Source of the DNA: a virus
Lineage: Duplodnaviria; Caudoviricetes
Reading direction: 5' to 3' (one strand)
Virus record (IMG/VR): IMGVR_UViG_3300025589_000004
Span: 1-64,000 of that record
Length of the DNA: 64,000 bases
In this document: positions 1 to 64,000 of the stretch, piece by piece
How positions within the stretch are numbered: the first letter of the stretch is position 1
How the letters are laid out: each line of letters begins with the position of its first letter
Position numbers and translations under genes: made by a program
The notes under the pieces: model-generated
Seen by the model: only the letters and a program-made list of their open reading frames with translations
The model's database searches: none
What the model was told of the DNA's origin: nothing

Positions 1-635
1 AATATTTTAGCTAAAAGATTAGTATTTACAGCAATTTGTTTATTATTGTTTAATTTAATTGTATTATCATCTATATTAACTTTCAATACTTTTGCTCCAG
101 TATCACCGCCAGCAACATTTTTTTCATTATCTGTAATTAAACCTGTATTATGATATTGACTACCTTCAGTGATATTTCTTAATCCAGCAAATATTTTAGC
201 TAAATTAGTTTGTTGTAGTGAAATCATAGTGATATCCGTTACTGTCGCACCCCCCCATTTTCTATTACGTTTTTCTAATACTGTATCATCAATATTAACA
301 TCTAATCCACCTGAAGTATTAGTACCAATTGCTCCAGCTGGATAATATGCATTTTTAATTCTTCTATTATTATTTTCCCACAACAAACCACTACCAACAG
401 CTGATGCACTAATACCTATATTAGTGCCATCATAATTAGTTAATGATTTATTATCTGGAAATAACCAAAAATCTCTAGCAACACCTCTTAATGTTAGTTT
501 ATTACTAGAATTCAAAAATTCCATAGAATTATATTCTCTTAATACAGTACTTGTACTTTGTGCCAATATATATGTAGCAATAAATGATATTACAATTAAT
601 ATTACATTTATATTCTTCTTGATTATATTTCTCAT
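1..635 (-). CDS. Partial ORF (runs off window start); N-terminal signal-like segment and fibre-type repeats
   Basis: Not in ORF track. Manual translation from ATG at 635: MRNIIKKNINVILIVISFIATYILAQ..., with LDVNIDDTVL and LKVNIDDNTIKLNNNKQIAVN repeats; no stop before position 1. Confidence 0.6.
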   Translation of the reverse strand, partial: MRNIIKKNINVILIVISFIATYILAQSTSTVLREYNSMEFLNSSNKLTLRGVARDFWLFPDNKSLTNYDGTNIGISASAVGSGLLWENNNRRIKNAYYPAGAIGTNTSGGLDVNIDDTVLEKRNRKWGGATVTDITMISLQQTNLAKIFAGLRNITEGSQYHNTGLITDNEKNVAGGDTGAKVLKVNIDDNTIKLNNNKQIAVNTNLLAKI

Positions 636-639
636 ATTA

Positions 640-933
640 TTATGTCTCCTCTTCAAAAATTGGTATATAATAGCGTTTATTAGTCTCCAAATCTTCTACT
701 TTTAAAAACTTATTATTATGTTTTAATTTATAAATTCCAGATACCGCTAAATCTTGTGAAGTAACTATATTATCACCGCCGACAATCAAACAGTATTTTA
801 ATAGCCATAATATATCATCCAATAATCGTTTTGCAGGTCTATTGATTGTCGATATTTGTAAATACTCATTTGGATGTATAGAAACATCTTCATATTGACT
901 CCACGGCATTTTTTTAATAGTATCAAGATTCAT
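640..933 (-). CDS. Small hypothetical, probably virion/fibre-associated protein
   Basis: 97 aa; C-terminal KFLKVEDLETNKRYYIPIF resembles the C-terminus of ORF 62838-63302. Confidence 0.45.
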   Translation of the reverse strand: MNLDTIKKMPWSQYEDVSIHPNEYLQISTINRPAKRLLDDILWLLKYCLIVGGDNIVTSQDLAVSGIYKLKHNNKFLKVEDLETNKRYYIPIFEEET

Positions 934-1102
934 GAGATATGCTATTAATTATATATTGTAATTATTAATTCGGTTTCAATATTATTATTTATTATTTAAT
1001 TAATAATTAATTAAAAAAATAATTAAAATAATTTAAATATTTATTTAATAAATAACCTATAAATAAAACTATAATATAAAATAAGAAAGGAGAAAGGAAT
1101 TT

Positions 1103-1939
1103 ATGGCAAACGTAGAATATTTATTTAGAGAATTAAAGCAGAAGACTGAACATCTGAAAAAACAGCCAAATATAACTTCAGATGAAATTAAAGAATTGTT
1201 TGCAATTATTGAAAAAATGGGGATGTCTACATTTAAGAGTTATGCTAAAGATTATTTAGTTTATAGAGATGGTGTAGACCAGATGACGCCAAGAGCTAAA
1301 TTTATTGTTGATAAGATTAATTTGTTATGGAAAAAGACATTAAATGAGCTTTTACCAGCAAATGAAGGATTTAAGGTGTTGATAGACGAGTTTGGCTTTG
1401 ATAAGATATTTGGTATAGTATTCAATCTAAAAACTGGTGTTGATGAAACATTAAGTATAATAGAACGTAATATGAAAGATACTTTGAAGCAAAAAGAAAA
1501 GGAGGAAAGAGAAAAAGCTGAATTTGAGATAAAAAATAAAAGAAATAAGATAAAAGAAACTATTAAAAAGTACAATTCAGAATTAGTTAAAATGGCAATT
1601 AGTGGTAATTATGATATTCCAGTATTAAATGTTAGTATTTCATATCTTCCACTAAAACAGAAAGATGAATTATTACAGAAATATCCATTTGTTGTTATTA
1701 TTGATGCTGGAACAAGACAAGAGCCAGCATTTAGAGATGATTATGGCGAGCCATATTATCCAACACAACATCGAAGAGAGACAAACTATTTATATGTAGA
1801 ATATAGTCATAAATATCCAGAATTTCAAAAAGAAATTGAAAAAACAATAGACGAATATAGAAAAAATCTAGATTTAGATGGTATAATCAAAACTTACGAA
1901 GAAATAATTAAATTTGTAATCAATAATTATAAAAAATAA
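1103..1939 (+). CDS. Hypothetical protein
   Basis: 278 aa, AAGGA RBS, TATAAATA at 1058-1065 upstream. Confidence 0.6.
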   Translation: MANVEYLFRELKQKTEHLKKQPNITSDEIKELFAIIEKMGMSTFKSYAKDYLVYRDGVDQMTPRAKFIVDKINLLWKKTLNELLPANEGFKVLIDEFGFDKIFGIVFNLKTGVDETLSIIERNMKDTLKQKEKEEREKAEFEIKNKRNKIKETIKKYNSELVKMAISGNYDIPVLNVSISYLPLKQKDELLQKYPFVVIIDAGTRQEPAFRDDYGEPYYPTQHRRETNYLYVEYSHKYPEFQKEIEKTIDEYRKNLDLDGIIKTYEEIIKFVINNYKK

Positions 1940-1947
1940 TAGTTAAA

Positions 1948-3189
1948 CTATTTGTTCCATATTATCTTAAATAATTGTGTATATGGCGGTATAATTTTCT
2001 TTATTCCTGTTTTTATTATCTCTTCTATTGTTTTCTTTATTATTTCTATAGATTCTGCAGTTAAATTATTTATTCCAGAAACCAAATTGCTATTATTAAT
2101 TTTTATACTGAACAATGCAGATTTATGTAATCCTTCATATCCAATTTGATTAACACCATAAATAACTTCTAGATGCTCATACATATATGCACTATTTGGA
2201 TATATATACGAATCTTCTGCAGAAACTGGTATTATAGTAGCTGAAGTATGATATATATTCGAATAATCTGGATTTATTGATATTGATTCTATATTAGAAT
2301 AATTATTACCAAACTTATAAATTAAATATACAATATTATCAATCATTGAATTTTCTGTACAATTGACAGATATATAAATCCTAGTATTTTTTAATTTAGC
2401 TGAGCCTATAGGTATTTCATTATTAGTAATATCTATTTGACCTGAAATATCAAACCAGAAATCATAATGATTTTTTAGTTCACCTGCTAATAGTTTTATA
2501 GTTCCTGTATAACAATTTTTTACTGTTAAATCTGTATTAATTGGAATTTCAAACATATAGTTATATGGCATACCAGATAATAAAAATTTTGGTGATATTG
2601 CTTCTATTAGATTTATTCCAGCAGATACAGATGGAGCACCAGTTAATGTACTTAATGGATTAGTAAAACTAACCATAGGTTTTTCTGGTAAATATTTTCT
2701 ATATTTATTGAATATATGTTTATCTACTAATGAATAATCACCAGATAATATTGCTCTAGTTTGTATATCTGAAATATCAACTTCTTGTAAAGCTTTAATT
2801 GAATCGAAGTATATAGTTTGGATATAATTTTTAGTTAAATCACTGATTATAATAGCACTATCTATTGTATTGGTAAAATCTGTATAATCTATATTATTTA
2901 TTGGAGCTGTTTGGTAGCCATATTTATCGAATGAGTATAGCATTGAGCCATCATATTCTGATAGATTATTAAAAGTAGTAATATATATAGAATCACCTGA
3001 TAAGTCTGCATTAATACAAAATTCATCAAAATTATTATTTAATAAAAAAGTATCTGTTTTATCTATTCTACTATTAACTGATGATGAGACAAAGTTAAAT
3101 ATACTATCTAACGAATTGAATTTAGTTGAAAAAGAGATAGTCTCTTTTCCAATAGATATTTTGTCTATTATTATATTTTTTGCCCACAC
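1948..3189 (-). CDS. Putative virion structural (baseplate/tail) protein
   Basis: 413 aa, beta-rich composition, C-terminal IKKIIPPYTQL resembling baseplate wedge ends; co-oriented downstream of gp21-gp22. Confidence 0.4.
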   Translation of the reverse strand: MWAKNIIIDKISIGKETISFSTKFNSLDSIFNFVSSSVNSRIDKTDTFLLNNNFDEFCINADLSGDSIYITTFNNLSEYDGSMLYSFDKYGYQTAPINNIDYTDFTNTIDSAIIISDLTKNYIQTIYFDSIKALQEVDISDIQTRAILSGDYSLVDKHIFNKYRKYLPEKPMVSFTNPLSTLTGAPSVSAGINLIEAISPKFLLSGMPYNYMFEIPINTDLTVKNCYTGTIKLLAGELKNHYDFWFDISGQIDITNNEIPIGSAKLKNTRIYISVNCTENSMIDNIVYLIYKFGNNYSNIESISINPDYSNIYHTSATIIPVSAEDSYIYPNSAYMYEHLEVIYGVNQIGYEGLHKSALFSIKINNSNLVSGINNLTAESIEIIKKTIEEIIKTGIKKIIPPYTQLFKIIWNK

Positions 3190-3213
3190 GTATAACCATT
3201 AAATTTTATAATA

Positions 3214-4290
3214 TTATATTGAATTTTGCTTGAGTTGTTCTGCAACTAAATCAACTAAATCATTAGTGTTTTTGTTATCTTCATTAATTATTTCTGTAAC
3301 AACAGAAACATCATAAGAAGTCATATTATTAGCAAGCTCAGTCATATATTTATTTTCAAAATCTGACTTTATTTTTTCAACTAACTGTTTAAATCTAGAT
3401 TTAGTTATATTGTTCTTTTCTTTATTAACTATATTTGTCAATTCTTTTTGTTCAGTTTCGTTAAGTATACTAGCAGAAGATTTTATTAATGTATTAAGCT
3501 CATTTTCTGTCAATATAGATTCATTCAATATTTCTTTATTAACATAAACTTCTGTAGGTGAAGATAAATCTATAATCTGATTAATCTTCTTTTGTTCTAT
3601 TGGTTCTTTATTTACTTTTTCCTCTATTTTTTCTTTTATTGCTTGTTTATTATCTTTTATTATTGGTGTTGTTACTTGTTGTTTTACTTTTTCAAATTTT
3701 GGTTTTTCAATTTCAGTATAATTTTTAATATAATCATTTACTTTTTCCAAAATATTCTTTTTAAGTTCAATATATTTCTTATTATTTATTCTTTTGGTAT
3801 ATTCTATTGTTTCCTTTACTATTTTTGGTACTATTTTACTTATTTTTTCATTATAAGATTCAACAGCATTTTTTCTTTTTTGAGATTCTAATATCTGGAC
3901 CGTATTTAACAATCTATTAAGTTTGTGTAATTTTACATTTTTATTAAATAATTTTTCATTATAGTTTATACTCATTGAAGTAATACTTTCATTTACTAAA
4001 TCAGCTATTTTATTAATAATATTCTTAGATTTATTACCAATTTTCTCTGCTATTTTTCTATATTTAAGATTTTGATATTTTAACTTCTTATTTTCTTTAG
4101 TCAATGTACTTATTTGTTCTGTAATAACTTTTTCGTTATTTTTAACAATATTATCAATCTTAGATTCAACTAAATCAACAAAATTCTTGATATCAGATAC
4201 TACAGTATTAATAAAATTATCAGAAAAGCCTTCTTGTTTAAATTTCTCAGATAGAGATTCAAATAGTTTATTTTTTTCTTCAATGTTCAT
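3214..4290 (-). CDS. Prohead core scaffold protein (T4 gp22-like)
   Basis: Coiled-coil K/E-rich protein directly after gp21, with many (I/L)xE protease-type sites. Confidence 0.65.
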   Translation of the reverse strand: MNIEEKNKLFESLSEKFKQEGFSDNFINTVVSDIKNFVDLVESKIDNIVKNNEKVITEQISTLTKENKKLKYQNLKYRKIAEKIGNKSKNIINKIADLVNESITSMSINYNEKLFNKNVKLHKLNRLLNTVQILESQKRKNAVESYNEKISKIVPKIVKETIEYTKRINNKKYIELKKNILEKVNDYIKNYTEIEKPKFEKVKQQVTTPIIKDNKQAIKEKIEEKVNKEPIEQKKINQIIDLSSPTEVYVNKEILNESILTENELNTLIKSSASILNETEQKELTNIVNKEKNNITKSRFKQLVEKIKSDFENKYMTELANNMTSYDVSVVTEIINEDNKNTNDLVDLVAEQLKQNSI

Positions 4291-4303
4291 ATTATTATTC
4301 CCT

Positions 4304-5089
4304 TTAATTAAATTTTAAATTTATATAATTATTTATAAATTCATTTATTGCTTTTTTAATTTTTTCTTCTTTTTCTGATAATCTTTTAGGTAGATTACTA
4401 ACATCTTTTTCAAGTTTATTTATAACTCTTTCCACTATTACGCCATATCTATTAATATAATATTCTTTTTCTGATACAATACCATCAACAAACTGTTTAA
4501 TCGATGGTGTTGATACTACATCAAAACAGGATATTACTGGATCTAATACTTTAGTTATTTGTTGTTGATTACTTATTTCTACATTTTTTTCACGGAGATA
4601 TTGATAATCATTATCTTCAAGATTAGCCAGTACACCAACAGAGCGGCTTGATATACCAATCTTACCACCAGTTTTGATTATGCTAGCTAATATATCACCA
4701 TTAGGACTTCCAGTTAATACAATAGATTCACCGATATAATAATCTCCTGGAATATCATCTTTATAATATTCTCCAGATTTGGCTTTTTTCAATGAAACTA
4801 CTCTATGGCACACTTTATTCAAATCCACTTCAAATGTGTCTCTATGTTCAAGTTCACCATAAGCACAACCACACTGAATTTTCTCTTTAATATATCTTTC
4901 TAATGCAGGCTCTATATCTCTATCTAAATAAATTCTATTATTTCCATTAATATAATTTATCATAAAATAAGGCCCACGTATTTTGATTACTTTACCAATA
5001 CTAGGCTCATTTTCTTTAATAATAGTTTCTATATTTTGAAAATTGTCTTCTAATATTAGTTTCATTGATTTATTTGTCTGTGTATTCAT
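4304..5089 (-). CDS. Prohead protease (T4 gp21-like)
   Basis: NGNNRIY, AYGELEH, VCHRV, IGISSRSVG, FDVVSTPS motifs. Confidence 0.93.
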   Translation of the reverse strand: MNTQTNKSMKLILEDNFQNIETIIKENEPSIGKVIKIRGPYFMINYINGNNRIYLDRDIEPALERYIKEKIQCGCAYGELEHRDTFEVDLNKVCHRVVSLKKAKSGEYYKDDIPGDYYIGESIVLTGSPNGDILASIIKTGGKIGISSRSVGVLANLEDNDYQYLREKNVEISNQQQITKVLDPVISCFDVVSTPSIKQFVDGIVSEKEYYINRYGVIVERVINKLEKDVSNLPKRLSEKEEKIKKAINEFINNYINLKFN

Positions 5090-5176
5090 ATATCCTCAAT
5101 AGACCTAAAACATTTAAATTAGATTAATAATTATATATTATATATTTATTTTTAAATTATTTTTTTATTATAAAAA

Positions 5177-5290
5177 TTATTCGATAATTGATATACAAGC
5201 ACTCATACAAATAATCCACCAAAAACCTAATATTATTATTATCCCGATAATATCAATAATACCACTAACTATCATTTTAATCAACTTCAT
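5177..5290 (-). CDS. Small single-pass membrane protein (37 aa)
   Basis: Below ORF-track cutoff. AAGGAG RBS, then MKLIKMIVSGIIDIIGIIIILGFWWIICMSACISIIE. Confidence 0.55.
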   Translation of the reverse strand: MKLIKMIVSGIIDIIGIIIILGFWWIICMSACISIIE

Positions 5291-5314
5291 ATTATTATCT
5301 CCTTATTATTAATA

Positions 5315-7240
5315 TTAATTAACTGTTTGGTATGCATTATAAAATTGCCGTTTATGATATTCAGCACGTCTGTTTACATTCCAATTATTAACTGGTGTAA
5401 TAAATCCAACTACACGCATAAAATTACTTACAGACGAATTGTGACATAATGATTTATCAATTTTTCCAACAAATATCTGACCACAAGTATTACATTTAGC
5501 TAAATTCATATTAATAGCAAAATATAATACATTATTTTTAGCGACAATTTCTATTAGTTTTTTCATTTGTTCTGGTAATAATGATTCTGATATATTGATA
5601 TGTAATATAGCACCACCAGAGCATAATTTATCAACTTTACCTGCTAATTTAATTCTATCAAATATATTAACTGTATCCCATAAAGGAACATATTGATTGC
5701 TATACATATCAAAATTAAGATTTTTAAATAGCAATTTATCTTTTTTAAGTAATTCGTAAGCGGTACTCTCTCCGGGGATTTGTTCTATATTAAATATCAT
5801 ATTCTTTTCTTTTTTAGAAATAGCATTATTTAAGTCCTTTATTCTATTTAATACATTTATGATAAAATTAGAACCTTCTTCTGTTTTAATATCCATTCCA
5901 AGTATCTGACAACATTCATTTACACCAATAAAACCTACTGTACTAAATTGTTTAGCTAAATGCATATAACCATAACTATATAATGGTAATTTTTCTAGTT
6001 TGATAAGTTCGGTTATTAAATTTCTATGTAGAATCAATATATCTTGTGCCATAGAGACTGTATCTTCAAGTTTCTTATAAAACTTATCAATTTTTTCATT
6101 GTCATTATAATGAGATATTTCTAATGCTATTCTAGGTAAATTAATTGTAACTACTCTATGTGAGCCAATAGAAACACCACCAGAACCAAAACTATTAATA
6201 TATTGTTCATTCATTTGATTTAAATCATTAAGTAATCTACAGCATGATGATAATTTACCAAGTTCACCACAATATATATTAAAGAATCCATATTTAGCAT
6301 TCTTTTCTGAAATAAAATCTAGAAATTCTTTATCTTGAATTTGACCATCTTTGACATATAAACATGCAGTTATTATTGGGAAAGTAAATATCTGATTATT
6401 TTTTTCTATTTCTTCAATAAAGAAGTCAACAAAAAATCTTTGTAGTTTTTTTATAGATTCAAAATCAGGCTTAGAGTTATCAGGATAATAAGTAAATTTA
6501 AACAAATCTTCCAAAAAATATTTATCAAATACACTCATATTAACAAATGCTGCTTGACCTGCACTACGATATGGAAAATTAAATGAGTATACTAATGATT
6601 GTAGATTTTGTTTGATTATATTAGCTGTAGTTGGATTATCTAGATAGTTATTACCATATTCTGTTCTGCAGAACCAGTCAAGATAGATTAGTAAATCTGG
6701 AAATGCAGATGCTCCAGCAATCTGGTTAGATATATAAGCTAAAAATTGTATTACAAGATTGATAAATGAAGATACATGTTTTGGTCTATTGATTTTTATT
6801 CGTTTGATAAATAATAATCCTTCTTGAACTACTTTATCTAGAGAAAATGCATAACAATAGCTCTTAAGAAAATAGTGTTGGTCGTGTATTTTTAAATGGC
6901 CATTTATACATGCTTCTATTATTTTATTAGCTCGTTTTATTCCATATTTTGAATCTTCAGTTAATCTTTTCCAGATTATATAATAACTATTCAATTTATT
7001 TAATGCTTTACTATATTCATGGTCAAATGAAGATATACTAGTATTATCTACATTAGCATTTGCATCAATTGATATATCAGCTACGGTTTTACCTGAATTT
7101 AGAAAATTGTCTGTAAATATATTTATATCTAAACATCTACTAGATATACCATCTAAATCTAACATTTCTTCACCATACTTATCTTTAATTTCCACTAATT
7201 TATTGATAAACCGCTGATCAAAAGATTGTCTTACTATCAT
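5315..7240 (-). CDS. nrdD: Anaerobic (class III) ribonucleoside-triphosphate reductase
   Basis: SSCCRL active site, IGSHRVVTINLPR, EQIPGES, GGAILH, C-terminal CxxC and glycyl-radical RVVGF. Confidence 0.95.
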   Translation of the reverse strand: MIVRQSFDQRFINKLVEIKDKYGEEMLDLDGISSRCLDINIFTDNFLNSGKTVADISIDANANVDNTSISSFDHEYSKALNKLNSYYIIWKRLTEDSKYGIKRANKIIEACINGHLKIHDQHYFLKSYCYAFSLDKVVQEGLLFIKRIKINRPKHVSSFINLVIQFLAYISNQIAGASAFPDLLIYLDWFCRTEYGNNYLDNPTTANIIKQNLQSLVYSFNFPYRSAGQAAFVNMSVFDKYFLEDLFKFTYYPDNSKPDFESIKKLQRFFVDFFIEEIEKNNQIFTFPIITACLYVKDGQIQDKEFLDFISEKNAKYGFFNIYCGELGKLSSCCRLLNDLNQMNEQYINSFGSGGVSIGSHRVVTINLPRIALEISHYNDNEKIDKFYKKLEDTVSMAQDILILHRNLITELIKLEKLPLYSYGYMHLAKQFSTVGFIGVNECCQILGMDIKTEEGSNFIINVLNRIKDLNNAISKKEKNMIFNIEQIPGESTAYELLKKDKLLFKNLNFDMYSNQYVPLWDTVNIFDRIKLAGKVDKLCSGGAILHINISESLLPEQMKKLIEIVAKNNVLYFAINMNLAKCNTCGQIFVGKIDKSLCHNSSVSNFMRVVGFITPVNNWNVNRRAEYHKRQFYNAYQTVN

Positions 7241-7308
7241 AATAATATTCCATTAAGTGATTAAATGATTTAATTAGAAATTTAGATTGTATTTATTATT
7301 ATACCATT

Positions 7309-7804
7309 TTAAATTAAATTTATTCCTTCTTTTTTAGCTTTACTGATAAGACGCATAAAATCATCATGTATTCTATCTAAATCTATTAAATATTCAATTT
7401 CACTAACATCATCTGGTATTTCACCTTCTTCTAAAGTAGCACGTATATTTGCCATTTTTGTGTGTGGAATATTATAATCTGCATACCAAGAGACATCAAT
7501 ACCAGACCTTAATCCTTCACATATCTCATACATTTGTTCTCGTGTAAATTTTGGATTGGCATATATTGTTATATCTAAATTTTCTAATAATCCGTCAATT
7601 ATTTCTTCCATTTGTTCATAATTAAACTTAGGATTTGCATACCAAGAAACATCTAAATTATCTGATAATCCATTTAGTTATTGTTTTTAATGCCTTGATA
7701 TAATATAGATTTTTGCATTTCGTCGAATTCTGAATCAGATTTTTTCATTTGTTTTTTGTATTGATTTAAGAAATTATAATAATCTTATTATAATAATCTT
7801 TCAT
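7309..7804 (-). pseudogene. 26-aa-repeat family protein, copy 1 (5' part disrupted; 7309-7611 still open)
   Basis: GLxxxLDVSWYANPKFxxxQMxxI repeats continue in frame to 7677; an out-of-frame upstream piece (FDEMQKSILYQGIKNN) and a 14-bp tandem duplication at 7773-7800 break the N-terminus. Confidence 0.7.
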
Positions 7805-7837
7805 TTTAATTTTTCTATAAATTATATATTTTGTTAT

Positions 7838-8482
7838 CTATTTATATAGAAAATATAGTATTTTTGAAATGAATTTTCTATTTTCTTCAGTTTTTTCAGT
7901 AAAAGATGGGTAAAAATCTATAAATTTATGATTTCCAATAAGATATTCATTAAAATTAACATTTTCTATTGTTTTTTCTGTATTTTTTGGTAATTTAATT
8001 AAAAATCTCTGTAATTTTTTATAGTTTTTATTTGTATTTTTAGTAAAAACATCTATTTTGTCATATTTACCATCTTTAATTATATCTATATTATCTAAAA
8101 TCTCTAAAAAAATACTATTTTCTTTATTTTTTTCATATAATTCCTCTAATTTATATCCAGTATATATACAAATCCGTTTTTCTGAATACTTTTCTTTAAT
8201 AAATCTGATAATTTCTAATAAAGAATGTATTTGGTCAAAAGGCTCGCCACCTAAAAATACAAAATAATCTATATAATCTTTACAGCTTATCATATCTGTT
8301 TTAATTTTATATAAAAAATCTTCTATTTTAATAGAATTACCTTCATTAAAATCTAATAATATAATATTTTGGCAATCTGGACAACGAATAGTACATCCTT
8401 GAAAATAAATTAAATAACTAAAATATCCAGGTACTTCTAAAAAACCAATATTACTATATTCAATTTTCGGTGTTATTATCAT
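7838..8482 (-). CDS. nrdG: Anaerobic RNR activase (radical SAM)
   Basis: GCTIRCPDC (CxxxCxxC), LGGEP, IYTGY, DIIKDGKY; close to nrdD. Confidence 0.92.
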   Translation of the reverse strand: MIITPKIEYSNIGFLEVPGYFSYLIYFQGCTIRCPDCQNIILLDFNEGNSIKIEDFLYKIKTDMISCKDYIDYFVFLGGEPFDQIHSLLEIIRFIKEKYSEKRICIYTGYKLEELYEKNKENSIFLEILDNIDIIKDGKYDKIDVFTKNTNKNYKKLQRFLIKLPKNTEKTIENVNFNEYLIGNHKFIDFYPSFTEKTEENRKFISKILYFLYK

Positions 8483-8492
8483 TTAATATTAA

Positions 8493-8756
8493 TTAATTAT
8501 TATCTAAATATTCATTTATATCTAAATTATTTTTCAAACAATATCTTATTTCTTTCATTTGTTCAGCAGAAAATTTAGGATTAGCGTATATTGAAACATC
8601 TAAATCATCTAAAAGCCCATAATAAATTATTTCAGCTTGATATTTATCAAATTTCGGATTAGCATACCAACTAATATCAAGACCATTTTCCAAACCTTTA
8701 ATTATCAAAGAAGCTAATGTATTAAATGTTCGATTTTTGTTATCTGTTTTGTACAT
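8493..8756 (-). CDS. 26-aa-repeat family protein, copy 2
   Basis: GLENGLDISWYANPKF...GLLDDLDVSIYANPKFSAEQMKEIR; open frame extends upstream of the ATG with VDISWLLD. Confidence 0.75.
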   Translation of the reverse strand: MYKTDNKNRTFNTLASLIIKGLENGLDISWYANPKFDKYQAEIIYYGLLDDLDVSIYANPKFSAEQMKEIRYCLKNNLDINEYLDNN

Positions 8757-8848
8757 TTCTTTGTCTAATAACCAAGATATATCAACATTAATTAATCTTT
8801 TAATTATCTGTTTTGTAGATGAATTTAATATTTAAATATATTTATAAT

Positions 8849-9772
8849 TTATTTATAATTTAATATTAAATAATCATAAAATTTATTTGGAACTACAGAA
8901 TCACCAAAAGTTTTGATAATAGCATAATCTTTATCTATATCATCATTCTTTTTACAAAATAATCTATACCATATAGTGGCTTGTGGATTAAGTAATTTAT
9001 TAGCTAAAGCAACTTTTTCCTCAAAAAAATCAATTTGTTTATCTTGATTATTACAACCAATTTCTGTTATCCAAATAGGTTTATTTAACATATTATGTTT
9101 TTTAATATAATCTATCATCTCTAATAATCTAACTGTTTCTTTTATTGAATTGATATAACAATGTACAGATATGATATCAGAAACATCATTTACTAAAAAT
9201 GATTTTAAAATTTCATAATTATATATTTTCCATTCGTCATGATAAATTTCTTGACATATATTTACTGGACTCATTGATATAACTTTAATATTCTTATTCT
9301 TAGATTTAATATATTCATAGATTTTACGTATAGCAATAAAACAATCATTAAATGATTTAAATTGTTCACCGATATATGTCATATGAGGCAATTCATTAAA
9401 TATTTCTATATATCTAATATTAGTATCATTTATTAAACTATATAATCTTTGTTTTGTGATATTATAATTATTATATGTATCTAATAAAGCTATTGGTGTT
9501 AATTTTGCATTTATCATTCTATTAATAAGATAGATATAATTTGGCATTAATAGCATATCTTTCGGCATAGGAATTCTGATAAATCCATTTCTTACTTTAT
9601 TTTTATTCATTTTATATAATGAATTTATCATTATATCAAAATCTAAATTAGATTTAAGCTCATTTTGAAATACAACAAAGCCATTAATCCATCTATCAGA
9701 TATATCTGTTTTTGGAATTTTGATAATTTTAAGTAATACTAATAATCTTAATAATAATTCTTTTATATTCAT
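8849..9772 (-). CDS. Glycoside hydrolase, clan GH-A-like, with N-terminal hydrophobic segment
   Basis: IEIFNELP (acid/base), IISVHCY, KPIWITEIG (nucleophile). Confidence 0.8.
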   Translation of the reverse strand: MNIKELLLRLLVLLKIIKIPKTDISDRWINGFVVFQNELKSNLDFDIMINSLYKMNKNKVRNGFIRIPMPKDMLLMPNYIYLINRMINAKLTPIALLDTYNNYNITKQRLYSLINDTNIRYIEIFNELPHMTYIGEQFKSFNDCFIAIRKIYEYIKSKNKNIKVISMSPVNICQEIYHDEWKIYNYEILKSFLVNDVSDIISVHCYINSIKETVRLLEMIDYIKKHNMLNKPIWITEIGCNNQDKQIDFFEEKVALANKLLNPQATIWYRLFCKKNDDIDKDYAIIKTFGDSVVPNKFYDYLILNYK

Positions 9773-9774
9773 AA

Positions 9775-10101
9775 CTAATTTAAATTAAATATTAAACTTA
9801 ATAAAAATATTTCTTGTTTTTGTTTATAATCATATATCTGATTTGCAATTAATGACACATCTAATTTTTCACTTAAAAACGATTTAATTATTTTCATATC
9901 ATTTATTGAAAATATTGGATTAGCATACCAAGATACATCTAAGCCTTCACAAAGTCCTTTAAATATCATTTTCATTTGACTAGAGTCAAATCTTTCATCG
10001 CAATACCAAGATATATCTATACCGGTATTTATTCCTTTTAATATATATTCTCTTTGCATCACATCAAAATTTTTAAGAAAATTATCTGATAGCATATTCA
10101 T
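9775..10101 (-). CDS. 26-aa-repeat family protein, copy 3
   Basis: Three units: GIDISWYCDERF, GLDVSWYANPIF, KLDVSLIANQIY. Confidence 0.75.
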   Translation of the reverse strand: MNMLSDNFLKNFDVMQREYILKGINTGIDISWYCDERFDSSQMKMIFKGLCEGLDVSWYANPIFSINDMKIIKSFLSEKLDVSLIANQIYDYKQKQEIFLLSLIFNLN

Positions 10102-10127
10102 ACTATTTTTTTATGCAAAAAAAGATA

Positions 10128-10769
10128 TTAAGATGGAGAACTTCTATATATTATATTCATGCCTGCATCTGGAAATACATCATAAGTTATATTATTATCA
10201 TAAATATTTATAAAATATGAATTATCTGAAAATAAATATTTAATTAAATTATCTTCATTAAAAAACATTTTTAAGAATAATTCTTTTTCTTTTTTATCAT
10301 TAATAAGTGGTGTTGTTATTATACCTGTATCTATCCATATTTCTGAATCTAATATATCTTTAATTTTAATAATTGCATCTTTTATATCATCAATATTTTC
10401 TAGATTTTGTTTAATAGATAATTTACCATCAACTTTTTCTTCTTCTGTAGCTTTAGTATTTAAATATATTTTAAATCTATGTTTCTTTAGAACTTCTAAT
10501 ATAATTGAAATCAAATCTATTAAATTATTATTATTACAAAAAGCTAATAAGAAAACTAATTTTAAATCATAATCTGAAATTCTAATACCAGAAGTAATAT
10601 CCATATCTTGGAGTTTATTATAAAAATCTTTGCTAAATAAGAATATCTTATCATGATTCTTCTTTGCTTCTTTAATTAAATTATCTACATTTACATCAAG
10701 ATTAACCACTAATGAATGTGTAGATGATGAATTAGTTTCAAATATACCTTGTCTTATTTTTATTGTCAT
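10128..10769 (-). CDS. Conserved phage hypothetical protein (FETNSSSTHS N-terminal motif)
   Basis: IRQGIFETNSSSTHSLVV motif recalled from other phage proteins; GAGG RBS. Confidence 0.65.
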   Translation of the reverse strand: MTIKIRQGIFETNSSSTHSLVVNLDVNVDNLIKEAKKNHDKIFLFSKDFYNKLQDMDITSGIRISDYDLKLVFLLAFCNNNNLIDLISIILEVLKKHRFKIYLNTKATEEEKVDGKLSIKQNLENIDDIKDAIIKIKDILDSEIWIDTGIITTPLINDKKEKELFLKMFFNEDNLIKYLFSDNSYFINIYDNNITYDVFPDAGMNIIYRSSPS

Positions 10770-10807
10770 AATATCCTCACTATAATTATTATATAATTAT
10801 ACTATTT

Positions 10808-11002
10808 TTAATTATTTTCTACATTACTATTTTTCTTTTTTTTTAATGATTGTCTATATTCTGCCATTTTTAACTCGTTAAATTCTGGAAAAGCACAAAC
10901 AGAAACATCTAATCCATCTTCAAGTCCTAATCTAATCTCCATCATTTGGTTGACTGTGAATAATTTATTTACATAAATAGATACATCTACTCCATTTTTC
11001 AA
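10808..11002 (-). CDS. 26-aa-repeat family protein, copy 4 (start uncertain)
   Basis: GVDVSIYVNKLFTVNQMMEIRLGLEDGLDVS; frame continues upstream as LFNIHQIIEIRTGL behind an AGGAG with no ATG. Confidence 0.65.
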   Translation of the reverse strand: MKNGVDVSIYVNKLFTVNQMMEIRLGLEDGLDVSVCAFPEFNELKMAEYRQSLKKKKNSNVENN

Positions 11003-11058
11003 TCCAGTACGTATTTCTATTATCTGATGAATATTAAATAATCTCCTTTTTTTAAATA

Positions 11059-11907
11059 TTACCCAATACCACCTAAAGATGTTTTATTTATTAAATACAT
11101 TCTTTGTTGTTTAGCTTTTTCACTATACAAATCTGTATTATATTCCATTATAACCAATTTTTTGGATTTATTATTATTTATCATATTATCAATTTCAGCA
11201 CTAAATCTATTAATATCTATATTATTACCTTGTGTAGGTTGCCAAGATGTTTCTACGAATATATATTCCAATTCATTAAATAATTGATTTTCTGTCAACC
11301 AGCGATAATCGGTAGAATTATATTGTAAATGTGTAGTATATATTTCAACATCAGTAAGATGGCTTTTCATTGTAATAAGACAATCTTTCAGTATATTGAT
11401 ATTCCTAAATCTTTCGTTAGATTCAATTGAAAGTAGATAGCCAGAGACATAATCTTTGATTTTATTATGAATGGTCTTCCATATATTTATATGTTTACCA
11501 ATATCACGCCAGTCAGGAGATTTATCGTCAGTATATAAACATGGAAATATTGCTATTCCATTATCAAGAAAATATTGAATTTTTTCTATTGCTTTATTTA
11601 AATTATCATTATTAATCATAACTAGATTTTTATCGGTTATATTGCCCGCCTCATCAGCAGGTGATAGTAAAAATGTAATTGATGGTTGAAATCCTTTAGG
11701 ACATCCGCTTTTAATATATTCAGAAACAAATTTAATTTCTTGTTTATCTTTATTCAATATATCCCAAGTAGCTTCTAGTCTGCCATTATAATTATAAAAT
11801 AATGGACAATAAATTTTATTATTACCTATCTTAATTGGTTTATATATACCAAATAAGCATTTTAATAAATAAACGATTAATTTTTCTAATATATTCATAA
11901 TATACAT
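11059..11907 (-). CDS. Putative glycoside hydrolase-like TIM-barrel protein with N-terminal hydrophobic segment
   Basis: LSIESNE, TTHLQ and LVIMEYN at spacings compatible with clan GH-A catalytic Glu residues. Confidence 0.5.
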   Translation of the reverse strand: MYIMNILEKLIVYLLKCLFGIYKPIKIGNNKIYCPLFYNYNGRLEATWDILNKDKQEIKFVSEYIKSGCPKGFQPSITFLLSPADEAGNITDKNLVMINNDNLNKAIEKIQYFLDNGIAIFPCLYTDDKSPDWRDIGKHINIWKTIHNKIKDYVSGYLLSIESNERFRNINILKDCLITMKSHLTDVEIYTTHLQYNSTDYRWLTENQLFNELEYIFVETSWQPTQGNNIDINRFSAEIDNMINNNKSKKLVIMEYNTDLYSEKAKQQRMYLINKTSLGGIG

Positions 11908-11950
11908 CCTTTAATTATTATAATTTTTTGCTTTTTATTTCTTTTAAAAA

Positions 11951-12107
11951 TCCGCACCATGTTTTGGACTGCCACGTCCAGTCGGTTCAGTTGCCTTCAA
12001 ACGGCCCTCTCGGACCTTGGCCACCCTAGTCTCCCGTTTAACTCTCCGTTTCACGCTTGGCATGCGCTACTCCTTCAAGCCCCCGGCTTCAGCCGGGGGT
12101 GGTTGAC
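11951..12107 (-). mobile_element. Truncated IS200/IS605-family end resembling IscB omegaRNA/HEARO 5' region; no iscB ORF
   Basis: About 60% GC island. Minus strand starts GTCAACCACCCCCGGCTGAAGCCGGGGGCTTG, then hairpins GGTCC-GAGA-GGGCC and TGGAC-GTGGCA-GTCCA. Confidence 0.8.
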
Positions 12108-12162
12108 TATATAATCCATTTAATCGATTTGTATTGATATTCATTTTCTTCTTCCTATAATT

Positions 12163-12522
12163 TCATTTGATAAGTTCATTTAATGTATTTATTATTTCCA
12201 CATATTCATTTTTTTCTATATTACCAGATTCCAATAATTTATCTAAGACGGTTTTTATTTCAATTAATTCAGTATTAATATTAGATTTATCTAAAGATTG
12301 ATATATTGTAAACAATAAATTGTTACAATGTAGAAGTAAATTAAATCCCTGTTCAAATAATATATCTGATATAATTTTGTTTTCAATTTTAGAATATATA
12401 TTATTAATATATTTAGTAAATGATAATAATTTTTCTTTTATATCTTTATTTTGTAAATTATTAATAAAAGTAGTAAATAATTTATATTCAAATTTAAAAT
12501 TAATATCACCTATTTCAGTCAT
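12163..12522 (-). CDS. Hypothetical protein
   Basis: 119 aa ORF overlapping the end of the holin gene. Confidence 0.55.
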   Translation of the reverse strand: MTEIGDINFKFEYKLFTTFINNLQNKDIKEKLLSFTKYINNIYSKIENKIISDILFEQGFNLLLHCNNLLFTIYQSLDKSNINTELIEIKTVLDKLLESGNIEKNEYVEIINTLNELIK

Positions 12523-12961
12523 TTATTTTTTTTCCTTTTTGATTATTTGCTTTAATTTTTTCTACCGTTCTGGATATGATATAATTACCTGTTATATAAC
12601 CAATTAATATAATTAAGTCTAAATCCAAATCAATTTTGATTAATGTCCGCTGTTTAATCATCATAGCAAATGGATATACTATATTATTCCATATACCATA
12701 AGTAAACATAATAAAACAAACAATATACATTAATAATGGTCTCCAAGAACGATAAAATGCTGAACCAACATTAACTTCATTTTCCAATAACTTCATTTTG
12801 AAATTATTATCAAATTCCATTGCTTTTGTTTCAATCTCATATTTTAGTTTTGTATTAAGGTCTTTATCATGAACAAGCTGGTCTATTATATTAAATAATC
12901 CTTTAGTAAAGTTACTAGCTAAATCTAATATTTTATCCCTAAAATCAGAAAAAATGCTCAT
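12515..12961 (-). CDS. Putative holin (3TM/GTA-holin-like)
   Basis: RSWRPLLMYIVC followed by hydrophobic helices and YIISRTVEKIK ending. Confidence 0.75.
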   Translation of the reverse strand: MSIFSDFRDKILDLASNFTKGLFNIIDQLVHDKDLNTKLKYEIETKAMEFDNNFKMKLLENEVNVGSAFYRSWRPLLMYIVCFIMFTYGIWNNIVYPFAMMIKQRTLIKIDLDLDLIILIGYITGNYIISRTVEKIKANNQKGKKIND

Positions 12962-12990
12962 AATTAATTCTCCTTATTAATTATATTTAT

Positions 12991-14313
12991 TTATTCACCA
13001 TCTATTTTTTTAAGATAATCATAAAACATTTGTTTGGCTATATTAATATCCAATCCATTATTATTTAATATATTTTCTGGTATTTTATTGAAAAATGTAT
13101 CTATAATTTTAGTATCAAAATTGTCAGATAAATTATTAATTTGTTCTGCAGATCCACTAATTTCATCTAATATCAAATTATCATTATTCAACTCAAAATC
13201 ATAATCCATAATAACATTTTTATTATTCAGATTTTCTTTGACTTTATTTAATAAAATAAACTTAATATCATTGTTACTTAATTTATAATATAATTCACTA
13301 AAGAATATTCTGATATAAATCTTGTTTGTATTACTCATAAATCGTTTTTCTATATATTCAGCTAATTTATTTGCTAATATATCTAGTTTTTCTATACAAA
13401 TATCAGAATATTTAAAATTTAATAATTTAATAAAATCATTAAAATTAATTTTAATAAATGATAATATATTAGAAGTATTAAAAAATTGTATATTGTTATT
13501 ATCAGTATTCAAAATATAATATCCAAATTCTTTATTATTTGTATCATTAAATGTATGTGGTAATATGCTTCCAATAAACATTAATTTTTGATTATTTTCT
13601 GAAATATTTATTTCTTTTTTTGTGTGTATATGTCCAGCGAATGCAATACCAGAATTATTTAATAATTTTCTAATATCAGATAAATCAAAAGAATCATATT
13701 GAAGAGAAACATTATTAATATTATTTGTTACATTATCAAATAATATTTTATCAGATAAACTAATTTCTAATTCATTATTTAGAAAAATATCATTATCTAC
13801 TTTATTATATTTAATATATAGACTATTATTAAATGGATGATGAGTAAATATATAGTCATATTTATTATTCTGATAATTAGCTAATTCAGCTTTATATGCT
13901 TGATTATTAATAAATGGTATTAATAGACATTTTTTATTATATAAAGATATTTCTGTTATTCTACTAATTATATCAATTTGTTCTAGAGATAGATTTTCTA
14001 GTAATTTAAGTCCATGAATAACATCGGTATCTTTTGCTTCTTTATAATAAACATCATGATTACCTAAAATAAAATATATTTTATTTGTAAATGTATTTAG
14101 TAATTTTTTGATAATTTCTGATAATATATTATATACATATATATTTAGATTTTTTTTATCATTAATAAAATCACCTAAAAATATACAAGTAGTTATATTC
14201 TCTTCTTTAGCTTTAGTACACATCATATCAACTGCTGATAATGCATCATTAAGTCTATCTTCATTATTTGATTCTATACCTAAATGAATATCACTAAATA
14301 ACATTATTTTCAT
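12991..14313 (-). CDS. Recombination endonuclease subunit (gp47/SbcD/Mre11-like)
   Basis: FSDIHLG, FLGDF, LGNHD, FTHH, AGHIH metallophosphoesterase motifs. Confidence 0.9.
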   Translation of the reverse strand: MKIMLFSDIHLGIESNNEDRLNDALSAVDMMCTKAKEENITTCIFLGDFINDKKNLNIYVYNILSEIIKKLLNTFTNKIYFILGNHDVYYKEAKDTDVIHGLKLLENLSLEQIDIISRITEISLYNKKCLLIPFINNQAYKAELANYQNNKYDYIFTHHPFNNSLYIKYNKVDNDIFLNNELEISLSDKILFDNVTNNINNVSLQYDSFDLSDIRKLLNNSGIAFAGHIHTKKEINISENNQKLMFIGSILPHTFNDTNNKEFGYYILNTDNNNIQFFNTSNILSFIKINFNDFIKLLNFKYSDICIEKLDILANKLAEYIEKRFMSNTNKIYIRIFFSELYYKLSNNDIKFILLNKVKENLNNKNVIMDYDFELNNDNLILDEISGSAEQINNLSDNFDTKIIDTFFNKIPENILNNNGLDINIAKQMFYDYLKKIDGE

Positions 14314-14329
14314 ATAATATAATTTCTAT

Positions 14330-15103
14330 TTAAGTTGTTATATATTTTTCAATTTCTGGTTTAATATCAATTCCATTTAATATTTTATCTCGTAATTCAA
14401 TAATTTTTTGTATATTATCAATATTAAATATCTTTTCTAAATTATTTATTAAATATTTCATATTTTCTATATCACTATCTTTAATCGTTATAATATATTC
14501 TGGTGCACTCATATATTCTGGTACAATTGACTTCAATATATATTCTTTGATTACATTAATTAAAGAACCATCATTTGTATATAAATATCTATATTTTTCA
14601 TTAATAGCTTTGTTATTATAATTATAACACTGAATAAAATATATTCTTCTCATATTTTTATCATCAATATTAAAATTTGCATATAAACTAATATCTACTC
14701 CTTTACTAATGCCGAGTCTTATAAAATTCATTTGTTTTTCATTGAAAAAATGTGGTATTGCAAAAATTGAGACATCAATACCATCTTGAAGACCAATAAA
14801 TATTTCTTTAGCTTGAAAATAATTTAATTTATGATTAGCCAGCCATGAAACATCTAAATTGCTTTCCAATCCATAATAAATCAAGTCAATTATCTGATAA
14901 TCATTTGTTGCTTCTACTGAATTAAGTTTTTTAATAATATTATAATCTAATAACCAAGATATATCTAATCCTTTTAAAATACAAGACCATAATAAATTTT
15001 TAATATATTTTATAATATCATCATGAAAGTTTTGATTTGTAATGTTAAATTCATGCAATATAATATCTAAAACATTATCAAGATTAGTATTCATACTATT
15101 CAA
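14330..15103 (-). CDS. 26-aa-repeat family protein, copy 5
   Basis: Four units: GLDISWLLD, NLDVSWLAN, GIDVSIFAI, GVDISLYAN. Confidence 0.75.
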   Translation of the reverse strand: MNSMNTNLDNVLDIILHEFNITNQNFHDDIIKYIKNLLWSCILKGLDISWLLDYNIIKKLNSVEATNDYQIIDLIYYGLESNLDVSWLANHKLNYFQAKEIFIGLQDGIDVSIFAIPHFFNEKQMNFIRLGISKGVDISLYANFNIDDKNMRRIYFIQCYNYNNKAINEKYRYLYTNDGSLINVIKEYILKSIVPEYMSAPEYIITIKDSDIENMKYLINNLEKIFNIDNIQKIIELRDKILNGIDIKPEIEKYITT

Positions 15104-16412
15104 TTTCAGATATTTTCAGTGTTTTATAGTCTATTTTAAATAAATATTCTTTATTTATTATACCGCCAAGACGATTCTTTAGATGTTGAAATCTAATTAT
15201 ATTCATGTTTCTATCATTATCATTTTGCCAAATTCCAGTAATTACATCTGCATGATGGGCTACGGCTCTAGATTCTGCTATGTTTTTCATACTTGGCACT
15301 GTATCAAACCCCTCAGAATTGAATTGTGTCGGTGATATTATTGGACAATTAAATTTATAACCAAGCGCTCTTAATTCTTTTGCAATATCACCTATTCTTT
15401 CATACATCGTTATATTATTACTACTATTTAAACTAGTCAATAGATTTAAATAATCTATAAGAATAATTTCTGGAGTAAAACCAGATATTATCAAATTATT
15501 TAATGCATTTTCTATAGTCAATACATTAACTGTTTTTGGTGGAAATTCTATGATTGCTATATTACCAAAATTATCTTTATTTTTTTGATATTCGTTTAAT
15601 ATAATATACTTGTTATCTGGCACTTGATATATTGGAATATTGTAACAAATAGATTCAAATCGTTGTAAATATAAATCTCTATTTATTTCCATAGTAATTA
15701 CTACTATATTCTTTTTCATTTTATAAAAATTATTCATTAAATTGATTAAAAATGCCGTTTTACCTATACCAGGCATACCAACAGGCACCCATAAAAATTT
15801 ACCATTTTTTAATATACCACCATTAAAATCTTCATCAAATATCTTATAACCTGTTGATAATTTATCATCTACTATTGATAATTTATCTAAATGCTCAATA
15901 ATTGTATTTTCATTATATACAAACCAATTGTTAGTCAATGAAGACACAACTATTAATTTATTAAAAGTATCTATTATTTTATTTATTGTTTTATTATCTT
16001 CAATATTATCTATATTATCGGATAAAGTAATATAGATTTTTCTATTTTTTAGGTAATCTAAAACTGTAGTATAAATAACATTATTATCTATAATTTGATT
16101 GAATAATGTTATTGATGATTTGATTATATTTATAAATTCATCTTTTGTTGTAGATAATTGTTGTAATAATTGATTATTATTTGCTATATTATTAGTTAAT
16201 ATATTTTCTGTTGGTGGTGTATTATATTTTTTATAGTAGGATATTATTATTGAAATGATATTTTTAATTTGATTATTTTTGATTATACGTTTATCTGAGA
16301 ATAGATTTATATATTGTTGTATAAATTCTTTATTAGTTAGTAGTAAGCATAATAATAGTTTTTCTATTTCTTCAGAAGTAAAGAAAGAATTTTTATCATT
16401 TTGTTGTATCAT
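15096..16412 (-). CDS. Replicative DnaB-like helicase (T4 gp41-like)
   Basis: GMPGIGKT, ITMEI, ILIDYLNLL, SPTQFN, AES, KNRLG. Confidence 0.92.
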   Translation of the reverse strand: MIQQNDKNSFFTSEEIEKLLLCLLLTNKEFIQQYINLFSDKRIIKNNQIKNIISIIISYYKKYNTPPTENILTNNIANNNQLLQQLSTTKDEFINIIKSSITLFNQIIDNNVIYTTVLDYLKNRKIYITLSDNIDNIEDNKTINKIIDTFNKLIVVSSLTNNWFVYNENTIIEHLDKLSIVDDKLSTGYKIFDEDFNGGILKNGKFLWVPVGMPGIGKTAFLINLMNNFYKMKKNIVVITMEINRDLYLQRFESICYNIPIYQVPDNKYIILNEYQKNKDNFGNIAIIEFPPKTVNVLTIENALNNLIISGFTPEIILIDYLNLLTSLNSSNNITMYERIGDIAKELRALGYKFNCPIISPTQFNSEGFDTVPSMKNIAESRAVAHHADVITGIWQNDNDRNMNIIRFQHLKNRLGGIINKEYLFKIDYKTLKISEIE

Positions 16413-16441
16413 ATATTAATTATACTGTTTGATATATTATA

Positions 16442-17629
16442 TTATAAAACCCCGGTATTATCGTTATCTTCTTGATTATCAATATATTGTGTTAGAATAG
16501 CATTATTATTATTGTTAGATTCTATACTAGAATATCTAATATCTTGATATTGCAATTTATCTAATTTTTCTAGAAACATATTCCAGATATTGTCATTAAA
16601 TAATATATCTGTTAATCTATATTTTTTATCAACTAATTCTGACTTAATCTTGTCAGTATCTATCATTTCTTTATTAATCGTGTACCAACCTTTAGTTGAA
16701 TTATCGATGAACTTATATTTAATAGCTAAATCTAATATACCAGAATATTTAGAAATCATTCCTTTATTGAAATCCATATCTATAGTACAAGTAAGACCGG
16801 GCTGAACTAAATAATTCTTAATTGTCATAAAATCTACAGAAATACCACTATAAACCTTATCTTCTGTCTCTAACTTACTTTTAACTAAACTTTTATTACA
16901 TTGAATAATCAATCTAGACAAAAACATTATTCCTTTACCACCTGACTGATTCTTAATCTTACTCTGATACATAGCTGCTGGATCATCATATACATGATTC
17001 AATATAATAAATGGTATTTTATACTCAAACGATTTCATTGTAATACTCTTAACACAATCATTTATCATTCTAGCACGATTACCTCTATCTACTTTACCAT
17101 CAACATCTTCTATTATCTTCTCTGTGATAAGTCCACCTAAACTATCCAATACCACTATTGCTTTATAATTATCTGGATTATCTAACGATTTCTTAATCTC
17201 AATTATTGTATTAAATACCTTTTTCACCTTAACATTAAAATCTTCTATAGAATAAACTGGAATATATTTAATTTTATTTTTATCTATTCCAATATTATTA
17301 ACCATTGATAGAATACTGCCTTCACTATCCAAAATATAAATATCATAATCTTTTGCATTTTTACAAATATTTAATGCAGTATAAGTCTTCATTGTTTGGT
17401 TTTCACCATAAAAAATTATAATCCTATTATTTGGCACACCTTTAAAAAAACTACCAGAAATTATTCTATTTAGCCCATAATTTCCAGTATCAATAAATTC
17501 TACATTAGAATCATCTAATACTTTTTCTATAGGCTGGACAATATCATTCAATTCTTTCAATTTTGAATTCACTATATTCTCTATTCCACTATTACTAACA
17601 TTAGATTTTTTCATGATATTTTTCTCCAA
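16442..17629 (-). CDS. uvsX: RecA-like recombinase
   Basis: IDTGNYGLNRIISG, GENQTMKT, LDSEG, VLDSLGGL, LNHVY, QSGGKG. Confidence 0.92.
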   Translation of the reverse strand: MEKNIMKKSNVSNSGIENIVNSKLKELNDIVQPIEKVLDDSNVEFIDTGNYGLNRIISGSFFKGVPNNRIIIFYGENQTMKTYTALNICKNAKDYDIYILDSEGSILSMVNNIGIDKNKIKYIPVYSIEDFNVKVKKVFNTIIEIKKSLDNPDNYKAIVVLDSLGGLITEKIIEDVDGKVDRGNRARMINDCVKSITMKSFEYKIPFIILNHVYDDPAAMYQSKIKNQSGGKGIMFLSRLIIQCNKSLVKSKLETEDKVYSGISVDFMTIKNYLVQPGLTCTIDMDFNKGMISKYSGILDLAIKYKFIDNSTKGWYTINKEMIDTDKIKSELVDKKYRLTDILFNDNIWNMFLEKLDKLQYQDIRYSSIESNNNNNAILTQYIDNQEDNDNTGVL

Positions 17630-17657
17630 ATAATAATTATTTTTATATTTAATTATA

Positions 17658-18155
17658 CTATTTTAAGTCTTTAATAGTAGTCTCTGGAATTTGAATTAAA
17701 TTATCTAATAATCCAGCTTTTTTATAATCAATAATTATATCTTCAGTTATCATTGATTTATCATATGGATAAACATAATATATAGTCTTAATTCCAGATA
17801 ATAAAATATGCTTAAAACAAATAAAACAAGGCATATGTGTACAATATAATATTGAATTATTTATATCTATATTATTTTTTAATGCAAAAAATAATGCATT
17901 CATTTCTGCATGAATCTCGAATAAATTACTCCAAACAGAATGTTCAGCTCTATCAAACTCTTTATTATAATTTGGAAATTTTTCATTACAATTAATAAAT
18001 CCGGAAATTGTGCCATTAATTCCAGAAGATATTATTCTATTATTCTTAACTACAATTGCAGCCACTTTAAATGAAACACATTTACTTAATTTAGCTAAAT
18101 TTAATACTATATTTGCAAATATGATATTATTAGTATTTATATTATTCAAACTCAT
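17658..18155 (-). CDS. dCMP deaminase
   Basis: HAEMNA and PCFIC zinc motifs. Confidence 0.93.
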   Translation of the reverse strand: MSLNNINTNNIIFANIVLNLAKLSKCVSFKVAAIVVKNNRIISSGINGTISGFINCNEKFPNYNKEFDRAEHSVWSNLFEIHAEMNALFFALKNNIDINNSILYCTHMPCFICFKHILLSGIKTIYYVYPYDKSMITEDIIIDYKKAGLLDNLIQIPETTIKDLK

Positions 18156-18189
18156 ACTAATTATATACCTTTTTTAAAATAAAAAAGGG

Positions 18190-18197
18190 TATAAATA
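18190..18197 (+). promoter_or_regulatory. T4-type late promoter TATAAATA upstream of groES-gp55
   Basis: Exact T4 late consensus about 50 nt before groES. The octamer is common in AT-rich DNA, so support is positional. Confidence 0.5.
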
Positions 18198-18246
18198 ATA
18201 AATAGGATATTGTGATATTGTTGCAATTCAAATTGGAGGTTATATT

Positions 18247-18570
18247 ATGGCAACTAATGTATTTAATTTTGGTATATCTGAAGGTATATTTGAAAAGAAT
18301 GTTAAGCCATTACATGATAAAGTAGTTTTAAAAAAAGAAGAGATATCGCATGAGCGTAATTCTGGTGGAATAATAATTCCACAAAAAATAGATGTTCCTA
18401 CAATGGCTATTAAAGCTGAGGTTGTTGCAATTGGACCTGATGCACAAAAAGAATTGCCAGATTTAAAAGTTGGAGATAAAGTATTATATGATGCATTAAG
18501 TGTATTTTATGATACACATCCTATAGTTATAACAAAAGTAGAAAATATTATTTGTAAAATTGAAGAATAG
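18247..18570 (+). CDS. groES: Co-chaperonin GroES (Cpn10)
   Basis: KPLHDKVVL, SGGIIIP, AEVVAIGP, LKVGDKVLY; GGAGG RBS. Confidence 0.92.
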   Translation: MATNVFNFGISEGIFEKNVKPLHDKVVLKKEEISHERNSGGIIIPQKIDVPTMAIKAEVVAIGPDAQKELPDLKVGDKVLYDALSVFYDTHPIVITKVENIICKIEE

Positions 18571-18586
18571 AAGATATATATAATAT

Positions 18587-19105
18587 ATGGCGACAAAATA
18601 CTTTATTAAAGGCCGAAATAGGAAAAAAACAAAAGAATATATCAAATTTGTAGATGCTAATAATAATATTCAAGTAATAGAAAAACATAAACGTAAAGAA
18701 AATAAAAACAAAACACAAGATAATTTTTATGTAAATAAATCAGAATTATATAATTTGATAGTTAATTATAATAGAAATAATAGAAAAGAATTATCAGATA
18801 GTATATGTAATTCATTATATAATATAGCTAAAAATGTCGCTAATATTGCATATTTCAGATATAATTTAGAAAATGGAGAGTTAATTGATGCTATAAATTC
18901 ATGTTATTTATTTTGTATAAGCAAAATTAAAAATTATGATGCTAAATATAAAAATCCATTTGCTTTCTTTACTTCAATTTGTTATAATTATTATCTACAA
19001 TATATTAAAAAATATTCAAGATATAGAACTATTAGATTATTTTCTGAAATAGAAGAAGAAATCTATATAGAAGAAAATAATAATAACTTAAATAATTATA
19101 TCTAA
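18587..19105 (+). CDS. Late-transcription sigma factor (T4 gp55-like)
   Basis: FYVNKSEL...IAKNVA...KNYDAKYKNPFAFFTSICYNYYLQYIKK. Confidence 0.85.
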   Translation: MATKYFIKGRNRKKTKEYIKFVDANNNIQVIEKHKRKENKNKTQDNFYVNKSELYNLIVNYNRNNRKELSDSICNSLYNIAKNVANIAYFRYNLENGELIDAINSCYLFCISKIKNYDAKYKNPFAFFTSICYNYYLQYIKKYSRYRTIRLFSEIEEEIYIEENNNNLNNYI

Positions 19106-19123
19106 TCTATAGCTAATTTAAAC

Positions 19124-19159
19124 AAAAAAAATAGCGGCTGATTATTCACCAGCCGCTAT
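19124..19159 (-). terminator. Rho-independent terminator after major capsid gene
   Basis: ATAGCGGCTG-9nt-CAGCCGCTAT stem followed by a T run on the minus strand. Confidence 0.85.
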
Positions 19160-19176
19160 CAAATGCTAAATTCTAA

Positions 19177-20622
19177 TTAATAAACAAATATTTTACCATC
19201 AGAATTTGCACCAAGAACAGAACTGTTCAAACCATCAATCTTAATGAATTGATAGAATAGACCTGCATTAAACGGTTCAGGACGAGTTGTCTCACCAATT
19301 ATTGCATCTCTGCAACGCACTCTAATACGAGGATTGAAGTCTGTGTAAACTACACGACTAATCTGTATTGGAATATAAGGAGCATATATTACTCCAGATT
19401 CCATAGGAGTGCGCCCTTTGAATCCAACAAGTGCATAATTTCCACCAGCAAAGGTATCTCTGTAGAGAGCTAATTGGTTGCCAAGCAAACCAACACGAGC
19501 AATTGAACCATTACCAACTTCAGTAAGGATAGGAGCAGCGTCTATTCCACCTTTTCCTTCATCAAGTGTAACAAAGTTGTAATTACTTGTCTGAGCTGCT
19601 CTCTGCAATAGTGTGCAAACCAACGGAGAAGCGACTACAAAGTTACCAGCACCAAGACGTGTTGTCACTGCAATATCGTTGGCTTTTGCAAGCAACTGTG
19701 TCCAAAGAGTGCCAATTCTTTCAATCTGATTGCGTCCATCAGCAGAAACAGGACTCCATACAGAAACATGTCCTTTTGACAAAGCTGAACGAACCATCTC
19801 AGAAACGCAAGCTCTATCAATTGAAGCTTGAAGCTCATAAGACAGAGCATTTGTCATTTCCTCATCAGCATTAAGCCCATGCATCTTAAGCATATCTTCT
19901 GCTAATTCCTCTGACCACATTCCACCGAGCATTCTCTCTTTTGCCTCAACTGTTGCTTTTACGAATTTGAATTGACCAGTAGGCATATTCTGACCGATAA
20001 CTGACCATTCCGCAGTTGATAGAGAAGCACCTGCAGCTGCGTTGAGCTCAATATCTCCACCATAGAGCCCCATACCAGTATTTCCAGCATAAGCAGCCCA
20101 ATAATCAGCACATGCTGAAGGTATTGTAGATGTGCTAGAAGCACCTGCGAATGTTGCATCTAAGTTATTATATCCAAGCTCTTTGCCTGCCCAATTATCA
20201 CCATCAGAGTTGAATTGACGATTGTAACCATATTCAAATCTCAAACCATAAACAAATCCGACAGGACCAGACATGGGTTGAATACCAACGAGCTCGTGAG
20301 ATATAAGTTTAGGGAATATACGTCTCAACAGTGTAATTACAATACTCGGCACTCTGGCATCAGCATTGCCACCATAAGTATCAGGCGACCATGTACCAAA
20401 TGCTCCAGTAGAAGCCGCAGCTATTCCACCTTCAGGTGCTGCTTCTTTTATAAGTTTACGATACTGATATTCACGTGCAACGTTTTCCAAAACAAGAGCG
20501 GTAGCCACTTTGGCATGTTTATTTCTGATTTTTTCGCAACCAGGATTATCTATTACTTTCTTCCACTTCTCCAGAATCATATTCTGGACTTGACTATTCA
20601 TATAAATATTGTCTCTAGACAT
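19177..20622 (-). CDS. Major capsid protein (T4 gp23-like)
   Basis: LEKWKKVID, TALVLEN, LLRRIFPKLISHELVGIQPMSGPVG, WSEELAEDM, GNFVVASP, IYAPYIP. Confidence 0.97.
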   Translation of the reverse strand: MSRDNIYMNSQVQNMILEKWKKVIDNPGCEKIRNKHAKVATALVLENVAREYQYRKLIKEAAPEGGIAAASTGAFGTWSPDTYGGNADARVPSIVITLLRRIFPKLISHELVGIQPMSGPVGFVYGLRFEYGYNRQFNSDGDNWAGKELGYNNLDATFAGASSTSTIPSACADYWAAYAGNTGMGLYGGDIELNAAAGASLSTAEWSVIGQNMPTGQFKFVKATVEAKERMLGGMWSEELAEDMLKMHGLNADEEMTNALSYELQASIDRACVSEMVRSALSKGHVSVWSPVSADGRNQIERIGTLWTQLLAKANDIAVTTRLGAGNFVVASPLVCTLLQRAAQTSNYNFVTLDEGKGGIDAAPILTEVGNGSIARVGLLGNQLALYRDTFAGGNYALVGFKGRTPMESGVIYAPYIPIQISRVVYTDFNPRIRVRCRDAIIGETTRPEPFNAGLFYQFIKIDGLNSSVLGANSDGKIFVY

Positions 20623-20710
20623 AAAATTCTACTCCAATTATATTATTTAGATAGATGATAACATTAAACGTAAAACTTAAATTGTTAACAATAAACAATC
20701 TATCTAATTT

Positions 20711-20718
20711 TATTTATA
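20711..20718 (-). promoter_or_regulatory. T4-type late promoter TATAAATA for gp23
   Basis: Exact consensus about 90 nt upstream of the gp23 ATG in intergenic DNA. Confidence 0.55.
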
Positions 20719-20809
20719 TATTATTAATAAAAAAAAACAAAAAAAAATAATTTTTATTTATGTATTTAGCTAGATGATAAGATGATAATATCTTGTAGGC
20801 TTTTTTGAT

Positions 20810-20944
20810 TTAATAAAAAATTAGATTTAAAAATATCTTCCAAAATATATGTGTGATTGATATGAACGTTGCAAGAAATATATGTTCTAATATTTCTTGG
20901 TGTCTTCTGATTATGTTATTTTGTTTATTGCATTGACAAAACAT
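20810..20944 (-). CDS. Small hypothetical ORF (44 aa), possibly frameshifted
   Basis: GAGGTG RBS then MFCQCNKQNNIIRRHQ...; another frame stays open to about 20768. Confidence 0.3.
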   Translation of the reverse strand: MFCQCNKQNNIIRRHQEILEHIFLATFISITHIFWKIFLNLIFY

Positions 20945-20952
20945 ATAACACC

Positions 20953-21426
20953 TCATACATTATCTATCTTTAGCAATTCTGTTATATTTTTTATTTGAAA
21001 GGTTAGTCTAGAGCAAATTTGACAAATATTTACTAGAAAATTATTGATAATTTCTAGTTTTTTCAATTCAGATTCTATTTCTGTTAATCTATTACGTAAT
21101 CTTTGTGTTTCTAGTATTTTATTTTTAATACCGTTTTCTGTGGTGTTTTGTAATTGTAAATTATTGTTTATTTTAACATTAATTTTAACATTATTAACTG
21201 AATTATTTATATTTTCTTTTTCTGATTTTAATTCATTGATTTTAGCTATTATATCATATAATATTTGAAGATATTTTAAATGAATTGTAGTATCTAATAA
21301 TGATTTTTCTAATAGATTAGTTCTACTAATATAAATATCTTCTTTTACAGACTCAGATATTTTATTTAAAATTACAGCTAAATCTTCGGATAGATTAATA
21401 ACTAATTTATTATTATTGGTTATCAT
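20953..21426 (-). CDS. uvsY: Recombination mediator
   Basis: KEDIYISRTNLLEKSL...KYL and C-terminal FL..IC....TFQIKNITEL follow the T4 UvsY pattern. Confidence 0.75.
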   Translation of the reverse strand: MITNNNKLVINLSEDLAVILNKISESVKEDIYISRTNLLEKSLLDTTIHLKYLQILYDIIAKINELKSEKENINNSVNNVKINVKINNNLQLQNTTENGIKNKILETQRLRNRLTEIESELKKLEIINNFLVNICQICSRLTFQIKNITELLKIDNV

Positions 21427-21494
21427 AATACTATTATACTATTTTTAACTTTTTAATATGAATATAATATATATTTATTATCTATTTTATTTTT

Positions 21495-22274
21495 TTATTG
21501 TTTAATTTTATCTTTAATTAGATTATAATATTTATGATATAATTTAGATGATGCTTTGACAAAGTATTTTATCTCTTTATCTTTTGGATCGGTTGATGAT
21601 ATATCTAATCCGTGTGATAAATGTAGAATAGCTAATGGAATAACACCAACAGGTATATCATTTAGAAATGCTCTTAGACAAAAACTATAATCATAGAAAT
21701 GAAAATCAAAATCTTCATCAAAGTTTATTTTTTCAAATACTTCAGGTTTTATTGACATAAAAAGGCCGTCTATTATAGCAACTTTTTTTGGTGTAATACC
21801 AAATGAAGTAGAAAAGATATTTAATTTGAAAATATCCTCTATATTATTAACCTTATTTTTACAGTTTCTTAGTATTTCATTATTTTCAATTAAAAGTGGA
21901 TGATATACAGCACCAGTAAATGAATTTCTATCTGAATTAGACCAAAATATCTTTTCTTTTTGTTTAAAGTTGATATGTGCAGAGCCAGCAACGCCGATTA
22001 TATTGTAGTTATTATGATAATAATTTAGCTTTTCTATCAGATAATAATCAAAAACTATAACATCATCATGCATAAATACAATTGAAAGATAGTCATTTAG
22101 TTTATCTTTATTTTTTTTAATTATTTCGTTATATAATATTGGAAGTGGTTTTGTATTATTGTAGACTATCTCCAAATCTATAAAATCAGATTTATCCTCA
22201 AATAATTGTTTATTAAAGTTTTTAAATTCAGCTAAATCAGATTTTGTTGGAATTATAATTTTGATTTTTTTCAT
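21495..22274 (-). CDS. GT-A fold (GT2-like) glycosyltransferase
   Basis: [36 protein letters not shown]. Confidence 0.85.
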
Positions 22275-22312
22275 TGAAAATATATATTAATTAAATTCAT
22301 TTTAATTGAATT

Positions 22313-22356
22313 AAAAAGATAGAGTGTGATATGATTTTAGTCAGACCACACTCTAT
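22313..22356 (-). terminator. Rho-independent terminator
   Basis: ATAGAGTGTG...CACACTCTAT stem (22319-22356) followed by CTTTTT on the minus strand. Confidence 0.7.
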
Positions 22357-22364
22357 TTATTTTT

Positions 22365-22628
22365 CTATTTTTTTCTGAATTTACTATTTTCTTTAATCAA
22401 TATACCATCTTTTACCTTTCCTGTCAAATAAATATATACTTTGCTATACTCTGATTTACTATACTTTTCTCCATATATAGTTTTCAAAACATCTAGGACT
22501 TTAAATTCTCCTTGTGTTGTACTAACAAATGTATCTATTTTTTTTACTAACTCTGGATCAAGTAGTTTAGCTTTTCTTCCTCTTCTTCTTACTTCTACTG
22601 TTCCTGTACTAATTGTTGTATCTGTCAT
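22365..22628 (-). CDS. Small basic, putative DNA-binding protein
   Basis: AT-hook-like RRRGRK then a winged-helix-like pattern; AGGAG RBS, own promoter and terminator. Confidence 0.55.
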   Translation of the reverse strand: MTDTTISTGTVEVRRRGRKAKLLDPELVKKIDTFVSTTQGEFKVLDVLKTIYGEKYSKSEYSKVYIYLTGKVKDGILIKENSKFRKK

Positions 22629-22706
22629 ATTATAACTCCTTTCTTTATAATTTATTGTTTTATATAACTATTATACTATAATTAATTGGAAAAACGGCAG
22701 ATTTTT

Positions 22707-23198
22707 TTAAATTCCAGAAGAACCAAATCCACCTAAATGTCTATTAGATTTATGCATATATAACTCACTATCATCAACTTGCAGCAATTTAATCTGTGGT
22801 AATTTAAAAATTATACCTTGTACAATCTTCATACCAGACTTTAATTCTATATCATCTTTACTTGTGTTGACAACATGTATATGAACTTCATTTTGATAAC
22901 CTGGATCAACTACACATGCTAATACATCTAATCCAAACTTAACAGAAATACCTGATTTATTAAAAAATATTAAAGCATAACCTGTTGGTATATCAAACTT
23001 AATTCCAGATGAAATCAAAATACGTTCTTGTGGTTTTAGAATATATGGTTTATTATCATTAAAATCATTTGGTATAAAAAAATCAATTCCAACAGATTCA
23101 CCATTATATGCAATATTTGGAGAATTAACATCTCTAATTTTTGAATATTTAATAGTTATTTTAGCAATTTTCTCTATATCTATTTTTTTATTAAACAT
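22707..23198 (-). CDS. dut: Trimeric dUTPase
   Basis: VGIDF, NKSGIS, VVDPGYQNEV, KIVQ, RHLGGFGSSG. Confidence 0.93.
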   Translation of the reverse strand: MFNKKIDIEKIAKITIKYSKIRDVNSPNIAYNGESVGIDFFIPNDFNDNKPYILKPQERILISSGIKFDIPTGYALIFFNKSGISVKFGLDVLACVVDPGYQNEVHIHVVNTSKDDIELKSGMKIVQGIIFKLPQIKLLQVDDSELYMHKSNRHLGGFGSSGI

Positions 23199-23236
23199 AA
23201 TAATAATGTCTCCTTTTTTTTAAAAATATATTTTAA

Positions 23237-25393
23237 TTAAATTAAGTTTGTATAAAGATGTACTTTAATTTTTTTATCAGTAATATTTACTATTTTATCC
23301 ATATTAGCAATTTCTTTAATATAGTCAATTATACCATCAGATAATGTATTGTTTATTGGAACTCCGTGATAATTATAAGAAGTATTAATTAACATTTTTA
23401 CATTATATTTTTTATCTAGATAATCTAATAATTTATATATAAAATATGTATCTTTATTGTCTTCTTTTATTACTTGTGGTCTTCCTGAAAATAATCTATA
23501 ATTATAAATATTACAAAATACTCCAGCATATTTATCATAATTTTCAGAAACAAATTTATCATTATAAGTAAATGTAATAATCATGTAATAATAAGAACCT
23601 AGACATCTATTTATTTCTTCTATATTAAATACTTCTTTAATATTTTTTTCTAGTATAACTGGTGCAAATGGCATTACTTCATTTCTAGCATTAAGTAAAT
23701 TAATTATTTTAGAATTTAATTCTGTCGGTAAAGCTAATGTACTTGTATTACATAGTGCTCTTGGTCCAAATTCTAGATTATCTTTTATTATATTAACAAT
23801 ATCACCATTATATATTGATTCTGCTATTTCACTTATAATATTATTATTACTAAAATCAATATTCATCCTAATTAAACCATAATTATTACTAATAGTCTTA
23901 TAAAAATTATCAGAAATTAATTTAAAATCATTGTTTTGTTTAATTATATCTATTATATTTCGTCTACCATAAAATAGTGTATCTATATTAGTTAATTCAT
24001 TTGCTTCTATTGCAGCTATACCTATAGATGTTGCTACATCTCCAGCTAATGGTGGTACTATTAATTTTGTATTTATGAAATTATTATTTAATTTAGAATT
24101 AGAAATTATGTTTTGTATTAAACTATTATTTAATTTGACATTATAAAATAGTCCACCATTTACCACAATATAATCAAGTGGCATTTCTCTAAAAAATCTA
24201 GATTGACAATTATTAATAATATTTTTTAAAACTTCTTCTACTACATTTTGGATAATATAGCCTATAATTATTCTTTTTTTATCAACTGTATTTATCTGAT
24301 AATTACATTTTCTTTCAATTTCTTGTAAATCTAGATTAAAGCAATTATAATAATAGTTTTTAATTTCTGTCAGAAATTCTTGATATTTATTTAATTCCAA
24401 TTCTTTTATTTTATTATTATCATTACAATGATATGCACGATAATCTAGAAACATTAAATCTTTTTCTATTTGTTTTTCTAAGATTTTATTATAGTTTCTT
24501 AAAAATAATGAACAATGATTTGGAATAATTTCTTTATTTAATAAGTTAATAACTTCTATAGGAATCTGTTCTTTTATATATCTTTCATAACCAAGAAATT
24601 TATATTCATCTTGATTTTCTTTCATTCCAACAAAACTTGTAGCATATTGATAGAATAATGCTAGATAAAACAAATTATTTTCTATATATCTAGTTTTATT
24701 ATCTGTTTTAAAATATTCTTCTATATCAATTTTGAATGGAATATAGAAAATATCATTAAGATTTGAATATTTTATTCCCAAACCGCCAGGTAAAAAGTTA
24801 TTACCAAATCCATCTAATATTATAAATAATATATTTGATTTATCAAAATTTTCTGCATATTTTTTTGCAAATAAATGAGAATAATGTAGATGTATATTAT
24901 GGTGTCCAGTTAATAGCCAATTAATTTCATTTATAAGAATTCTATTTTCATTTATTTTATTATTTTTCTTTTTAATTTCTTTTATTAATAACTCTTTATA
25001 ATTTTTAAGTATATCTGGATATATATGATTTGGAAATGCTTGTTTATCTAATATATTAAAATTATTATTTTTAATTAAATTAACTATATTTATAATATTA
25101 TCATTGTTAATATATTGATTATCAATTAGATATGTATACCAATTACTAACAGCTAAGTTGATATTAAAAACTACATTAGAATCTTTTTCAAATTTATTAA
25201 TAATATCTGAAGCCAAAACTTTAATGCTTCTCTCTAAAGCTAAATTAACTGAACTATCACTTTTTATTCTACTTATTCTTTCATTTTCAATTGCATCTAT
25301 AACATTTACTTTTCCTTCTCCAATATCTTCAATAATAGCAACAGATGCATTATGTCCAAGAGAAATACCAATATTATAATTTATGTTTTTCAT
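23237..25393 (-). CDS. NodU/CmcH-family O-carbamoyltransferase
   Basis: GISLGHNASVA, ENERISRIK, HHNIH, ILDGFG, GGLFYNVKLN, PLAGD, EFGPRALCNTS, PFAP, RPQ, INTSYNYHGVPI. Confidence 0.92.
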   Translation of the reverse strand: MKNINYNIGISLGHNASVAIIEDIGEGKVNVIDAIENERISRIKSDSSVNLALERSIKVLASDIINKFEKDSNVVFNINLAVSNWYTYLIDNQYINNDNIINIVNLIKNNNFNILDKQAFPNHIYPDILKNYKELLIKEIKKKNNKINENRILINEINWLLTGHHNIHLHYSHLFAKKYAENFDKSNILFIILDGFGNNFLPGGLGIKYSNLNDIFYIPFKIDIEEYFKTDNKTRYIENNLFYLALFYQYATSFVGMKENQDEYKFLGYERYIKEQIPIEVINLLNKEIIPNHCSLFLRNYNKILEKQIEKDLMFLDYRAYHCNDNNKIKELELNKYQEFLTEIKNYYYNCFNLDLQEIERKCNYQINTVDKKRIIIGYIIQNVVEEVLKNIINNCQSRFFREMPLDYIVVNGGLFYNVKLNNSLIQNIISNSKLNNNFINTKLIVPPLAGDVATSIGIAAIEANELTNIDTLFYGRRNIIDIIKQNNDFKLISDNFYKTISNNYGLIRMNIDFSNNNIISEIAESIYNGDIVNIIKDNLEFGPRALCNTSTLALPTELNSKIINLLNARNEVMPFAPVILEKNIKEVFNIEEINRCLGSYYYMIITFTYNDKFVSENYDKYAGVFCNIYNYRLFSGRPQVIKEDNKDTYFIYKLLDYLDKKYNVKMLINTSYNYHGVPINNTLSDGIIDYIKEIANMDKIVNITDKKIKVHLYTNLI

Positions 25394-25441
25394 ACTATCC
25401 TCTTTTTTTGTTTTTTTAATAATTATAATAATTATACTAAA

Positions 25442-26896
25442 TTAAATCTTAATTTCATCTAATTTAATATTTTTATAAATAAAATATGTTGGATGATTTG
25501 TTTTAATCAAATTGATTTCACAAACTAAATCTTTTTGTAATTTATTTAAAATAACATTATTCATATAATCAAATGTTTCTTTACCAAAACAATATATATT
25601 TTTTGGTTCTATCAATTTAATCTCATCACATAAAATATCTGCAGAATTATTCACATCATCTATTGTAATTTTGTTATTATAAGTAGCATATTTGACAAGA
25701 TTAGTTATATATGGTATAGTTTTCAATTTTTTATCTTTAAGTAATTTCAATATAATTTGTCTAAATATATATGAGGTTCTAGTGAATATAAAACTTGGTT
25801 TGAAATAATCTTTTTCTAATCCACGACCAAATTTACCTGGATTTAATCCTAACATAATATCATTTCCTTTAAATAATAATCCATTTGGTAAACATAAACT
25901 ATCCAAAAAGTCTGCATCTATTTTTGTTTTTAAATTTGCTATTTTATCTTTAATTTCCAAATATCTACTCTTTTCTATAGTTTTATTATCTAAAAATAAT
26001 AATGAAGAAAACAGCATCCAAATAACATTATTACCAACATTTCTCAAATAATCAAAATCTGCAGGTAAATCAATAGCATATAAACTATTCATCAATTCAT
26101 TCTCTAACAAATAATCCTCTTTTTCTATCTTAGAATAATCAAAATAATCAAGTTGATTATATAATAATTTAAAATAATAATTTCTTTTTATTGCTTTCAA
26201 AAAATCAAATAATGGGTTTTTATATTGAATATTATGTCTTAATATCTTAATATCATTCTTTACTATATCTCTTTTTGTTTTTATATTCTTTATACTAAAC
26301 AATAAATTCCTAATTCTCTTATATTCAATATAATGCTTATTACTCTTTATGTCATCTACTACTCTATGTTTGTCATTGAAATTATCAACATTCTGATATA
26401 TTGTCGATAATACTATTGGTTTAAATAATATATGTTTAATTCCATATTTATCATCATTCTTTATTTCATTAATTAATTTATTTTTCAGTGAAATAACATC
26501 TTTTTTATTTGCTTCTTTATAATCAAAAAGGTCAAAAAGGAAAATTAAATTTATATCTTCACTTTGTATATTATTTAAATTATCAAAATATAAATTGAAA
26601 TAATATAATTGGTCAACCAAATCTCTATCAATAATAACTAATCTATATTTTTTCCGTAAGATATTATCTAACAATTGCATTTTAGTTTTGAATAATAATT
26701 CTTGGAATAACAAAACATTTTGTGGATTTCTACGTAATTCTGTTATACTTATATCATTAAAATAATTCTTAATTATATCTCTAGCATTATCTTTTACAAA
26801 TTTATTACCATTATTATTTTTGATTAGATTATTTAACTCTTCAATTACTGTAGTTTTTCCAGAAAAACAAGCACCAGAAAGAGTATATATAACCAT
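25442..26896 (-). CDS. Fusion of P-loop nucleotide kinase-like domain and uracil-DNA-glycosylase-superfamily domain
   Basis: N-terminal SGACFSGKTT and IIDRDLVD; C-terminal MLGLNPG, YITNLVK, EIKLIEPKNIYCFGK, NHPTY. Confidence 0.8.
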   Translation of the reverse strand: MVIYTLSGACFSGKTTVIEELNNLIKNNNGNKFVKDNARDIIKNYFNDISITELRRNPQNVLLFQELLFKTKMQLLDNILRKKYRLVIIDRDLVDQLYYFNLYFDNLNNIQSEDINLIFLFDLFDYKEANKKDVISLKNKLINEIKNDDKYGIKHILFKPIVLSTIYQNVDNFNDKHRVVDDIKSNKHYIEYKRIRNLLFSIKNIKTKRDIVKNDIKILRHNIQYKNPLFDFLKAIKRNYYFKLLYNQLDYFDYSKIEKEDYLLENELMNSLYAIDLPADFDYLRNVGNNVIWMLFSSLLFLDNKTIEKSRYLEIKDKIANLKTKIDADFLDSLCLPNGLLFKGNDIMLGLNPGKFGRGLEKDYFKPSFIFTRTSYIFRQIILKLLKDKKLKTIPYITNLVKYATYNNKITIDDVNNSADILCDEIKLIEPKNIYCFGKETFDYMNNVILNKLQKDLVCEINLIKTNHPTYFIYKNIKLDEIKI

Positions 26897-27030
26897 AATT
26901 ATAAACCTTTCCTTTAATATAATTAATTATTATAGTATTATACTATTTTTTTTTAAAAAAATATATAAATTTAATTTCTTGATTATAAATACAATAAAAA
27001 AAGAAAATAATTAGAAAGTGAGTAATTATT

Positions 27031-27234
27031 ATGGAAGAGAATAAAGTTTGTAAAAATTGCATTGCTTTTGATGAATCAACTAATTTTTGTCGATTGAATC
27101 CACCTATTCCCAATGAAATTTTTGATGGAAAGAAGAGAATTACAATCTCTAAATTTCCTGTTATTTTGATGCCAGAGAAAGATTATTGTAGTCATTTTAA
27201 GGGGAGAGTAATTAATGAAAAGGATTCTAATTGA
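27031..27234 (+). CDS. Small Cys-rich protein
   Basis: CKNC...CRLNPP...FP...DYC; TATAAATA at 26984-26991. Confidence 0.7.
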   Translation: MEENKVCKNCIAFDESTNFCRLNPPIPNEIFDGKKRITISKFPVILMPEKDYCSHFKGRVINEKDSN

Positions 27235-27303
27235 TTATATATTTTCTTGTAATAATTATTATTACAAAATTATGGGAATAATTTTTGGAGTAAGTATAGT
27301 TAT

Positions 27304-28746
27304 TTGTTTAGTTTTTTTATAAAAAGTATATCATTATTAATGATAAACAAAAATAATATACATATTTTTGGTCAATATTTTACTCCTTCATATATAGTTA
27401 AAAAATATATATTACCAGAAATTAAAGATAAACTTTATAATTATATTTGGATAGATTTATTTGCTGGTTCTGGTAATCTTATATTCCCAATTTTAGATAT
27501 TATTCCAGAAAATGAAAGAATAGATTTTTTTAAGAAACATATTTTTCTTTTTGATATCCAAGATAAGCTTGTAGATAAAATGATAACTATAGCTGAAAAT
27601 TATGGAATTCCAAAAGATATAGCACAAAAAAATATAACAAAAAGAGATTCTATTAAAGATTATCCAGTTTTTCTACTTGAATTAGATTTACCACTTTTTC
27701 ATATAACTAATCCACCATATCTTTATATAGGATATATTAGTAAACATCCAGAATTATATTATTATTCAGAATACTTCAAAGAAGAAAATCAAGGATATCA
27801 AGATTTATATCAATTAGCACTAATAAATGATTTAAGAAATAATATAAAAAATATGATTTATATAATTCCTTCTAATTTCTTATTTGGCTTTTCTGTTTCA
27901 AATAAAATAAGAAATGATTTTCTGAAATTTTATAATATAACTAAAACTATAGTTTTTGAAAAAGAGATATTTGAATATACTAAAATAAATAGTATGATAT
28001 GTTTTTTTCAAAGAAAAGAAACTAAAAAAGATACATTTAATAATATGTTTAATTTAATTAAAATAGCAAAAGATGATAAAGAAACTTCAGAGATTTGTCA
28101 AATTTGTACAAAAAAGAAATATAAATTAACTACTGAATTTGATGATTTTGTCGATAATTATTCAGCAAAAAAGCCAATAAATGTAAATTATTATTTATAC
28201 GAATCAGAAATAGTTAATAATTTTGGAAATAAAGAAGTTTTATTATTAGATGTTAATAATTACAAAAAAGTTAAAATGCAAGTTATTGAATCATTATTCA
28301 ATAAGTTGACTTATAATGTTTTGTTTCTAAAAACAATTGATTCAGGAAAAATGAATATGAATGATAAAGCTGGATTATATCTGATAAGAGATTATTATGG
28401 AGTAGATGGTATTATGGTAACTAAATCTGCAGCAAGAACACATCCAATACAATTATTTTTTAATCCAGAATTATCTATTGATAATCAATTATTATTAAAA
28501 GATTATTTTAATTTATTATTGAATTATTTTAGAGATATTTCTGATAGTAAATTTTTAACTAATTTTAAACAATCAAATTATTCATATATAAGAAAATATC
28601 TAGGATTAAGACAAGCTAAAAAACTAATACAAACATTTCCAATTTTATCGTTAAATCAGAATGAAATAGATATTATCACAAACTTAGTACAAGAAAAGGA
28701 AATAGAAAAGTTAATTGATTTTGTTAAAAAAGTTAATTCAAAATAA
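27304..28746 (+). CDS. Orphan N6-adenine DNA methyltransferase (likely start ATG 27340)
   Basis: GQYFTP, DLFAGSGN (motif I) before ITNPPY (motif IV), gamma-class order. Confidence 0.88.
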   Translation: MFSFFIKSISLLMINKNNIHIFGQYFTPSYIVKKYILPEIKDKLYNYIWIDLFAGSGNLIFPILDIIPENERIDFFKKHIFLFDIQDKLVDKMITIAENYGIPKDIAQKNITKRDSIKDYPVFLLELDLPLFHITNPPYLYIGYISKHPELYYYSEYFKEENQGYQDLYQLALINDLRNNIKNMIYIIPSNFLFGFSVSNKIRNDFLKFYNITKTIVFEKEIFEYTKINSMICFFQRKETKKDTFNNMFNLIKIAKDDKETSEICQICTKKKYKLTTEFDDFVDNYSAKKPINVNYYLYESEIVNNFGNKEVLLLDVNNYKKVKMQVIESLFNKLTYNVLFLKTIDSGKMNMNDKAGLYLIRDYYGVDGIMVTKSAARTHPIQLFFNPELSIDNQLLLKDYFNLLLNYFRDISDSKFLTNFKQSNYSYIRKYLGLRQAKKLIQTFPILSLNQNEIDIITNLVQEKEIEKLIDFVKKVNSK

Positions 28747-28755
28747 TAGTATAAT
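28747..28755 (+). promoter_or_regulatory. TAGTATAAT sigma70-like -10 element 7 nt before the primase ATG
   Basis: The same 9-mer recurs before many replication and metabolic genes (see findings). Confidence 0.6.
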
Positions 28756-28762
28756 ATAGTAT

Positions 28763-29893
28763 ATGAATAAAACTGTTTTAATAAATTTTTTATCTAGTAA
28801 AGGTGTGAAGTTTAAAGTTTATTCTAATAGAATAAATTTGAGATGTCCAGTTTGTGGTGATTCAAAAATAAATCAAAACAAAAAGCGATTAAATATATAT
28901 TTTGAAAATGATGATATTACAAGTATTATATGTTTTAATTGTAATTTCTTCTCTTCCAAAATTGAGCAATTTTTAAATTTATATTTTGGTGGTGATTTTA
29001 AAGAAAATAATAATGAAAATATATTAAATAATGAAGATGTTTTAAAAAATATAAAAAATAAATTAAATACCACACTAAATTCAGAATTATCTGGTTTTAA
29101 TGTAGTAAAAAACAACAAAATAGAAATAATAAAAGATTTCTATAATTCAGAAAAAGAAAATAATTATAATGATAAATTTAAACCATTATTTTATTATATA
29201 TCAAAAAATCTTGATTTATTAGATATTAATATTAAATTTAGTAAATTTGATAATTTAATAAATTGTAAAGATAACGAAATTATTGAATATGCTAAATTCA
29301 GAGGCATATTTGATGCACCATATATAACGCCAGAAAATGTATATTACGAGATTAATAATAATAAATTTCTAGTATTTCCTTTTAAATATTGTAATTATGT
29401 TATAATGTATCAAAAACGTATAGTTACTGGCGATTTAAATAATATACCTAAATATCTAACTTACAATAATAATATTAAATTATTTGATGGATTAGATTAT
29501 ATAGACACCAATTTCAAATATGTATTTTTAGTTGAAAGTGTATTAGATAGAATTTTTATTAAAAATAGTCTAGCTATTACGAGTAGCATATTATCTTTTC
29601 ACCAAAAAATTATTTTAGATTATTTCTTTAAAGACTACAAAAAGGTCATAATGTTTGATAATTATAATATAGATAATACTGCAAAAAATAAAATTATTAA
29701 ACTATTAAAAAATCCAGAATATGATGATTACTATTTTTTTCAATATCCAGATTATCTAAATTCATATAAAGATATTAATGAGATATATACTTCTAGAAGC
29801 TCAAAATACTATAAATTATTTAATAACAAAGATTTTCTAGTAAGTCAAACAAAAGATAAAATTAAGTTTAAAATTTTACTAAACATTATATAA
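28763..29893 (+). CDS. DNA primase (T4 gp61-like)
   Basis: RCPVCGDS...KKR, CFNC zinc finger; VFLVESVLD and MFDN TOPRIM; KDINE. Confidence 0.9.
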   Translation: MNKTVLINFLSSKGVKFKVYSNRINLRCPVCGDSKINQNKKRLNIYFENDDITSIICFNCNFFSSKIEQFLNLYFGGDFKENNNENILNNEDVLKNIKNKLNTTLNSELSGFNVVKNNKIEIIKDFYNSEKENNYNDKFKPLFYYISKNLDLLDINIKFSKFDNLINCKDNEIIEYAKFRGIFDAPYITPENVYYEINNNKFLVFPFKYCNYVIMYQKRIVTGDLNNIPKYLTYNNNIKLFDGLDYIDTNFKYVFLVESVLDRIFIKNSLAITSSILSFHQKIILDYFFKDYKKVIMFDNYNIDNTAKNKIIKLLKNPEYDDYYFFQYPDYLNSYKDINEIYTSRSSKYYKLFNNKDFLVSQTKDKIKFKILLNII

Positions 29894-29946
29894 ATAAAAA
29901 TATATTTATTTAATAAATAACACTTTTTCTAGGAATAGGTTGAATT

Positions 29947-30246
29947 ATGAAAACAGGTTTTGGAAAAAAAATTATAGCAACAACCACACCACAAACTATA
30001 GTTTTGAATGAAAATAATGATGGTTGGTATGCCAATCGTGTTGATATTATAAATTTGTCTGGGAGTGAATTGTTAGTATATCCAAATGTAGATAGTAGTG
30101 TTTGGGGAGAAGTATCTTCTATGGCCATAATAGTGCCTAATGGATATGCACAGACATTTGTTGGAGACGGCAGACCGCCACTATTTAAGGTTTCATTAGT
30201 AACATCATCTCAAGGTAGTGGTACAGTTGTAATAAATGCATTTTGA
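29947..30246 (+). CDS. Small beta-rich hypothetical (probable virion) protein
   Basis: 99 aa, TATAAATA at 29889-29896, upstream of gp25. Confidence 0.5.
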   Translation: MKTGFGKKIIATTTPQTIVLNENNDGWYANRVDIINLSGSELLVYPNVDSSVWGEVSSMAIIVPNGYAQTFVGDGRPPLFKVSLVTSSQGSGTVVINAF

Positions 30247-30266
30247 TTTAAAATTAAGCATATAAT

Positions 30267-30689
30267 ATGTTAATTGATTTTTCACATAATAATATTATAG
30301 ACGAAAAACGTAATTGGGTATATCGTGATATTACATTTATTCCTAAGTTTAATAGACAGACTAAACAGCTTGAATATTTGACTGATGTTGATAGTGTAAG
30401 AAATGGAATGCGATTAATTTTAGATTGGAAATTGGGTGAACGTATATTATATCCAGAATTTGGTAATATATTGTACAATTATGTTGGTGAGATTATTAAT
30501 GATATTACAATAAAGAATATTAAACAGGATATAGTAAATATGTTTGCTGATGATATACGTATTAAAATACAAAATATAGAAGTAGTTGTTAATAAAGAAG
30601 ACAATCATCAGTTAGATATTGAAATTCAGTATGCTATTATTTTATTAAATATTACAGATAAATTGCAATATTATATTAAATTATTATAA
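30267..30689 (+). CDS. Baseplate wedge subunit (T4 gp25-like)
   Basis: YRDI, DVDSVRNGMRLIL, GERILYPEFG, DIRIKI. Confidence 0.9.
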   Translation: MLIDFSHNNIIDEKRNWVYRDITFIPKFNRQTKQLEYLTDVDSVRNGMRLILDWKLGERILYPEFGNILYNYVGEIINDITIKNIKQDIVNMFADDIRIKIQNIEVVVNKEDNHQLDIEIQYAIILLNITDKLQYYIKLL

Positions 30690-30709
30690 ATATAATTTAA
30701 AATTGAACA

Positions 30710-31063
30710 ATGAAAACAATAGACAATACAAATATATCATACAATTCACAACAATATGATATTTGTAAAGAACGGTTTAAGAATATTGAAAGTTTGATGC
30801 AAAATATATCAGAAAAGGTTAATAGTATAACATTATGTGCAAAAGAAAACACAATAATTTTAGATTTATTAAAAAAGAAATTAGATAAAATAGAAGTTGA
30901 TATTTATGGTAATGGTAAAAATGGATTAAGAGATGATATTAATAATTTGATTAATCTAGAAAAGAAGAGAGATAGAATTATTTCTTTTATATTATCTGCA
31001 TTTATAACACAAATTATTGGTGTTTTATTTGTAATAGTAAATAAATTTGTTAAGATATTTTAA
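30710..31063 (+). CDS. Coiled-coil protein with C-terminal TM helix (holin/XhlA-like)
   Basis: IYGNGKNGLR then IISFILSAFITQIIGVLFVIV; TATAAATA at 30685-30692. Confidence 0.5.
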   Translation: MKTIDNTNISYNSQQYDICKERFKNIESLMQNISEKVNSITLCAKENTIILDLLKKKLDKIEVDIYGNGKNGLRDDINNLINLEKKRDRIISFILSAFITQIIGVLFVIVNKFVKIF

Positions 31064-31070
31064 ACAATAG

Positions 31071-31751
31071 CTATTTTTTATGTTCATTTAGTATATCTTT
31101 TAATTTTTTAGGAAACAATATAGTTAGTCTATTTTCAAAAAATTTGTTATTATTTTTATCTTTGTATGTATATATTTTATTTAATCTATAATATAAATTA
31201 ACTGGATAATTATCTTTCCAAAAATATTTATTAACAGCAAGTGCATATAATAACGTTTTTTCAGACATATATGCATCTTTATTATATTTAACAAAGTCTA
31301 AAATATAATTTCTACATTCTTCAACAATATTATCTATTTTTTTTAGACATTGTTTTAATTCATTTTTTCCTAAATCTAAAAATTCTAAATAATCTTCAAT
31401 AAAAACTGTACTATCTAATTGCTTAATAATATCAAATAATCTTTTTTCTGCATTATTTTTAAAAATATTTTCTAAAAAATTAAAATCTCTGTCCATAATC
31501 TCTTTAAATATATCTTCATTTTCTATTGCTTTAATCAATTTATTTTTTAAAATAATTACATCTACAAGAGTTATAAGTTTATCAAGTTTTAAAACAATAT
31601 CTTCAGGAAGCACTATTAATTTTAAATAACCTAAATTATTAACCTGATTTATATTTTCTTCTCTTTTCTCTTCTCTCAATTCTTTAATTCCAGATTTTTC
31701 ATTATTAACAACTACCTTAACTACCTTTTTGCCACTTTTCTTCATTTTCAT
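31071..31751 (-). CDS. Hypothetical protein flanking the large non-coding region
   Basis: 226 aa, basic N-terminus. Confidence 0.55.
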   Translation of the reverse strand: MKMKKSGKKVVKVVVNNEKSGIKELREEKREENINQVNNLGYLKLIVLPEDIVLKLDKLITLVDVIILKNKLIKAIENEDIFKEIMDRDFNFLENIFKNNAEKRLFDIIKQLDSTVFIEDYLEFLDLGKNELKQCLKKIDNIVEECRNYILDFVKYNKDAYMSEKTLLYALAVNKYFWKDNYPVNLYYRLNKIYTYKDKNNNKFFENRLTILFPKKLKDILNEHKK

Positions 31752-31765
31752 GTCTTTTTAAATTC

Positions 31766-31790
31766 AACTGTTTCCAAAATGGAAACAGTT
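31766..31790. repeat. Perfect 11-bp inverted repeat (operator-like)
   Basis: AACTGTTTCCA-AAA-TGGAAACAGTT. Confidence 0.8.
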
Positions 31791-31799
31791 CAAATTTAA

Positions 31800-32600
31800 C
31801 TATTTTTGAATCAACTTAATTTAATATATACTATACAAAAACAAAAAAAGAGATTTAAAAATAATTTTTTATTTTTTTAAAAAAATTCTAAGAATTAAAA
31901 ATGGATTTAAAAGAAAGAAAAGAAGGAAGATATAGAAGGAAGAAAAGATAGATATAAAAATATATAATAAATATATAAATATATACATAGATAAATATAG
32001 ATATATATAATTATATATATTTAACAATATATATCTTTATTATAATTAATTAATTATTAATATATAGATATAATTAATATATAGATATATCTATACTATA
32101 GATATAATATTTATAAATATATTATTATATATTATTATATATATAGATCCTATATATTATTTATATATTATTCTTATATATATTTCCCCCTATATCCCCC
32201 ATAAATATTCTCTATTAGTGATTTCTATGCATACTGAAGCAATGCATCTTCCAAGAGAAGATGAAGAGAAGATGTTGTAATTATACATATTTTGTTGATA
32301 ATCATATAGTTATGATATATATTAATTTTATTGACAGCACCTAGTTAATTCTGGGATATGTTTTTGATTATTTTTTAATTGATTTTTACTAAGAAAATTC
32401 ACTTTTTTATTGCTAGTCTTAATTAAAATTAACTTGTCAATTTTTTTTAAAATTTTTTCTTAAGCATATTATATAGGGCCTATAGTTTCGTTAATTTCTA
32501 GACAGCTGGAGGCATTTTCTCGGCGATCCTGGAGGCATATTATGAACATCAAATCTTATGACTAAATCTTATTTTTTGGAAAATTATTCTTTTTTGGAAT
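31800..32600. other. Long non-coding, extremely AT/TA-rich region; candidate replication origin or control region
   Basis: Largest intergenic gap; (TA)n-rich tract about 31950-32180, CCCCCTATATCCCCC, short direct repeats (AAGAGAAGATG x2, CTGGAGGCAT x2); divergent flanking genes. Confidence 0.45.
32217..32262 (+). repeat. 46-bp dispersed repeat, copy A (copy B at 46922-46967)
   Basis: AGTGATTTCTATGCATaCTGAAGCAATGCATCTTCcAAGAGAAGAT, 44/46 identical to copy B. Confidence 0.9.
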
Positions 32601-34207
32601 TTAAAATAAGTATAACTTATTTAACAAAAAAAACTATGATAACACTTCTAGAGACTGATGACATAACTGCAGCAAGAGTTGTTTCTGATAATCCAGAAAT
32701 AATTACTACTTTACATAATTATTTTGTTTTAACAGAAAAGCAATTCTATAATAACAAAATTAGATTCAAAAAAACTAGTAAAATCAATTTGTTAGGAAGA
32801 TTTAATATCGGATTAACTAAAGATATTATCTTATTTTTAATCAATTTCCTAAAAATTAATTATAATAACATTATTGTTTCAGATAAACTTAAGGAATTAT
32901 TGTCAATAACATTATTTCATGACATAAAAATTCCAATAATTAAATTTTCAGAAATTGTTTATAAACCAGAACAACAAGAAGCAATAAGAAAAGCATTAGA
33001 TGCAAGTAGAGGATTGATTATATTACCATGTGGGTTTGGAAAAAGTTTAGTTGTTGCTGGAATAATTGAATCTATACTTAATTGTCAAGAATTATTTACT
33101 AAAAATATCATAAATAACAACAGTAAAGCTATAATCTTTGTTCCAACAAAACAATTAGTTAATCAAACTTATACTGAATTTATCAAAACTTATAAAATAT
33201 CTCCAGAAAAAATAACTATGTTTACTGCAGGATTTAATTACAGTAATAATGCTAAAATAATAATCACAAATCAACAATACTATAACAAAAACTATAATAA
33301 AATACTACATAACGATATTAATATTCTAATATTTGATGAAGTACATTCTTTAAAAAAGAATAATATATCAACAAAATTTATCAGACATTTTAAAAATGCC
33401 AAATTCCTATTCGGATTATCTGCTACACTACCAAAAGAAGAAAAGGATAAATATAATCTATTAAAAATCGGCCCGGTTTTATATCAAAAAGAATATTCAG
33501 AATTAGAAACAATAAATAATACAAACAATAAATTACAAATTAATTTATATGATATAACATATAATATTAATAATAAAAAAGAAATTATAAGAAGAATAAA
33601 ATCAGATTTAGTAGAAAAAGAAATTGTTAGACTTGGTGATAAATATCAGCTTGAATGTAGTTATACATTAACAGATGAAGGAATAATATATCAAACAATT
33701 AAGAATATATTTGTTGATAAGTTAGAAAATATAAGTAATACATTATTTTTATTTGATTTTCTTGCTACAGAAGATAAAATAAAAAATATTATTGATACAA
33801 ATTTTTCTGAATTAAAAAATAAATATGATATAAATTATATTGATGGAAGAACAGATATATCTTTACGAGAAAAAATTAGAGAGAAATTTAATAATCAGAA
33901 TAATATTATTTTATTTGCACAATCACAAACATTAGGAGTTGGTATAAATATTCCAAGATTAATTAATTTAATTTTATTTAGTATACAAAGTTCAAATGTA
34001 AAGTTTATTCAAGCTGTTGGTAGATTGTTAAGAAGAGTTGATAATAAAGATGTTGTAAATATATATGATATACATACTAATATGAATTATTCAACAAATC
34101 ATTATAATAAAAGATTGTTATTATATAAAAATTATTTTAATATTAAAAACATAAAATCAATTTGTAGTGACATTGATATTAAAATAGAAAATAGACTATT
34201 TAAATAG
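32558..34207 (+). CDS. uvsW: SF2 DNA helicase (likely start ATG 32636)
   Basis: LPCGFGKS, IFVPTKQLVNQ, FDEVH, GLSAT, GVGINIPRL, QAVGRLLR. Confidence 0.9.
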   Translation: MTKSYFLENYSFLEFKISITYLTKKTMITLLETDDITAARVVSDNPEIITTLHNYFVLTEKQFYNNKIRFKKTSKINLLGRFNIGLTKDIILFLINFLKINYNNIIVSDKLKELLSITLFHDIKIPIIKFSEIVYKPEQQEAIRKALDASRGLIILPCGFGKSLVVAGIIESILNCQELFTKNIINNNSKAIIFVPTKQLVNQTYTEFIKTYKISPEKITMFTAGFNYSNNAKIIITNQQYYNKNYNKILHNDINILIFDEVHSLKKNNISTKFIRHFKNAKFLFGLSATLPKEEKDKYNLLKIGPVLYQKEYSELETINNTNNKLQINLYDITYNINNKKEIIRRIKSDLVEKEIVRLGDKYQLECSYTLTDEGIIYQTIKNIFVDKLENISNTLFLFDFLATEDKIKNIIDTNFSELKNKYDINYIDGRTDISLREKIREKFNNQNNIILFAQSQTLGVGINIPRLINLILFSIQSSNVKFIQAVGRLLRRVDNKDVVNIYDIHTNMNYSTNHYNKRLLLYKNYFNIKNIKSICSDIDIKIENRLFK

Positions 34208-34227
34208 ATATTAAATTAAACAAAAAA

Positions 34228-34617
34228 ATGAAAGAGGTTAATAAAATGATGAATAAACAAAATAGATATACACAAAGTAAATATTTAAATCAAATAAACC
34301 AAAAAAATTATTCTAATTCTAATTTTAGAAAAGAAAATAGATATATTAGAAAAATAAAAAATGAGATTAGACATGGTAATATATTTAATTTTAGATGTAA
34401 AGGTGTTGTTCTTGAAATAGTTGAGGTTGAAAAAGATAAATATAAAGCAAAGATAAAAGTTGGTGAGATGATATATGAGATACCTGTTAATCAAAATATA
34501 AGTTTACCAAATATAGTCTATGAAGATAGTAGATGTAGATGTGATTTAAATCCAAGTTTAAATATTAATGATGTTGTTGAATTATCAGTGTTTAAGATTT
34601 TAAAAAACAATAATTAA
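34228..34617 (+). CDS. Hypothetical protein
   Basis: 129 aa, basic N-terminus and beta-rich C-terminus. Confidence 0.5.
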   Translation: MKEVNKMMNKQNRYTQSKYLNQINQKNYSNSNFRKENRYIRKIKNEIRHGNIFNFRCKGVVLEIVEVEKDKYKAKIKVGEMIYEIPVNQNISLPNIVYEDSRCRCDLNPSLNINDVVELSVFKILKNNN

Positions 34618-34645
34618 TAATTGTATTAAGGAGTATTAGTATTTA

Positions 34646-35488
34646 ATGAATAATAAAATATCTATTATTTTTTATAATGTTTATTCAATTAATAAAGGAT
34701 TTATTGATGATATAAGTCGTTTATTATCAATAAATAAAGATATAGATTTTTATTTTAAAAATGAAAGTATTGAAAAAATATTAGATATATCAGAAAAAAA
34801 TAACACATTAGAATCTGTAAAAAATAATATATTAAATTTACCAAATATTATTTGGCAGTTTATTAATAATAATGCAAATAAATATGATTATATATTGTTT
34901 CTAGATAGTAATTGTAAATATATTATTAATAATTTAGAAGAATATATTAAAAATCATTTAAAGATAATAGACCATTTTTATATTATTGTGGATAATTTAG
35001 CAGATTATGTTTTTAAAAATAATTATATATTTAATTTACCATATTATGAGATAATGTTAAAATTAAAAAATAATTTAGAGATTAAATTATTGACTAATTC
35101 AAATTTTGGTTCAATATTTATTAATTTGAAAAATTTTAAGAAAATTAGTAATTATCTTGACTTATTTAATCCCACAAAAAATATTTATAGGATTTATTAT
35201 CTTGACAAAATAATTCTAGAATTATTTAAGAAAAAACAACAACCTATAATTAAATCAATTGCTATAAATAATGCTATAAATTATAATAATATTGATTTTA
35301 AAGATATGTTTTATACAACTTCAATAGAAAAAGAAACATTTAAAATTGCACTATATCATACATTTAAATCAAACATAACAACAGAAAAACAATTATTAAT
35401 TCAAGAATTAGATAAAGTGAAAAAAGATATATTAGATAGTAATAATTTACAAGATGTTATTATTCCATTTTTTAATAATATAGAATGA
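34646..35488 (+). CDS. Hypothetical protein, possibly degenerate GT-A fold
   Basis: KISIIF start and YDYILFLDSN resemble GT-A; AAGGAG RBS. Confidence 0.4.
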   Translation: MNNKISIIFYNVYSINKGFIDDISRLLSINKDIDFYFKNESIEKILDISEKNNTLESVKNNILNLPNIIWQFINNNANKYDYILFLDSNCKYIINNLEEYIKNHLKIIDHFYIIVDNLADYVFKNNYIFNLPYYEIMLKLKNNLEIKLLTNSNFGSIFINLKNFKKISNYLDLFNPTKNIYRIYYLDKIILELFKKKQQPIIKSIAINNAINYNNIDFKDMFYTTSIEKETFKIALYHTFKSNITTEKQLLIQELDKVKKDILDSNNLQDVIIPFFNNIE

Positions 35489-35575
35489 AGAAGAATATGA
35501 AAAACAAAGAAAACAAAGAAAAGAAAAGTAGAAAAAAAAGTAAAAAATAATAATTCTGATACAAAAGAATCAAAT

Positions 35576-36586
35576 GTGTCAGAAAATAAAACAAAGTTAT
35601 CTAATGAATTATTAGAACTAAAAATTGATAATATTATTAATGAATTATTTAATACAGTTATTTTATCAAAAGAAAATAAGGAAATTAATGTTAAATCTTT
35701 AATAAAAAATAAAGAGATTATAATCAACTTTTTATATAGTATATTAGATAAATATAAACAAAAAAATAAACATGAATATATAAAAGATACTATTAATCTG
35801 ATATTTATAGAAGATAATATTAAAAATTTGATTTTAGCCTTTTTAACTGGAGACGAAGAATTATTAACAGAAATAATAAAAACACAATATAATATAATAA
35901 CAGCTTTTCTAGAATATATCTCAGCATTAGAAGATGAAGATTTAAATTTACTATCAAATAATATATTTAAAACGGCGTATAATACAAATAATAATGAATA
36001 TATTTATTTAGATAGTTTAATTTCTATTTTTATTTTAGTTTATTATCTGATAACAGTATTTGTTTCTTTTGATAATAAAAATATATTAAATATAAACAAT
36101 AATAATAACGAGAATGAAGAAGAAATAAATAATAAAAAAATATTTTTTAATTTATGTTATTTATCTTCAAGATATAAAAATACAAAATATCCATTATCTT
36201 TAATAAACAGTTTATGTAACACTGAAGGCAGTGTATTAAAAATATCCTTATTATTATTTATTCATGATTTTATAATCAATAATATAGTATACTACATAAT
36301 ACATTTATTAATATTAAAACAAATAAAAAATACTGAAAATAATGTAGATATTGTTAGCAAATTAAATATATTTTATTCTACAATTCCACAGGAAGTCTAT
36401 AAAAAAACAATTTCAGATACATGTATGATATTAGAAAGAAATCTGGCAGATATATCTAGTTTTATAAATAAATTATCAATAAAAGATTCAACAGAGTTAA
36501 ATAATTCAGAATTGATAATAGAATTAGCTTTGTATAGGTTAATAATTATATTTTTAAAACTATTTTGTCAAAAATATTTAAAATAG
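35576..36586 (+). CDS. Hypothetical helical protein (true start may be ATG 35497 with a 1-nt frameshift)
   Basis: Frame open from 35501; ATG at 35497 is out of frame by one A. Confidence 0.5.
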   Translation: MSENKTKLSNELLELKIDNIINELFNTVILSKENKEINVKSLIKNKEIIINFLYSILDKYKQKNKHEYIKDTINLIFIEDNIKNLILAFLTGDEELLTEIIKTQYNIITAFLEYISALEDEDLNLLSNNIFKTAYNTNNNEYIYLDSLISIFILVYYLITVFVSFDNKNILNINNNNNENEEEINNKKIFFNLCYLSSRYKNTKYPLSLINSLCNTEGSVLKISLLLFIHDFIINNIVYYIIHLLILKQIKNTENNVDIVSKLNIFYSTIPQEVYKKTISDTCMILERNLADISSFINKLSIKDSTELNNSELIIELALYRLIIIFLKLFCQKYLK

Positions 36587-36630
36587 TATATATCCAATAG
36601 AATATTTTAAAAAAAATAGGAAATAATACT

Positions 36631-37095
36631 ATGATAATCGAATATATAGAAAATGATTCTATTAAAAATGATAATGAAATAGGTAAATTTTATAAAATTG
36701 TAAAAAATTTCAACTTAAAAAGAGACTCTGATATTAATAATAAATTTTATTCTTTAGATTTTAAGTTGAATTTATATCATTTCTTTGATATTATTCCAAA
36801 AAATAAAAAAATAGATTTATCAAAAATAGAAGAAATAGAGATAATTAAATTAGATAATAAAATGCTAAAAGAGTTTGTTAAGTATTTTTCCAATATAAAC
36901 AATAAAATAATTTTAAAAAATAAACTATTAAAATTATTAAACGCATTAAATCTAAGTTTTACAAAAACAGATATTGTAGAATTGATAACATTTTTTATTT
37001 ATAATATAAAAATAATTTCTATTAAAAAGATAAAAATTGCTCATATATTAAAGAAAATATATGAATTAATCTTAGAATTTTCTAAAAACAAATGA
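36631..37095 (+). CDS. Hypothetical protein
   Basis: 154 aa ORF with AGGA upstream. Confidence 0.5.
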   Translation: MIIEYIENDSIKNDNEIGKFYKIVKNFNLKRDSDINNKFYSLDFKLNLYHFFDIIPKNKKIDLSKIEEIEIIKLDNKMLKEFVKYFSNINNKIILKNKLLKLLNALNLSFTKTDIVELITFFIYNIKIISIKKIKIAHILKKIYELILEFSKNK

Positions 37096-37213
37096 TAATC
37101 TTTCTAAGAAAATACTATTTTGATAGATATTTTGAAAGAAAAAAAAGCAATATAATAAAAAGAATTTTTTATTTTTTAAGATATATTTTAAAAGGAAGAA
37201 AAAGGAGGAATAA

Positions 37214-38005
37214 ATGAAAAATATTAAAACTAAAATTAAAGAATCTACAGAAAATATATATTCTAGATTTATAGAATTATTAAATACTAAAGAAATAATG
37301 AAAATTCTTTATTTGTTATTTGTTATCCAAAAAATAAAATCAAATTCTAAGATATTCAAAAATCTTTTACAAAAACATAAAGAAAATTTTAATATAGATT
37401 TGTTAATGGAACAAGATTTTATTAGAAAAAATATAAAGAAAATTAGTATAATGATGTTGTTTAATTTATATAATAATAATCTTTTTAAAGAATATATCAA
37501 CAGATTTAAAAAAGAAAATATTGATAGTTTCGATTCTTTAAATAATTGGTTTAATTATATATTAAATAATCTAGAGAAAATTATAGTACAATTAACAGCA
37601 GATAAAATTTTTTTATCAATAACAAATATCAATAATAGTAATAGTAAAAAAGAAAGCAGAGATATGAATGATATATTAACAAAATTAGATTCTAATATAA
37701 TAGAACGAATATTGGATAATGAATTTAAAGAATATGTTGATTTATATAGAAAATATAATAGTAAGTATGCATTAGATTATATGTATATTTCAAACAAAAT
37801 AGATGAATTGTGGTATTTAATTTTGTTTGTTTATTTAAATAGAAAAGAAGCTGATTTAGTTAAAAAACTAGACTCTATTCCAAACGATATTTTAAATAAT
37901 ATTATATCCAAACTTTCAAAAAAAATTTGGTATAATATTACTAAAAATAAATTATGTAATTTTTTATATTATATTAATAAAAGTATAATTAAAACAAATA
38001 AATAA
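37214..38005 (+). CDS. Hypothetical protein
   Basis: 263 aa ORF, AGGAGG RBS. Confidence 0.55.
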   Translation: MKNIKTKIKESTENIYSRFIELLNTKEIMKILYLLFVIQKIKSNSKIFKNLLQKHKENFNIDLLMEQDFIRKNIKKISIMMLFNLYNNNLFKEYINRFKKENIDSFDSLNNWFNYILNNLEKIIVQLTADKIFLSITNINNSNSKKESRDMNDILTKLDSNIIERILDNEFKEYVDLYRKYNSKYALDYMYISNKIDELWYLILFVYLNRKEADLVKKLDSIPNDILNNIISKLSKKIWYNITKNKLCNFLYYINKSIIKTNK

Positions 38006-38009
38006 GGAG

Positions 38010-39263
38010 ATGATAATTATGTCAATGTTTAAAATGAAGGATAATAATGTTTGTTTAAAAAATATAGAGATAAATAAATCTTCTAATCTATTCAAGAAAA
38101 ATACACTTTTTATATATCCAGAAATTGGGAATTCAGTAACAGCAAGAGTATTATGGTTTAATATAATAGACGATATTTTACAAAATAGAAAATTATCAGA
38201 AATTTCAGATGAAGAATTGACAAAATTATTAGTATTCAATAAATATGATTTTATAATAACTAGAATTGTACATACAGTTTATAAATACAATAATCAAAAT
38301 AATAAACTTGAATCGAGTTTTGTTTATTGTGAAAAAGATAATACTTCAGAGACAAATATTAAATTAGCAAAAGATATTATAAAAAATAATAATATCAATA
38401 ATTTTAATGATTTATATAATATATTTTTAAAAGAAAAAAAAGAAAAAGTAAAAAATAATGAAATAAACTGTAAAATATGTAATATAATAGATGATATAAG
38501 AATAAAATATAGTAAGTTATTTGAAATAAAAAAAGAAAATAATATAAATGATGAAGAATTTAATAATGATTTAAAACAAATCGGCGGATTTCTTAAATTA
38601 CAAAAGAAATACAGAACCTTTGTTCCAGTTTTTGTTATTAACGATAAATTACATCCAGAAAATCACAATCAAGTAAAATTATTACTATTATATGATATCA
38701 ATGCTATATATAATCTATTTAATTTAGTAGATTCAATGAAAATATTCTTTAATAATCTATCTAAACCAGATAACTATAATCTAGAAATAAGTACTTACGA
38801 ATATAAAAACAAAATAAATACTAAGCTTAAATTGATAAAGAATATAGATCCAATAATTAATAAAAATATAATAAAAAATGAAGAAGAATTTTATAATACA
38901 TATATTAAAAATACTGGATTTGACTTAAATAATTATCTAACTAAATCAAATGAAAATGATATAAATAAATTCTATAATATAGCTATAGAAATGCTAAATT
39001 CAACAAATATAATACTTGATAAATATAATATAACAGATATTAACAAAAATAATAGTATTAATACAATAGTAGTAGATGACAATAATGATAATAATGATTT
39101 TATAAATAATAATCAAGAAATAGAGAAAATAGAAGATAATGTAAAAGAAAAAAAAGAAGAATTAAATAAAATTGAAGTAAAAGAAGATAATAGTAAGCAA
39201 AAAGAACCAGAAAATAAATCAGATGATTTTATAGAAGATTTTATAAATAGCTTAAATATATAA
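38010..39263 (+). CDS. Single-stranded DNA-binding protein (T4 gp32-like)
   Basis: H...YC...CKIC, VFVINDKLHPENHNQVK (compare gp32 LVVKDPAAPENEGKV), acidic tail DDFIEDFINSL. Confidence 0.75.
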   Translation: MIIMSMFKMKDNNVCLKNIEINKSSNLFKKNTLFIYPEIGNSVTARVLWFNIIDDILQNRKLSEISDEELTKLLVFNKYDFIITRIVHTVYKYNNQNNKLESSFVYCEKDNTSETNIKLAKDIIKNNNINNFNDLYNIFLKEKKEKVKNNEINCKICNIIDDIRIKYSKLFEIKKENNINDEEFNNDLKQIGGFLKLQKKYRTFVPVFVINDKLHPENHNQVKLLLLYDINAIYNLFNLVDSMKIFFNNLSKPDNYNLEISTYEYKNKINTKLKLIKNIDPIINKNIIKNEEEFYNTYIKNTGFDLNNYLTKSNENDINKFYNIAIEMLNSTNIILDKYNITDINKNNSINTIVVDDNNDNNDFINNNQEIEKIEDNVKEKKEELNKIEVKEDNSKQKEPENKSDDFIEDFINSLNI

Positions 39264-39288
39264 TCAACAAATACTTAACTACTTTAAT

Positions 39289-40932
39289 ATGAAAAAAAAT
39301 ATAATTTTGGAAGCCATAAAAAAAGAAGTAAGTAGAATGCGTAAAATTAAGCATATTCACTTGCTTAGTGTAGATGAGATATTAGATGTATTTAAAGGTA
39401 TTGAAAATATAAATAGTGTAAAAGAACTTGATAAAATATTGGAATTTTCAGAAAAAATAGATTTTGTTAATTGTTCTGTTTCTATTAGTAAATCTGGAGA
39501 GATTGGTGTAAAATCTAAATCTTCAGATTTGTTTACAAATACAAAAGATATTTTAAATACTGCAGAAGAAACCGGGATAGTTTCTTTTAAAGAATTTGCT
39601 AATTTTTTGAAATATCTACAAAGCAAAAATGCAGATAAATGGTTTAAAGAAATTAAAGAAAAATATTCAAATGAATTATTAGAATTATTAAATAATACTA
39701 AAAATAGAGAAATACTTACTAGTAAAATAAAAAATATATTAGGTAAACGTAAATTATCAGATAAAGAAATTAGTGAATTTAAGTTTACTACAGATAATAT
39801 AGATAGAATCCAAATTTTTGGAGAATTAGCTACACCAAACACTATGAACTTAATTAAATATCAAATGGATAAAATTACTCCAGGTGCTTTTGTAGTATTT
39901 GGTTGTGTATTATTGCTTAAAAACAAAGAAGCAAAAAAGATTACTGATTTAGATATAAGTACAACTATTATTGGTAAAAAGATAATGACAGATTTTATAA
40001 AAATATTTAATAGCAATAATTGGCATATATATTACAAAAATATAATCAATTTAATTAAATCAGATAAAATAGGAGAATTATTAAATAGCATAAAAAATCT
40101 TGTCAATTTTGTCAAAAAAAATAAAGATTATATAGACAAGAAAATAGAGGAATTTAAAAAAGAATTGGCAGAAGCTAGACAAAATGAGGATACAAATATA
40201 ACATTAACTGATATATCAAAATTATATTCTTCAGATAAGATTTTGTCTGAATATATGAAATTGATAGAAATAGTCAGAAATAGTATATTAGAAAATGCTC
40301 CTCAACAAAGTTTTCTTGGCGCACCAGAAATAGAAGGAGTAGTTATTAGAAATAAATTAAGTAATAGTATTGTCAAAATTGTCAATTTAGAAAATTTTAC
40401 ACAACGTAATATAGAGAGATGGTCAGATAACAAATATCTATCAGAATTAACAGATAAATTATTTAAAGATTTAATAGAAGGAGTATTTAAAAATCCAGAT
40501 ATTTTAAATTTATCAAGTAAGTTAAAAGAGAAAATTAATGATTGGTTATTAGCTAATCGTGGAAAAAGATTTTCTTCAATTGAAGATATAATAGAAAAAG
40601 TAGTAATTCCAGATATAGAAGACGATATTTCACAAAAATTAAATAAACTATATAATTTATCTATATTTCAGCAACAGATTAATAAGATATTTAATGAATA
40701 TATTGATGAATTAAATGAAATATACAAAAAGATTTCTTCTAAAGATAATTTAGATAATTTAGATAAAAGTATTTTGTTTAAAATAAATAAAACAAAGATA
40801 GAAATTGATGAATTATTCAAGAATTTAAATTCAGTAAAAACTATTGATAATGCAATTATTTATGTACTTAGATTTATTTTATATGATTATGGTAGCAAAA
40901 AGACAAAAGAAATAATAGAAAGTTATGTATGA
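39289..40932 (+). CDS. ATP-dependent ligase-fold (Rnl2-like) nucleotidyltransferase
   Basis: SEKIDFVN (motif I), IFGEL, FVVFG, EIEGVVIR, IVKIV in canonical order. Confidence 0.7.
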   Translation: MKKNIILEAIKKEVSRMRKIKHIHLLSVDEILDVFKGIENINSVKELDKILEFSEKIDFVNCSVSISKSGEIGVKSKSSDLFTNTKDILNTAEETGIVSFKEFANFLKYLQSKNADKWFKEIKEKYSNELLELLNNTKNREILTSKIKNILGKRKLSDKEISEFKFTTDNIDRIQIFGELATPNTMNLIKYQMDKITPGAFVVFGCVLLLKNKEAKKITDLDISTTIIGKKIMTDFIKIFNSNNWHIYYKNIINLIKSDKIGELLNSIKNLVNFVKKNKDYIDKKIEEFKKELAEARQNEDTNITLTDISKLYSSDKILSEYMKLIEIVRNSILENAPQQSFLGAPEIEGVVIRNKLSNSIVKIVNLENFTQRNIERWSDNKYLSELTDKLFKDLIEGVFKNPDILNLSSKLKEKINDWLLANRGKRFSSIEDIIEKVVIPDIEDDISQKLNKLYNLSIFQQQINKIFNEYIDELNEIYKKISSKDNLDNLDKSILFKINKTKIEIDELFKNLNSVKTIDNAIIYVLRFILYDYGSKKTKEIIESYV

Positions 40933-42128
40933 AAGATATTAGTAGACCTATAATTAAAACAGTATTGATTCCTGCAGATTCGACTGGATGTTCACATTAT
41001 AGAATGATATTTCCAGCAATGGTTATAAAGTCAATGTTTAAAGATATATTATATATTGAAACATATAAATATATCTTAGATAAAGATTTTTATAATGGAA
41101 TTAAGAATGTAATGGTACAGCGTCACGTTTCTGAAGGACAATTAAAATCATTGGAAATGTTAAAATTATTATCATTACAATACAATTTCTGGCTAACTTA
41201 TAATATAGACGATGTAGTATCTCCAGATGATATACCAAAATATAATAGGTCTCATAAAATATATAAAGAGCTTATAAAAAATGAAACAATAAAAAAATCA
41301 ATGGATTTATGCGATTTTATTGTAGTTACTACAGATGATTTAAAAAATTATTATATGAACAAATTTCAACAAAATCCAAATAAGTTTATTATAATACCAA
41401 ACTTTTTACCAAGATGGTGGGTTGGAGAATGCTACAATCTAGATAAAATATCTCATTTATACGATAAACATAAAAATAAACCAAGAATACTATTTACATC
41501 ATCATCTGCACATTATGATATGGATGGAAGCAATAATTATATAGACGATTTTACTCATATAAATGATTTTATTATTAGGAATATAGATAAATATCAATTT
41601 GTATTTATTGGTGGACTTATACCAAAACAATTAGAACCATATAAAGATAAACTAGAAATATATCCCGGATATGATATTCTTAATTTTATTAGAGAAGTAA
41701 ATAGTAAGGAATGTCAATTAATTATTGCACCATTACAGAATAATATATTTAATATATGTAAGTCAAATATAAAGTTAATTGAAGGCTGGGCATTAGGCAT
41801 ACCAGTAATAGCACAGAATTTACCTAATTATTCTAAGTATACAGATTTGATATTTAATGATTCTAATGATTTAGAGACAGTAGTAGAAGATGTTTTGTCA
41901 AATAAAAATAAATATCTAGATATAGTAAAGAATTGTAGGAATATAGTAGATTTTGGTGATGAGAATCAGCCAAATGGTTATTGGTTAGAAAAGAATATAA
42001 ACTATTGGTTTCCATTATTTAATATGCAAAATAAATCATTATATATTGATTTAAATCTGTATAAAAAAATAGAAAATGGTATATTAAATAATAGAAGTAA
42101 CAATAAAGATATTATGGTAACATTATGA
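40929..42128 (+). CDS. GT-B fold glycosyltransferase
   Basis: DSTGCSHYRM, YNIDD, DFIVVTT, IIPNFLP, APLQNNIFNICKSNIKLIEGWALGIPVIA. Confidence 0.85.
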   Translation: MKDISRPIIKTVLIPADSTGCSHYRMIFPAMVIKSMFKDILYIETYKYILDKDFYNGIKNVMVQRHVSEGQLKSLEMLKLLSLQYNFWLTYNIDDVVSPDDIPKYNRSHKIYKELIKNETIKKSMDLCDFIVVTTDDLKNYYMNKFQQNPNKFIIIPNFLPRWWVGECYNLDKISHLYDKHKNKPRILFTSSSAHYDMDGSNNYIDDFTHINDFIIRNIDKYQFVFIGGLIPKQLEPYKDKLEIYPGYDILNFIREVNSKECQLIIAPLQNNIFNICKSNIKLIEGWALGIPVIAQNLPNYSKYTDLIFNDSNDLETVVEDVLSNKNKYLDIVKNCRNIVDFGDENQPNGYWLEKNINYWFPLFNMQNKSLYIDLNLYKKIENGILNNRSNNKDIMVTL

Positions 42129-42685
42129 ACTATTCAAAAAACAATAATAATTATTATAATAACTATAATAAAAGTAGAGGTTATTATCAGAAAAATTACA
42201 AAAATTATTCAAAACAAGAATATAAAAAGAATGATTTAAAAGAAAAAGAATATAAAAAGGAATATAATAAAAATAAACAACAATTAGACTGTTTTGGTAT
42301 AATATATTACAAAAAAATGGAAAAAGAGGAAAAGAAAAATTATTATGGTTATATTAATTGTGAAAAGTTAAGTGGTTTATTTAATATAAAGATTTTTGTA
42401 GATAGAATATATCTATTAGGTATAGAACAAATTAAGGATAATAAATCTATTAGTTTAGATATATATCTCAAAACAACAAAAAATAATGAAAAGCTATTAA
42501 AGTTTATATTAAATAAAGAAATAGATATAAAAAATCTCAAAGATTTATTTATTGGAAAAATTCAAAAGAAAAATGATAAATTAATATTTACATTAGAATT
42601 AAGAGATAAAGTAATAGAAATAGGATGTACAGTAGAAAAATATAATGATATTTCTGGAAAAATAATTTTAGATAATCCAACCTAA
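42125..42685 (+). CDS. Hypothetical protein
   Basis: 186 aa, low-complexity N/Y/K N-terminus; 4-bp overlap with upstream gene. Confidence 0.5.
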   Translation: MNYSKNNNNYYNNYNKSRGYYQKNYKNYSKQEYKKNDLKEKEYKKEYNKNKQQLDCFGIIYYKKMEKEEKKNYYGYINCEKLSGLFNIKIFVDRIYLLGIEQIKDNKSISLDIYLKTTKNNEKLLKFILNKEIDIKNLKDLFIGKIQKKNDKLIFTLELRDKVIEIGCTVEKYNDISGKIILDNPT

Positions 42686-42735
42686 TTAATCTTAACCACA
42701 TTTAGTCACAATCTATTATTTGTTTTATTTATGTC

Positions 42736-42769
42736 AAAAAAAAGATAGGCAGCTGCAGCTACCTATCTT
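42736..42769 (-). terminator. Rho-independent terminator
   Basis: Minus strand AAGATAGGTAGC-TGCA-GCTGCCTATCTT followed by a T run. Confidence 0.85.
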
Positions 42770-42820
42770 AATATAATTAATTATAATATCTTAATATTTA
42801 ATTCAATATTAACAAGGAAA

Positions 42821-43483
42821 TCACAAACTATCAATATCAATTTCAGTTTCTATATGATTTGATAGTATTTTCAATCCTTCTTTTACTTTTTCTTTTTCCT
42901 CATCAGACAAACCAGAAAGAATCTCTTTAAGATTGTCTTCTGTCAAAGTAATCTCAACTTTTTCTTCTTCCTCTTCTTCTGCTTCTACATCTATATCTTC
43001 TATATCTGTATCAGCTTTTTCATCGGTGTCAATATCAGTATCAACATTTTCATCGGTGTCAATATCAGTATCAACATCAGTATCTACTTCAACATCAGCA
43101 TCTTTCTCATCTTCTAGTTCTTCAAATTCTTCATTAATAATTTTTTGGATAGATTCAATAAGTGTTGATTTTGGCGTCTTTTGTTTCTTTATCTTAGACA
43201 TTTTCTTTGCTTTAATTTTTTCAAGAATTTGTTGAATTCTCTTCTTTCTAGCAACTCTTTCCTTTATACTTTCCATATTTTTTCTAGCCCCCAAAGAAGG
43301 TTTATGTTTAATACTCTCAGGAATTTCTTCTAGCTGTTCTATATCTTCACTATCAGCTTTGATATCAACATTTTTCAACAATTCTTTAAGTTTTTTCAAT
43401 CTCTCATTTCTCATCCTAATAGTTTCTTCTCTTATTTTTTGAGATTCTTTTTTAAGTCTTTTAATAAGTTCTGGATTGTGCAT
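42821..43483 (-). CDS. Charge-bipartite protein, possible prohead core/internal protein
   Basis: Basic N half, very acidic C half, LIE/INE sites, AGGAG RBS, TATAAATA x2 (43527-43534, 43539-43546), own terminator. Confidence 0.55.
   Translation of the reverse strand: MHNPELIKRLKKESQKIREETIRMRNERLKKLKELLKNVDIKADSEDIEQLEEIPESIKHKPSLGARKNMESIKERVARKKRIQQILEKIKAKKMSKIKKQKTPKSTLIESIQKIINEEFEELEDEKDADVEVDTDVDTDIDTDENVDTDIDTDEKADTDIEDIDVEAEEEEEEKVEITLTEDNLKEILSGLSDEEKEKVKEGLKILSNHIETEIDIDSL
43017..43076. repeat. Exact 30-bp tandem repeat (x2) encoding VDTDIDTDE units
   Basis: TTTTCATCGGTGTCAATATCAGTATCAACA twice. Confidence 0.9.
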
Positions 43484-43673
43484 AATATTACTCCTTTATT
43501 TTTTTTTAATCCATTCTCACTTTTTATATTTATACTTATATTTATAATTTTTTTAAAAAAAAGAAAAAAAATATTTACAAAATTAGTTTTGTTTTATATA
43601 TTCTATTTATATTTTAAATTAAAAAAATTATAATAAAAAAATAAATAAACTCATATATTATTGGAGGATTAAC

Positions 43674-44468
43674 ATGGTAGATATATTAAATAAAAATGTA
43701 GAAGGAATTGATATTGAAAGTATAATCAATGATTTTGAGGTGTTATCAGATAATAGATATAAGTATTTTTCTGTAGATGAAGAAAAAACAAAAGAAAATT
43801 TAGAGAAATATTATGATGAAGATATTTTTAAAAAAATTGTTATGGAGTTAGCAAGAGGATTTTTAAAAGAATCTACCTTGTTATCAGATAAAGAATTTCT
43901 AAATGATTTATTTGTTGAAGCAAAATGTGGATTATTAGAAGCGGCAAGTAAATTTGACGATACAAAAAATAATAAATTCATGACGTATGCTTATATTTAT
44001 ATTAGAAAATATATATTTAAATTTATTAAAAAATATCTAGAAAAATATAGTTTACATACTAGTTTATCAAAATTTGATTCTGATAGTGATGAAGATATAG
44101 ATGATGAAAGAAAAGAATCAGTGTTATATTCTAATATAGAAAAAGATTATTTTAGTAAATATAGTGGACATAAAGATATAGAGACAGAATTACAATATAA
44201 TATTACCGAATTATTAAATACTTTAAATGATTATTATAAAGACAATCAAGAAGATTTATTTAAATTATATGTTCTATTAAAATACTATTTTGAAGATGAA
44301 GATATATCTGATATAATTACTAATTATGATTATTTAGAATTAGTTAATGATATAACAGAAAAAAGAGATGGATTTGAAAAAAGATTAAAAGGACTTAAAG
44401 GCAGTTATCCTGCTGCAATAAAAGCAATGATGTTAGATAAAATATTTAAATATGTATCTACATTTTAA
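43674..44468 (+). CDS. Sigma70-family RNA polymerase sigma factor
   Basis: Region 2: DLFVEAKCGLLEAASKFDDTKNNKFMTYAYIYIRKYI; GGAGG RBS. Confidence 0.82.
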   Translation: MVDILNKNVEGIDIESIINDFEVLSDNRYKYFSVDEEKTKENLEKYYDEDIFKKIVMELARGFLKESTLLSDKEFLNDLFVEAKCGLLEAASKFDDTKNNKFMTYAYIYIRKYIFKFIKKYLEKYSLHTSLSKFDSDSDEDIDDERKESVLYSNIEKDYFSKYSGHKDIETELQYNITELLNTLNDYYKDNQEDLFKLYVLLKYYFEDEDISDIITNYDYLELVNDITEKRDGFEKRLKGLKGSYPAAIKAMMLDKIFKYVSTF

Positions 44469-44491
44469 TAGTTTTTTTGTAAAATACTATT

Positions 44492-45019
44492 ATGAACAAA
44501 TCAAAAAATAAAGGTAAACAATTTGAAAGGACTGTTTGTAAGATATTTGAGTCAGTATATAATGAGCAATTTATTAGAGTGCCTAATTCTGGAGCATTTA
44601 TTGGTGGTAGTAATATCAATAATATAAAAATAACAGAGAATGGACAGAATCTTAGTTATTTTAGAGGAGATATAATCCCGCCAAAAAAATATGAAAAATT
44701 GATTATTGAATGTAAAAAACGAGCAAAAATAGATTTATATTCAATAATAACAGGAAATATAACGGAAATTAAGGAATGGTTAAAACAATTATATAACGAT
44801 TATAGACCAGACGAACAATTTATTAGATTATTAATAATATCTGCAAATTCTAAAAAACCATTAGTTGTCTTTAATTCAAAATATCATTTAGAATATACAT
44901 TTCAAAATTATCTTATTATTCAAATTGATAATATTATTGAAAATTTATCAAAAGATTTTATTATTACAGAATTATCTGACGTTTTTTTAATAAAAAATGA
45001 AATTAATTTTAAAATTTAA
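44492..45019 (+). CDS. PD-(D/E)xK nuclease, Holliday-junction-resolvase-like
   Basis: SKNKGKQFER, RVPNSGA, GDII, IECKK. Confidence 0.8.
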   Translation: MNKSKNKGKQFERTVCKIFESVYNEQFIRVPNSGAFIGGSNINNIKITENGQNLSYFRGDIIPPKKYEKLIIECKKRAKIDLYSIITGNITEIKEWLKQLYNDYRPDEQFIRLLIISANSKKPLVVFNSKYHLEYTFQNYLIIQIDNIIENLSKDFIITELSDVFLIKNEINFKI

Positions 45020-45021
45020 AA

Positions 45022-45250
45022 TATAGGATTATCACGAAAATATTTTCTCATAGCATACCGATATTCACTTGTACTATCATATTTTAAACGAGCATTAAAA
45101 ATCATTTTGTCTTTTAAAAGACAAAATTTTGTCTTTTATACCAAAATCTCTGGCAATAGATTCTACTCTATAATATTCTGCGGGTGTTGCTTCTTCATAA
45201 GATACTAATGGTATTCCACGCTTGCTTAAATCTGGTTCATCTCTAAACAT
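45022..45250 (-). pseudogene. Small gene frameshifted by a 22-bp inverted duplication
   Basis: Removing 22 bp within 45104-45137 restores MFRDEPDLSKRGIPLVSYEEATPAEYYRVESIARDFGIKDKMIFNARLKYDSTSEYRYAMRKYFRDNPIF. Confidence 0.6.
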
Positions 45251-45395
45251 ATTAAAATCTCTTATTGTCTTAATAGTCGTACGACTGAATATTAATATTT
45301 ATTTTTTGTTTTTTTTATTTATATTTATTTATAATTTATTTATAAATATATATATATTTAACTTTTAGATTGTAAGTCACTTAATATGAATTAAT

Positions 45396-46775
45396 ATGAA
45401 TGTATATATATTGTTTCCTACAGCGAGGCCTGAAGTTGCGTTCGAAAGAATAAAAGAATGGCTATTTAATAGGACAGAATTAACTACAACTATTAAATTT
45501 GCTATAGCAGTTAGGACTATAGAACAATATCATATTTTAAAATCTAAATTAAATAGTCTGTCAATCTTACCTGAATATTATATCAAAATCATTAATAATG
45601 ATATTCCTGGGGTGTGTTATCCATTATATAATTTATCATATAATCTAGATAAATGTTATCCTGAAATTAAAAATGAAGATATTGTTATTGCTACTTTTGA
45701 CGATTTTCATCCGCTTTTTTCTTGGGATAAGTTTTTATATAACTATTTCTTTACAAAAACAAAACCACAAGTATTCTTAACTTATGATAGTATCCAAGAT
45801 GTTAATAATATTATTACTCTTCCAATAATGAATTATGCAGCATTAAAAGAATTAAATTATATAATATATCATCCAATATATAATCATATGTGTGCTGATG
45901 AGGAATTGTATGATGTAGTAAGAGAAAAAGATATTTTATTAGATATACGTAAATATGATAATAGAATCTTTTTTGAACATAGGCATTATGTCAATAATAA
46001 ACGTAATCCAGATGATTTAGATAAATATGTTGAAAGTAAACATTTAGATGATAAATTATTATATTTTTCTAGAAAACAATTATCTATTCAAGAAAAATTA
46101 AAAATAAACAAAGCACATATAATTAAAAAAAATAATTTTCAATCAAATTTATGGAATATATGTATTTTATCTATTCCAAAGAGAGAAAAGATATTAAAAG
46201 ATTTATTAGTCTATTTAAGCAGACAATTATTATTAAATGTAAATATAACTGTTAATAATGTATCAGATGAATATGTTTCAAATAAAAGAAATGAATTGTT
46301 ATTTTTCTCAGTAAATAGAGGCTATAAATATATATCATATATCGATGATGATGATTTAGTTTCTGAAATATATATCCCGTTGATAGCTAAAATTTTACAA
46401 AAAAATAACGTTGATAGTGTTGGTTTAATTGGTGTAGTAAATGATTATAATAACAAAAAAAATAATGGATTGTTTATTCATAGTATCAAATATAACAAAT
46501 GGATAAATAAATCAATTAAAACTAAAACAATAAATATACCACAATTTAACTTAATTGATTTTGAGATTAATAATATATATTATAGGTTTCCAAATCATAT
46601 CAATCCTATTCGATTGGAATGTATTATTAAAAACAATATTAATTTTAATTATGATATGAATGAACGTGAAGATAGACATTTTTCAAATCTTTTATATAAT
46701 AAAAAAGCAATCAAAAGTGAATATTTAATAACAAAACCCATTCTTTATTATTATCGAGACAATATTATTAAATAG
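45396..46775 (+). CDS. Two-domain GT-A (GT2-like) glycosyltransferase
   Basis: Domain 1: ILFPTARP, ATFDDF, YNHMCADEE, FEHRH. Domain 2: ICILSIPKR, KRNEL, YISYIDDDD, REDRHFS. Confidence 0.85.
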   Translation: MNVYILFPTARPEVAFERIKEWLFNRTELTTTIKFAIAVRTIEQYHILKSKLNSLSILPEYYIKIINNDIPGVCYPLYNLSYNLDKCYPEIKNEDIVIATFDDFHPLFSWDKFLYNYFFTKTKPQVFLTYDSIQDVNNIITLPIMNYAALKELNYIIYHPIYNHMCADEELYDVVREKDILLDIRKYDNRIFFEHRHYVNNKRNPDDLDKYVESKHLDDKLLYFSRKQLSIQEKLKINKAHIIKKNNFQSNLWNICILSIPKREKILKDLLVYLSRQLLLNVNITVNNVSDEYVSNKRNELLFFSVNRGYKYISYIDDDDLVSEIYIPLIAKILQKNNVDSVGLIGVVNDYNNKKNNGLFIHSIKYNKWINKSIKTKTINIPQFNLIDFEINNIYYRFPNHINPIRLECIIKNNINFNYDMNEREDRHFSNLLYNKKAIKSEYLITKPILYYYRDNIIK

Positions 46776-46883
46776 TCTATGACTTTATATATATTAAACA
46801 ATATTACTTTATCTTGTATTTTTTTATTTTTTTTAATTAAAATATAAAAAAATTTAAATTATTTATATAAAAGGAGAAATTAT

Positions 46884-46979
46884 ATGATAGTATTACACAG
46901 AATTCCAAAATCAATAGAAGAAGTGATTTCTATGCATGCTGAAGCAATGCATCTTCTAAGAGAAGATTTTTTATTATAG
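46884..46979 (+). CDS. 31-aa ORF, probable N-terminus of a split gene continuing in 47044-47526
   Basis: AAGGAG RBS, MIVLHRIPKSIEEVISMHAEAMHLLREDFLL; contains repeat copy B. Confidence 0.5.
   Translation: MIVLHRIPKSIEEVISMHAEAMHLLREDFLL
46922..46967 (+). repeat. 46-bp dispersed repeat, copy B
   Basis: 44/46 identical to 32217-32262. Confidence 0.9.
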
Positions 46980-47004
46980 TATAAATAATATTAACAATTC
47001 ATAT
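46980..47004 (+). repeat. 25-bp late-promoter-containing repeat, identical to 50448-50472
   Basis: TATAAATAATATTAACAATTCATAT. Confidence 0.85.
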
Positions 47005-47127
47005 ACAATCTAAAGATAGTATCTTTCTTGATTATATGTTTAAGTAAATAAGAGCCTATTTAATAAACTTGATAGTAAAACACGGAATAAATTAGCAAAA
47101 GTTCTTGGATATAAATCTGAAGATGAT

Positions 47128-47526
47128 TTGTTTAAAAATGCTTTCTTTACAATGGAAGAGGCTGAACGTGTCGCTGAAGCAATTACTAATAAAAAATTGC
47201 CAGAAAATAAGTATCTACTGTTATTTAGATATGAAGAAGAGTATGGAGTAATATCTAATTCAATAGTTGCTGAGCAATTGATATTATTTACACCAGAATG
47301 GTATACTGATGATAAAGATATTTTATTACAAAAGATAATTAGTGGGCGTGAAGAAGAAAGTTTTGAACAATATTTTGCACATTTTCAAGCATATTTCTAT
47401 TCAGATAATAACTGGACACCAAAAGATAAAGAAATATTAAATCTTAAAGACGAATTTGGTACAACAGTTAAAGAAGTTTTAGAGCAAGAAAGTGAAGATC
47501 TTGAAGAAGAGGAAGAAGATTGGTGA
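47128..47526 (+). CDS. Acidic hypothetical protein (frame open from 47044)
   Basis: Upstream in-frame VNKSLFNKLDSKTRNKLAKVLGY lacks an ATG. Confidence 0.55.
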   Translation: MFKNAFFTMEEAERVAEAITNKKLPENKYLLLFRYEEEYGVISNSIVAEQLILFTPEWYTDDKDILLQKIISGREEESFEQYFAHFQAYFYSDNNWTPKDKEILNLKDEFGTTVKEVLEQESEDLEEEEEDW

Positions 47527-47528
47527 AA

Positions 47529-48329
47529 TTATAAAAGTATATTTTTAAAAAAATTAGAATTATAATATAATTCTAAATTATTAAGATAATCTAAATTATA
47601 TTTATTATTAAATTTGTTTATACATATTTTCTGTTTATTCCAAAAATCTGTTGTTTTTCTTAATATAGACTTATTTAATGTTCTATCATTATCTTTTATT
47701 TTGAGATAGCTATATTTGTAGTCTGGATATAAAAATTGCAATTTATAATGAGACATTATTCTAAAACTATGGTCTATATGATCAAATCCAATATCAAAGT
47801 TTTCGTCAAATAATCCAATTTTTTCTAATATATTTCTAGTATAAAAACAAAACATTCCAACACAGTGTTTAAAAAAGATAATATCATTTTTTTTGGAAAA
47901 TAAAGGTTTATATTTAAATCTGATTTTATTATTAATATATTCTATATTACAATCACCACCATAACCATAACAAAAATGCTCTATTCCAGATTTTTTAGAT
48001 AATTCAATATAATCATTAAATATGCTTATATCTGATATAGCTATATCATCTTCTAATAAGAATAAATAATCACAATTAGTTTCTAGAAAATGTTTTAATA
48101 TAATATTCTTATTTTTAGCTATATTAACTTTATCATTTTTCTCTATATAATCATAAATAATATTGGTATAATTAAATATATATTTATTTGTATATTTTAT
48201 GTCAATATTAGAATTTTCTAGTATAATTAACTTGTTTATTTTTGGAATTATTATATCAATAGAAGTCAATAATTCTTTAAATAATTCTTCTCTATTTGCA
48301 GTTAAAATACCAATACAAATATCATTCAT
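47529..48329 (-). CDS. GT2 glycosyltransferase
   Basis: IGILTANR, NIAKNKN, YLFLLEDD, KIGLFDENF..GFDHIDHSFR. Confidence 0.88.
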   Translation of the reverse strand: MNDICIGILTANREELFKELLTSIDIIIPKINKLIILENSNIDIKYTNKYIFNYTNIIYDYIEKNDKVNIAKNKNIILKHFLETNCDYLFLLEDDIAISDISIFNDYIELSKKSGIEHFCYGYGGDCNIEYINNKIRFKYKPLFSKKNDIIFFKHCVGMFCFYTRNILEKIGLFDENFDIGFDHIDHSFRIMSHYKLQFLYPDYKYSYLKIKDNDRTLNKSILRKTTDFWNKQKICINKFNNKYNLDYLNNLELYYNSNFFKNILL

Positions 48330-48381
48330 AAATAATTATTTATTTTTTTAAATTTTAGTTAGTATAATAATTATACTTATT

Positions 48382-50388
48382 ATGACCACAAATATTAAAA
48401 ATATCAAATTAAAAAGCATATATATAAAGAATTTTATGTGCTTTAATGAATTAAATCTAGATTTTGATAAGTTTAGTCCAGGTAATGCATATTTAATTAC
48501 AGGAAAAAATCTAGATATGTCAACTAATGAAAATATAGCAAACAATGGTGTAGGTAAATCTGCACTGTTTTCTGCTATATTTTTTGGTTTATTTGGTGAC
48601 ACATTCCATAATCTATCTTCACAATCTAATATCCACAAATTTGACAAATTAAATGAACCATTAGATATTATCCTAGAATTATATTGCAACAAGGATTTAT
48701 ATACGATACATAATCATATTGATAAATATAAAAGACCAATAAATATCAAGATATATAAGAATAATGAGTTAGTTAATTTTTCTTCAGTAAAAGATTCTAG
48801 AAAATATATTGTTGATAAAATCCTATCATTACCATTAGATTATTTCAAGAATATAGTATTTTTAGTTGCAGATAATAATGTTAATTTTATATCAATGAAT
48901 TATCAGGATAAAATAACATTTTTAAATAGAATATTTAAATTGACTAAATATCAACAATTAAATGAAATATTTAAAGATGATAGATTGGATTTGGTAAATA
49001 AAATAGATAGAATAGATAATGAAATGAAGAATTTAGAAAGAATAATTAATGATTTGAATATTAATATTAATAAACAACAAAATGATAGATTACTTCAATT
49101 TAAAAATAAGTTAAATTTGTTTAAAGATATTATTGGAGAAAAGATTGTTATTATAGAGCATTGTATTGAAAAAATTAATAATTTATATGCAAATGAAAAT
49201 TATAAAATTATAATAGATAAAATACAGATTCTAAGATTAATATTAGATAAATTAATATTTTACAAAACAGAATTAGTCAATTTAATAGAGGCTATTGATT
49301 TAGCAAAAATAGAAAATAGTGATGATATTATAGCCATATATAAACATTTATCACATTTAATAATCACTATTCATAAATCAATTGATTTGAACTTTATGGA
49401 TAATAATATTGAATCAAAATTGATAGATATCAATAATAAAATCATAGAATATAAAACCAAAATAATGTCTAATATGGAATCTATCAATAAAAAGAATATT
49501 GATGTCAAAAATATGCGTTCAAAATTAAATGTATTCAAAGATTATTTATGTAATAACTGCTTATCTAAACTAGATAACTTAATTCAAGATTTGCTTTCTG
49601 AAATAAATATAGTAAATAAATCAATTGATGAAGATAAAAAAAATCTATCCAAACTTAATCAAATCTCTGATATTATTAATGATATCAAATCATTTATTAA
49701 TAACATTTTAGATAATATGTCTAATTCTATCAGAACTATTGAAAATAAATTTAAAGAAATAGAACTATTTGTTAATGATAAAACTAATAATGAAAATAAT
49801 CATATAATTGAATTATTAAAAAAAAATAAGGATATATTAACTACTAGACAAAAAGAAAAAGGGGAATTATATACTAAATATAAATATATTGAATTCTTAG
49901 AAAAATTTAATAAAGACTTTATTGTTTATATGTTTAATAATGTTATAGAAATCTTAAATAAATTGATAGAATACTACATAAACAAATTCAGATTAAATTA
50001 TGTTTGTAGATTTGATAGCAATCTCAATTTATTGGTTTTTAATAAATCTGGTATAGAAACTAATTATAATAATCTATCTTCTGGTGAAAAATGTAGAGTT
50101 AATATGGCTTTATTGTTTGCTATTCGAAACCTAATTTTGATGCGATATTCAATTTCAGCTAATTTTATGGTAATAGATGAATATTTTGATTCTAATATAG
50201 ATGAAGCTGGATTACAATCTATAATAGATGTACTAAATGATATTAAAAATAAAGAAAAATTACAATTATATATAATTACACATAGACAAGAAATAAAAAA
50301 TTTTTATAAATATAAATTCTTTGATAAAATCATATCCTTTACTAAAAAAGAAGCCAATTCTACATATAATATACTAGATGTTGTATGA
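48382..50388 (+). CDS. Recombination ATPase subunit (gp46/SbcC/Rad50-like)
   Basis: KNFMCF, NGVGKS, coiled coil with CxxC hook, LSSGEK, VIDEYFD, IITH. Confidence 0.93.
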   Translation: MTTNIKNIKLKSIYIKNFMCFNELNLDFDKFSPGNAYLITGKNLDMSTNENIANNGVGKSALFSAIFFGLFGDTFHNLSSQSNIHKFDKLNEPLDIILELYCNKDLYTIHNHIDKYKRPINIKIYKNNELVNFSSVKDSRKYIVDKILSLPLDYFKNIVFLVADNNVNFISMNYQDKITFLNRIFKLTKYQQLNEIFKDDRLDLVNKIDRIDNEMKNLERIINDLNININKQQNDRLLQFKNKLNLFKDIIGEKIVIIEHCIEKINNLYANENYKIIIDKIQILRLILDKLIFYKTELVNLIEAIDLAKIENSDDIIAIYKHLSHLIITIHKSIDLNFMDNNIESKLIDINNKIIEYKTKIMSNMESINKKNIDVKNMRSKLNVFKDYLCNNCLSKLDNLIQDLLSEINIVNKSIDEDKKNLSKLNQISDIINDIKSFINNILDNMSNSIRTIENKFKEIELFVNDKTNNENNHIIELLKKNKDILTTRQKEKGELYTKYKYIEFLEKFNKDFIVYMFNNVIEILNKLIEYYINKFRLNYVCRFDSNLNLLVFNKSGIETNYNNLSSGEKCRVNMALLFAIRNLILMRYSISANFMVIDEYFDSNIDEAGLQSIIDVLNDIKNKEKLQLYIITHRQEIKNFYKYKFFDKIISFTKKEANSTYNILDVV

Positions 50389-50525
50389 TTTCACTTTTAT
50401 CTGATATTTGTATTTAAAATAATCACATATTATTTTTTTAATTAAAATATAAATAATATTAACAATTCATATTAAATATAATAATAGTATTTTTTTACTT
50501 AAAATAAATAAAGAGGCACTCTGAT

Positions 50526-50696
50526 ATGAATTATAATAAATTTTTTAAACCAATTAAAAGAAAAGTTATATTAGAAAAGGAAATTGAAGAAGAAAAAATA
50601 ACTCCAGAAATGATTAGAACTTTTGCTAAAATGATAAAACCAAATTCTACTGTAGAAGAAATGACAGAAATATGGGAAAGTATACTAAATAGATAA
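50526..50696 (+). CDS. Small hypothetical protein (56 aa)
   Basis: Below track cutoff. GAGG RBS, MNYNKFFKPIKRKVILEKEIEEEKITPEMIRTFAK...; TATAAATA at 50448. Confidence 0.55.
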   Translation: MNYNKFFKPIKRKVILEKEIEEEKITPEMIRTFAKMIKPNSTVEEMTEIWESILNR

Positions 50697-50712
50697 ATAC
50701 AATCAAATATAT

Positions 50713-51729
50713 ATGAAAACATATTCAAATAATTTTGAAATTAGAAATGCTGTAATTACCTTTCTTGATTTATTTAATGATATATATGTATATCGTAAAG
50801 AAGGTAATGAACGAAAAAAGATTTATGTTAAAACATTTTTTGGAAATAAAAATAGAATAAACAAATTTATTGAAAATATATCATTTACACAAACACCACC
50901 AGTTATAGCTGTAGAGTATATGTCTATAGCTAGAGATTCTAATAGAGTATCTAATCTTAATGAACATTTAAAATATCTACCTGACATTCGTTATATTCCA
51001 GAAGAATTATTGGATAATTATTATAATAAATTCCCTGGAAATCCAGTTAATATAGAATTTAGATTATCTATTTTCTGCAAATATCGTGCTGATTTAGAAC
51101 AAATATTAAATAATTTTATATCATTTTTTAACCCGAGCGTATATGTAGTAACGCCACACCCCAAAATCAACCCAGAAAAAGGAATAATGTTAAAACATTG
51201 CGTTGTGTGGTCAGGTAATGTCAATATAGATTATAATGACAATTTAGATGATAGGATAAAATATAATGCAGATACTTCATTTACATTTAAAACATGGATA
51301 TTTCCAGGCGAAGGTCCATATCAAGATAATAATTATGGTGTGATTGAAAAAATCAATTTCTTCCCAGAAATTATTGATGAAGATGATTATTCATATTTAT
51401 CTTCTTGGTATCCCGTTGATAAGAATACTTTAGAGACTAATTATGAAGATTTAATTGTCGGCATGGTAAAATTACCGTATTACGATAAATTGACTATATC
51501 TGGTGATATTAAAAAACGTGCTAGAAATGATGTTGTGTCTGGTTACTGGATTGATATATCAGCAGCAATTTCTGGTGAAGTAAAGAATATGTATATTCCA
51601 ACATCAGCTGAGCCAATATATTTAGTTACAGATCATGATAATTTATTAATAATAAGTAATGCGGCTATTATTACTAAATATTCAGAACAAATTGATTTGA
51701 TAGATTTAATGAAAAAATATAATATTTAA
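50713..51729 (+). CDS. Tail sheath stabiliser/terminator (T4 gp15-like) with C-terminal extension
   Basis: EIRNAVITFLDLFNDIYVYR, PVNIEFRLSI, EQILNNFISFFNP, FTFKTWIFP. Confidence 0.85.
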   Translation: MKTYSNNFEIRNAVITFLDLFNDIYVYRKEGNERKKIYVKTFFGNKNRINKFIENISFTQTPPVIAVEYMSIARDSNRVSNLNEHLKYLPDIRYIPEELLDNYYNKFPGNPVNIEFRLSIFCKYRADLEQILNNFISFFNPSVYVVTPHPKINPEKGIMLKHCVVWSGNVNIDYNDNLDDRIKYNADTSFTFKTWIFPGEGPYQDNNYGVIEKINFFPEIIDEDDYSYLSSWYPVDKNTLETNYEDLIVGMVKLPYYDKLTISGDIKKRARNDVVSGYWIDISAAISGEVKNMYIPTSAEPIYLVTDHDNLLIISNAAIITKYSEQIDLIDLMKKYNI

Positions 51730-52589
51730 CGATTTTTGGTATAATAAGATAATATAGCTAATGCATTATTATGATTATCTTTAATTTGTTTTTTGGCTAT
51801 TAAATAAGCAATATCAATTAAATTATGGTTAAATTTTAATATATTTTCATTAATAGTATGTTCAAAAAATAAGAATTTGAATTTATTATTATCCTTATAT
51901 TTATCATAAATATCAAATATCTGGTCAAATGCCAATATATCTAACTGTTTCTTAAGTCTATCTATCATATTATCATCGTTATATATTCTATATTTTGGAT
52001 TAATACTAGCTATTAAAATATATATCTCATCATAATCATTTATATTTTCTGGAATATATATATTATCTCTAACACAACCATCACTATAATATTCATCTTT
52101 AATTTTAACTAGTGGAAATACACCAGCAATGCTTGTTGATGCCATAATACAATCTATAAATGATATATCAACTGGTAGGTTTTTGGTAGAAAACACTGTT
52201 GTTTTAAAAGAATTCCACTTTGTAGCTATAACAGAGCAAGGTATTTTATATCCATATTTATCATCAGCTAAATATTTCTTTAATACATTCTCTTTTAATA
52301 GACTATTATCCAGATAATATTTAATAAATGGAAATCTAATTTGCCAAAATATACGTTCTTTATATATATCATTATTTTCTAATTTATTTAAAATATCAAT
52401 ACATTCATTAATATTATATCCTGCTGCAACAAAAGCGGCTACTATAGCACCAGTACTAGTTCCAATAATTTCTGATGGTTTTATATTAGCTTCAAATAAA
52501 GCTTTTAAAAAACCAGCATGAATATCTACACCAACTAAACCCCCACCAGATAATATAAATAATCTCTTTTTTTCTATTTCTTGAATCAT
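51726..52589 (-). CDS. Patatin-like phospholipase
   Basis: LSGGG, GTSTG nucleophile, ASTSIAGVFP, DGC (DGG variant). Confidence 0.88.
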   Translation of the reverse strand: MIQEIEKKRLFILSGGGLVGVDIHAGFLKALFEANIKPSEIIGTSTGAIVAAFVAAGYNINECIDILNKLENNDIYKERIFWQIRFPFIKYYLDNSLLKENVLKKYLADDKYGYKIPCSVIATKWNSFKTTVFSTKNLPVDISFIDCIMASTSIAGVFPLVKIKDEYYSDGCVRDNIYIPENINDYDEIYILIASINPKYRIYNDDNMIDRLKKQLDILAFDQIFDIYDKYKDNNKFKFLFFEHTINENILKFNHNLIDIAYLIAKKQIKDNHNNALAILSYYTKNR

Positions 52590-52678
52590 ATATATATATT
52601 TATTATATATTTATCAGTATTTTTTCTTTTTTTATTATAAAAAAATAAATAATATTAATAAATAATTATTAACTAGAA

Positions 52679-52686
52679 TATAAATA
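52679..52686 (+). promoter_or_regulatory. T4-type late promoter TATAAATA for sheath-tube operon
   Basis: Exact consensus 50 nt upstream of gp18. Confidence 0.55.
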
Positions 52687-52736
52687 TATGTGAGAATTAA
52701 TTTAATTGAACAATTTATTGAAATATAGGTGAGAAT

Positions 52737-54965
52737 ATGCCAAATAGAACAATAGAACATCCTGGTGTTGAAATATTTGAACGAGATTTTTCTTCGATTG
52801 CGACACATGTTGGAATGAGTACAGTTTTAGTTTTAGGTTATTCAGATTATGGTGAGGAAAATATTCCAACATCTATATCTGATATATCATCGTTTAAGAC
52901 TAATTTTGGAACGCCTAAAAGCGATGCAGAATTGTATAGTTATTATGCATGTAAAAAGGTTTTAGAGGAATCTGGTAATTTGTTATTTATTAAGTTGCCA
53001 TATTCAAATGAAGCTACAGGTAAATATAGAGCACAAACATTTCAAATTTTAGATTCAACAAGTACTTCTGGCAATGCACAGATTGCTGAAATGTTTAATG
53101 TGCCTGTTTCTGGTTGTGGAGTTAAAAGAATAGGTGTTGATAGTGAAACAATACTTTTAGATTATAATGATATAGATAGTTTAAGAAATGGTGCAACATT
53201 CCAATCAGTACAAAGTCAACCAATAAATACAAAATCATTCATTATAATTAATAAATCTAGAGATATTTTACAGGGAGATAATGAAAAATCTGGTATATTT
53301 GTTATGATATTGCCATTATATAATGCTATCCCATGGCAATATTTAGCAACATTTGAAACATTATCTTCTCCAATAGAAAATTGGGATTTATTTGCTGGAA
53401 TTAGAGCGCCATCTGGAGTAACAATACGAGACTGGACTTCAGCAAATGATTGGCTTATTCCCCCAACAGATATATATACAAATGATTCTCTTTCAAAAAG
53501 TATACTTAAATATTTTCCGACAATTAGCCAAACAGCAGATGGTATAGATAGAGAATATCTTAATCAAGTAGTTGTTCTAGTATGTAAATCTTATATTAAT
53601 CCAACTTATGGTAATGTACTTAATTTTGAATTTCTTGAAAAACATGTTGGTTCACTATACTACAAAGATAAGGATATATATGGAAACAGTATATTTTTAG
53701 GGGATATTATTAATTCCAATTCTAAATATATAGAGTTTTATTTCAATAGTATAGATGAAAATTTACAAGAAACTGTACATGCTCAAGCTTGTATAAATAA
53801 TGTTAATAAGATTACAAACAATATAATATATACAGTTGTCAACAATCCTAATCCAGAAGATATTGCTGGTAAGATTGAGTGGAATTTGCTGTCGTTTACC
53901 AATAAAGAAACTGAGAAGAATATAGTTTTAGAGACTTTGTTGTCAAATATAGATGCGGCATTAGAAAAAGTTAAAAATGTAGATGATTATGATATTGATA
54001 TTATAATTGATGCAGGATTATCTAACATAGCTCAATATGTGTCTAATCATACTACAGGCGTTGATGTTAATATTAAGTATAATCCAAGTAAATGGTCTTC
54101 ATTAGATGAAATTAATTCTCAATTTGATTTGGAAGTGTGGAAAACTGTAATTAGTAAATTGACTACATTTGCCGAAGCAACTAGAAAAGATTGCATGGTT
54201 ATAGCAGATGCTCCAAGGGCATTAGCAGTAAAAGGAAATGAGAAATTAATAACACCAGAAAAAACAACGGCTACAAATAATATTGATACTATAATATTAC
54301 CAAAATTAAAATATCTAATGTTCAATTCTAGTTATTTGGCTGAATATGTCACTTGGTGTAAAGTTATTAATGATTTTTCTGGCACCGCGGTTTGGCTGCC
54401 GCCAACAACTAAAGTTATAGGAAATTATCTTTATACTGAAAGATTATATAACTATTTTGAAGCACCATATGGAATGACTAGAGGTATAATATCCGATATT
54501 GTTGATATATCATTCAATCCAAATTCTAAACAACAGGATGCTATTTATTTGAAAGGATTGAATTATATATCACAATCAACACAGGGATTTGTTGTGATGG
54601 GACAAAAGACAACTTTACAGAAACAGTCTGATTTTAGTCGTGTTAATGTACGTAGATTATTCTTGAAACTTGAAAAAATTACATATAAGACACTTAAAAT
54701 GTTTGTTGGTGAAATTAATAATTATTATACTAGAACAAGAATAGTTGATATACTAACACCAGTATTTAATAATGTAAAATTGCTTGGTGGTATATATGAT
54801 TTCAAGGTTGTCTGTGATGAAACTATAAATACACCTGAAGTAATACAAAATAACGAATTGAGATTGAATATACTTATATCAGCTTCAAGTGTTGCAGACT
54901 TTATACTTGCGACATTTGCCGCAACTAAATACGGTGCTAATTTCGAAGAAATAGTAATTACTTAA
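52737..54965 (+). CDS. Tail sheath protein (T4 gp18-like)
   Basis: HPGVEIFERD, FGTP, RKDCMVIADAP, APYGMTRG, GQKT, RVNVRRLF, VVCDETINTPEVIQNNEL. Confidence 0.96.
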   Translation: MPNRTIEHPGVEIFERDFSSIATHVGMSTVLVLGYSDYGEENIPTSISDISSFKTNFGTPKSDAELYSYYACKKVLEESGNLLFIKLPYSNEATGKYRAQTFQILDSTSTSGNAQIAEMFNVPVSGCGVKRIGVDSETILLDYNDIDSLRNGATFQSVQSQPINTKSFIIINKSRDILQGDNEKSGIFVMILPLYNAIPWQYLATFETLSSPIENWDLFAGIRAPSGVTIRDWTSANDWLIPPTDIYTNDSLSKSILKYFPTISQTADGIDREYLNQVVVLVCKSYINPTYGNVLNFEFLEKHVGSLYYKDKDIYGNSIFLGDIINSNSKYIEFYFNSIDENLQETVHAQACINNVNKITNNIIYTVVNNPNPEDIAGKIEWNLLSFTNKETEKNIVLETLLSNIDAALEKVKNVDDYDIDIIIDAGLSNIAQYVSNHTTGVDVNIKYNPSKWSSLDEINSQFDLEVWKTVISKLTTFAEATRKDCMVIADAPRALAVKGNEKLITPEKTTATNNIDTIILPKLKYLMFNSSYLAEYVTWCKVINDFSGTAVWLPPTTKVIGNYLYTERLYNYFEAPYGMTRGIISDIVDISFNPNSKQQDAIYLKGLNYISQSTQGFVVMGQKTTLQKQSDFSRVNVRRLFLKLEKITYKTLKMFVGEINNYYTRTRIVDILTPVFNNVKLLGGIYDFKVVCDETINTPEVIQNNELRLNILISASSVADFILATFAATKYGANFEEIVIT

Positions 54966-54985
54966 TTTATTAAGGAGAAAATAAT

Positions 54986-55558
54986 ATGGCAGAACAAATT
55001 AAATCACTAAATGATTTTTATAATCTATTATCAACAACACCACCTAGATTATCACATCAATATCAGGTATTATTGTTTCCACCTGAGACAATAAATAACA
55101 AAGCTAAAAGTATACTAAATAATGTTTCTTATTTTTGCACCTCGGCAACTGTACCTGGCCGTGGTCTTGAAGTAGCAGAATTGACATATTTTGGTATGAA
55201 GTTTTCTGTTCCAAGAATAATTAAACTAGAAAATACAATTAAACTAAGTTTTTGGACAGATAGAGATTCTTCTTTGCGTAATGCCATGATTGATTGGTCT
55301 AGTGTTCATGCTAATCTCGATAGAAAAACTGGTATACAGAATTCTAATCTCGGTGGAGTAAAAACTATACCTTCTTCTAGTATAGAACTGCATTTGCTTA
55401 ATGAGCAACTAGATTCTGTTATTGAAATATATAAATTGTATGGTGTATTTCCTACTGAAGTTGGCAGTTTTGAAGTTAAACAAGAAGGTGCTGATATTGT
55501 TAATTTTGATGTTAATTTTGTTTATCAATATTATACTATAGACAATAAGACCGAATAA
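54986..55558 (+). CDS. Tail tube protein (T4 gp19-like)
   Basis: Follows sheath; SATVPGR, LRNAMIDW, YKLYGVFPTEVG, FDVNFVYQYY. Confidence 0.88.
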   Translation: MAEQIKSLNDFYNLLSTTPPRLSHQYQVLLFPPETINNKAKSILNNVSYFCTSATVPGRGLEVAELTYFGMKFSVPRIIKLENTIKLSFWTDRDSSLRNAMIDWSSVHANLDRKTGIQNSNLGGVKTIPSSSIELHLLNEQLDSVIEIYKLYGVFPTEVGSFEVKQEGADIVNFDVNFVYQYYTIDNKTE

Positions 55559-55622
55559 TATTATATAATTTAATTAAATTATAATATAATTATTAATAGT
55601 TAAATTATAATAGGGTATTTAG

Positions 55623-56396
55623 ATGTCCATACTTAATCTTTTAACTTCTGGTTTGAATAATTTAACAGCACCGACATTAAAGGTGTTTTATGATAGATAT
55701 GCGTCTGAATTGCCAGAATATGTACCTTCACTAGATTGTAAATTTGCTATCTGGATTATTCCGTTTCCAGTTTTAGATTTCAGAAATCCATTGACTTATT
55801 GTTTAGGCAAAGAATTACTTAATTCAGTTAGTGATGCTTTTGTAAACAAGAATATCGCACTTAATCCATTTAATTTTTTGACATTATATGCTGTAAATGT
55901 TACTTTACCAACGATTTCAACTGATGTAGAAGAAATACCAACAGATTTTGGTAAAATAATTATACCTGGAATATATACATTACCAGAAAAGAATTCAATT
56001 ACAATTGAGTTTTTAAATACAGATTTATCTATTTTAGATACATTTTTTTATGTATGGTTAAATCAAGTTACTTCACAAAACTGGGTTTATTCTGGACCTG
56101 AATATAAATTAGAAGAAACTGTGCCATATGCAGTAGCTACAATGCTAATTTTTCCTATAACTGAATTACAAGCACCAAAATTAGGAGAAATAAGTGTACC
56201 AAAACAAATATATCTATTTACAAGATGTTTTCCAACATCAATGACACTGCCTAAATATTCACAAGATAATACAGGCTTACAAACAAGAGAAATGAATTTT
56301 GCATTTACTAAAGTATTTGTAATACCTAATATTATAGGAATGATTAAAAGTTTATATAACAATATAGCAGATCCAATTAAGAAAAATATATTTTAA
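55623..56396 (+). CDS. Tube-fold baseplate-tail junction protein (gp54/gp48-like)
   Basis: AVNVTLP, ITIEFLNT, YVWL, YLFTRCFPTS, MNFAF; follows gp19. Confidence 0.6.
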   Translation: MSILNLLTSGLNNLTAPTLKVFYDRYASELPEYVPSLDCKFAIWIIPFPVLDFRNPLTYCLGKELLNSVSDAFVNKNIALNPFNFLTLYAVNVTLPTISTDVEEIPTDFGKIIIPGIYTLPEKNSITIEFLNTDLSILDTFFYVWLNQVTSQNWVYSGPEYKLEETVPYAVATMLIFPITELQAPKLGEISVPKQIYLFTRCFPTSMTLPKYSQDNTGLQTREMNFAFTKVFVIPNIIGMIKSLYNNIADPIKKNIF

Positions 56397-56421
56397 TTAA
56401 TAAATAGTGTTATGTTGAATT

Positions 56422-57036
56422 ATGAATGAGAATGTTAACAATATATTAGTTGAGTTCGAGAAAGTAAAGAATTATTTTTCTGAGATTTCTGGTTCTATAT
56501 ATGAATCCAAATCCGACAATAAAGATATTATTTCAAATACAACAATTGTATCTGGGACTTCTGGATTATTTGATATATCTACAACCAACGATAAATCTGA
56601 TAATATTGATATTGTTGGTAATACTAATGTTATTGATAATATTAATAGTAGTAAAGAAGCATTAACTAAATTATCTACAAGTCTTAATTCATTGACTATC
56701 AAACACTTCGGTAAAGAATATTCTGAATTAATAGCAAGTATTAACAATTTGATTACTAATATGTTACAACAAATAGAGTATTTACTCAATACCAGTAACC
56801 TGATTACTCCAGAAGTTGTAGATTCATTTTCTAGTTTAATTAATAGTCTATATAATATTATTAGAGATTTATTAAATATATATGTAATGAATTATAAATA
56901 TGATAAAGAAGCTGAATTATTGATGTTAAAACATAAGTTGAAAAAAGATGAGATGTTATACAAATATAAATTATATTCTAATGAAGTTCAGTCAGACAAT
57001 ACAGAAAAGATAGAATATACATTTCCTATAAATTAG
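56422..57036 (+). CDS. Hypothetical helical protein, possibly terminase small subunit (gp16-like)
   Basis: Two long helices around TPEVVDSFSSLINSL, loosely like gp16; weak. Confidence 0.3.
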   Translation: MNENVNNILVEFEKVKNYFSEISGSIYESKSDNKDIISNTTIVSGTSGLFDISTTNDKSDNIDIVGNTNVIDNINSSKEALTKLSTSLNSLTIKHFGKEYSELIASINNLITNMLQQIEYLLNTSNLITPEVVDSFSSLINSLYNIIRDLLNIYVMNYKYDKEAELLMLKHKLKKDEMLYKYKLYSNEVQSDNTEKIEYTFPIN

Positions 57037-57075
57037 ATTCTTTATCTATTTTTTTAGATAGTATAATATCTTTAT

Positions 57076-58092
57076 ATGAATAGTGAAAATATTACTAATA
57101 TAAATGTTATTTATGTCGATATCAATAATATATGTTTTCTATCTCTATTTAATGCATTTTCTAAGTTTAAAAATAACAAAAATAATAATTATTTATCAAC
57201 AATAAATGAAAATACTAATTTACTATTAGATAATGCCTTTGAAAGCCAATTAAATAGTATATTTGATAATTTATTTAATAATATTCATAATCTTCAATTA
57301 TATAAATCTATCATTCCAAATATAACAGATAATGATTATTTTATTTTCTTTTATGTTAAAGATTGTTCATATAAAGATAATTGGAGGAAGAAGATATTTA
57401 ATGATTATAAATTAAATAGGAAAATAAAAAAGCGGGAATTTGATTATAATGCTGTTTTTTGTTATTTATATGATAAAATAACAAATACTATTACAAATAA
57501 AAATAATATATTACACGATCAAAATCTAGAAGCAGATGATATTATATATTATAGTATAATTACACTTAAAAATAATAAAGATATCAAAAACCAAATAATA
57601 GTTTCAAATGATTCTGATTATTTTCAAGTTCATGATAATAATATATATCAAATTAATTGTTATGGTGAATTATTGTCAATAGAAGAATATTTCCAGAAAA
57701 TAATAGAAAAAAGCAAAAAAAATAAAGAATTATTTGAAAAATATAAAAAAGATATATGTAATAATAGATTTTTTAAATTATATAAAATTCTTTTAGGAGA
57801 TAAAGGTGATAATATACCACCAGTAATATCTGATCAAAAAATTGGAAAAATTAAGTTATTCAATTTATTATTAACAGAACAGAAAAAATTACAGGATATG
57901 ATAGCAACTAATCCAATATATCATAGCAATTTTAAATTAAACACCAAACTAATAGACTTAAGTAGAATTCCAATAAATCATATCGATAAAATTAACTATA
58001 CAATCAATAATACATTATCTGAATATAAAAATAGTATAATTAATAATAATCAACCAGATTTGTTAAACAATTTTAAGAAAAGCATATTATGA
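57076..58092 (+). CDS. 5'-3' exonuclease / T4 RNase H-like
   Basis: YVDINN, NWRKKIFNDYKLNR, LEADDII, SNDSDYFQ, GDKGDNIP. Confidence 0.92.
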   Translation: MNSENITNINVIYVDINNICFLSLFNAFSKFKNNKNNNYLSTINENTNLLLDNAFESQLNSIFDNLFNNIHNLQLYKSIIPNITDNDYFIFFYVKDCSYKDNWRKKIFNDYKLNRKIKKREFDYNAVFCYLYDKITNTITNKNNILHDQNLEADDIIYYSIITLKNNKDIKNQIIVSNDSDYFQVHDNNIYQINCYGELLSIEEYFQKIIEKSKKNKELFEKYKKDICNNRFFKLYKILLGDKGDNIPPVISDQKIGKIKLFNLLLTEQKKLQDMIATNPIYHSNFKLNTKLIDLSRIPINHIDKINYTINNTLSEYKNSIINNNQPDLLNNFKKSIL

Positions 58093-58760
58093 AAGAATTA
58101 TTAAAATATATAGATTTTGTTTATAAACCAATAAAAGAAAATGATAGTCTTATTTTCAAAATTAAAGCAAACAATTTAATAGAATTTCAAAATATATTTA
58201 AAGAAATAGAAAATAATCTAGATAATATACAAAAAGAATATTTCAATATCAAAAATAAATTATTTGAAAATATAGATATTAATAAATCAGAAATATTAAA
58301 ATTCAAATTAACTAATAATATCAATTTTCCATCAATTAAAGATATAGATAAATTAGATAATCTACCAAAAACTATATATACTAATAGTATATTATTGGAA
58401 AATAACTATGAATATAATTATGTAAATAAAAAAAGAGTATTAGATAGAATATATAGTACAATCTCAGAGATTATAAAATTATCTCCAAGAAGAGCATATC
58501 TGAGATTAGTTAATGATATAAATAGATATTTTAAATCATTATATGAGCCTACAGATATTAGTTGCTGTATTGGTATTCATTTCTTAGAAAATAGATGTAT
58601 ATTGAATTTTAGAGCATCAGATGTCAAATATGATTTAATAGTAGATTTATTAACTATATTCTATAATATAATATATCCAATATATTTTAGATGTGAAAAA
58701 TCTAATTTGAATGAAATATTATTTATAGCAAATACAGCACAAAATATAGAAGGAATATAG
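58089..58760 (+). CDS. Divergent thymidylate-synthase-fold protein
   Basis: SPRRA, DISCC..IHF, FRASDVKYDLIVD, ANTAQ match TS motif order; overlaps the upstream gene and abuts the gp42-like gene. Confidence 0.65.
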   Translation: MKELLKYIDFVYKPIKENDSLIFKIKANNLIEFQNIFKEIENNLDNIQKEYFNIKNKLFENIDINKSEILKFKLTNNINFPSIKDIDKLDNLPKTIYTNSILLENNYEYNYVNKKRVLDRIYSTISEIIKLSPRRAYLRLVNDINRYFKSLYEPTDISCCIGIHFLENRCILNFRASDVKYDLIVDLLTIFYNIIYPIYFRCEKSNLNEILFIANTAQNIEGI

Positions 58761-58763
58761 AAT

Positions 58764-59591
58764 ATGTCTAGTAAGGTTAATGATTATATACAATCTGAAT
58801 TAATTAATAGAGAGGTTTTAAATAGATATTATAATATATGGAAAGAAAATTATAATAATAGTGTTAATAATGGAAATAGTAATTTATTGGAAACCATAGC
58901 AAGATTTAAAGAACTTAAAGATAATGAATGTTATTGTTTAGATAAATCTTCTGTTCGTGTTTTAGAGATAATAAATGCACAAATTAAAACAGAAAATATA
59001 ACTGATATAACTAAATATACTCCATTTACTAAAATTGGAAGTAAATCTACTAATATAGATTATTCATTAAAAGAAATAAATTGGTATTTGGATATGAATT
59101 TATCTATAGATGGATTACAACCCACACCAACAATTTGGACATTAGTTGCAGATAAAAATAGAATAATAAATTCAAATTATGGTTATATTATATTTTCAGA
59201 TAATAATAAAAATCAATTTTTGAATGCTATTTGTGCTATTCTAGAAAATATATATACTAGACGCTCTATAATGATATATCAATGTCCAGAAATGCATTAT
59301 AAATATAAAGAGAATAATAGAAATGATTTTGTATGTACTATTTCACATCAATTTATAGTAAGAAAAAATAAGAATGAATATACACTAAATAGTATTATCA
59401 ATATGCGTTCTCAAGATTTTATTTATGGATATTTGAATGATATAGTGTGGTTTAATTATGTGCATTTTTTAGGATATGAAATTTTAACTAAAATAATTCC
59501 AGAAATTACTATAAATAGACACAATATATATCTTAATGTAGGCAGTTTGCATATATATGAAAAACATTTTAAGCTACTTGATAACAAATAG
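58764..59591 (+). CDS. dCMP hydroxymethylase (T4 gp42-like)
   Basis: INSNYG, RRSIMIY, DFVCT, NMRSQDFIYGYLND (Asp at the specificity position), GSLHIYEKHF closely follow T4 gp42. Confidence 0.88.
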   Translation: MSSKVNDYIQSELINREVLNRYYNIWKENYNNSVNNGNSNLLETIARFKELKDNECYCLDKSSVRVLEIINAQIKTENITDITKYTPFTKIGSKSTNIDYSLKEINWYLDMNLSIDGLQPTPTIWTLVADKNRIINSNYGYIIFSDNNKNQFLNAICAILENIYTRRSIMIYQCPEMHYKYKENNRNDFVCTISHQFIVRKNKNEYTLNSIINMRSQDFIYGYLNDIVWFNYVHFLGYEILTKIIPEITINRHNIYLNVGSLHIYEKHFKLLDNK

Positions 59592-59607
59592 AATTAAACT
59601 TAATAGA

Positions 59608-60231
59608 TTAATTATTTGGTTTTGCTATATTATCTTCTTTTTCGGATTTATTTTTCTTTTTGACTCTTTTACCAAAATTATTCTTTGTTTTTTGTATATC
59701 ATTTTTAACTTCATTTACTTTATTTTCATCACATTCATTAACTTTATCTTTATTATTTTCTATATCATCTATTATTTTCTCAACAATATCTGCCATTTCT
59801 TTTGCTGTATTTTCTATATTTTCAGCTAATTTAATATCAGAATTTATGTATTCTATATTAGAATTCTTATTTTCTTCGATTATTACATTTATTTGTTTAT
59901 TGTTAAAATCAGTTAATTTCTTTATTTCTTTTTCAAAAAATGTTTTTTTATTAATATCAGACTCAAAATACTCAGTATTACTAATAAACAAATTGGTAAA
60001 TATAGAAAACAACCTTGATATATACACATTAGATAATCTATTTGATAACAAAATATAATCTAATATGCTTTTATGTATTATCTCTAAGTTATTGATATTG
60101 TTAATCTTAGCTACATATACTATATACTCTACTATTTTTTTAGCTAAATTAGAATCTATATCTATATTTTCAGTCTTCAAAATATCAAAAAACAATTTTT
60201 CTATATTCATAACAACCCTATCAGATAACAA
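59608..60231 (-). CDS. Hypothetical protein
   Basis: 207 aa, charged C-terminus. Confidence 0.5.
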   Translation of the reverse strand: MLSDRVVMNIEKLFFDILKTENIDIDSNLAKKIVEYIVYVAKINNINNLEIIHKSILDYILLSNRLSNVYISRLFSIFTNLFISNTEYFESDINKKTFFEKEIKKLTDFNNKQINVIIEENKNSNIEYINSDIKLAENIENTAKEMADIVEKIIDDIENNKDKVNECDENKVNEVKNDIQKTKNNFGKRVKKKNKSEKEDNIAKPNN

Positions 60232-60252
60232 TTAAAATATACTAATCAAAAT

Positions 60253-60468
60253 CTACTGTTCTTTATTTTCTTTAATTGATTTAATAATATTAGTAATAAT
60301 TATAATTAAAGTAACAACACCACCAGAAATTGCCGCAATTGCAGAAAATATAGAATCAATAACTTCTGGTGTCAATTGCTTCTCAATCCAAACACCAATA
60401 CCTGTACCAGATAACAATACAATCAATATCTTAATTATTTGTTTAATTAAGTCTGCAGATATTTTCAT
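60253..60468 (-). CDS. Small 2-TM membrane protein (holin-like)
   Basis: Two hydrophobic helices, charged C-terminus; TATAAATA at 60484-60491 on the minus strand. Confidence 0.55.
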   Translation of the reverse strand: MKISADLIKQIIKILIVLLSGTGIGVWIEKQLTPEVIDSIFSAIAAISGGVVTLIIIITNIIKSIKENKEQ

Positions 60469-60537
60469 ATTATTCCCTTTCCTTATTTATATATATTTAT
60501 TTTTTAAAAATATATTTTTTTAATATTATTAAAAAAA

Positions 60538-62430
60538 TTAAATACCTAATAATTTATCTATATCAGATGGAAGTGCTTCACCGCCAGCTTCTTCACTGCC
60601 ACCAATACCGCCTTCTTCACCTTTAGCAGCTATACCGCCACCAGCAGTTTCACCACCGGCTTCAATACCACCTACAGCCTCTTGTTCATTTCTACCACCA
60701 ATTTCTGGTTTTAAACCACCACCGCCAAATGGAGATGTACGCCTCAATTCTGACTCAAATCCATGTGGCTCAGGCTCACCTAAACTAAAAGCTTCTTCTT
60801 GAGTAATATTTGACAATATTTGATTTACACTATTACTAACTAATTCAGCAATTTTTTCTCTAAGAGTCTCTCTTAACTGATTTTTTAACATATCAGATAT
60901 TTTCAACTTCTCGTTTTCTATAATATCACTTTCTGTCATATTTAAGAATTTCTTCTGTAAATATGTCTTAGAAATAGAATCATCGCCAGATAATCTATTA
61001 TATGTATCTATCAATTGATTATTCTTTTCTTGTTGTAAATATAAGTCATAATTTATAGGTTGATTGAATCTGATAGTAAAATCGAATGGTGTTAATGTTA
61101 GTTTATTATATAATCCAGTAAGTTTAAGGTGTGTGATAAATGTGCGTTTAATAGCTTCAGCAAATGTATTCTGGATTCTGATTATCATTTTAGCAAATTT
61201 AAATTCATCATAACTGATTAAATTGGTGTTTCGTTTAATTTCTACATTAGGTTCTTTCATTCTATATGGTACAGATAATCCAACATATATTTTCTTAAGG
61301 AAATATTCAATATCATCAATTTCGCCAAATGTTGCTTGTTTACCAAATGATTGTACTGTAGTACCTTCTGAGCCTTCTGGTTTCAAGAAAAAGAAACTTT
61401 CTAATGCTGATAATGTATCATATTTATTGAAAATTTGTCCAGCACCATCTTTTGGAAAACTTGCACCTTTACGTGTTTGAAATCTTTGCATAATTTGTAA
61501 TAGCATTTGTTCAGCCTTAGCTCTAGGCATATCACCACATGCTATATTAAATAGAAATCTTTCTGGACTTCTAGTAATTCTATAAATAATTAGTGCATCT
61601 TCAATTAAATTAAGCCTAATAAATGCTACTCTTATTTTTTCCAATATTGGTAATACAAACATCTTATCAGAGCTATAATTACCAGTATTAACATAGAATA
61701 ATTGTTCGAATAAAAATGGTACTTTATTTTCTTCTAAAGAACGACTGCCTTTATATATACTATACAAATTTCCTGGAAGTGCAATTTTAGAAAATATAGC
61801 ACCACTATCTAAATTAGAATATACTTGACTTTCATCTTTACTAGAGTCATAAATTATACCAACAAGCTGATTGTTAGCTTTTAGAAATCCATATTTTTCG
61901 TTTGGTATAAATTTCAACCCAATTATACCATAATCTAATCTATCTGGATTAACTACTAATTCAAAACATAGCTCTCCTTCTATTAGATATGTCATTAGAT
62001 ATTGATATATATTTAAATCAAAATTAAATAATAGCATAAACAATCTAAATTTATCCTCTAAAAATTTACGTTCTTCTGGTGATAATCTATTATTATTGAA
62101 TATCAGTCTAATAAAATTGCCATCATTATCATGATTTAGAAAATTATCAGTAATATCTTCCAAACAATTACTAACAACTTCATTATTACTCATCATTCTA
62201 TATACACGTAATCTATCAGCTTTTTTTGCTTCTGGTGTTATATTATAATTATCAGCATCAAACTGATATATCATACTTAACATATTAGAATATATATCGT
62301 TATCTAGATTAGTTTCATTTTTTTTATGAATTTCGGCCTGTGCTACTTGAGAATATTTATTGATTTCTTCAGTACCAGAATATCGTCTGAATAGATTAAA
62401 TAATTTATTAATAAATTTTGGTTGATTCAT
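60538..62430 (-). CDS. Portal protein (T4 gp20-like)
   Basis: YRMMS, LNLIEDALIIYRITRSPERFLFNIACGDMPRAKAEQ, GTTV, IDDIEYF, DEFKFAK. Confidence 0.95.
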   Translation of the reverse strand: MNQPKFINKLFNLFRRYSGTEEINKYSQVAQAEIHKKNETNLDNDIYSNMLSMIYQFDADNYNITPEAKKADRLRVYRMMSNNEVVSNCLEDITDNFLNHDNDGNFIRLIFNNNRLSPEERKFLEDKFRLFMLLFNFDLNIYQYLMTYLIEGELCFELVVNPDRLDYGIIGLKFIPNEKYGFLKANNQLVGIIYDSSKDESQVYSNLDSGAIFSKIALPGNLYSIYKGSRSLEENKVPFLFEQLFYVNTGNYSSDKMFVLPILEKIRVAFIRLNLIEDALIIYRITRSPERFLFNIACGDMPRAKAEQMLLQIMQRFQTRKGASFPKDGAGQIFNKYDTLSALESFFFLKPEGSEGTTVQSFGKQATFGEIDDIEYFLKKIYVGLSVPYRMKEPNVEIKRNTNLISYDEFKFAKMIIRIQNTFAEAIKRTFITHLKLTGLYNKLTLTPFDFTIRFNQPINYDLYLQQEKNNQLIDTYNRLSGDDSISKTYLQKKFLNMTESDIIENEKLKISDMLKNQLRETLREKIAELVSNSVNQILSNITQEEAFSLGEPEPHGFESELRRTSPFGGGGLKPEIGGRNEQEAVGGIEAGGETAGGGIAAKGEEGGIGGSEEAGGEALPSDIDKLLGI

Positions 62431-62492
62431 ATTAATTACAAATTAACACCTTTTTGTTATTTTATTAATTACAAATTATAATTTATTATTTA

Positions 62493-62825
62493 TTATTTTT
62501 TCTTTTTCTCTTCTCTATATTTCTTCCAAGCAATTTTAAATGGAATAGGTGATTTTTCACCAAATTTCTTTTTTAGCCCCAAAATCATTTTCTCATATTT
62601 TTCACCAGGAGGAGCTACTTCTTTTAAAAGCCTATTTGCTGAAATAACACTATTTTTATAAATTTTCTTTAAATTATTAAAATCAAATCCAATATCTCCA
62701 ATTTTAAGCAGATGTTCAATATTTAGACTTTTTTCTTCTTTTCTTTTCTTGGTTTTAAAATAAACTAAATCATATTTTCCATTTTCATTTTTTACTAATT
62801 TAAGTCCTGAATATTCTATGTTCAT
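62493..62825 (-). CDS. Hypothetical, possible head-associated protein
   Basis: LLKEVAPPG...LKKKFG...PFKIAWKKY; GGAG RBS; upstream of portal. Confidence 0.55.
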   Translation of the reverse strand: MNIEYSGLKLVKNENGKYDLVYFKTKKRKEEKSLNIEHLLKIGDIGFDFNNLKKIYKNSVISANRLLKEVAPPGEKYEKMILGLKKKFGEKSPIPFKIAWKKYREEKKKK

Positions 62826-62837
62826 AATTGTTGCTCC

Positions 62838-63302
62838 TTATTCGTAATTATTAGGTAATTTATCAGCAGGTACAACATCACTCTCTCCAACTTTTAAATA
62901 TGTCCTTATATATCTATATTTATAATTTCCATTAGCATCTTTTATTATAATTTTTACATATCCTTTATTAGTAAAAACACTATTAACACCTTCGGTTTCT
63001 TGATAGAATGTTTTATTATATATGATATTTATTATTTTTTGTACGATATGTCTAAATAATGTTTTAAGATTAATTTTAGCAGAAGCCCACCCAGTGCCAG
63101 AATAATAACCAGAGTTTGGTGTGTTTGGTGAATATATAGCGCCAGGTGTTCCTTTTACAGATATTTCAATTAAATCATCTGTGGTTATTAGTATTGATGG
63201 TTCGCCTGATAGTGAAGGCGTAATTGAATCACCAGATCTACTACCACCAGATATATCGTTTATTGCTGAAATTGAAGGAAGATTAGAGATTTTAAATATC
63301 AT
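62838..63302 (-). CDS. Probable virion/fibre-associated protein
   Basis: KISNLP...DDLIEIS...AKINL N-terminal fibre-type pattern; C-terminal GYVKI...RYIRTY. Confidence 0.5.
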   Translation of the reverse strand: MIFKISNLPSISAINDISGGSRSGDSITPSLSGEPSILITTDDLIEISVKGTPGAIYSPNTPNSGYYSGTGWASAKINLKTLFRHIVQKIINIIYNKTFYQETEGVNSVFTNKGYVKIIIKDANGNYKYRYIRTYLKVGESDVVPADKLPNNYE

Positions 63303-63320
63303 AGTAGTTTAATAATTAAA

Positions 63321-63989
63321 TTATTTTGAATAAACATGAAAACCATTCCTTACTGTATTTATAATATATTTATCAATTTTATTAAGTGATTTTTCTTCTT
63401 TTTCTTCATTATTATAACTATCAATCCTACCATAACTATCTAAATCATCAAATATAAGTATAGTTGAATCTAGTGTGTCTATATCTTCATTAAATCTATA
63501 ACTTCCAGAAATATCAGATTCTATACATCTAAAATTATCATTATAAAACTTTATTTTACTATAATTCTCGAATGATCTGTATTTATTAAAATCAATATAA
63601 ATCCTATAAATAACATCATCAATTTTGACTAATCCAAATGGTATTATATCAAATTCTTTTGGATAATTAGAAGCAAAATATTGAATATATATACCATTAG
63701 TTAATTTATCTTTAATAGTATCAATATCATCAGCTATTCTATTATCATAATCAAATTCTGGTCTGCTTAATATAGGCAAATGTTTAAGATTAGATAATGG
63801 GCGACAATAATACACACTATCTAAAGATAATACTCCACTATCTTCATCATCATATAATCTGATTATAGTTAATCCATCTACAGGCATTTGTATTGGTTGC
63901 ATTGTTTTTGATAATTCTTTTTTATCATGATATAAATTAAAATAATCACCAGAAACATTAAAATAATTATAAAATCTATTAAACTTCAT
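63321..63989 (-). CDS. Hypothetical protein
   Basis: 222 aa ORF co-oriented with the portal cluster. Confidence 0.5.
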   Translation of the reverse strand: MKFNRFYNYFNVSGDYFNLYHDKKELSKTMQPIQMPVDGLTIIRLYDDEDSGVLSLDSVYYCRPLSNLKHLPILSRPEFDYDNRIADDIDTIKDKLTNGIYIQYFASNYPKEFDIIPFGLVKIDDVIYRIYIDFNKYRSFENYSKIKFYNDNFRCIESDISGSYRFNEDIDTLDSTILIFDDLDSYGRIDSYNNEEKEEKSLNKIDKYIINTVRNGFHVYSK

Positions 63990-64000
63990 ATCGCAAGTAT

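Follow-up and report, generated by a model that had tools for sequence, protein, structure and literature searches.

Iyer, Burroughs, Anand, de Souza and Aravind (2017, PMC5512222) described the polyvalent proteins that phages and conjugative elements encode; a term search of the main text of their paper turned up neither sequence or tandem repeats nor FapA in the sense used here. In T4-like phages, PeSL cassettes have been described in connection with gene shuffling (PMC4122927). Here we examine a 26-residue repeat that occurs in seven diverged family copies in the 98.8-kb genome of a T4-like activated-sludge phage that has not been cultured. The window, by which we mean the whole 64,000-nt stretch of DNA that was analysed, contains five of these copies, as the initial annotation had proposed, while the two others lie outside it. 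The copies are as follows, with E-values from the full-length HMM described below.

R1, 7309..7677, minus strand: frame open 7312-7677; E 6.5e-35, HMM positions 28-119
R2, 8493..8831, minus strand: frame open to 8831; E 5.8e-29
R3, 9775..10101, minus strand: ATG start; E 5.9e-29
R4, 10808..11083, minus strand: frame open to 11083; E 3.4e-23
R5, 14330..15103, minus strand: 254-257 aa; E 1.7e-24
Further copy, genome 76,929-77,384, minus strand: adjoins a DNA polymerase gene; outside the window
Further copy, genome 78,731-79,108, plus strand: adjoins a DNA polymerase gene; outside the window

The five window ORFs (7309-7611, 8493-8756, 9775-10101, 10808-11002 and 14330-15103) are present, as first reported, and all lie on the minus strand, and a unit HMM confirmed two to four units in each with a period of 26. 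This model detected 24 units across the seven loci, with the consensus R-x-G-L-E-x-G-L-D-V-S-x-Y-A-x-P-x-F-x-x-x-Q-M-x-E-I; in R1-R5 successive unit boundaries are 78 nt apart, the exceptions being 1-residue insertions in R3 and R5. Most window units carry the signature G3, L4, D9, V10, S11, Y13, A14, F18, Q22, M23 and I26, of which G3, D9, Y13, M23 and I26 are near-invariant, while positions 2, 6, 12, 15, 17, 19-21 and 24 are variable. Polar residues are conserved in each unit at D9, S11, Y13, Q22 and R1 (here unit position 1). HMMs built from database homologues only also recovered the loci: a permuted-unit model matched them with E-values down to 5.6e-16 and a full-length model matched every window locus (E 6.5e-35 to 3.4e-23). 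Codon positions 1 and 2 of the repeat are conserved above position 3, relative to composition, and the repeat frames are open beyond chance in this 23% GC DNA (P 3e-4 to 9e-11), with seven of seven family frames open for 91-261 codons where approximately 12 would be expected. Because of these external matches, the codon-position conservation and the open frames, the repeat sequence is protein-coding and a DNA repeat is excluded.

Homologues occur widely in uncultured phages and plasmids and in gut Firmicutes, amounting to 3,715 clusters at 50% identity. Database proteins with the repeat comprised 519 small and 976 longer sequences, and unit spacing across the family was 26 residues in 754 of approximately 965 pairs. 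The stand-alone form is found in small phage proteins, whose typical layout is a cap (NLxxENLxKTxWFNQFD) at the N-terminus, then three units, then a short tail of charged residues. In longer proteins the repeat is fused to ArdC-N with MPTase, LPD domains, RadC/JAB or CHC2 primase, and also to PBECR4 nuclease, NT5C or isochorismatase. Chromosomal FapA proteins of Lachnospiraceae carry it at the N-terminus, next to a response regulator-HD gene, and a copy on plasmid pFMC adjoins primase and nuclease genes. No cultured phage among 50,697 records carries the repeat, a literature search found no description of it, and the PDB held no sequence match. The early impression that no named family applies was upheld, as Pfam, NCBIfam and PHROGs have no model for the repeat and R1-R5 (64-257 aa) lack any domain from these collections; ESM Atlas matches were restricted to unnamed viral clusters of the 26-residue family, and BFVD matches to two uncharacterised proteins of one uncultured siphovirus. 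By sequence comparison, the 26-residue repeat is thus a large, unnamed and uncharacterised family. Automatic cluster names of long arrays carry the label 'Organ_specific', after PF10950, which we take to be a plant family unrelated to the repeat. Long arrays score 49 bits against this model (gathering threshold 22.5); no individual stretch passes by itself, and R1-R5 have no match even at an E-value of 1. From this score structure and the plant origin of the family, we read the match as a cumulative score on a repetitive profile and not as true membership.

Structure prediction gives a helical solenoid, in agreement with the original suggestion of helical-repeat proteins. AlphaFold models were confident (pLDDT 84-90), with each unit predicted to form one 12-residue helix and a short turn; the R3 model has a pLDDT of 89.7 and a pTM of 0.78, and a second model a pLDDT of 84.4, with 98 for its core. 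Foldseek against the PDB returned no match at E below 0.1, and no convincing solved relative of the predicted fold was found. The best structural matches, namely designed repeats (VIA-align Z 7.2), TPR (approximately 5) and TALE/BurrH (4.9-5.8), are likewise helical solenoids, but these have two helices per 33-34-residue unit whereas the repeat family is predicted to have one helix and a turn per 26, and the scores, including the best, are inside the background range for unrelated helical repeats in these model comparisons. LRV (PDB 1lrv), in common with other alpha/3-10 solenoids, has similarly short repeats (24 versus 26 residues), and in both LRV and the modelled family each alpha-helix is followed by a short helical turn in a stacked solenoid. 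However, 1lrv is a weak structural match (Z 4.9, rmsd 12.6 A over 207 residues) and no sequence or Pfam relationship between LRV and the repeat was found. R1-R5 had no match to the Pfam helical repeats TPR, HEAT, ankyrin, TALE, LRV or Sel1.

The appearance of TALE and BurrH among these weak matches raises the question of whether the solenoid binds nucleic acid directly in a TALE-like fashion or acts, in the manner of Ocr or ArdA, as an acidic DNA mimic or anti-restriction factor. The average unit is acidic, with a charge of -1.6 (approximately -5 for the consensus), R1 has a pI of 4.4, and ArdC-N, primase and nuclease domains are among the fusion partners. However, the negative charge is modest and not constant, since R6 and R7 (the copies outside the window) are basic and small homologues have a median pI of 5.45, and the FapA fusions have no link to DNA. 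Furthermore, Z-scores of no more than 5.8 with rmsd above 11 A reflect generic solenoid similarity, and many positions vary, unlike a two-residue code. We consider this explanation rather unlikely.

The individual copies differ in how complete they appear. R3 is the most intact-looking, with a short, recognisable N-terminal cap (FLKNFDVMQREYILKG), units at 9964-10038, 9886-9963 and 9808-9882, and a stop codon overlapping with the beginning of the GH-like gene downstream. R5 begins with an ATG at 15094, one base past the gp41 stop codon, and consists of an N-terminal region, a degenerate unit (LDISWLL, 14918-14989), three further units at 14801-14878, 14723-14800 and 14642-14719, and a C-terminal region of approximately 95 aa for which no relatives were found in the database. 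An identical copy of R5 is present on a 108-kb contig. A degenerate 'LDISWLL' first unit is common to R2, R5, R6 and R7; most of that of R2 (VDISWLL, 8730-8804) precedes the ATG at 8756, and it is followed by units at 8625-8702 and 8547-8624 and a partial unit at 8517-8546. R4 has units at 10934-11011 and 10856-10933, then a basic tail; its sole canonical start, a TTG at 11002, is within a unit, a Shine-Dalgarno-like AAAGGAGA at approximately 11043-11050 has no canonical start behind it, and the open frame shares 22 nt with the 3' end of the 282-aa gene before it. R1 has units at 7600-7674, 7522-7599 and 7444-7521, then a 44-aa acidic tail. As unit 1 sits upstream of the first canonical start (ATG at 7611), R1 either has been decapitated at its 5' end or uses a start that was not recognised, with some 5' decay being likely. 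One further fragment lies beside it.

Short ORF fragment, 7680..7742, minus strand, in another frame: MKKSDSEFDEMQKSILYQGIKNNN followed by a stop; resembles the N-terminal cap and is collinear with R1

This fragment matches HMM positions 18-38 weakly (E 3.3, not significant alone), and its position and collinearity suggest that it may be the original 5' end of R1, now frameshifted. A -1 programmed frameshift joining the two was rejected, as two TAA codons close the R1 frame a short way upstream and a proper slippery heptamer is missing. The string 'NKIYNL' just after nrdG was also rejected as a cap and attributed to chance, a leader-only HMM of the cap having no significant match across this genome. 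The claim that several copies are truncated at the 5' end is clear for R1 and R4, in which repeat coding extends upstream of the first ATG, GTG or TTG, and arguable for R2; the suggested decay of the family is supported in that some copies look eroded at this end. Since start codons are uncertain in R1, R2, R4 and the 78,731 copy, some copies may lack expression.

These eroded ends could indicate that most copies are functionless, decaying relics, either fragments of a longer array gene or a tandem cluster split by insertions. R1 and R4 begin mid-unit, R2 and the 78,731 copy have no canonical start before the first degenerate unit, a frameshifted cap possibly lies upstream of R1, and long tandem arrays of 8-17 units exist in other phages. 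However, the seven open frames (91-261 codons) and the codon-position conservation indicate constraint at the protein level, and every copy, like typical 95-135-aa homologues, has a separate non-repeat tail and stop codon. In L015, a 3.3-kb locus that is the nearest nrdD relative found, nrdG overlaps nrdD with no repeat gene between them, which argues that R1 is an insertion at the nrdG-nrdD junction and not that nrdG invaded an array. We regard the relic explanation as distinctly unlikely.

The seven copies all sit amid replication and nucleotide-metabolism genes, and the initial annotation had stressed a strict alternation of the first four repeat genes with unrelated neighbours. The assignments of nrdD (NRDD), nrdG (radical-SAM activase), gp47 (Metallophos) and gp41 (DnaB-type helicase) were correct; of the two supposed GH genes, the first (GH1) has a weak Glyco_hydro_cc match and the second (GH2, 11059-11907) has no Pfam match. 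Similarity between GH1 and GH2 is not detectable, and duplicated GH-repeat units were ruled out on this basis. A role of the repeats as cell-wall-binding or targeting modules for GH-like genes, acting as subunits or through frameshifting, would draw on the positions of R2 and R4, each of which comes after such a gene, on the 22-nt overlap at R4 and on a holin-like gene nearby. We find this highly improbable: the GH match is weak and confined to GH1, R1, R3, R5, R6 and R7 come after unrelated genes, no slippery site was seen at the R4 overlap, fusion partners are cytoplasmic enzymes, and a lysin domain occurs in none of the 120 long homologues listed.

Alternation is statistically uncompelling by itself, as the chance of non-adjacency for five among 14 genes is approximately 0.13 by our own combinatorial estimate. 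Other phages have paralogues in plain tandem, not interleaved, and these layouts, together with the missing repeat gene in L015, mean that alternation is not a family trait. The neighbours of repeat genes in two other phages (L006 and L008) were uninformative, and a gp47-based search for close relatives returned distant loci only, with repeats absent. DNA identity between copies is 63-73%, and exact runs common to two copies reach 21 nt at most, compared with 10-12 nt in random controls. In a tree built on 78 columns, with many forks unresolved, six of the seven copies fall into one clade with long branches, which bears out the idea of a family expanding within the phage lineage; at the sequence level the copies are old paralogues. 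Promoter-like motifs were found beside two of them.

Extended -10-like motif TGGTATAAT, 7298..7306, minus strand: directly past the R1 stop, upstream of nrdD
Motif TAGTATAAT, 10796..10804, minus strand: directly past the R4 stop, upstream of a 213-aa hypothetical gene

Among the copies, T[AG]GTATAAT is found 3' of R1 and R4 only; it occurs 31 times in the genome and, of seven occurrences inspected, most are just upstream of a gene start. The motifs abutting these stop codons, the interleaving with unrelated genes, the absence of R1 from the same junction in a relative and the role that PMC4122927 describes for PeSL cassettes in T4-like phages would suit a self-spreading module, whose copies act as homologous recombination points for swapping the intervening genes, as initially proposed. 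The low identity and short exact runs tell against such a module, as do the absence of nuclease, integrase and transposase domains, the lack of a flanking promoter/terminator cassette, the lack of detectable GH1/GH2 duplication and the tandem layouts elsewhere. Terminator-like sites (one versus 1.0 expected in 12.8 kb) and promoter-like sites (156 versus 146) are no commoner than in shuffles. This proposal is very improbable and already weakly refuted. The interleaved order looks more like a peculiarity of the phage than a mobility mechanism, and the pattern that first drew attention is probably of little importance in itself.

Our preferred explanation, to which we assign a probability of roughly 0.5, is that R1-R5 and the two polymerase-adjacent copies are anciently diverged paralogues of one small cytoplasmic protein, which would be produced early in infection and bind other proteins as an adaptor or decoy. 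Each copy would comprise a capping half-unit and approximately three 26-residue solenoid units, the unit being a 12-residue alpha-helix (F-x-x-x-Q-M-x-E-I-R-x-G-L) and a short helical turn (D-V-S-x-Y-A). The family would have expanded in this phage by duplication long ago, its copies now occupying gene junctions in a tightly packed early/replication block, where they are probably co-transcribed with their neighbours, and at least R1 and R4 would have lost their original 5' ends. The binding role is proposed because structural positions are invariant while others (2, 6, 12, 15, 17, 19-21 and 24), taken as surface-exposed, vary, and diverged paralogues may thus present different binding surfaces. 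Alternatively, the conserved polar residues could point to a ligand that is itself repetitive and not to a protein partner. The repeat is also an accessory module of plasmid, conjugative-element and Bacillota chromosomal proteins, and would tether effector domains in polyvalent proteins. An anti-defence or host-takeover binder is plausible and fits these conjugative-element fusions, but the module is not specific to conflict systems because it is also found at the N-terminus of chromosomal FapA.

A more specific version, which we hold tentatively and think unlikely, is that the repeat is a target-binding module dedicated to invading DNA elements that seizes or decoys some conserved component of the host, perhaps one with which repeat-bearing FapA-type proteins of the host itself interact. 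Phages would make free small proteins early, plasmids and ICEs would fuse the repeat to ArdC, protease, nuclease or nucleotidase effectors, and the several diverged paralogues kept per phage would be a specificity panel against host variation. If the repeat proves to bind a host target, seven diverged paralogues in one small phage would provide a ready-made specificity series. Among uncharacterised modules, the repeat is one of the commoner in uncultured phages and in gut Firmicutes mobile elements, and its unit definition and confident predicted fold offer a handle for annotating many 'hypothetical' proteins and for dissecting polyvalent and FapA-family proteins.

Polyvalent proteins carry the repeat as arrays of 7-14 profile-matched stretches, each of up to approximately three units, alongside ArdC-N, MPTase-PolyVal zincin, LPD1, LPD18, LPD25, DUF3846, DUF3849 and CHC2 primase domains. 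In contrast, the window proteins are small, consist of the repeat only and do not have at least two distinct effector domains, and are thus not polyvalent proteins. They also differ from homing endonucleases of the seg/mob type, as Pfam and PHROG searches found no GIY-YIG, HNH or LAGLIDADG domain in any copy. The locus resembles T4-like hyperplastic regions and their PeSL in having small non-core genes, variable among relatives, between core replication genes. Unlike PeSL, the copies are without a flanking promoter-plus-stem-loop cassette and, unlike the ORFs of hyperplastic regions, they constitute one diverged protein family.

Five open reading frames built from a 26-residue repeat, all on one strand, had been described in the initial annotation, and this was borne out, each of the five (R1-R5) lying on the minus strand. 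A regular-expression scan of the whole genome followed by a unit HMM located 24 units in seven loci, two of which are further copies:

7309-7611, minus strand, repeat gene R1
8493-8756, minus strand, repeat gene R2
9775-10101, minus strand, repeat gene R3
10808-11002, minus strand, repeat gene R4
14330-15103, minus strand, repeat gene R5
76,929-77,384, minus strand, further repeat copy
78,731-79,108, plus strand, further repeat copy

The last two are one gene apart and stand immediately upstream of the polymerase gene. To avoid circularity, two HMMs were trained exclusively on database homologues. One, a circularly permuted unit model (consensus ADPEFNWEQMEEIRLGLEKGLDVSIY), matched all seven loci with E-values down to 5.6e-16; the other, which covers the family's typical small protein over its full length, also matched all seven (E 6.5e-35 to 3.4e-23). 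The repeats code for protein: identity among units is higher than composition predicts by 0.23 at the first, 0.32 at the second and 0.11 at the third codon position, and frames of 91-261 codons remain open in DNA where stops make up 8.5% of trinucleotides.

The window repeat proteins had no match in Pfam, PHROGs, NCBIfam or the PDB sequences. Long arrays receive the Pfam 'Organ_specific' label from automatic pipelines through a cumulative score in which no single stretch is significant. The family comprises 519 proteins of 28-139 aa and 976 longer proteins, and is matched by 3,715 representatives of 50%-identity clusters (E <= 1e-3). A typical member has 95-135 aa and is encoded on a metagenomic phage contig; its cap (MNKIYNNLSIENLIKTEWFNQFD...) is followed by three units and a charged tail. 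In 861 clean units the period is 26 and the mean charge -1.6 per unit; G3, D9, Y13, M23 and I26 are conserved at 94-99%, and positions 2, 6, 12, 15, 17, 19-21 and 24 are variable. Only 3 of 50,697 phage records contain the repeat, all of them unannotated human-faecal 'Bacteriophage sp.' entries. On plasmids it occurs in one from Clostridium perfringens and, beside primase and nuclease genes, in the 189-kb mobilizable pFMC of Finegoldia magna (NC_010371.1, L039). A 93-aa family member used as tblastn query gave at least 40 matching pieces in pFMC, which therefore holds many repeat units or genes; one of its repeat proteins is a 240-aa hypothetical whose gene is flanked by those for an LPXTG protein and a NERD-type nuclease. 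An exact match to the pattern coding for DVSIYAKPEF was also seen in a contig binned as a Candidatus Woesearchaeota MAG (L032); because all other genome matches to this pattern are from Bacillota, the contig may be a mis-binned virus or mobile element.

In the longer proteins, repeat arrays stand beside ArdC-N with the MPTase-PolyVal zincin, LPD1, LPD18, LPD25, DUF3846 and DUF3849, and also beside RadC/JAB, the CHC2 primase finger, the PBECR4 nuclease, NT5C and isochorismatase. The commonest fusion class, from Lachnospiraceae, places the repeat N-terminal to FapA_N and FapA; the Coprococcus hominis example is chromosomal and adjoins a response regulator-HD gene. The same module is reused both in FapA proteins and in proteins that invading DNA elements encode.

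The phage genome is a single contig of 98,811 bp (22.8% GC), the first 64 kb of which make up the window, and it uses the standard genetic code because long ORFs terminate at all three stop codons. Sequencing runs containing its DNA are activated-sludge metagenomes. Gene content marks it as a very distant T4-like phage: the gp41-type helicase has ~26% identity to cyanomyovirus proteins, and RecA/UvsX, NRDD, an nrdG-type activase, a gp47-type phosphoesterase and a family-B polymerase are also present. The replication-gene block also includes GH1 (8849-9772), a gene with a weak Glyco_hydro_cc match, and a holin-like gene (GTA_holin_3TM, 12515-12961); the second gene first called a glycoside hydrolase (GH2, 11059-11907) has no Pfam match and no detectable similarity to GH1. 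A GC-rich island at 11951-12114, between a 119-aa ORF and a 282-aa gene, contains an oddly composed 51-aa ORF on the plus strand, the surrounding DNA having 20-23% GC. The sequence T[AG]GTATAAT occurs at 31 sites in the 98.8-kb genome, including 7298-7306, 10796-10804 and 17652-17660; of the seven sites inspected for context, most directly precede a gene start and share the gene's orientation, which makes the motif a candidate phage promoter of extended -10 type.

Between paralogous copies, identity is 35-56% at the protein level (over three units) and 63-73% at the DNA level, with a longest exact DNA match of 21 nt against 10-12 nt in random segment pairs. A maximum-likelihood tree that included 47 outside homologues joins six copies in one group with three outside proteins (support 93/87) and places R4, which has two units only, outside this group. 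Branches are long, and the clustering of copies exceeds that in 499 of 500 label shuffles. This pattern fits old duplication within the phage lineage. Alternation with unrelated genes had suggested a module that spreads into intergenic sites and provides recombination points. This idea is poorly supported: the copies carry no mobility domain (Pfam, PHROGs), flanking cassettes were not found, and DNA identity among copies is too low. We estimate a chance probability of ~0.13 for five copies among 14 genes with no two adjacent. Interleaving does not characterise the family, since other phage loci hold plain tandem clusters of five (L006), three (L005) and three (L013) adjacent repeat genes.

In the nearest nrdD relative that was fetched (L015, from a metagenome, 55% identity), nrdG overlaps nrdD with no intervening gene, so R1 reflects either insertion in the window phage or loss in L015. 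The window activase (7838-8482) has 214 aa and that of L015 154 aa, the ~60 extra residues forming a C-terminal extension without a Pfam match. Within the nrdD homologue of L015 (641-3116), an insert of ~150 residues splits the sequence at the point that corresponds to the junction of SSCC and RLLNDL in the window protein. The insert has intein-like ends (C-F-N-G-D... and ...I-S-H-N-C), is disrupted in turn by a stop located between 2005 and 2085, and looks like a degenerate intein in an anaerobic ribonucleotide reductase.

The copies differ in their state. R3 seems to be intact. R5 begins one base past the gp41 stop codon, and its C-terminal 95 residues are an orphan region without database relatives; an identical R5 is present on a 108-kb contig. 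The first unit of R1 precedes the gene's first start codon and immediately follows two TAA codons, and a short ORF just upstream in a different frame reads like the missing cap, collinear with the full-length HMM; because that match is weak (E 3.3), the cap reading is only suggestive. A small frameshifting insertion is the simplest reading of this 5' end. The sole canonical start of R4, a TTG, falls within a unit, and no canonical start follows the good Shine-Dalgarno-like site located 40 nt before the TTG. R2 and the 78,731 copy have no canonical start ahead of their degenerate first unit. Identical copies of a perfect 52-bp inverted repeat occur at 70,171-70,222 and 81,846-81,897 (L001:6171-6222 and L001:17846-17897), and the left one adjoins an ORF that begins FAKYANPKIPDKIM (family HMM E 1.3, not significant), possibly a decapitated eighth repeat gene.

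The repeat proteins are a conserved, selected family in the early/replication block, and AlphaFold2 models made with family alignments predict a confident fold, both for R3 (pLDDT 89.7, pTM 0.78) and for a 304-residue array (pLDDT 84.4, repeat core ~98). Each modelled unit has a 12-residue helix, a three-residue helical turn and loops. An invariant structural core, with variable positions that we take to be surface-exposed, could suit a protein-binding adaptor or decoy, as could the presence of several paralogues that have diverged and the variety of effector partners. We regard this function as a tentative proposal, somewhat short of an even chance. The main rival, a DNA mimic or a nucleic-acid role, seems unlikely to us. 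For the account as a whole, our confidence is about 0.5.

Comparison of the models with known structures gave a best E of 0.15 with Foldseek against the PDB, and the only matches in BFVD and the ESM Atlas were unnamed proteins of the repeat's own family. These outcomes, with the models and VIA-align, therefore describe a solenoid without a demonstrable solved relative. In the exhaustive VIA-align search designed helical repeats ranked highest (Z 7.2), and TPR, TALE/BurrH and the leucine-rich-repeat-variant protein resembled the repeat model at Z 4.9-5.8 with large rmsd; all these values lie within the background of helical repeats.

Follow-up and report, generated by a model that had tools for sequence, protein, structure and literature searches.

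The window analysed here, 64,000 nucleotides of DNA, derives from an uncultured T4-like phage of activated sludge, known solely from assembled contigs. Its virion and replication genes (gp23, gp20, gp43, UvsX/Y, gp41, and gp55) are of the T4 type, and it is a deep-branching member of that group. Three co-directional minus-strand genes stand in a row, encoding a kinase fused to a UDG-like domain, a NodU/TobZ-type carbamoyltransferase, and a dUTPase-like protein. A sequence-only reading had proposed all three, and their open reading frames lie at exactly the positions it gave (Table 1). Its calls of a dCMP deaminase, a distant gp42-like dCMP hydroxymethylase, and an extra TS paralog also held up; this paralog, TS2, and the hydroxymethylase gene form a TS2/TS pair 32 kb away from the carbamoyltransferase.

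Table 1 Features of the predicted cytosine-modification module in the window
Feature	Position	Strand	Basis
P-loop nucleotide kinase domain, predicted 5hm-dCMP (dNMP) kinase	26249..26896	-	residues ~1-216; Pfam AAA_28
Kinase/UDG-like conserved linker	25931..26212	-	residues ~229-322; 'link' HMM 2e-14
Family-4 UDG-like domain without Fe-S cysteines	25451..25924	-	Pfam UDG 7e-7
Kinase-UDG fusion, whole gene	25442..26896	-	Pfam AAA_28 and UDG in one ORF
O-carbamoyltransferase, phage 5hmC-carbamoyltransferase family	23237..25393	-	Carbam_trans_C, phrog_1601
Trimeric dUTPase-superfamily enzyme, carbamoyltransferase-linked subfamily	22707..23198	-	Pfam, PHROG, motifs
gp42-type dCMP hydroxymethylase (5hm-dCMP synthase)	58764..59591	+	T4 dCH 1b49 match
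TS2, highly divergent TS-fold paralog, 223 aa	58089..58760	+	fold comparison, hhalign
dCMP deaminase	17658..18155	-	Pfam dCMP_cyt_deam_1, phrog_174

The 484-aa fusion protein matches Pfam AAA_28 (residues 6-122) and UDG (residues 348-476). Since the gene is one continuous open reading frame, and about 20 other cluster representatives have the same architecture, assembly error does not account for the fusion. Relatives of the kinase match Pfam dNK (2.5e-7) and Thymidylate_kin (3.8e-4), the family profile matches dNK/dCK/TMPK structures in the PDB, and the P-loop and DRxxxD motif are found in 135 of 136 family members. Together with the fusion of the same kinase to a TS domain in another protein (P0064), this dNK/TMPK-type affiliation suggests that the kinase acts on mononucleotides. 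The linker accompanies the UDG-like domain even where the latter stands alone: P0022/P0023 have about 90 residues preceding the Pfam UDG match. Compared with the PDB, the UDG-like family profile matches a family-4 UDG (4zbx, 1.6e-10), as well as TM0511 and T. thermophilus UDG; in a motif table of 20 fusion representatives, motif A reads GLNPG in the window and GEAPG in relatives.

The 718-aa carbamoyltransferase matches Carbam_trans_C (4.5e-25) and, over its full length, phrog_1601 ('Nol-like carbamoyltransferase'). It combines Kae1-like and YrdC-like domains with N/K/I-rich insertions, and its C-terminal domain matches TobZ, NovN, and GdmN. Aligned at full length with 16 viral homologs, it retains all motifs (HHxxH, DGFGN, the QYATSF..EYK.LGY block, PLAGD, EFGPRALCNTS, MPxAPV, GRPQ, and INTSxN), and its identity to the hallmark blocks of a validated phage enzyme, over two short segments only, is 69% over 26 aa and 55% over 47 aa. 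Judged by these sequence features, the two are members of one phage family. The validated enzyme uses carbamoyl phosphate and ATP to convert 5hmC, in ssDNA or as 5hmdCTP, to 5-carbamoyloxymethylcytosine; it requires the hydroxymethyl group, is inactive on 5hmdUTP and 5mdCTP, and yields a product stable enough for measurement (Yang et al., eLife 2021, PMC8670742). The earlier statement that phage carbamoyltransferases associated with TS homologs make this base from 5hmC was thus accurate. No source of carbamoyl phosphate is encoded on the contig.

The 163-aa dUTPase-like protein (Pfam dUTPase, 2e-14; phrog dUTPase, 8e-29) scores 79.5 bits, under the NCBIfam dut cut-off of 103, and the linked copies have in common motif II KSG, motif III D-x-x-Y-Q, and motif IV K-x-x-Q. 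It is a predicted dUTPase and may in addition serve as the pathway's dCTPase; no trimeric phage dUTPase hydrolysing dCTP is known in the literature. A proven dCTPase, for which the sequence-only reading had suggested looking elsewhere in the genome, did not turn up, with neither MazG nor PRA-PH found on the 98.8 kb contig, which represents ~42% of the genome. The dCMP deaminase (Pfam dCMP_cyt_deam_1, 2.3e-18; phrog_174, 1.8e-40) is predicted, by analogy with T4, to supply dUMP and balance dC/dT pools.

The gp42-type enzyme (275 aa) has no match in Pfam. Its top PDB match is T4 dCMP hydroxymethylase (dCH; 1b49, E 6e-33), with equivalents of Cys148, Asp179, Glu60, Arg123/124, Arg168/Ser169, and His216/Tyr218 retained; in EcThyA numbering it has L143D and N177D and retains D169. 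By sequence, this residue pattern is that of a 5hm-dCMP synthase, not of an enzyme making thymidylate, 5hmU, or 5-hydroxy-dCMP, and the protein groups with the TS of two related contigs (L010 and L012). Only 3 nt upstream of its gene lies TS2, which has no match in Pfam, PHROG, or NCBIfam and folds as a TS: structure searches with its AF2 model (pLDDT 87) in Foldseek and VIA-align matched solely TS-superfamily members (Z 12.0 to 10), the top match being a flavin-dependent dCMP monooxygenase (Z 12.0), with MilA and T4 dCH within ~1 Z. An hhalign comparison with the linked TS family (E 2.4e-5) aligned RR, D-x-x-C, R-x-S-D, and the specificity Asp, and TS2 has Asp at both the D169 and L143 positions, the hydroxymethylase pattern.

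To place these genes in context, we compared 57 related viral loci with a carbamoyltransferase homolog, scoring neighbours within 6 kb. A cytosine-type TS-family gene was linked in 49 loci, the kinase family in 34, the dUTPase-like subfamily in 20, and a dCMP deaminase homolog in 15, although several loci are near-duplicates and these counts overstate independence. The deaminase co-occurrence was likewise reported by Yang et al. 2021 (PMC8670742). Asp occupies the N177 position in every carbamoyltransferase-linked TS; 33 of the 57 modules have two TS-family genes, and 14 have one TS and no TS2. On contig L010, all seven parts (UDG-like domain, carbamoyltransferase, kinase, TS2, dUTPase-like enzyme, gp42-like TS, and deaminase) are contiguous. 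Since dozens of viral contigs show these families again near their carbamoyltransferase homologs, the grouping is not due to chance, and the conserved module includes parts beyond the published pathway, namely TS2, the UDG-like domain fused to the kinase, and the unusual dUTPase-like enzyme.

From this gene set we infer a split cytosine-replacement pathway, including its substrates, the extent of replacement, and a protective role in this phage. Most likely (probability around 0.7), dCMP is converted to 5hm-dCMP, then to the di- and triphosphate, and enters DNA with its hydroxymethyl group carbamoylated, as proposed earlier and as supported by the hallmark motifs common to the validated carbamoyltransferase and by the 5hm-dCMP synthase residues of the TS homolog. 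The dUTPase-like enzyme and dCMP deaminase would first alter the dNTP pool of the host, with the dUTPase-like enzyme hydrolysing dUTP and possibly dCTP to give dCMP. The gp42-type enzyme would then put a methylene-tetrahydrofolate-derived hydroxymethyl group on C5 of dCMP, and the kinase half of the fusion would phosphorylate 5hm-dCMP on its way to the triphosphate and phage DNA. Finally, the YrdC-like domain would make carbamoyl-AMP from carbamoyl phosphate and ATP, and the Kae1-like domain would move the carbamoyl to the 5-CH2OH, yielding 5-carbamoyloxymethylcytosine, either on 5hm-dCTP or on ssDNA at the fork. This would presumably be the final form of the base in the virion, with full replacement of C and an anti-restriction role. 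The chemistry was established for one family member in the literature, and its extension to this phage relies on the families to which the proteins belong, their catalytic residues, and the conserved linkage of their genes.

In all of the 14 loci fetched independently, with TS2 itself as the starting point, TS2 adjoins a carbamoyltransferase, and this strict linkage suggests that the two-enzyme route is incomplete and that the final base may differ. 5-carbamoyloxymethylcytosine would then be an intermediate, and TS2 or another module gene would perform a further C5 step, for instance through Michael addition at C6, loss of the carbamate, and capture of another nucleophile, leaving a hitherto undescribed cytosine derivative in virion DNA. 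We consider this unlikely, although it fits the Arg-Arg pair, catalytic Cys, R-x-S-D, and specificity Asp of a cytosine-type pocket in TS2, the frequent pairing of TS-family genes where the published route needs just one hydroxymethylase, and the logic of thymidine hypermodification, i.e., activation followed by substitution. Against it, the validated product is stable, the 14 modules with a single TS lack TS2, no nucleophile-supplying candidate could be linked in the window, and the chemistry is conjecture with no TS-fold precedent.

There is a still lower likelihood that the carbamoyltransferase targets a sugar, either attached to hmC by a phage glycosyltransferase (GT) or in a cell-envelope glycan, as is the case for its NodU/TobZ relatives. 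Two genes downstream of the carbamoyltransferase, its strand also carries a GT2-like gene (21495-22274), further GT-like genes occur at 40929-42128 and 45396-46775, in ten type C modules TS2 and TS flank an NAD-dependent sugar epimerase, and GT1 genes adjoin carbamoyltransferases in unmodified contigs. However, the tested member of this TS-linked family acts directly on 5hmC, the immediate neighbours are nucleotide-metabolism genes, and the epimerase is absent from the contig; nor could any of the window's GTs, which the sequence-only reading had thought might elaborate the modification, be linked to the pathway, and they lack homologs in the 57 related loci.

It is quite improbable that the TS homolog makes another C5 product (RB69-like 5-hydroxy-dCMP, or 5-methyl-dCMP), with carbamoylation elsewhere or absent. 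Many T4-like phages have gp42-like enzymes that recent work has shown to act as flavin-dependent 5-hydroxy-dCMP synthases, the diagnostic D169N is found in 12 of 14 TS-a clade members (type A modules), and a flavin-dependent dCMP monooxygenase is the top structural match of TS2, with MilA and T4 dCH within ~1 Z as noted above, but both TS and TS2 of the window have Asp at the D169 and L143 positions, and the validated carbamoyltransferase rejects 5mdCTP. Least plausible is a DNA-level device in which the fusion flips 5hmC out of DNA and phosphorylates it for substitution: a P-loop kinase with a DNA-glycosylase-type domain of retained base-pocket residues does resemble 5-HMUDK plus aGPT-Pplase, yet the match to the 5-hmdU DNA kinase M6 gp54 covers only the P-loop (32 columns, probability 36%), dNK/TMPK families match better, the kinase mostly occurs without the UDG-like domain (>100 stand-alone clusters vs ~21 fusions) or, in P0064, with a TS, the aGPT-Pplase fold is helix-hairpin-helix rather than UDG, and phosphorylation and carbamoylation would compete for the same hydroxyl.

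The predicted carbamoylation pathway can be compared with several known systems. T4 makes its hmC precursors with gp42 dCMP hydroxymethylase, gp1 dNMP kinase, gp56 dCTPase/dUTPase, and cd dCMP deaminase, and decorates hmC with alpha/beta-glucosyltransferases. The window similarly encodes a dCMP deaminase and a gp42-type enzyme whose catalytic and specificity residues are the same as in T4, and its genes predict the same order of pre-replicative synthesis, then hydroxymethyl decoration. Unlike in T4, this decoration would be carbamoylation instead of glucosylation, the kinase is dNK/TMPK-type and fused to a UDG-like domain with no link to gp1 seen, the candidate pyrophosphatase has a trimeric dUTPase fold where gp56 is all-alpha, and there is an extra TS-fold paralog.

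Flavin-dependent 5-hydroxy-dCMP synthases (RB69 gp48, DLP3 gp80, and HY126 AfhB; Lee et al., NAR 2026, PMC13326640) likewise have a TS fold, use dCMP as substrate, and come from T4-like phages; they resemble TS2 in size (about 205-230 aa) and rank among its best structural matches (9iqc, Z 12.0; 9iqu, Z 11.4), whereas the window's TS and TS2 lack D169N and linked genes for arabinose or UDP-sugars are absent. The UDG-like domain matches family-4 UDGs (S. tokodaii 4zbx, T. maritima TM0511, and T. thermophilus UDGA) across the whole domain and retains the stacking Phe, base-contacting Asn, and motif B His, but it lacks the Fe-S cluster cysteines, is fused to a kinase via a conserved linker, and has GLNPG in place of GE(A/G)PG. 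In thymidine hypermodification, 5-HMUDK plus aGPT-Pplase/AADT act on 5hmU in DNA (Lee et al., NAR 2021, PMC8989533), and there too a 5-hydroxymethylpyrimidine is activated or decorated by a cluster with a P-loop kinase and a glycosylase-like protein, although the kinases are unrelated beyond the P-loop and the glycosylase-like folds differ.

Closest is the 5cmdC route of uncultured phages (PMC8670742), with which the window has in common the two-domain carbamoyltransferase family, its hallmark motifs, and its link to cytosine-type TS homologs and dCMP deaminase, so that the same chemistry is expected. Two features of the window go beyond the published description: the kinase-UDG fusion and TS2, a protein missed by every Pfam model. 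Its carbamoyltransferase is longer (718 aa vs about 550 aa) because of low-complexity insertions, its module is split across 32 kb of a T4-like genome, and it has a trimeric dUTPase-like gene where the published route has a PRA-PH/MazG-type pyrophosphohydrolase and other modules a MazG-type dCTPase.

The genes of the window and their relatives in other viral loci point to a route in which a cytosine nucleotide would be hydroxymethylated, phosphorylated by a nucleotide kinase and carbamoylated, giving 5-carbamoyloxymethylcytosine (5cmdC) in phage DNA. We consider this whole route the most likely reading, with a probability of about 0.7. The residues, folds, family memberships and linkage discussed here were observed directly, and every ORF named by the sequence-only reading was recovered in its place, including an unambiguous dCMP deaminase.

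The contig, whose first 64 kb form the window, spans 98.8 kb with a CheckV completeness of ~42%, and the G+C content of the window is ~22%. Beyond the gp23 capsid protein and gp20 portal, T4-type core proteins in the window include the prohead protease, UvsX, UvsY, a gp41-like helicase and a gp55-like sigma factor, and a gp43-type DNA polymerase and large terminase lie on the contig outside the window. No cultured phage has a capsid protein more than 31% identical to the window's. The same proteins also occur on a contig of 108 kb. Public runs with the sequence were activated-sludge metagenomes from 2016 only, and some of these runs may have supplied the assembly; the sequence occurs in them as assembled contigs, a form that cannot reveal base modification. 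Small-share rows, one of them from a hot spring, were left aside and carry no information on habitat. The pair formed by an anaerobic ribonucleotide reductase (NrdD) and its activase (NrdG) suggests a host growing without oxygen at least some of the time.

Coordinates of features in the window, elsewhere on its contig (pieces L058 and L059) and in related loci
Feature	Sequence	Position	Strand	Remark
NrdD and activase NrdG	window	5315-8482	-	
dCMP deaminase	window	17658-18155	-	
gp23 capsid	window	19177-20622		T4-type core protein
GT2-like gene	window	21495-22274	-	Pfam Glyco_tranf_2_5, 1e-10
dUTPase-like protein	window	22707-23198	-	163 aa
Carbamoyltransferase	window	23237-25393	-	718 aa
Kinase-UDG fusion	window	25442-26896	-	484 aa
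N6-adenine DNA methyltransferase-like gene	window	27304-28746	+	divergent from kinase-UDG gene
Very low G+C stretch	window	34000-47000		16-19% G+C at 34-40 kb
Glycosyltransferase-like gene	window	40929-42128		
Glycosyltransferase-like gene	window	45396-46775		
TS2, divergent TS-fold paralog	window	58089-58760	+	223 aa
gp42-type TS homolog	window	58764-59591	+	predicted hydroxymethylase
gp20 portal	window	60538-62430		T4-type core protein
Radical-SAM protein	contig	70219-71121 (L058:6219-7121)	-	phrog 'Fe-S oxidoreductase', 1e-47
HNH endonuclease-like gene	contig	83048-84451 (L059:1048-2451)	+	phrog_1314, 2.6e-42
HAD-type 5'-3' deoxyribonucleotidase-like protein	contig	87784-88530 (L059:5784-6530)	-	
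Second DNA methyltransferase-like gene	contig	88582-89433 (L059:6582-7433)	-	near terminase
TS-a of type A modules	L001-L052; also P0064	e.g. L008:8410-9216, L002:8394-9227		D169N in 12 of 14 cases
Epimerase/dehydratase of type C modules	L057, L031, L034, L035, L041, L046, L060, others	L057:8414-9403		Pfam Epimerase, 9e-47
~164 aa family	L031 and 11 other type C loci	L031:3831-4319		weak P-loop kinase matches only

Three of the genes of interest, encoding the kinase-UDG fusion, the carbamoyltransferase and the dUTPase-like protein, follow one another on the minus strand with gaps of 48 and 38 bp, and a terminator scan found no terminator-like sites between them. A promoter scan returned 98 matches against 77 expected and is uninformative on a 22% GC background. 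Several other genes of the contig deserve mention. The two DNA methyltransferase-like genes may mean that the phage methylates adenine too, and the HNH endonuclease-like gene, soon after the DNA polymerase gene, may encode a homing endonuclease. The radical-SAM protein, which also has a weak viperin-family match, and the deoxyribonucleotidase-like protein could bear on nucleotide pools; neither is linked to the module in other loci. The very low G+C stretch holds many ORFs without a family match, together with two of three glycosyltransferase-like genes; the third, GT2-like, shares the strand of the dUTPase-like gene, from which it is two genes downstream, and has neither a homolog in 57 related loci nor a PDB sequence match. 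None of these three proteins matched solved DNA glycosyltransferases by sequence, which neither ties them to the pathway nor excludes a role in it.

The sequence-only reading had placed a gp42-like dCMP hydroxymethylase at 58764, and this assignment is supported by the PDB match and the residue pattern. The protein had no Pfam match, and a six-frame search with the TS model did not produce one either; its top PDB match was T4 dCMP hydroxymethylase (dCH; 1b49, E 6.4e-33). It retains the catalytic Cys (T4 Cys148; DFVC vs DFMC in T4) and the specificity Asp (T4 Asp179, equivalent to EcThyA N177; YLND vs FRND in T4), along with equivalents of T4 Glu60, Arg123/124, Arg168/Ser169 and His216/Tyr218. 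The identity of the group added at C5 matters here because it was shown in 2026 that RB69 and many other T4-like phages have gp42-like enzymes that are flavin-dependent 5-hydroxy-dCMP synthases (PMC13326640). In EcThyA numbering, N177D directs the enzyme to cytosine, hydroxymethylation is associated with an acidic residue at L143, a position tied to water access, and D169N marks 5-hydroxy-dCMP synthases (PMC13326640). The window's enzyme carries N-D-F-V-C (Asp at 143, then Cys), R-S-Q-D (Asp at 169) and L-N-D (Asp at 177). This is the residue pattern of a 5-hydroxymethyl-dCMP synthase, the predicted product being 5-hydroxymethyl-dCMP, and speaks against a 5-hydroxy-dCMP synthase. The same pattern excludes a thymidylate synthase or dUMP hydroxymethylase.

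The carbamoyltransferase, on the same contig 32 kb from this cytosine-type TS homolog, matched Pfam Carbam_trans_C (4.5e-25) across its C-terminal YrdC-like domain only, which is predicted to form carbamoyl-AMP, and had no Carbam_trans_N match. PDB matches (7xb6 at 2.7e-10, NovN, TobZ and GdmN) were likewise confined to the C-terminal domain (residues 515-690), and phrog_1601 spans residues 6-702. In the N-terminal Kae1-like domain, with its metal-binding HHxxH and Asp motifs, HHNIH, LDGFGN and PLAGD align to THHDAHA, ADGFGN and PLAGDQG of the family. Scanning IMG/VR with the protein yielded 57 loci with homologs at ~30% identity, and alignment with 16 of these 57 homologs showed every conserved block to be retained (HHxxH, DGFGN, QYATSF-x-GMKENQDEYKFLGYE, GGxFYNVKLNN, PLAGD, EFGPRALCNTS, MPFAPV, GRPQ and INTSYN), with ~130 additional residues in the window's copy forming N/K/I-rich insertions. 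The chemistry cited as established by the sequence-only reading, conversion of 5hmC to 5-carbamoyloxymethylcytosine, is accurate: a purified 63-kDa metagenomic enzyme, which requires carbamoyl phosphate and ATP, acted on 5hmC in single-stranded DNA (conversion nearly 100% for oligonucleotides) and on 5hmdCTP (~60%), with 5mdCTP and 5hmdUTP not serving as substrates (PMC8670742). Its sequence is printed in the methods section of that paper (PMC8670742), and the two segments compared are identical to the window's protein at 69% over 26 aa and 55% over 47 aa. The window's protein belongs to the validated 5hmC carbamoyltransferase family; carbamoylation by this particular copy is predicted.

To place these genes in a wider context, ORFs were called in the 57 loci and searched with the contig's proteins and then with family HMMs, up to 6 kb from the carbamoyltransferase. 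Some of these loci are near-duplicates, so that the following counts are not independent: at least one TS-family gene was present in 49/57 and two in 33/57 (most of the eight loci without one are truncated by a contig end), the same kinase family in 34, the same dUTPase-like subfamily in 20, a dCMP deaminase in 15 and a UDG-like domain in six (five kinase-fused, one free-standing). Four gene orders recur: carbamoyltransferase, kinase, TS-a, dUTPase-like, TS-b (type A); carbamoyltransferase, kinase-UDG, TS2 and/or TS (type B); carbamoyltransferase, TS2, TS (type C); and kinase, TS, carbamoyltransferase (type D). One viral locus, L010, holds the same seven parts as the window in a single block (UDG-like, carbamoyltransferase, kinase, TS2, dUTPase-like, gp42-like TS and deaminase), which in the window are scattered over three places, and the window's TS clusters in the tree with those of L010 and of a second locus, L012. 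Asp at 143 and 177 was found in all 51 TS homologs first detected. A type A module is also present in a cultured phage, Bacteroides fragilis phage BF503P2 (OP172671).

These loci also show variations on the module. The TS-a enzymes of type A modules carry D169N, the 5-hydroxy-dCMP signature, in 12 of 14 cases, and their TS-b partners keep Asp, so that type A modules, BF503P2 included, may yield nucleotides of both 5-hydroxy- and 5-hydroxymethyl-cytosine; the window's two TS paralogs both retain Asp at 169. About ten type C modules place an NAD-dependent sugar epimerase/dehydratase between TS2 and TS, which may point to a sugar branch in some relatives; the window's contig has no counterpart. 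The ~164 aa family takes the place of the usual kinase in modules without it, so that a nucleotide kinase may be near-universal in these modules.

In the kinase-UDG protein, a P-loop kinase at the N-terminus is combined with a UDG-superfamily domain at the C-terminus. Neither the whole protein nor either half had a match in the scan of close-relative viral contigs or in tblastn of GenBank phages, and word-indexed searching recovered a single relative, the rest requiring an exhaustive profile search. Across 1.84 billion representatives, this search revealed >100 clusters of stand-alone kinases (~200 aa) and ~21 of full kinase-UDG fusions (407-504 aa); linker-plus-UDG proteins also occur on their own in a few cases. 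The kinase family profile matched dNK in the PDB (8puu, 5e-4), with dCK and TMPK weaker; relatives matched Pfam dNK (2.5e-7 for the cluster representative P0004) and Thymidylate_kin; and 135/136 family members have a P-loop and, after it, DRxxxD. We saw no match between T4 gp1 and the module kinase, and claim no orthology with gp1. A second cluster representative, P0064 (471 aa), joins the module kinase (residues 7-178) to a TS-a-type domain (241-451). Because this Rosetta-stone fusion couples the kinase to the enzyme making the modified mononucleotide, it argues that the kinase is tied to the TS product, with that mononucleotide as its predicted substrate. Comparable dNMP kinases were needed by Lee et al. 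for entry of 5hodC into DNA (PMC13326640). A kinase acting on DNA instead is known from thymidine hypermodification, in which 5-HMUDK pairs with a glycosylase-like protein (PMC8989533); we consider this type improbable for the module kinase, to which the validated member M6 gp54 matched in the P-loop only (hhalign probability 36% over 32 P-loop columns; nothing outside the P-loop by BLASTP).

The UDG-like family profile matched a family-4 UDG (4zbx) across the whole domain (E 1.6e-10). The stacking Phe (KPSF), base-contacting Asn (YITN) and motif B His (HPT) are invariant in 20/20 fusion representatives and align to their counterparts in 4zbx/TM0511. Motif A reads GEAPG in 19/20, the window's copy being the sole exception with GLNPG and thus without the family-4 GE(A/G)PG motif. 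The four 4Fe-4S Cys ligands were not found in the 20 representatives, and because a single Cys is conserved across the domain, the family-4 Fe-S cluster is missing. The fusion was modelled poorly by AF2 (pLDDT 49). The UDG-like pocket seems suited to a uracil-like base, and the domain might, with low confidence, serve in surveillance for uracil or deaminated bases or tether precursor synthesis to DNA. As a lesser novelty, it could be a module of a new kind, one that reads or proofreads bases in connection with precursor synthesis.

For the dUTPase-like protein, the top matches were trimeric dUTPases (E 1e-13), and it scores under the NCBIfam dut cut-off. Motifs I (GIDF), the Asp/Tyr of III and V (GGFGSSG) are kept, and motifs II (KSG), III (YQNE) and IV (KIVQ) deviate in the window's copy; across the carbamoyltransferase-linked subfamily, Lys replaces Arg in motifs II and IV, and Gln or Lys replaces Arg in III. 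In the published system, a PRA-PH/MazG-type pyrophosphohydrolase, like T4 gp56, co-occurs with the carbamoyltransferase (PMC8670742). The suggestion of the sequence-only reading that a dCTPase be sought elsewhere in the genome led to no MazG/PRA-PH Pfam match on the contig (~42% of the genome). Similarly, unassigned ORFs of the 57 loci were clustered in search of a MazG-type family, expected where modules lack the dUTPase-like gene; no MazG-like family emerged within 6 kb, the candidate cluster being another weak P-loop kinase. Because the contig is without a MazG-type pyrophosphohydrolase, the trimeric enzyme may supply the dCTPase function needed for full replacement of C, a proposal that we hold tentatively and at somewhat less than even odds. 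According to a 2026 preprint, such activity is yet to be demonstrated for any trimeric phage dUTPase, and the linked subfamily would, if the proposal is true, be the first trimeric phage dCTPase.

TS2 is the main unexplained part of the module, because the published pathway has no step needing a second TS-fold enzyme. Its gene ends 3 nt upstream of the hydroxymethylase gene, and the protein had no match in Pfam, PHROGs or NCBIfam. With an AF2 model (pLDDT 87), Foldseek and VIA-align matched only TS-superfamily structures over residues 5-223, comprising the flavin dCMP monooxygenase 9iqc (Z 12.0), MilA (Z 11.4), AfhB (Z 11.4), T4 dCH (Z 11.0) and classical TS (Z ~10), and BFVD matches were likewise TS/dCH; the ESM Atlas, whose own TS2 model is poor, gave no usable match. 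Among 13 TS2 sequences from the loci, R134/R135, C159, R175-A-S-D178 and D186 are invariant or nearly so, and a profile-profile alignment with TS (E 2.4e-5), covering ~70 core columns only, matches the conserved residues to the catalytic core of TS, Asp occupying positions 143, 169 and 177. The model stops near EcThyA residue 212, and no equivalent of the E-x-x-W-Y motif (general-base Glu, EcThyA E58) was recognised in the 13-sequence alignment. We rejected TS2 as a diverged TS-a of type A modules, its distance to every TS clade being equal. A search seeded with TS2 recovered 14 viral loci, and the carbamoyltransferase gene adjoins TS2 in all 14. TS2, a deeply diverged Cys-bearing enzyme with a cytosine-type pocket, might perform a further C5 reaction, one possibility being that the carbamate is used as a leaving group, in which case the hydroxymethylase-carbamoyltransferase route would be incomplete and virions would contain an undescribed cytosine derivative; we regard this as improbable.

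In the favoured hydroxymethylation-kinase-carbamoylation route, dCTP/dCDP would be converted to dCMP and the gp42-type enzyme would convert dCMP to 5hm-dCMP. The kinase would then form 5hm-dCDP and host NDP kinase 5hm-dCTP for incorporation into DNA, with the carbamoyltransferase modifying the hydroxymethyl group either at the triphosphate stage or in newly made single strands. Carbamoyl phosphate would be host-supplied: neither CPSase nor carbamate kinase had a Pfam match on the contig (~42% of the genome). ThyA and ThyX had no Pfam match there either. For this phage we infer the substrates of all these enzymes, the extent of cytosine replacement and a protective role for the modified base. 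Modified bases govern phage escape from restriction, CRISPR and other nuclease defences, and base-modification systems are a source of enzymes for epigenetic sequencing.

To our knowledge, the 5cmdC route has so far been demonstrated in vitro only, with one metagenomic enzyme. The window sets this route in a T4-like genome, within a conserved module that exceeds the published enzyme pair by a nucleotide kinase (sometimes UDG-like- or TS-fused), a trimeric dUTPase-like subfamily and TS2. Taken together, the window's core is of a known kind, resembling the 5cmdC route of Yang et al. (PMC8670742) grafted onto T4-type precursor logic. Unlike the system described there, the window combines a kinase-UDG fusion, TS2 and a split layout in a T4-like genome, and has the trimeric dUTPase-like subfamily in place of the MazG-type enzyme.

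Follow-up and report, generated by a model that had tools for sequence, protein, structure and literature searches.

Hypermodified Pyrimidines and UDG Fusions in Phages

A carbamoyltransferase of the NodU/TobZ type converts 5hmC to 5cmC, with DNA as well as with 5hmdCTP as substrate (Yang et al., eLife 2021, PMC8670742). The 5cmC pathway presented in that paper comprises only a hydroxymethylase and the carbamoyltransferase, with no mention of a kinase or a UDG domain, and its supplement reports the enrichment of AAA_28 on modified contigs. The module described there, in which the carbamoyltransferase gene is co-located with genes for a TS-like hydroxymethylase, a dCMP deaminase, and dUTPase-type enzymes, resembles that found in the DNA considered here, a stretch of 64,000 nt from a tailed phage (the window). 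The two are not the same in every respect. The carbamoyltransferase of the window is 718 aa long, as against 63 kDa for the enzyme assayed by Yang et al., and the product of the window system is predicted from its genes. Additionally, the immediate neighbour of the carbamoyltransferase gene in the window encodes a fusion of a kinase with a UDG domain, unlike in the published description.

The hmC precursor pathway of T4 (gp42, gp1, gp56) follows the same logic, with a hydroxymethylase, a dedicated kinase, an enzyme of the dCTPase/dUTPase type, and a transferase that decorates the base. However, its kinase, gp1, is not homologous to that of the window, T4 has no UDG, and the decoration is glucose, whereas carbamoyl is predicted for the window phage.

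The P-loop kinase of thymidine hypermodification has as its partner, to which it is sometimes fused, the glycosylase-fold protein aGPT-Pplase, and a hydroxymethylase is encoded nearby (PMC8989533, PMC5889632; Lee et al. 2018, 2021). The 5-hmdU DNA kinase belongs to another kinase family than that of the window, and aGPT-Pplase has a helix-hairpin-helix fold, while the window UDG is an alpha/beta protein. The modified base is thymine in the former system and cytosine in the latter, and while the 5-hmdU DNA kinase pair acts on DNA, the window kinase most likely acts on free nucleotides. Yet another arrangement is known from the SP-15-like phages, in which a UDG domain is fused to the DNA polymerase; its stated role is the removal of dU, the modified genome being protected (PMC13697223). 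As in the window, a phage with modified pyrimidines has a UDG joined to an enzyme of replication or nucleotide metabolism, but the partner is a polymerase and not a kinase, the modified base is thymine and not cytosine, and the activity has been proven experimentally. In the fold comparison by VIA, the UDG domain of the phiLo polymerase matches the window UDG with Z 9.2.

The Fusion Gene and Its Neighbourhood

The fusion is encoded on the complementary strand of the window by a single ORF, P0001 (25442..26896; 484 aa plus stop). It starts with a P-loop kinase domain of the AAA_28/dNK/NadR-RNK type (residues 1–225; 26222..26896), delimited by Pfam, profiles, and VIA, which is followed by a helical extension (residues 228–304; 25985..26215), recognized from the alignment and an AlphaFold2 model, and by a UDG-fold core nearest to family 4 and devoid of an Fe-S cluster (residues 305–484; 25445..25984), identified by Foldseek, VIA, and profile comparison. 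The Pfam families AAA_28 (residues 6–122, E 4e-8, above the cut-off) and UDG (residues 348–476, E 7e-7, 29.9 bits against a cut-off of 24.3) are matched by this protein and by all 20 of the fused homologues. The AlphaFold2 model of the fusion protein has a mean pLDDT of 81 and a pTM of 0.82, and the end-to-end alignment of the 20 homologues contains 36 invariant columns. Since these homologues align along their full length and an identical protein is present on 16 assembled contigs, a chance ORF is excluded and the fusion ORF is a genuine gene. The original prediction that one ORF joins a nucleotide kinase to a glycosylase of the UDG superfamily is thus borne out by Pfam, AlphaFold2, fold comparison, and the homologues.

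The kinase-UDG architecture is common to about 24 sequence clusters, and the fusion recurs in uncultured phages. A word-indexed homology search retrieved only one relative, the others being found by an exhaustive search of representatives. Neither tblastn with the fusion protein against 50,697 GenBank phage records nor phmmer with the single fusion sequence against the PDB gave a match. A plausible TAGTATAAT element and a AAAGGAAAGG ribosome-binding site are located 5′ of the ATG of the fusion gene. A promoter scan of this AT-rich region returned 71 matches, not above the expectation from shuffled sequences (59.5 ± 7.1), and a terminator search around the gene found none.

The fusion gene is followed on the same strand, after 48 nt, by that of the NodU/TobZ-type carbamoyltransferase (23237..25393; Carbam_trans_C E 4.5e-25, phrog_1601 E 1.8e-44). 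Also on the complementary strand are the genes of a 163-aa dUTPase/dCTP-deaminase-like protein (22707..23198), which, judging by its domain matches, is a candidate dCTPase/dUTPase and putative functional analogue of gp56, and of a dCMP deaminase-like protein (17658..18155; dCMP_cyt_deam_1 E 2.3e-18), a possible source of deaminated, uracil-type nucleotides. Two tandem thymidylate-synthase-like genes are located on the other strand (58089..59591), 32 kb from the fusion gene; one encodes the short paralogue TSp, of 223 aa, and the other a hydroxymethylase-like protein of the Asp type, of 275 aa. In the hydroxymethylase-like proteins the counterpart of Asn177 of E. coli ThyA is Asp, the dCMP-type residue (RSNDxxxGxxxD). 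The window phage, which is very AT-rich and T4-like (gp23, UvsY, gp25, gp15), therefore has both a carbamoyltransferase and an Asp-type hydroxymethylase, the gene set of the 5hmC-to-5cmC module. The dCTPase/dUTPase-like gene and the Asp-type TS-like pair are part of the same module as the fusion, and with these genes and the carbamoyltransferase the proposed link to a cytosine hypermodification pathway holds.

The Kinase Domain

The Walker A motif, or P-loop, GACFSGKTT (residues 8–16; 26849..26875, complementary strand), has G8 and K14 invariant in the 20 homologues. The alignment also shows an invariant D90-R91 pair (26624..26629, complementary strand), followed by D95 and Y99. Both the N-terminal P-loop and the DR motif of the dNMP-kinase type, as described originally, are therefore present, and the motif pattern suggests that D90-R91 is the counterpart of the ERS/DRY motif of dNK and thymidylate kinases. 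Two insertions in the domain, residues 114–127 and 169–179, are modelled with low confidence.

Pfam dNK (PF01712) matches eight of the 20 fused relatives (best E 1.4e-12); the window protein has no match to it at E 1 or better, though it has the P-loop and D90-R91. A PDB profile search matched Dm-dNK (E 5e-5), and by VIA the kinase part is closest to NadR (Z 13.0), dNK (12.9), and dCK (12.7). Thymidylate kinase (PF02223) is matched weakly by four of the 20 relatives (best E 2e-4), and in Foldseek TMPKs appear at E of about 1e-3. The nearest relatives in sequence and structure (NadR RNK, dNK, dCK, NRK1) act on the 5′-OH of nucleosides, not on monophosphates. The original assignment of this domain as a kinase of the modified dCMP is supported by the gene context and by the existence of a kinase-hydroxymethylase fusion, but its nearest structural relatives are nucleoside kinases.

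Homology to two other phage kinases was considered and rejected. For T4 gp1, there is no match to PF21448 (DNMK) and the hhalign probability is 1.5%. In a search of five records for the DNMK family the fusion gene was matched in none; the related records G001 and G004, 100% and 70% complete, respectively, have a gp1-like DNMK ORF 2 kb away, and in these the kinase domain need not be the sole dNMP kinase. For the 5-hmdU DNA kinase (PF18748, HMUDK_HMUD1), no match was found at E 1 or better, while M6 gp54 matches with E 7.7e-18; in hhalign only the P-loop of the window kinase aligns with it.

The UDG Domain

The UDG domain belongs to the UDG superfamily (PF03167), and its fold is family-4-derived. 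Its best fold and profile matches are UdgX and the family-4 UDGs, i.e., T. maritima TM0511 (1L9G/1VK2) and those of S. tokodaii (4ZBX) and T. thermophilus (1UI0). With a VIA Z of 14.8 to family 4 (1vk2; rmsd 2.9 Å over 159 residues) the UDG fold of the C-terminal domain is confirmed. In the exhaustive VIA search of the UDG core the top 16 matches are all UDG-superfamily proteins, among them 1l9g (Z 14.1), 2d3y (12.8), and UdgX (12.8), whereas families 2 and 3 score lower (SMUG1 9.8, TDG 8.6, MUG 8.3). Foldseek retrieved 1l9g (E 7.8e-6), and a profile comparison retrieved 4zbx (E 1.4e-9) with GEAPG, ITN, and HPA aligned.

Like family 4, the domain has ITN, HP[AS]-type, and wedge-loop Tyr elements, the last as in the S. 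tokodaii UDG, but it differs in lacking the 4Fe-4S cysteines, in having GLNPG in place of GE[AG]PG, and in its additional, clade-specific N-terminal helical extension. Only C335 of the five cysteines in the fusion protein is conserved in the family, so that the absence of an Fe-S cysteine cluster noted earlier is upheld; where family 4 has KCRPP, this domain has KYA. With the NCBIfam family-4 models the score stays below the cut-off, at 20.7 bits for TIGR00758 (cut-off 125.3) and 20.9 bits for NF040953 (cut-off 250). The extension (residues 228–304) consists of two long helices and a loop, with conserved Y251, Y254, and N270. Because stand-alone UDG-like relatives carry the helices as well, it is assigned to the UDG unit on comparative grounds. 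A VIA search that scarcely covered the extension gave no structural match to it beyond the UDG core.

All motifs named in the original prediction (Walker A, DR, GLNPG, YITNLVK, HP) are present, and its view that a GLNPG of the MUG/SMUG type is combined with a family 4/5 scaffold is correct, this mixture recurring in the clade. Motif A, GLNPG (residues 350–354; 25835..25849, as all following motifs on the complementary strand), replaces the GEAPG found in 19 of the 20 fused relatives; the Glu is lost and the polar residue is that at position 3, an arrangement shared with MUG and SMUG (G-x-N-P-G). Other members of the UDG clade have GMNPG, GINPG, GQNPG, or GENPG, and a few have GIAPG, GMAPG, or GIAPS, with a polar residue at neither position; in most, position 2 (Glu) or position 3 (Asn) is polar. 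Catalysis by the domain, as judged from its motifs, is not guaranteed, given the missing motif-A Glu of the window protein and the few members devoid of a polar residue.

The remaining motifs are better conserved. KPSF (residues 366–369; 25790..25801) aligns with the RPF segment of the S. tokodaii UDG and contains F369, a candidate base-stacking residue. YITN (residues 396–399; 25700..25711), the beginning of YITNLVK (residues 396–402), aligns with ITN of the family-4 UDGs, and its T398 and N399 are invariant in a wider UDG-like alignment. Motif B contains the invariant H468-P469 (25490..25495); HPT (residues 468–470) aligns with HPA of 4zbx, and Y474 occupies the position of the wedge-loop Tyr of HPAAALY in the S. 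tokodaii UDG. The whole pocket set, G350, P353, G354, F369, Y396-N399, K402, H468, and P469, is invariant or nearly so.

This conservation favours the excision of uracil-type bases as the putative activity, and Asn399, His468, Phe369, and the polar motif-A residue in the predicted pocket fit the removal of hmU or a derivative, as proposed originally. Such a substrate cannot be deduced from the fold, since enzymes of the UDG superfamily can excise cytosine derivatives, as exemplified by Brig3, which excises 5hmC (PMC13160076). The other suggestion made for the fusion, the discrimination of unmodified from modified DNA, found no support.

Distribution among Carbamoyltransferase Loci

In all 12 of the fusion loci a NodU-type carbamoyltransferase gene adjoins the fusion gene. 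In seven other loci TSp directly follows the fusion gene or, where the two halves are split, the kinase gene; in four of these TS comes next. Carbamoyltransferase loci flanked by 3 kb or more on both sides were surveyed, 44 in all; the kinase was found in 31 of them, and in most such phage loci it is placed between the carbamoyltransferase and the TS-like hydroxymethylase. The UDG unit is present in 10 loci, each time with the kinase, to which it is fused in seven and next to which it is encoded by a neighbouring gene in three. The remaining 13 loci have small Walker-A ORFs by the carbamoyltransferase gene, with weak AAA_28 or thymidylate-kinase matches. As two thirds of the kinase-bearing loci (21 of 31) lack the UDG unit, the latter is inessential to the pathway. 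In addition, a kinase of the same family is fused to a Thymidylat_synt domain, beside a carbamoyltransferase, in P0063. Since the kinase is so distributed, the UDG unit is confined to 10 loci, and a kinase-hydroxymethylase fusion exists, the kinase is to be seen as a core nucleotide-level enzyme that most likely phosphorylates 5-hm-dCMP, and the UDG as an accessory.

No UDG-superfamily match other than the UDG of the fusion was obtained in five records, of which two are complete genomes. The idea that the presence of the UDG tracks a nearby dCMP deaminase was not borne out; the deaminase goes with the short TS paralogue. For locus L010, in which kinase and UDG are naturally separate proteins, a complex prediction scored 0.01, a value of no weight for or against binding.

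The same UDG domain is also borne by a second kinase lineage, represented by gp315 of Bacillus phage G (331 aa, 'thymidylate kinase' in RefSeq), a cultured phage, and by the P0055 proteins, kinase-UDG fusions of 330–350 aa from uncultured phages. The order of domains, kinase then UDG, is that of the window protein, the UDGs are homologous to its UDG (hhalign 97%, E 5.5e-11 and 2.5e-12), and motif A of gp315, AQNPG, likewise has Asn at position 3. The kinases, in contrast, are thymidylate-kinase/SKI-like and gave no alignment to the window kinase in hhalign, and the proteins are shorter, without the long helical extension. The neighbours of gp315 are a Thymidylat_synt gene, a dCMP deaminase gene, and a gene for an alpha-glucosyltransferase, which takes the place of the carbamoyltransferase as partner. 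The earlier statement that no characterised fusion of this kind is known therefore holds for experiments, but the architecture is not unique, given gp315 and the second kinase lineage. Literature searches found no publication on a kinase-UDG fusion, nor follow-up work on 5cmC.

Possible Roles of the Fusion

The explanation that we tentatively prefer, while giving it somewhat less than even odds, is that the fusion is a bifunctional accessory enzyme of the pathway from C through 5hmC to 5-carbamoyloxymethylcytosine, composed of an hm-dCMP kinase and a uracil-type glycosylase. The kinase domain would convert the product of the hydroxymethylase, 5-hm-dCMP, to the diphosphate, as gp1 does in T4, and a cellular NDP kinase would complete the triphosphate. 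Either this triphosphate or newly made single-stranded DNA would be the substrate of the carbamoyltransferase. The role that we infer for the UDG half is to act as a DNA glycosylase on U, 5-hmU, or carbamoylated 5-hmU, or at least to flip these bases. Such bases would arise by deamination of cytosine-derived nucleotides or by mistaken phosphorylation of dUMP or hm-dUMP, and their removal would keep the fully substituted genome clean. Fusion to the kinase would place the glycosylase in the machinery of nucleotide synthesis and replication.

A rather unlikely, but not negligible, alternative is that the UDG fold is not a glycosylase and serves to bind DNA or nucleotides, thereby tethering or regulating the hm-dCMP kinase, e.g., by docking it at the fork or by sensing uracil nucleotides. 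It is consistent with the variability of motif A, exemplified by the GIAPG, GMAPG, and GIAPS relatives and by the missing Glu of the window protein. Moreover, the UDG unit never occurs without a kinase and is joined to two unrelated kinase lineages, a pattern that suggests a function tied to the kinase and not free-standing repair. However, most members keep the Glu at position 2 or the Asn at position 3 together with the invariant Asn, His, and Phe of the pocket, which suggests selection on catalysis, and the family-5 UDGs are active without a polar motif-A residue. If catalytic, the UDG fold could hydrolyse free dUMP or 5-hm-dUMP, sanitising the pool, as DNPH1 does for hmdUMP, and sparing triphosphate formation. 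That fusions to nucleotide kinases recur is suggestive of a common small-molecule pool, and UdgX has been crystallized with dUMP (6ajp), but the Tyr following motif B is conserved as in the S. tokodaii UDG, which fits DNA binding, and mononucleotides are poor substrates for UDG enzymes; this role appears the least credible of all.

The two halves might also cooperate after replication, the kinase phosphorylating the hydroxymethyl group of 5hmC in DNA and the UDG fold flipping the base and catalysing or assisting the substitution. By analogy, they would form the cytosine counterpart of the 5-hmdU DNA kinase and aGPT-Pplase and yield a hypermodification beyond 5cmC. The thymidine pathway offers the precedent of a P-loop kinase paired, and at times fused, with a glycosylase-fold protein near a hydroxymethylase; the nearest relatives of the window kinase phosphorylate primary alcohols (the nucleoside 5′-OH), the UDG unit always accompanies a kinase, and two related records have a separate gp1-like kinase. 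What makes this scheme improbable is that the kinase has no PF18748 match and aligns with the 5-hmdU DNA kinase only in the P-loop, that it dispenses with the UDG unit in 21 of the 31 loci and in one relative is fused to a nucleotide-level hydroxymethylase, and that the UDG fold is not helix-hairpin-helix. Additionally, a related carbamoyltransferase alone turns 5hmC into 5cmC and would compete for the same hydroxyl. It is slightly less probable still that the protein combines a salvage deoxynucleoside kinase with an ordinary uracil-repair UDG, the fusion being incidental and without a special link to modification. The best kinase matches, dNK, dCK, and NadR, and the UDG motifs, those of uracil-excising families, would suit such a pair; the invariable adjacency of the carbamoyltransferase in the 12 fusion loci, the usual position of the kinase between transferase and hydroxymethylase, the kinase-hydroxymethylase fusion, and the absence of the UDG unit from loci without the kinase argue against it.

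Significance

The hypermodification pathways of phage DNA are a source of enzymes for epigenetic sequencing, and they shape the arms race in which phages face restriction enzymes, CRISPR, and defences based on glycosylases. The results point to a dNK-like kinase as a near-universal third component of the 5cmC pathway, one that in a subset of phages bears an Fe-S-free UDG domain. Bacillus phage G gp315 provides a cultured system in which the role of this domain becomes testable. A UDG half that excises 5-hmU or carbamoyl-hmU would serve as a dedicated proofreader of a modified-cytosine genome and be a candidate reagent; one that is non-catalytic or acts on nucleotides would widen the known repertoire of the UDG fold.

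The kinase-UDG fusion and its domains

The window is very AT-rich (G+C about 16–30%) and belongs to an IMG/VR record of 98.8 kb with an estimated completeness of 42%, on which T4-type genes encode the gp23 capsid protein, UvsY, gp25, gp15, and the tail sheath protein. The minus-strand ORF at 25442–26896 encodes a kinase-UDG fusion of 484 aa, and an identical protein was called on 16 assembled contigs. The original prediction of a nucleotide kinase fused to a UDG-superfamily glycosylase lacking an Fe-S cysteine cluster holds at the residue level: all its motifs were located, namely the Walker A motif GACFSGKTT (residues 8–16), D90-R91 in the kinase part, motif A GLNPG (350–354), YITNLVK (396–402), and HP (468–469), and the Fe-S cysteines are absent, C335 being the only one of five cysteines kept among relatives. 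Pfam recognizes AAA_28 at residues 6–122 and UDG at residues 348–476, both above the cut-offs.

An AlphaFold2 model built on a 20-sequence alignment reached a mean pLDDT of 81 and a pTM of 0.82. Its residues 305–484 align with family-4 UDGs in Foldseek and VIA-align; in the latter 1vk2 gave Z 14.8 (rmsd 2.9 Å, 159 residues aligned), followed by 4zbx (14.4), 1ui0 (13.7), UdgX (13.7), and family 5 (13.0). A separate model of residues 215–484 was also compared exhaustively with 48,161 chains: all of its top 16 matches were UDG-superfamily proteins, with family 4 ranked first (Z 14.1), SMUG1, TDG, and MUG at 8–10, and the UDG domain of the phiLo phage polymerase at 9.2. Among PDB sequences, a profile search found the S. 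tokodaii UDG at E 1.4e-9, its GEAPG, ITN, and HPA aligning with the same motifs. Since NCBIfam family-4 models score the fusion far under their cut-offs and the Fe-S cysteines are missing, we regard the domain as a family-4 derivative outside the family itself. Residues 228–304 form two long helices with a conserved Y..Y....N...N..G pattern; stand-alone UDG-like relatives share this pattern, so the extension belongs to the UDG unit.

For the kinase part (residues 1–222), the structural matches are NadR, by its ribosylnicotinamide kinase domain (Z 13.0), Drosophila dNK (12.9), and human dCK (12.7); Dm-dNK also matches by profile (E 5e-5). Two other identities were rejected. With PF21448, the family defined by T4 gp1, the hhalign probability is 1.5%, and the fusion gene was unmatched in a five-record family search. 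PF18748, the 5-hmdU DNA kinase family, gives no match with the window kinase, only the P-loop aligning, while the proven 5-hmdU DNA kinase M6 gp54 matches it at E 7.7e-18. The kinase-domain tree indicates that the fusion was gained or lost at least twice. The window kinase forms a very long branch in it (3.3 changes per column), and two of its segments are modelled with low confidence, residues 114–127 (26521–26557) and 169–179 (26360–26392), the former within an insertion absent from all 19 fused relatives.

The fusion family and its motif A

With the fusion as query, a word-indexed homology search found one relative, whereas searching 1.84 billion representatives exhaustively gave 69 related proteins. 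About 24 of these are full-length fusions of 407–504 aa; the others are stand-alone UDG-like proteins (140–250 aa) and stand-alone kinases (about 200 aa). Twenty fusions aligned end to end share 36 invariant columns, among them the P-loop, D90-R91, D95, and Y99 in the kinase part and G350, P353, G354, Y396-I397-T398-N399, K402, and H468-P469 in the UDG part; F369 is kept in at least 90% of them. Motif A reads GEAPG in 19 of the 20 and GLNPG in the window protein. Across the wider UDG-like alignment two types alternate, one with Glu at position 2, the other with Asn at position 3 (GENPG, GQNPG, GMNPG, GINPG, and GLNPG); a few clade members have neither residue (GIAPG, GMAPG, GIAPS). The combination of a MUG/SMUG-like motif with a family 4/5-like scaffold, pointed out in the original prediction, thus recurs among relatives and is a state of the clade, not an oddity of a single gene.

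Gene neighbourhood

In all 12 loci carrying the fusion family, one of which ends inside the fusion gene, the gene adjoins a NodU/TobZ-type carbamoyltransferase, bearing out the NodU co-occurrence proposed as a check in the original prediction. The carbamoyltransferase of the window (23237–25393) starts 48 nt downstream of the fusion on the same strand and is followed by a dUTPase/dCTP-deaminase-like gene. It has 718 aa versus about 540–610 aa in relatives, and Pfam recognizes it by its C-terminal domain only, so it probably carries AT-rich insertions. A Glyco_tranf_2_5 glycosyltransferase (21495–22274, minus strand) lies two genes downstream from the carbamoyltransferase. Divergent from the fusion is an N6_Mtase-like gene (27304–28746, plus strand, 480 aa), kept beside it on a second contig of the same phage (L082).

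Outside the window the common order is carbamoyltransferase, fusion, thymidylate-synthase-like genes. In seven of the other loci the fusion, or the kinase gene where the two are split, is immediately followed by the gene of the short paralogue TSp; in three the Asp-type TS protein takes that place. Thymidylate-synthase-like genes lie directly downstream of the fusion in loci L003, L004, L009, L010, and L011. In the window the TSp-TS pair (58089–59591; TSp 58089–58760, TS 58764–59591) is 32 kb from the fusion. Neither the Asp-type TS (275 aa, RSNDxxxGxxxD) nor TSp (210–240 aa, retaining a Cys, an RR pair, and RASD...D) has a Pfam Thymidylat_synt match at E ≤1.

A core kinase and an accessory UDG unit

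Fifty-eight carbamoyltransferase loci from IMG/VR were scanned with HMMs of the kinase, extension, UDG, TSp, TS, and carbamoyltransferase alignments, and the 44 flanked by 3 kb or more on either side were counted. A kinase of the fusion's family alone, usually between the carbamoyltransferase and TS, is present in 21, and the kinase-UDG fusion in seven; in three, two neighbouring genes encode the kinase and the UDG unit separately, and neither was detected in 13. No UDG unit occurs without a kinase in this set (10 of 10 UDG-bearing loci have one). TSp is present in 18 of the 44, none of them kinase-only. Of the three split loci, two have the UDG gene before the kinase and one has it upstream of the carbamoyltransferase; such loci show the fusion naturally split and permuted. 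Separate genes were noted in L010 (9872–11319), L011, L033 (7236–7985), and L081 (918–2344). The 13 remaining loci have small Walker-A ORFs (153–182 aa) beside or a few kb from the carbamoyltransferase; in the six scanned these weakly match AAA_28 or thymidylate kinase.

The kinase family also occurs fused to a Thymidylat_synt domain in P0063 (L078, 2147–3562; 471 aa), encoded directly after the carbamoyltransferase, with a dUTPase gene and another TS-like gene behind it. In five records, including two complete genomes, the only UDG-superfamily match is that of the fusion. In two records a primase-like gene downstream of the fusion is followed, 2 kb from the fusion, by a gp1-like DNMK ORF (L006, 12983–13594; L005, 13032–13628; 204–206 aa, weak match to T4 gp1 DNMK; 31.8 bits summed in G001, one of the two); judging by this ORF, these phages may hold two nucleotide kinases in the module.

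Possible function

A carbamoyltransferase of this type turns 5hmC into 5-carbamoyloxymethylcytosine, acting in DNA with a preference for single strands, 5hmdCTP being a substrate as well (Yang et al., eLife 2021; PMC8670742). That paper mentions neither kinase nor UDG; its supplement lists AAA_28 among the domains enriched on modified contigs, together with T4-type structural domains, so the enrichment may reflect shared ancestry. The superfamilies of both domains were known already, as was the pathway context, published in 2021. In the literature searched, we found neither a kinase as third core component of the module, nor such a kinase fused to or paired with a UDG unit that derives from family 4 and is Fe-S-free, nor the Glu/Asn switch in motif A.

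Most likely, the kinase takes 5-hm-dCMP on to the next step, as gp1 does in T4, although it belongs to a different family. We favour this reading with moderate confidence because the gene is nearly universal in the loci examined, lies between carbamoyltransferase and hydroxymethylase, and is fused to a hydroxymethylase-like domain in P0063; the chief reservation is that the enzymes closest to it phosphorylate the 5'-hydroxyls of nucleosides. Alternatively, the protein could be a DNA-level kinase with a base-flipping partner, an analogue of 5-HMUDK and aGPT-Pplase, or an incidental salvage-plus-repair fusion.

For the UDG unit, which retains the residues by which family-4 enzymes bind and cleave uracil and, in most members of the clade, the polar motif-A residue, the most economical reading, which we infer tentatively, is that it excises bases of the uracil type (U, 5-hmU, or the carbamoylated form of 5-hmU). 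Against it, the UDG-fold enzyme Brig3 is able to target 5hmC (PMC13160076), the polar residue is missing in some members, and UDG-less kinase phages are the majority. The domain could instead be a non-catalytic tether or sensor, or an N-glycosidase of the nucleotide pool.

Spread of the pairing among phages

UDG domains homologous to that of the window are present in P0055 (349 aa) and in gp315 (331 aa) of the cultured Bacillus phage G, annotated as "thymidylate kinase" (hhalign probability 97–98%, E 2.5e-12 and 5.5e-11). Here, however, they follow a different, thymidylate-kinase/SKI-like kinase. Motif A of gp315 is AQNPG. The phage G cluster (L083, 228758–234494) encodes gp313 alpha-glucosyltransferase, gp315, gp317 dCMP deaminase, and gp319, a TS-like protein (Thymidylat_synt), which suggests a genome of the glucosyl-hydroxymethylpyrimidine type; no report of this base in phage G was found in the literature searched. 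As the pairing stands beside an alpha-glucosyltransferase in phage G, it is independent of the group decorating the hydroxymethyl, which argues that the fusion acts upstream of the decoration step.

Some module-bearing phages have a DnaE-type polymerase (PHP, DNA_pol3_alpha; L009, 9429–12071, and L010, 3024–4646). As their loci and the T4-like window have no structural genes in common, these look like another kind of phage; the cassette, present in such unlike phages, thus moves between phage lineages.
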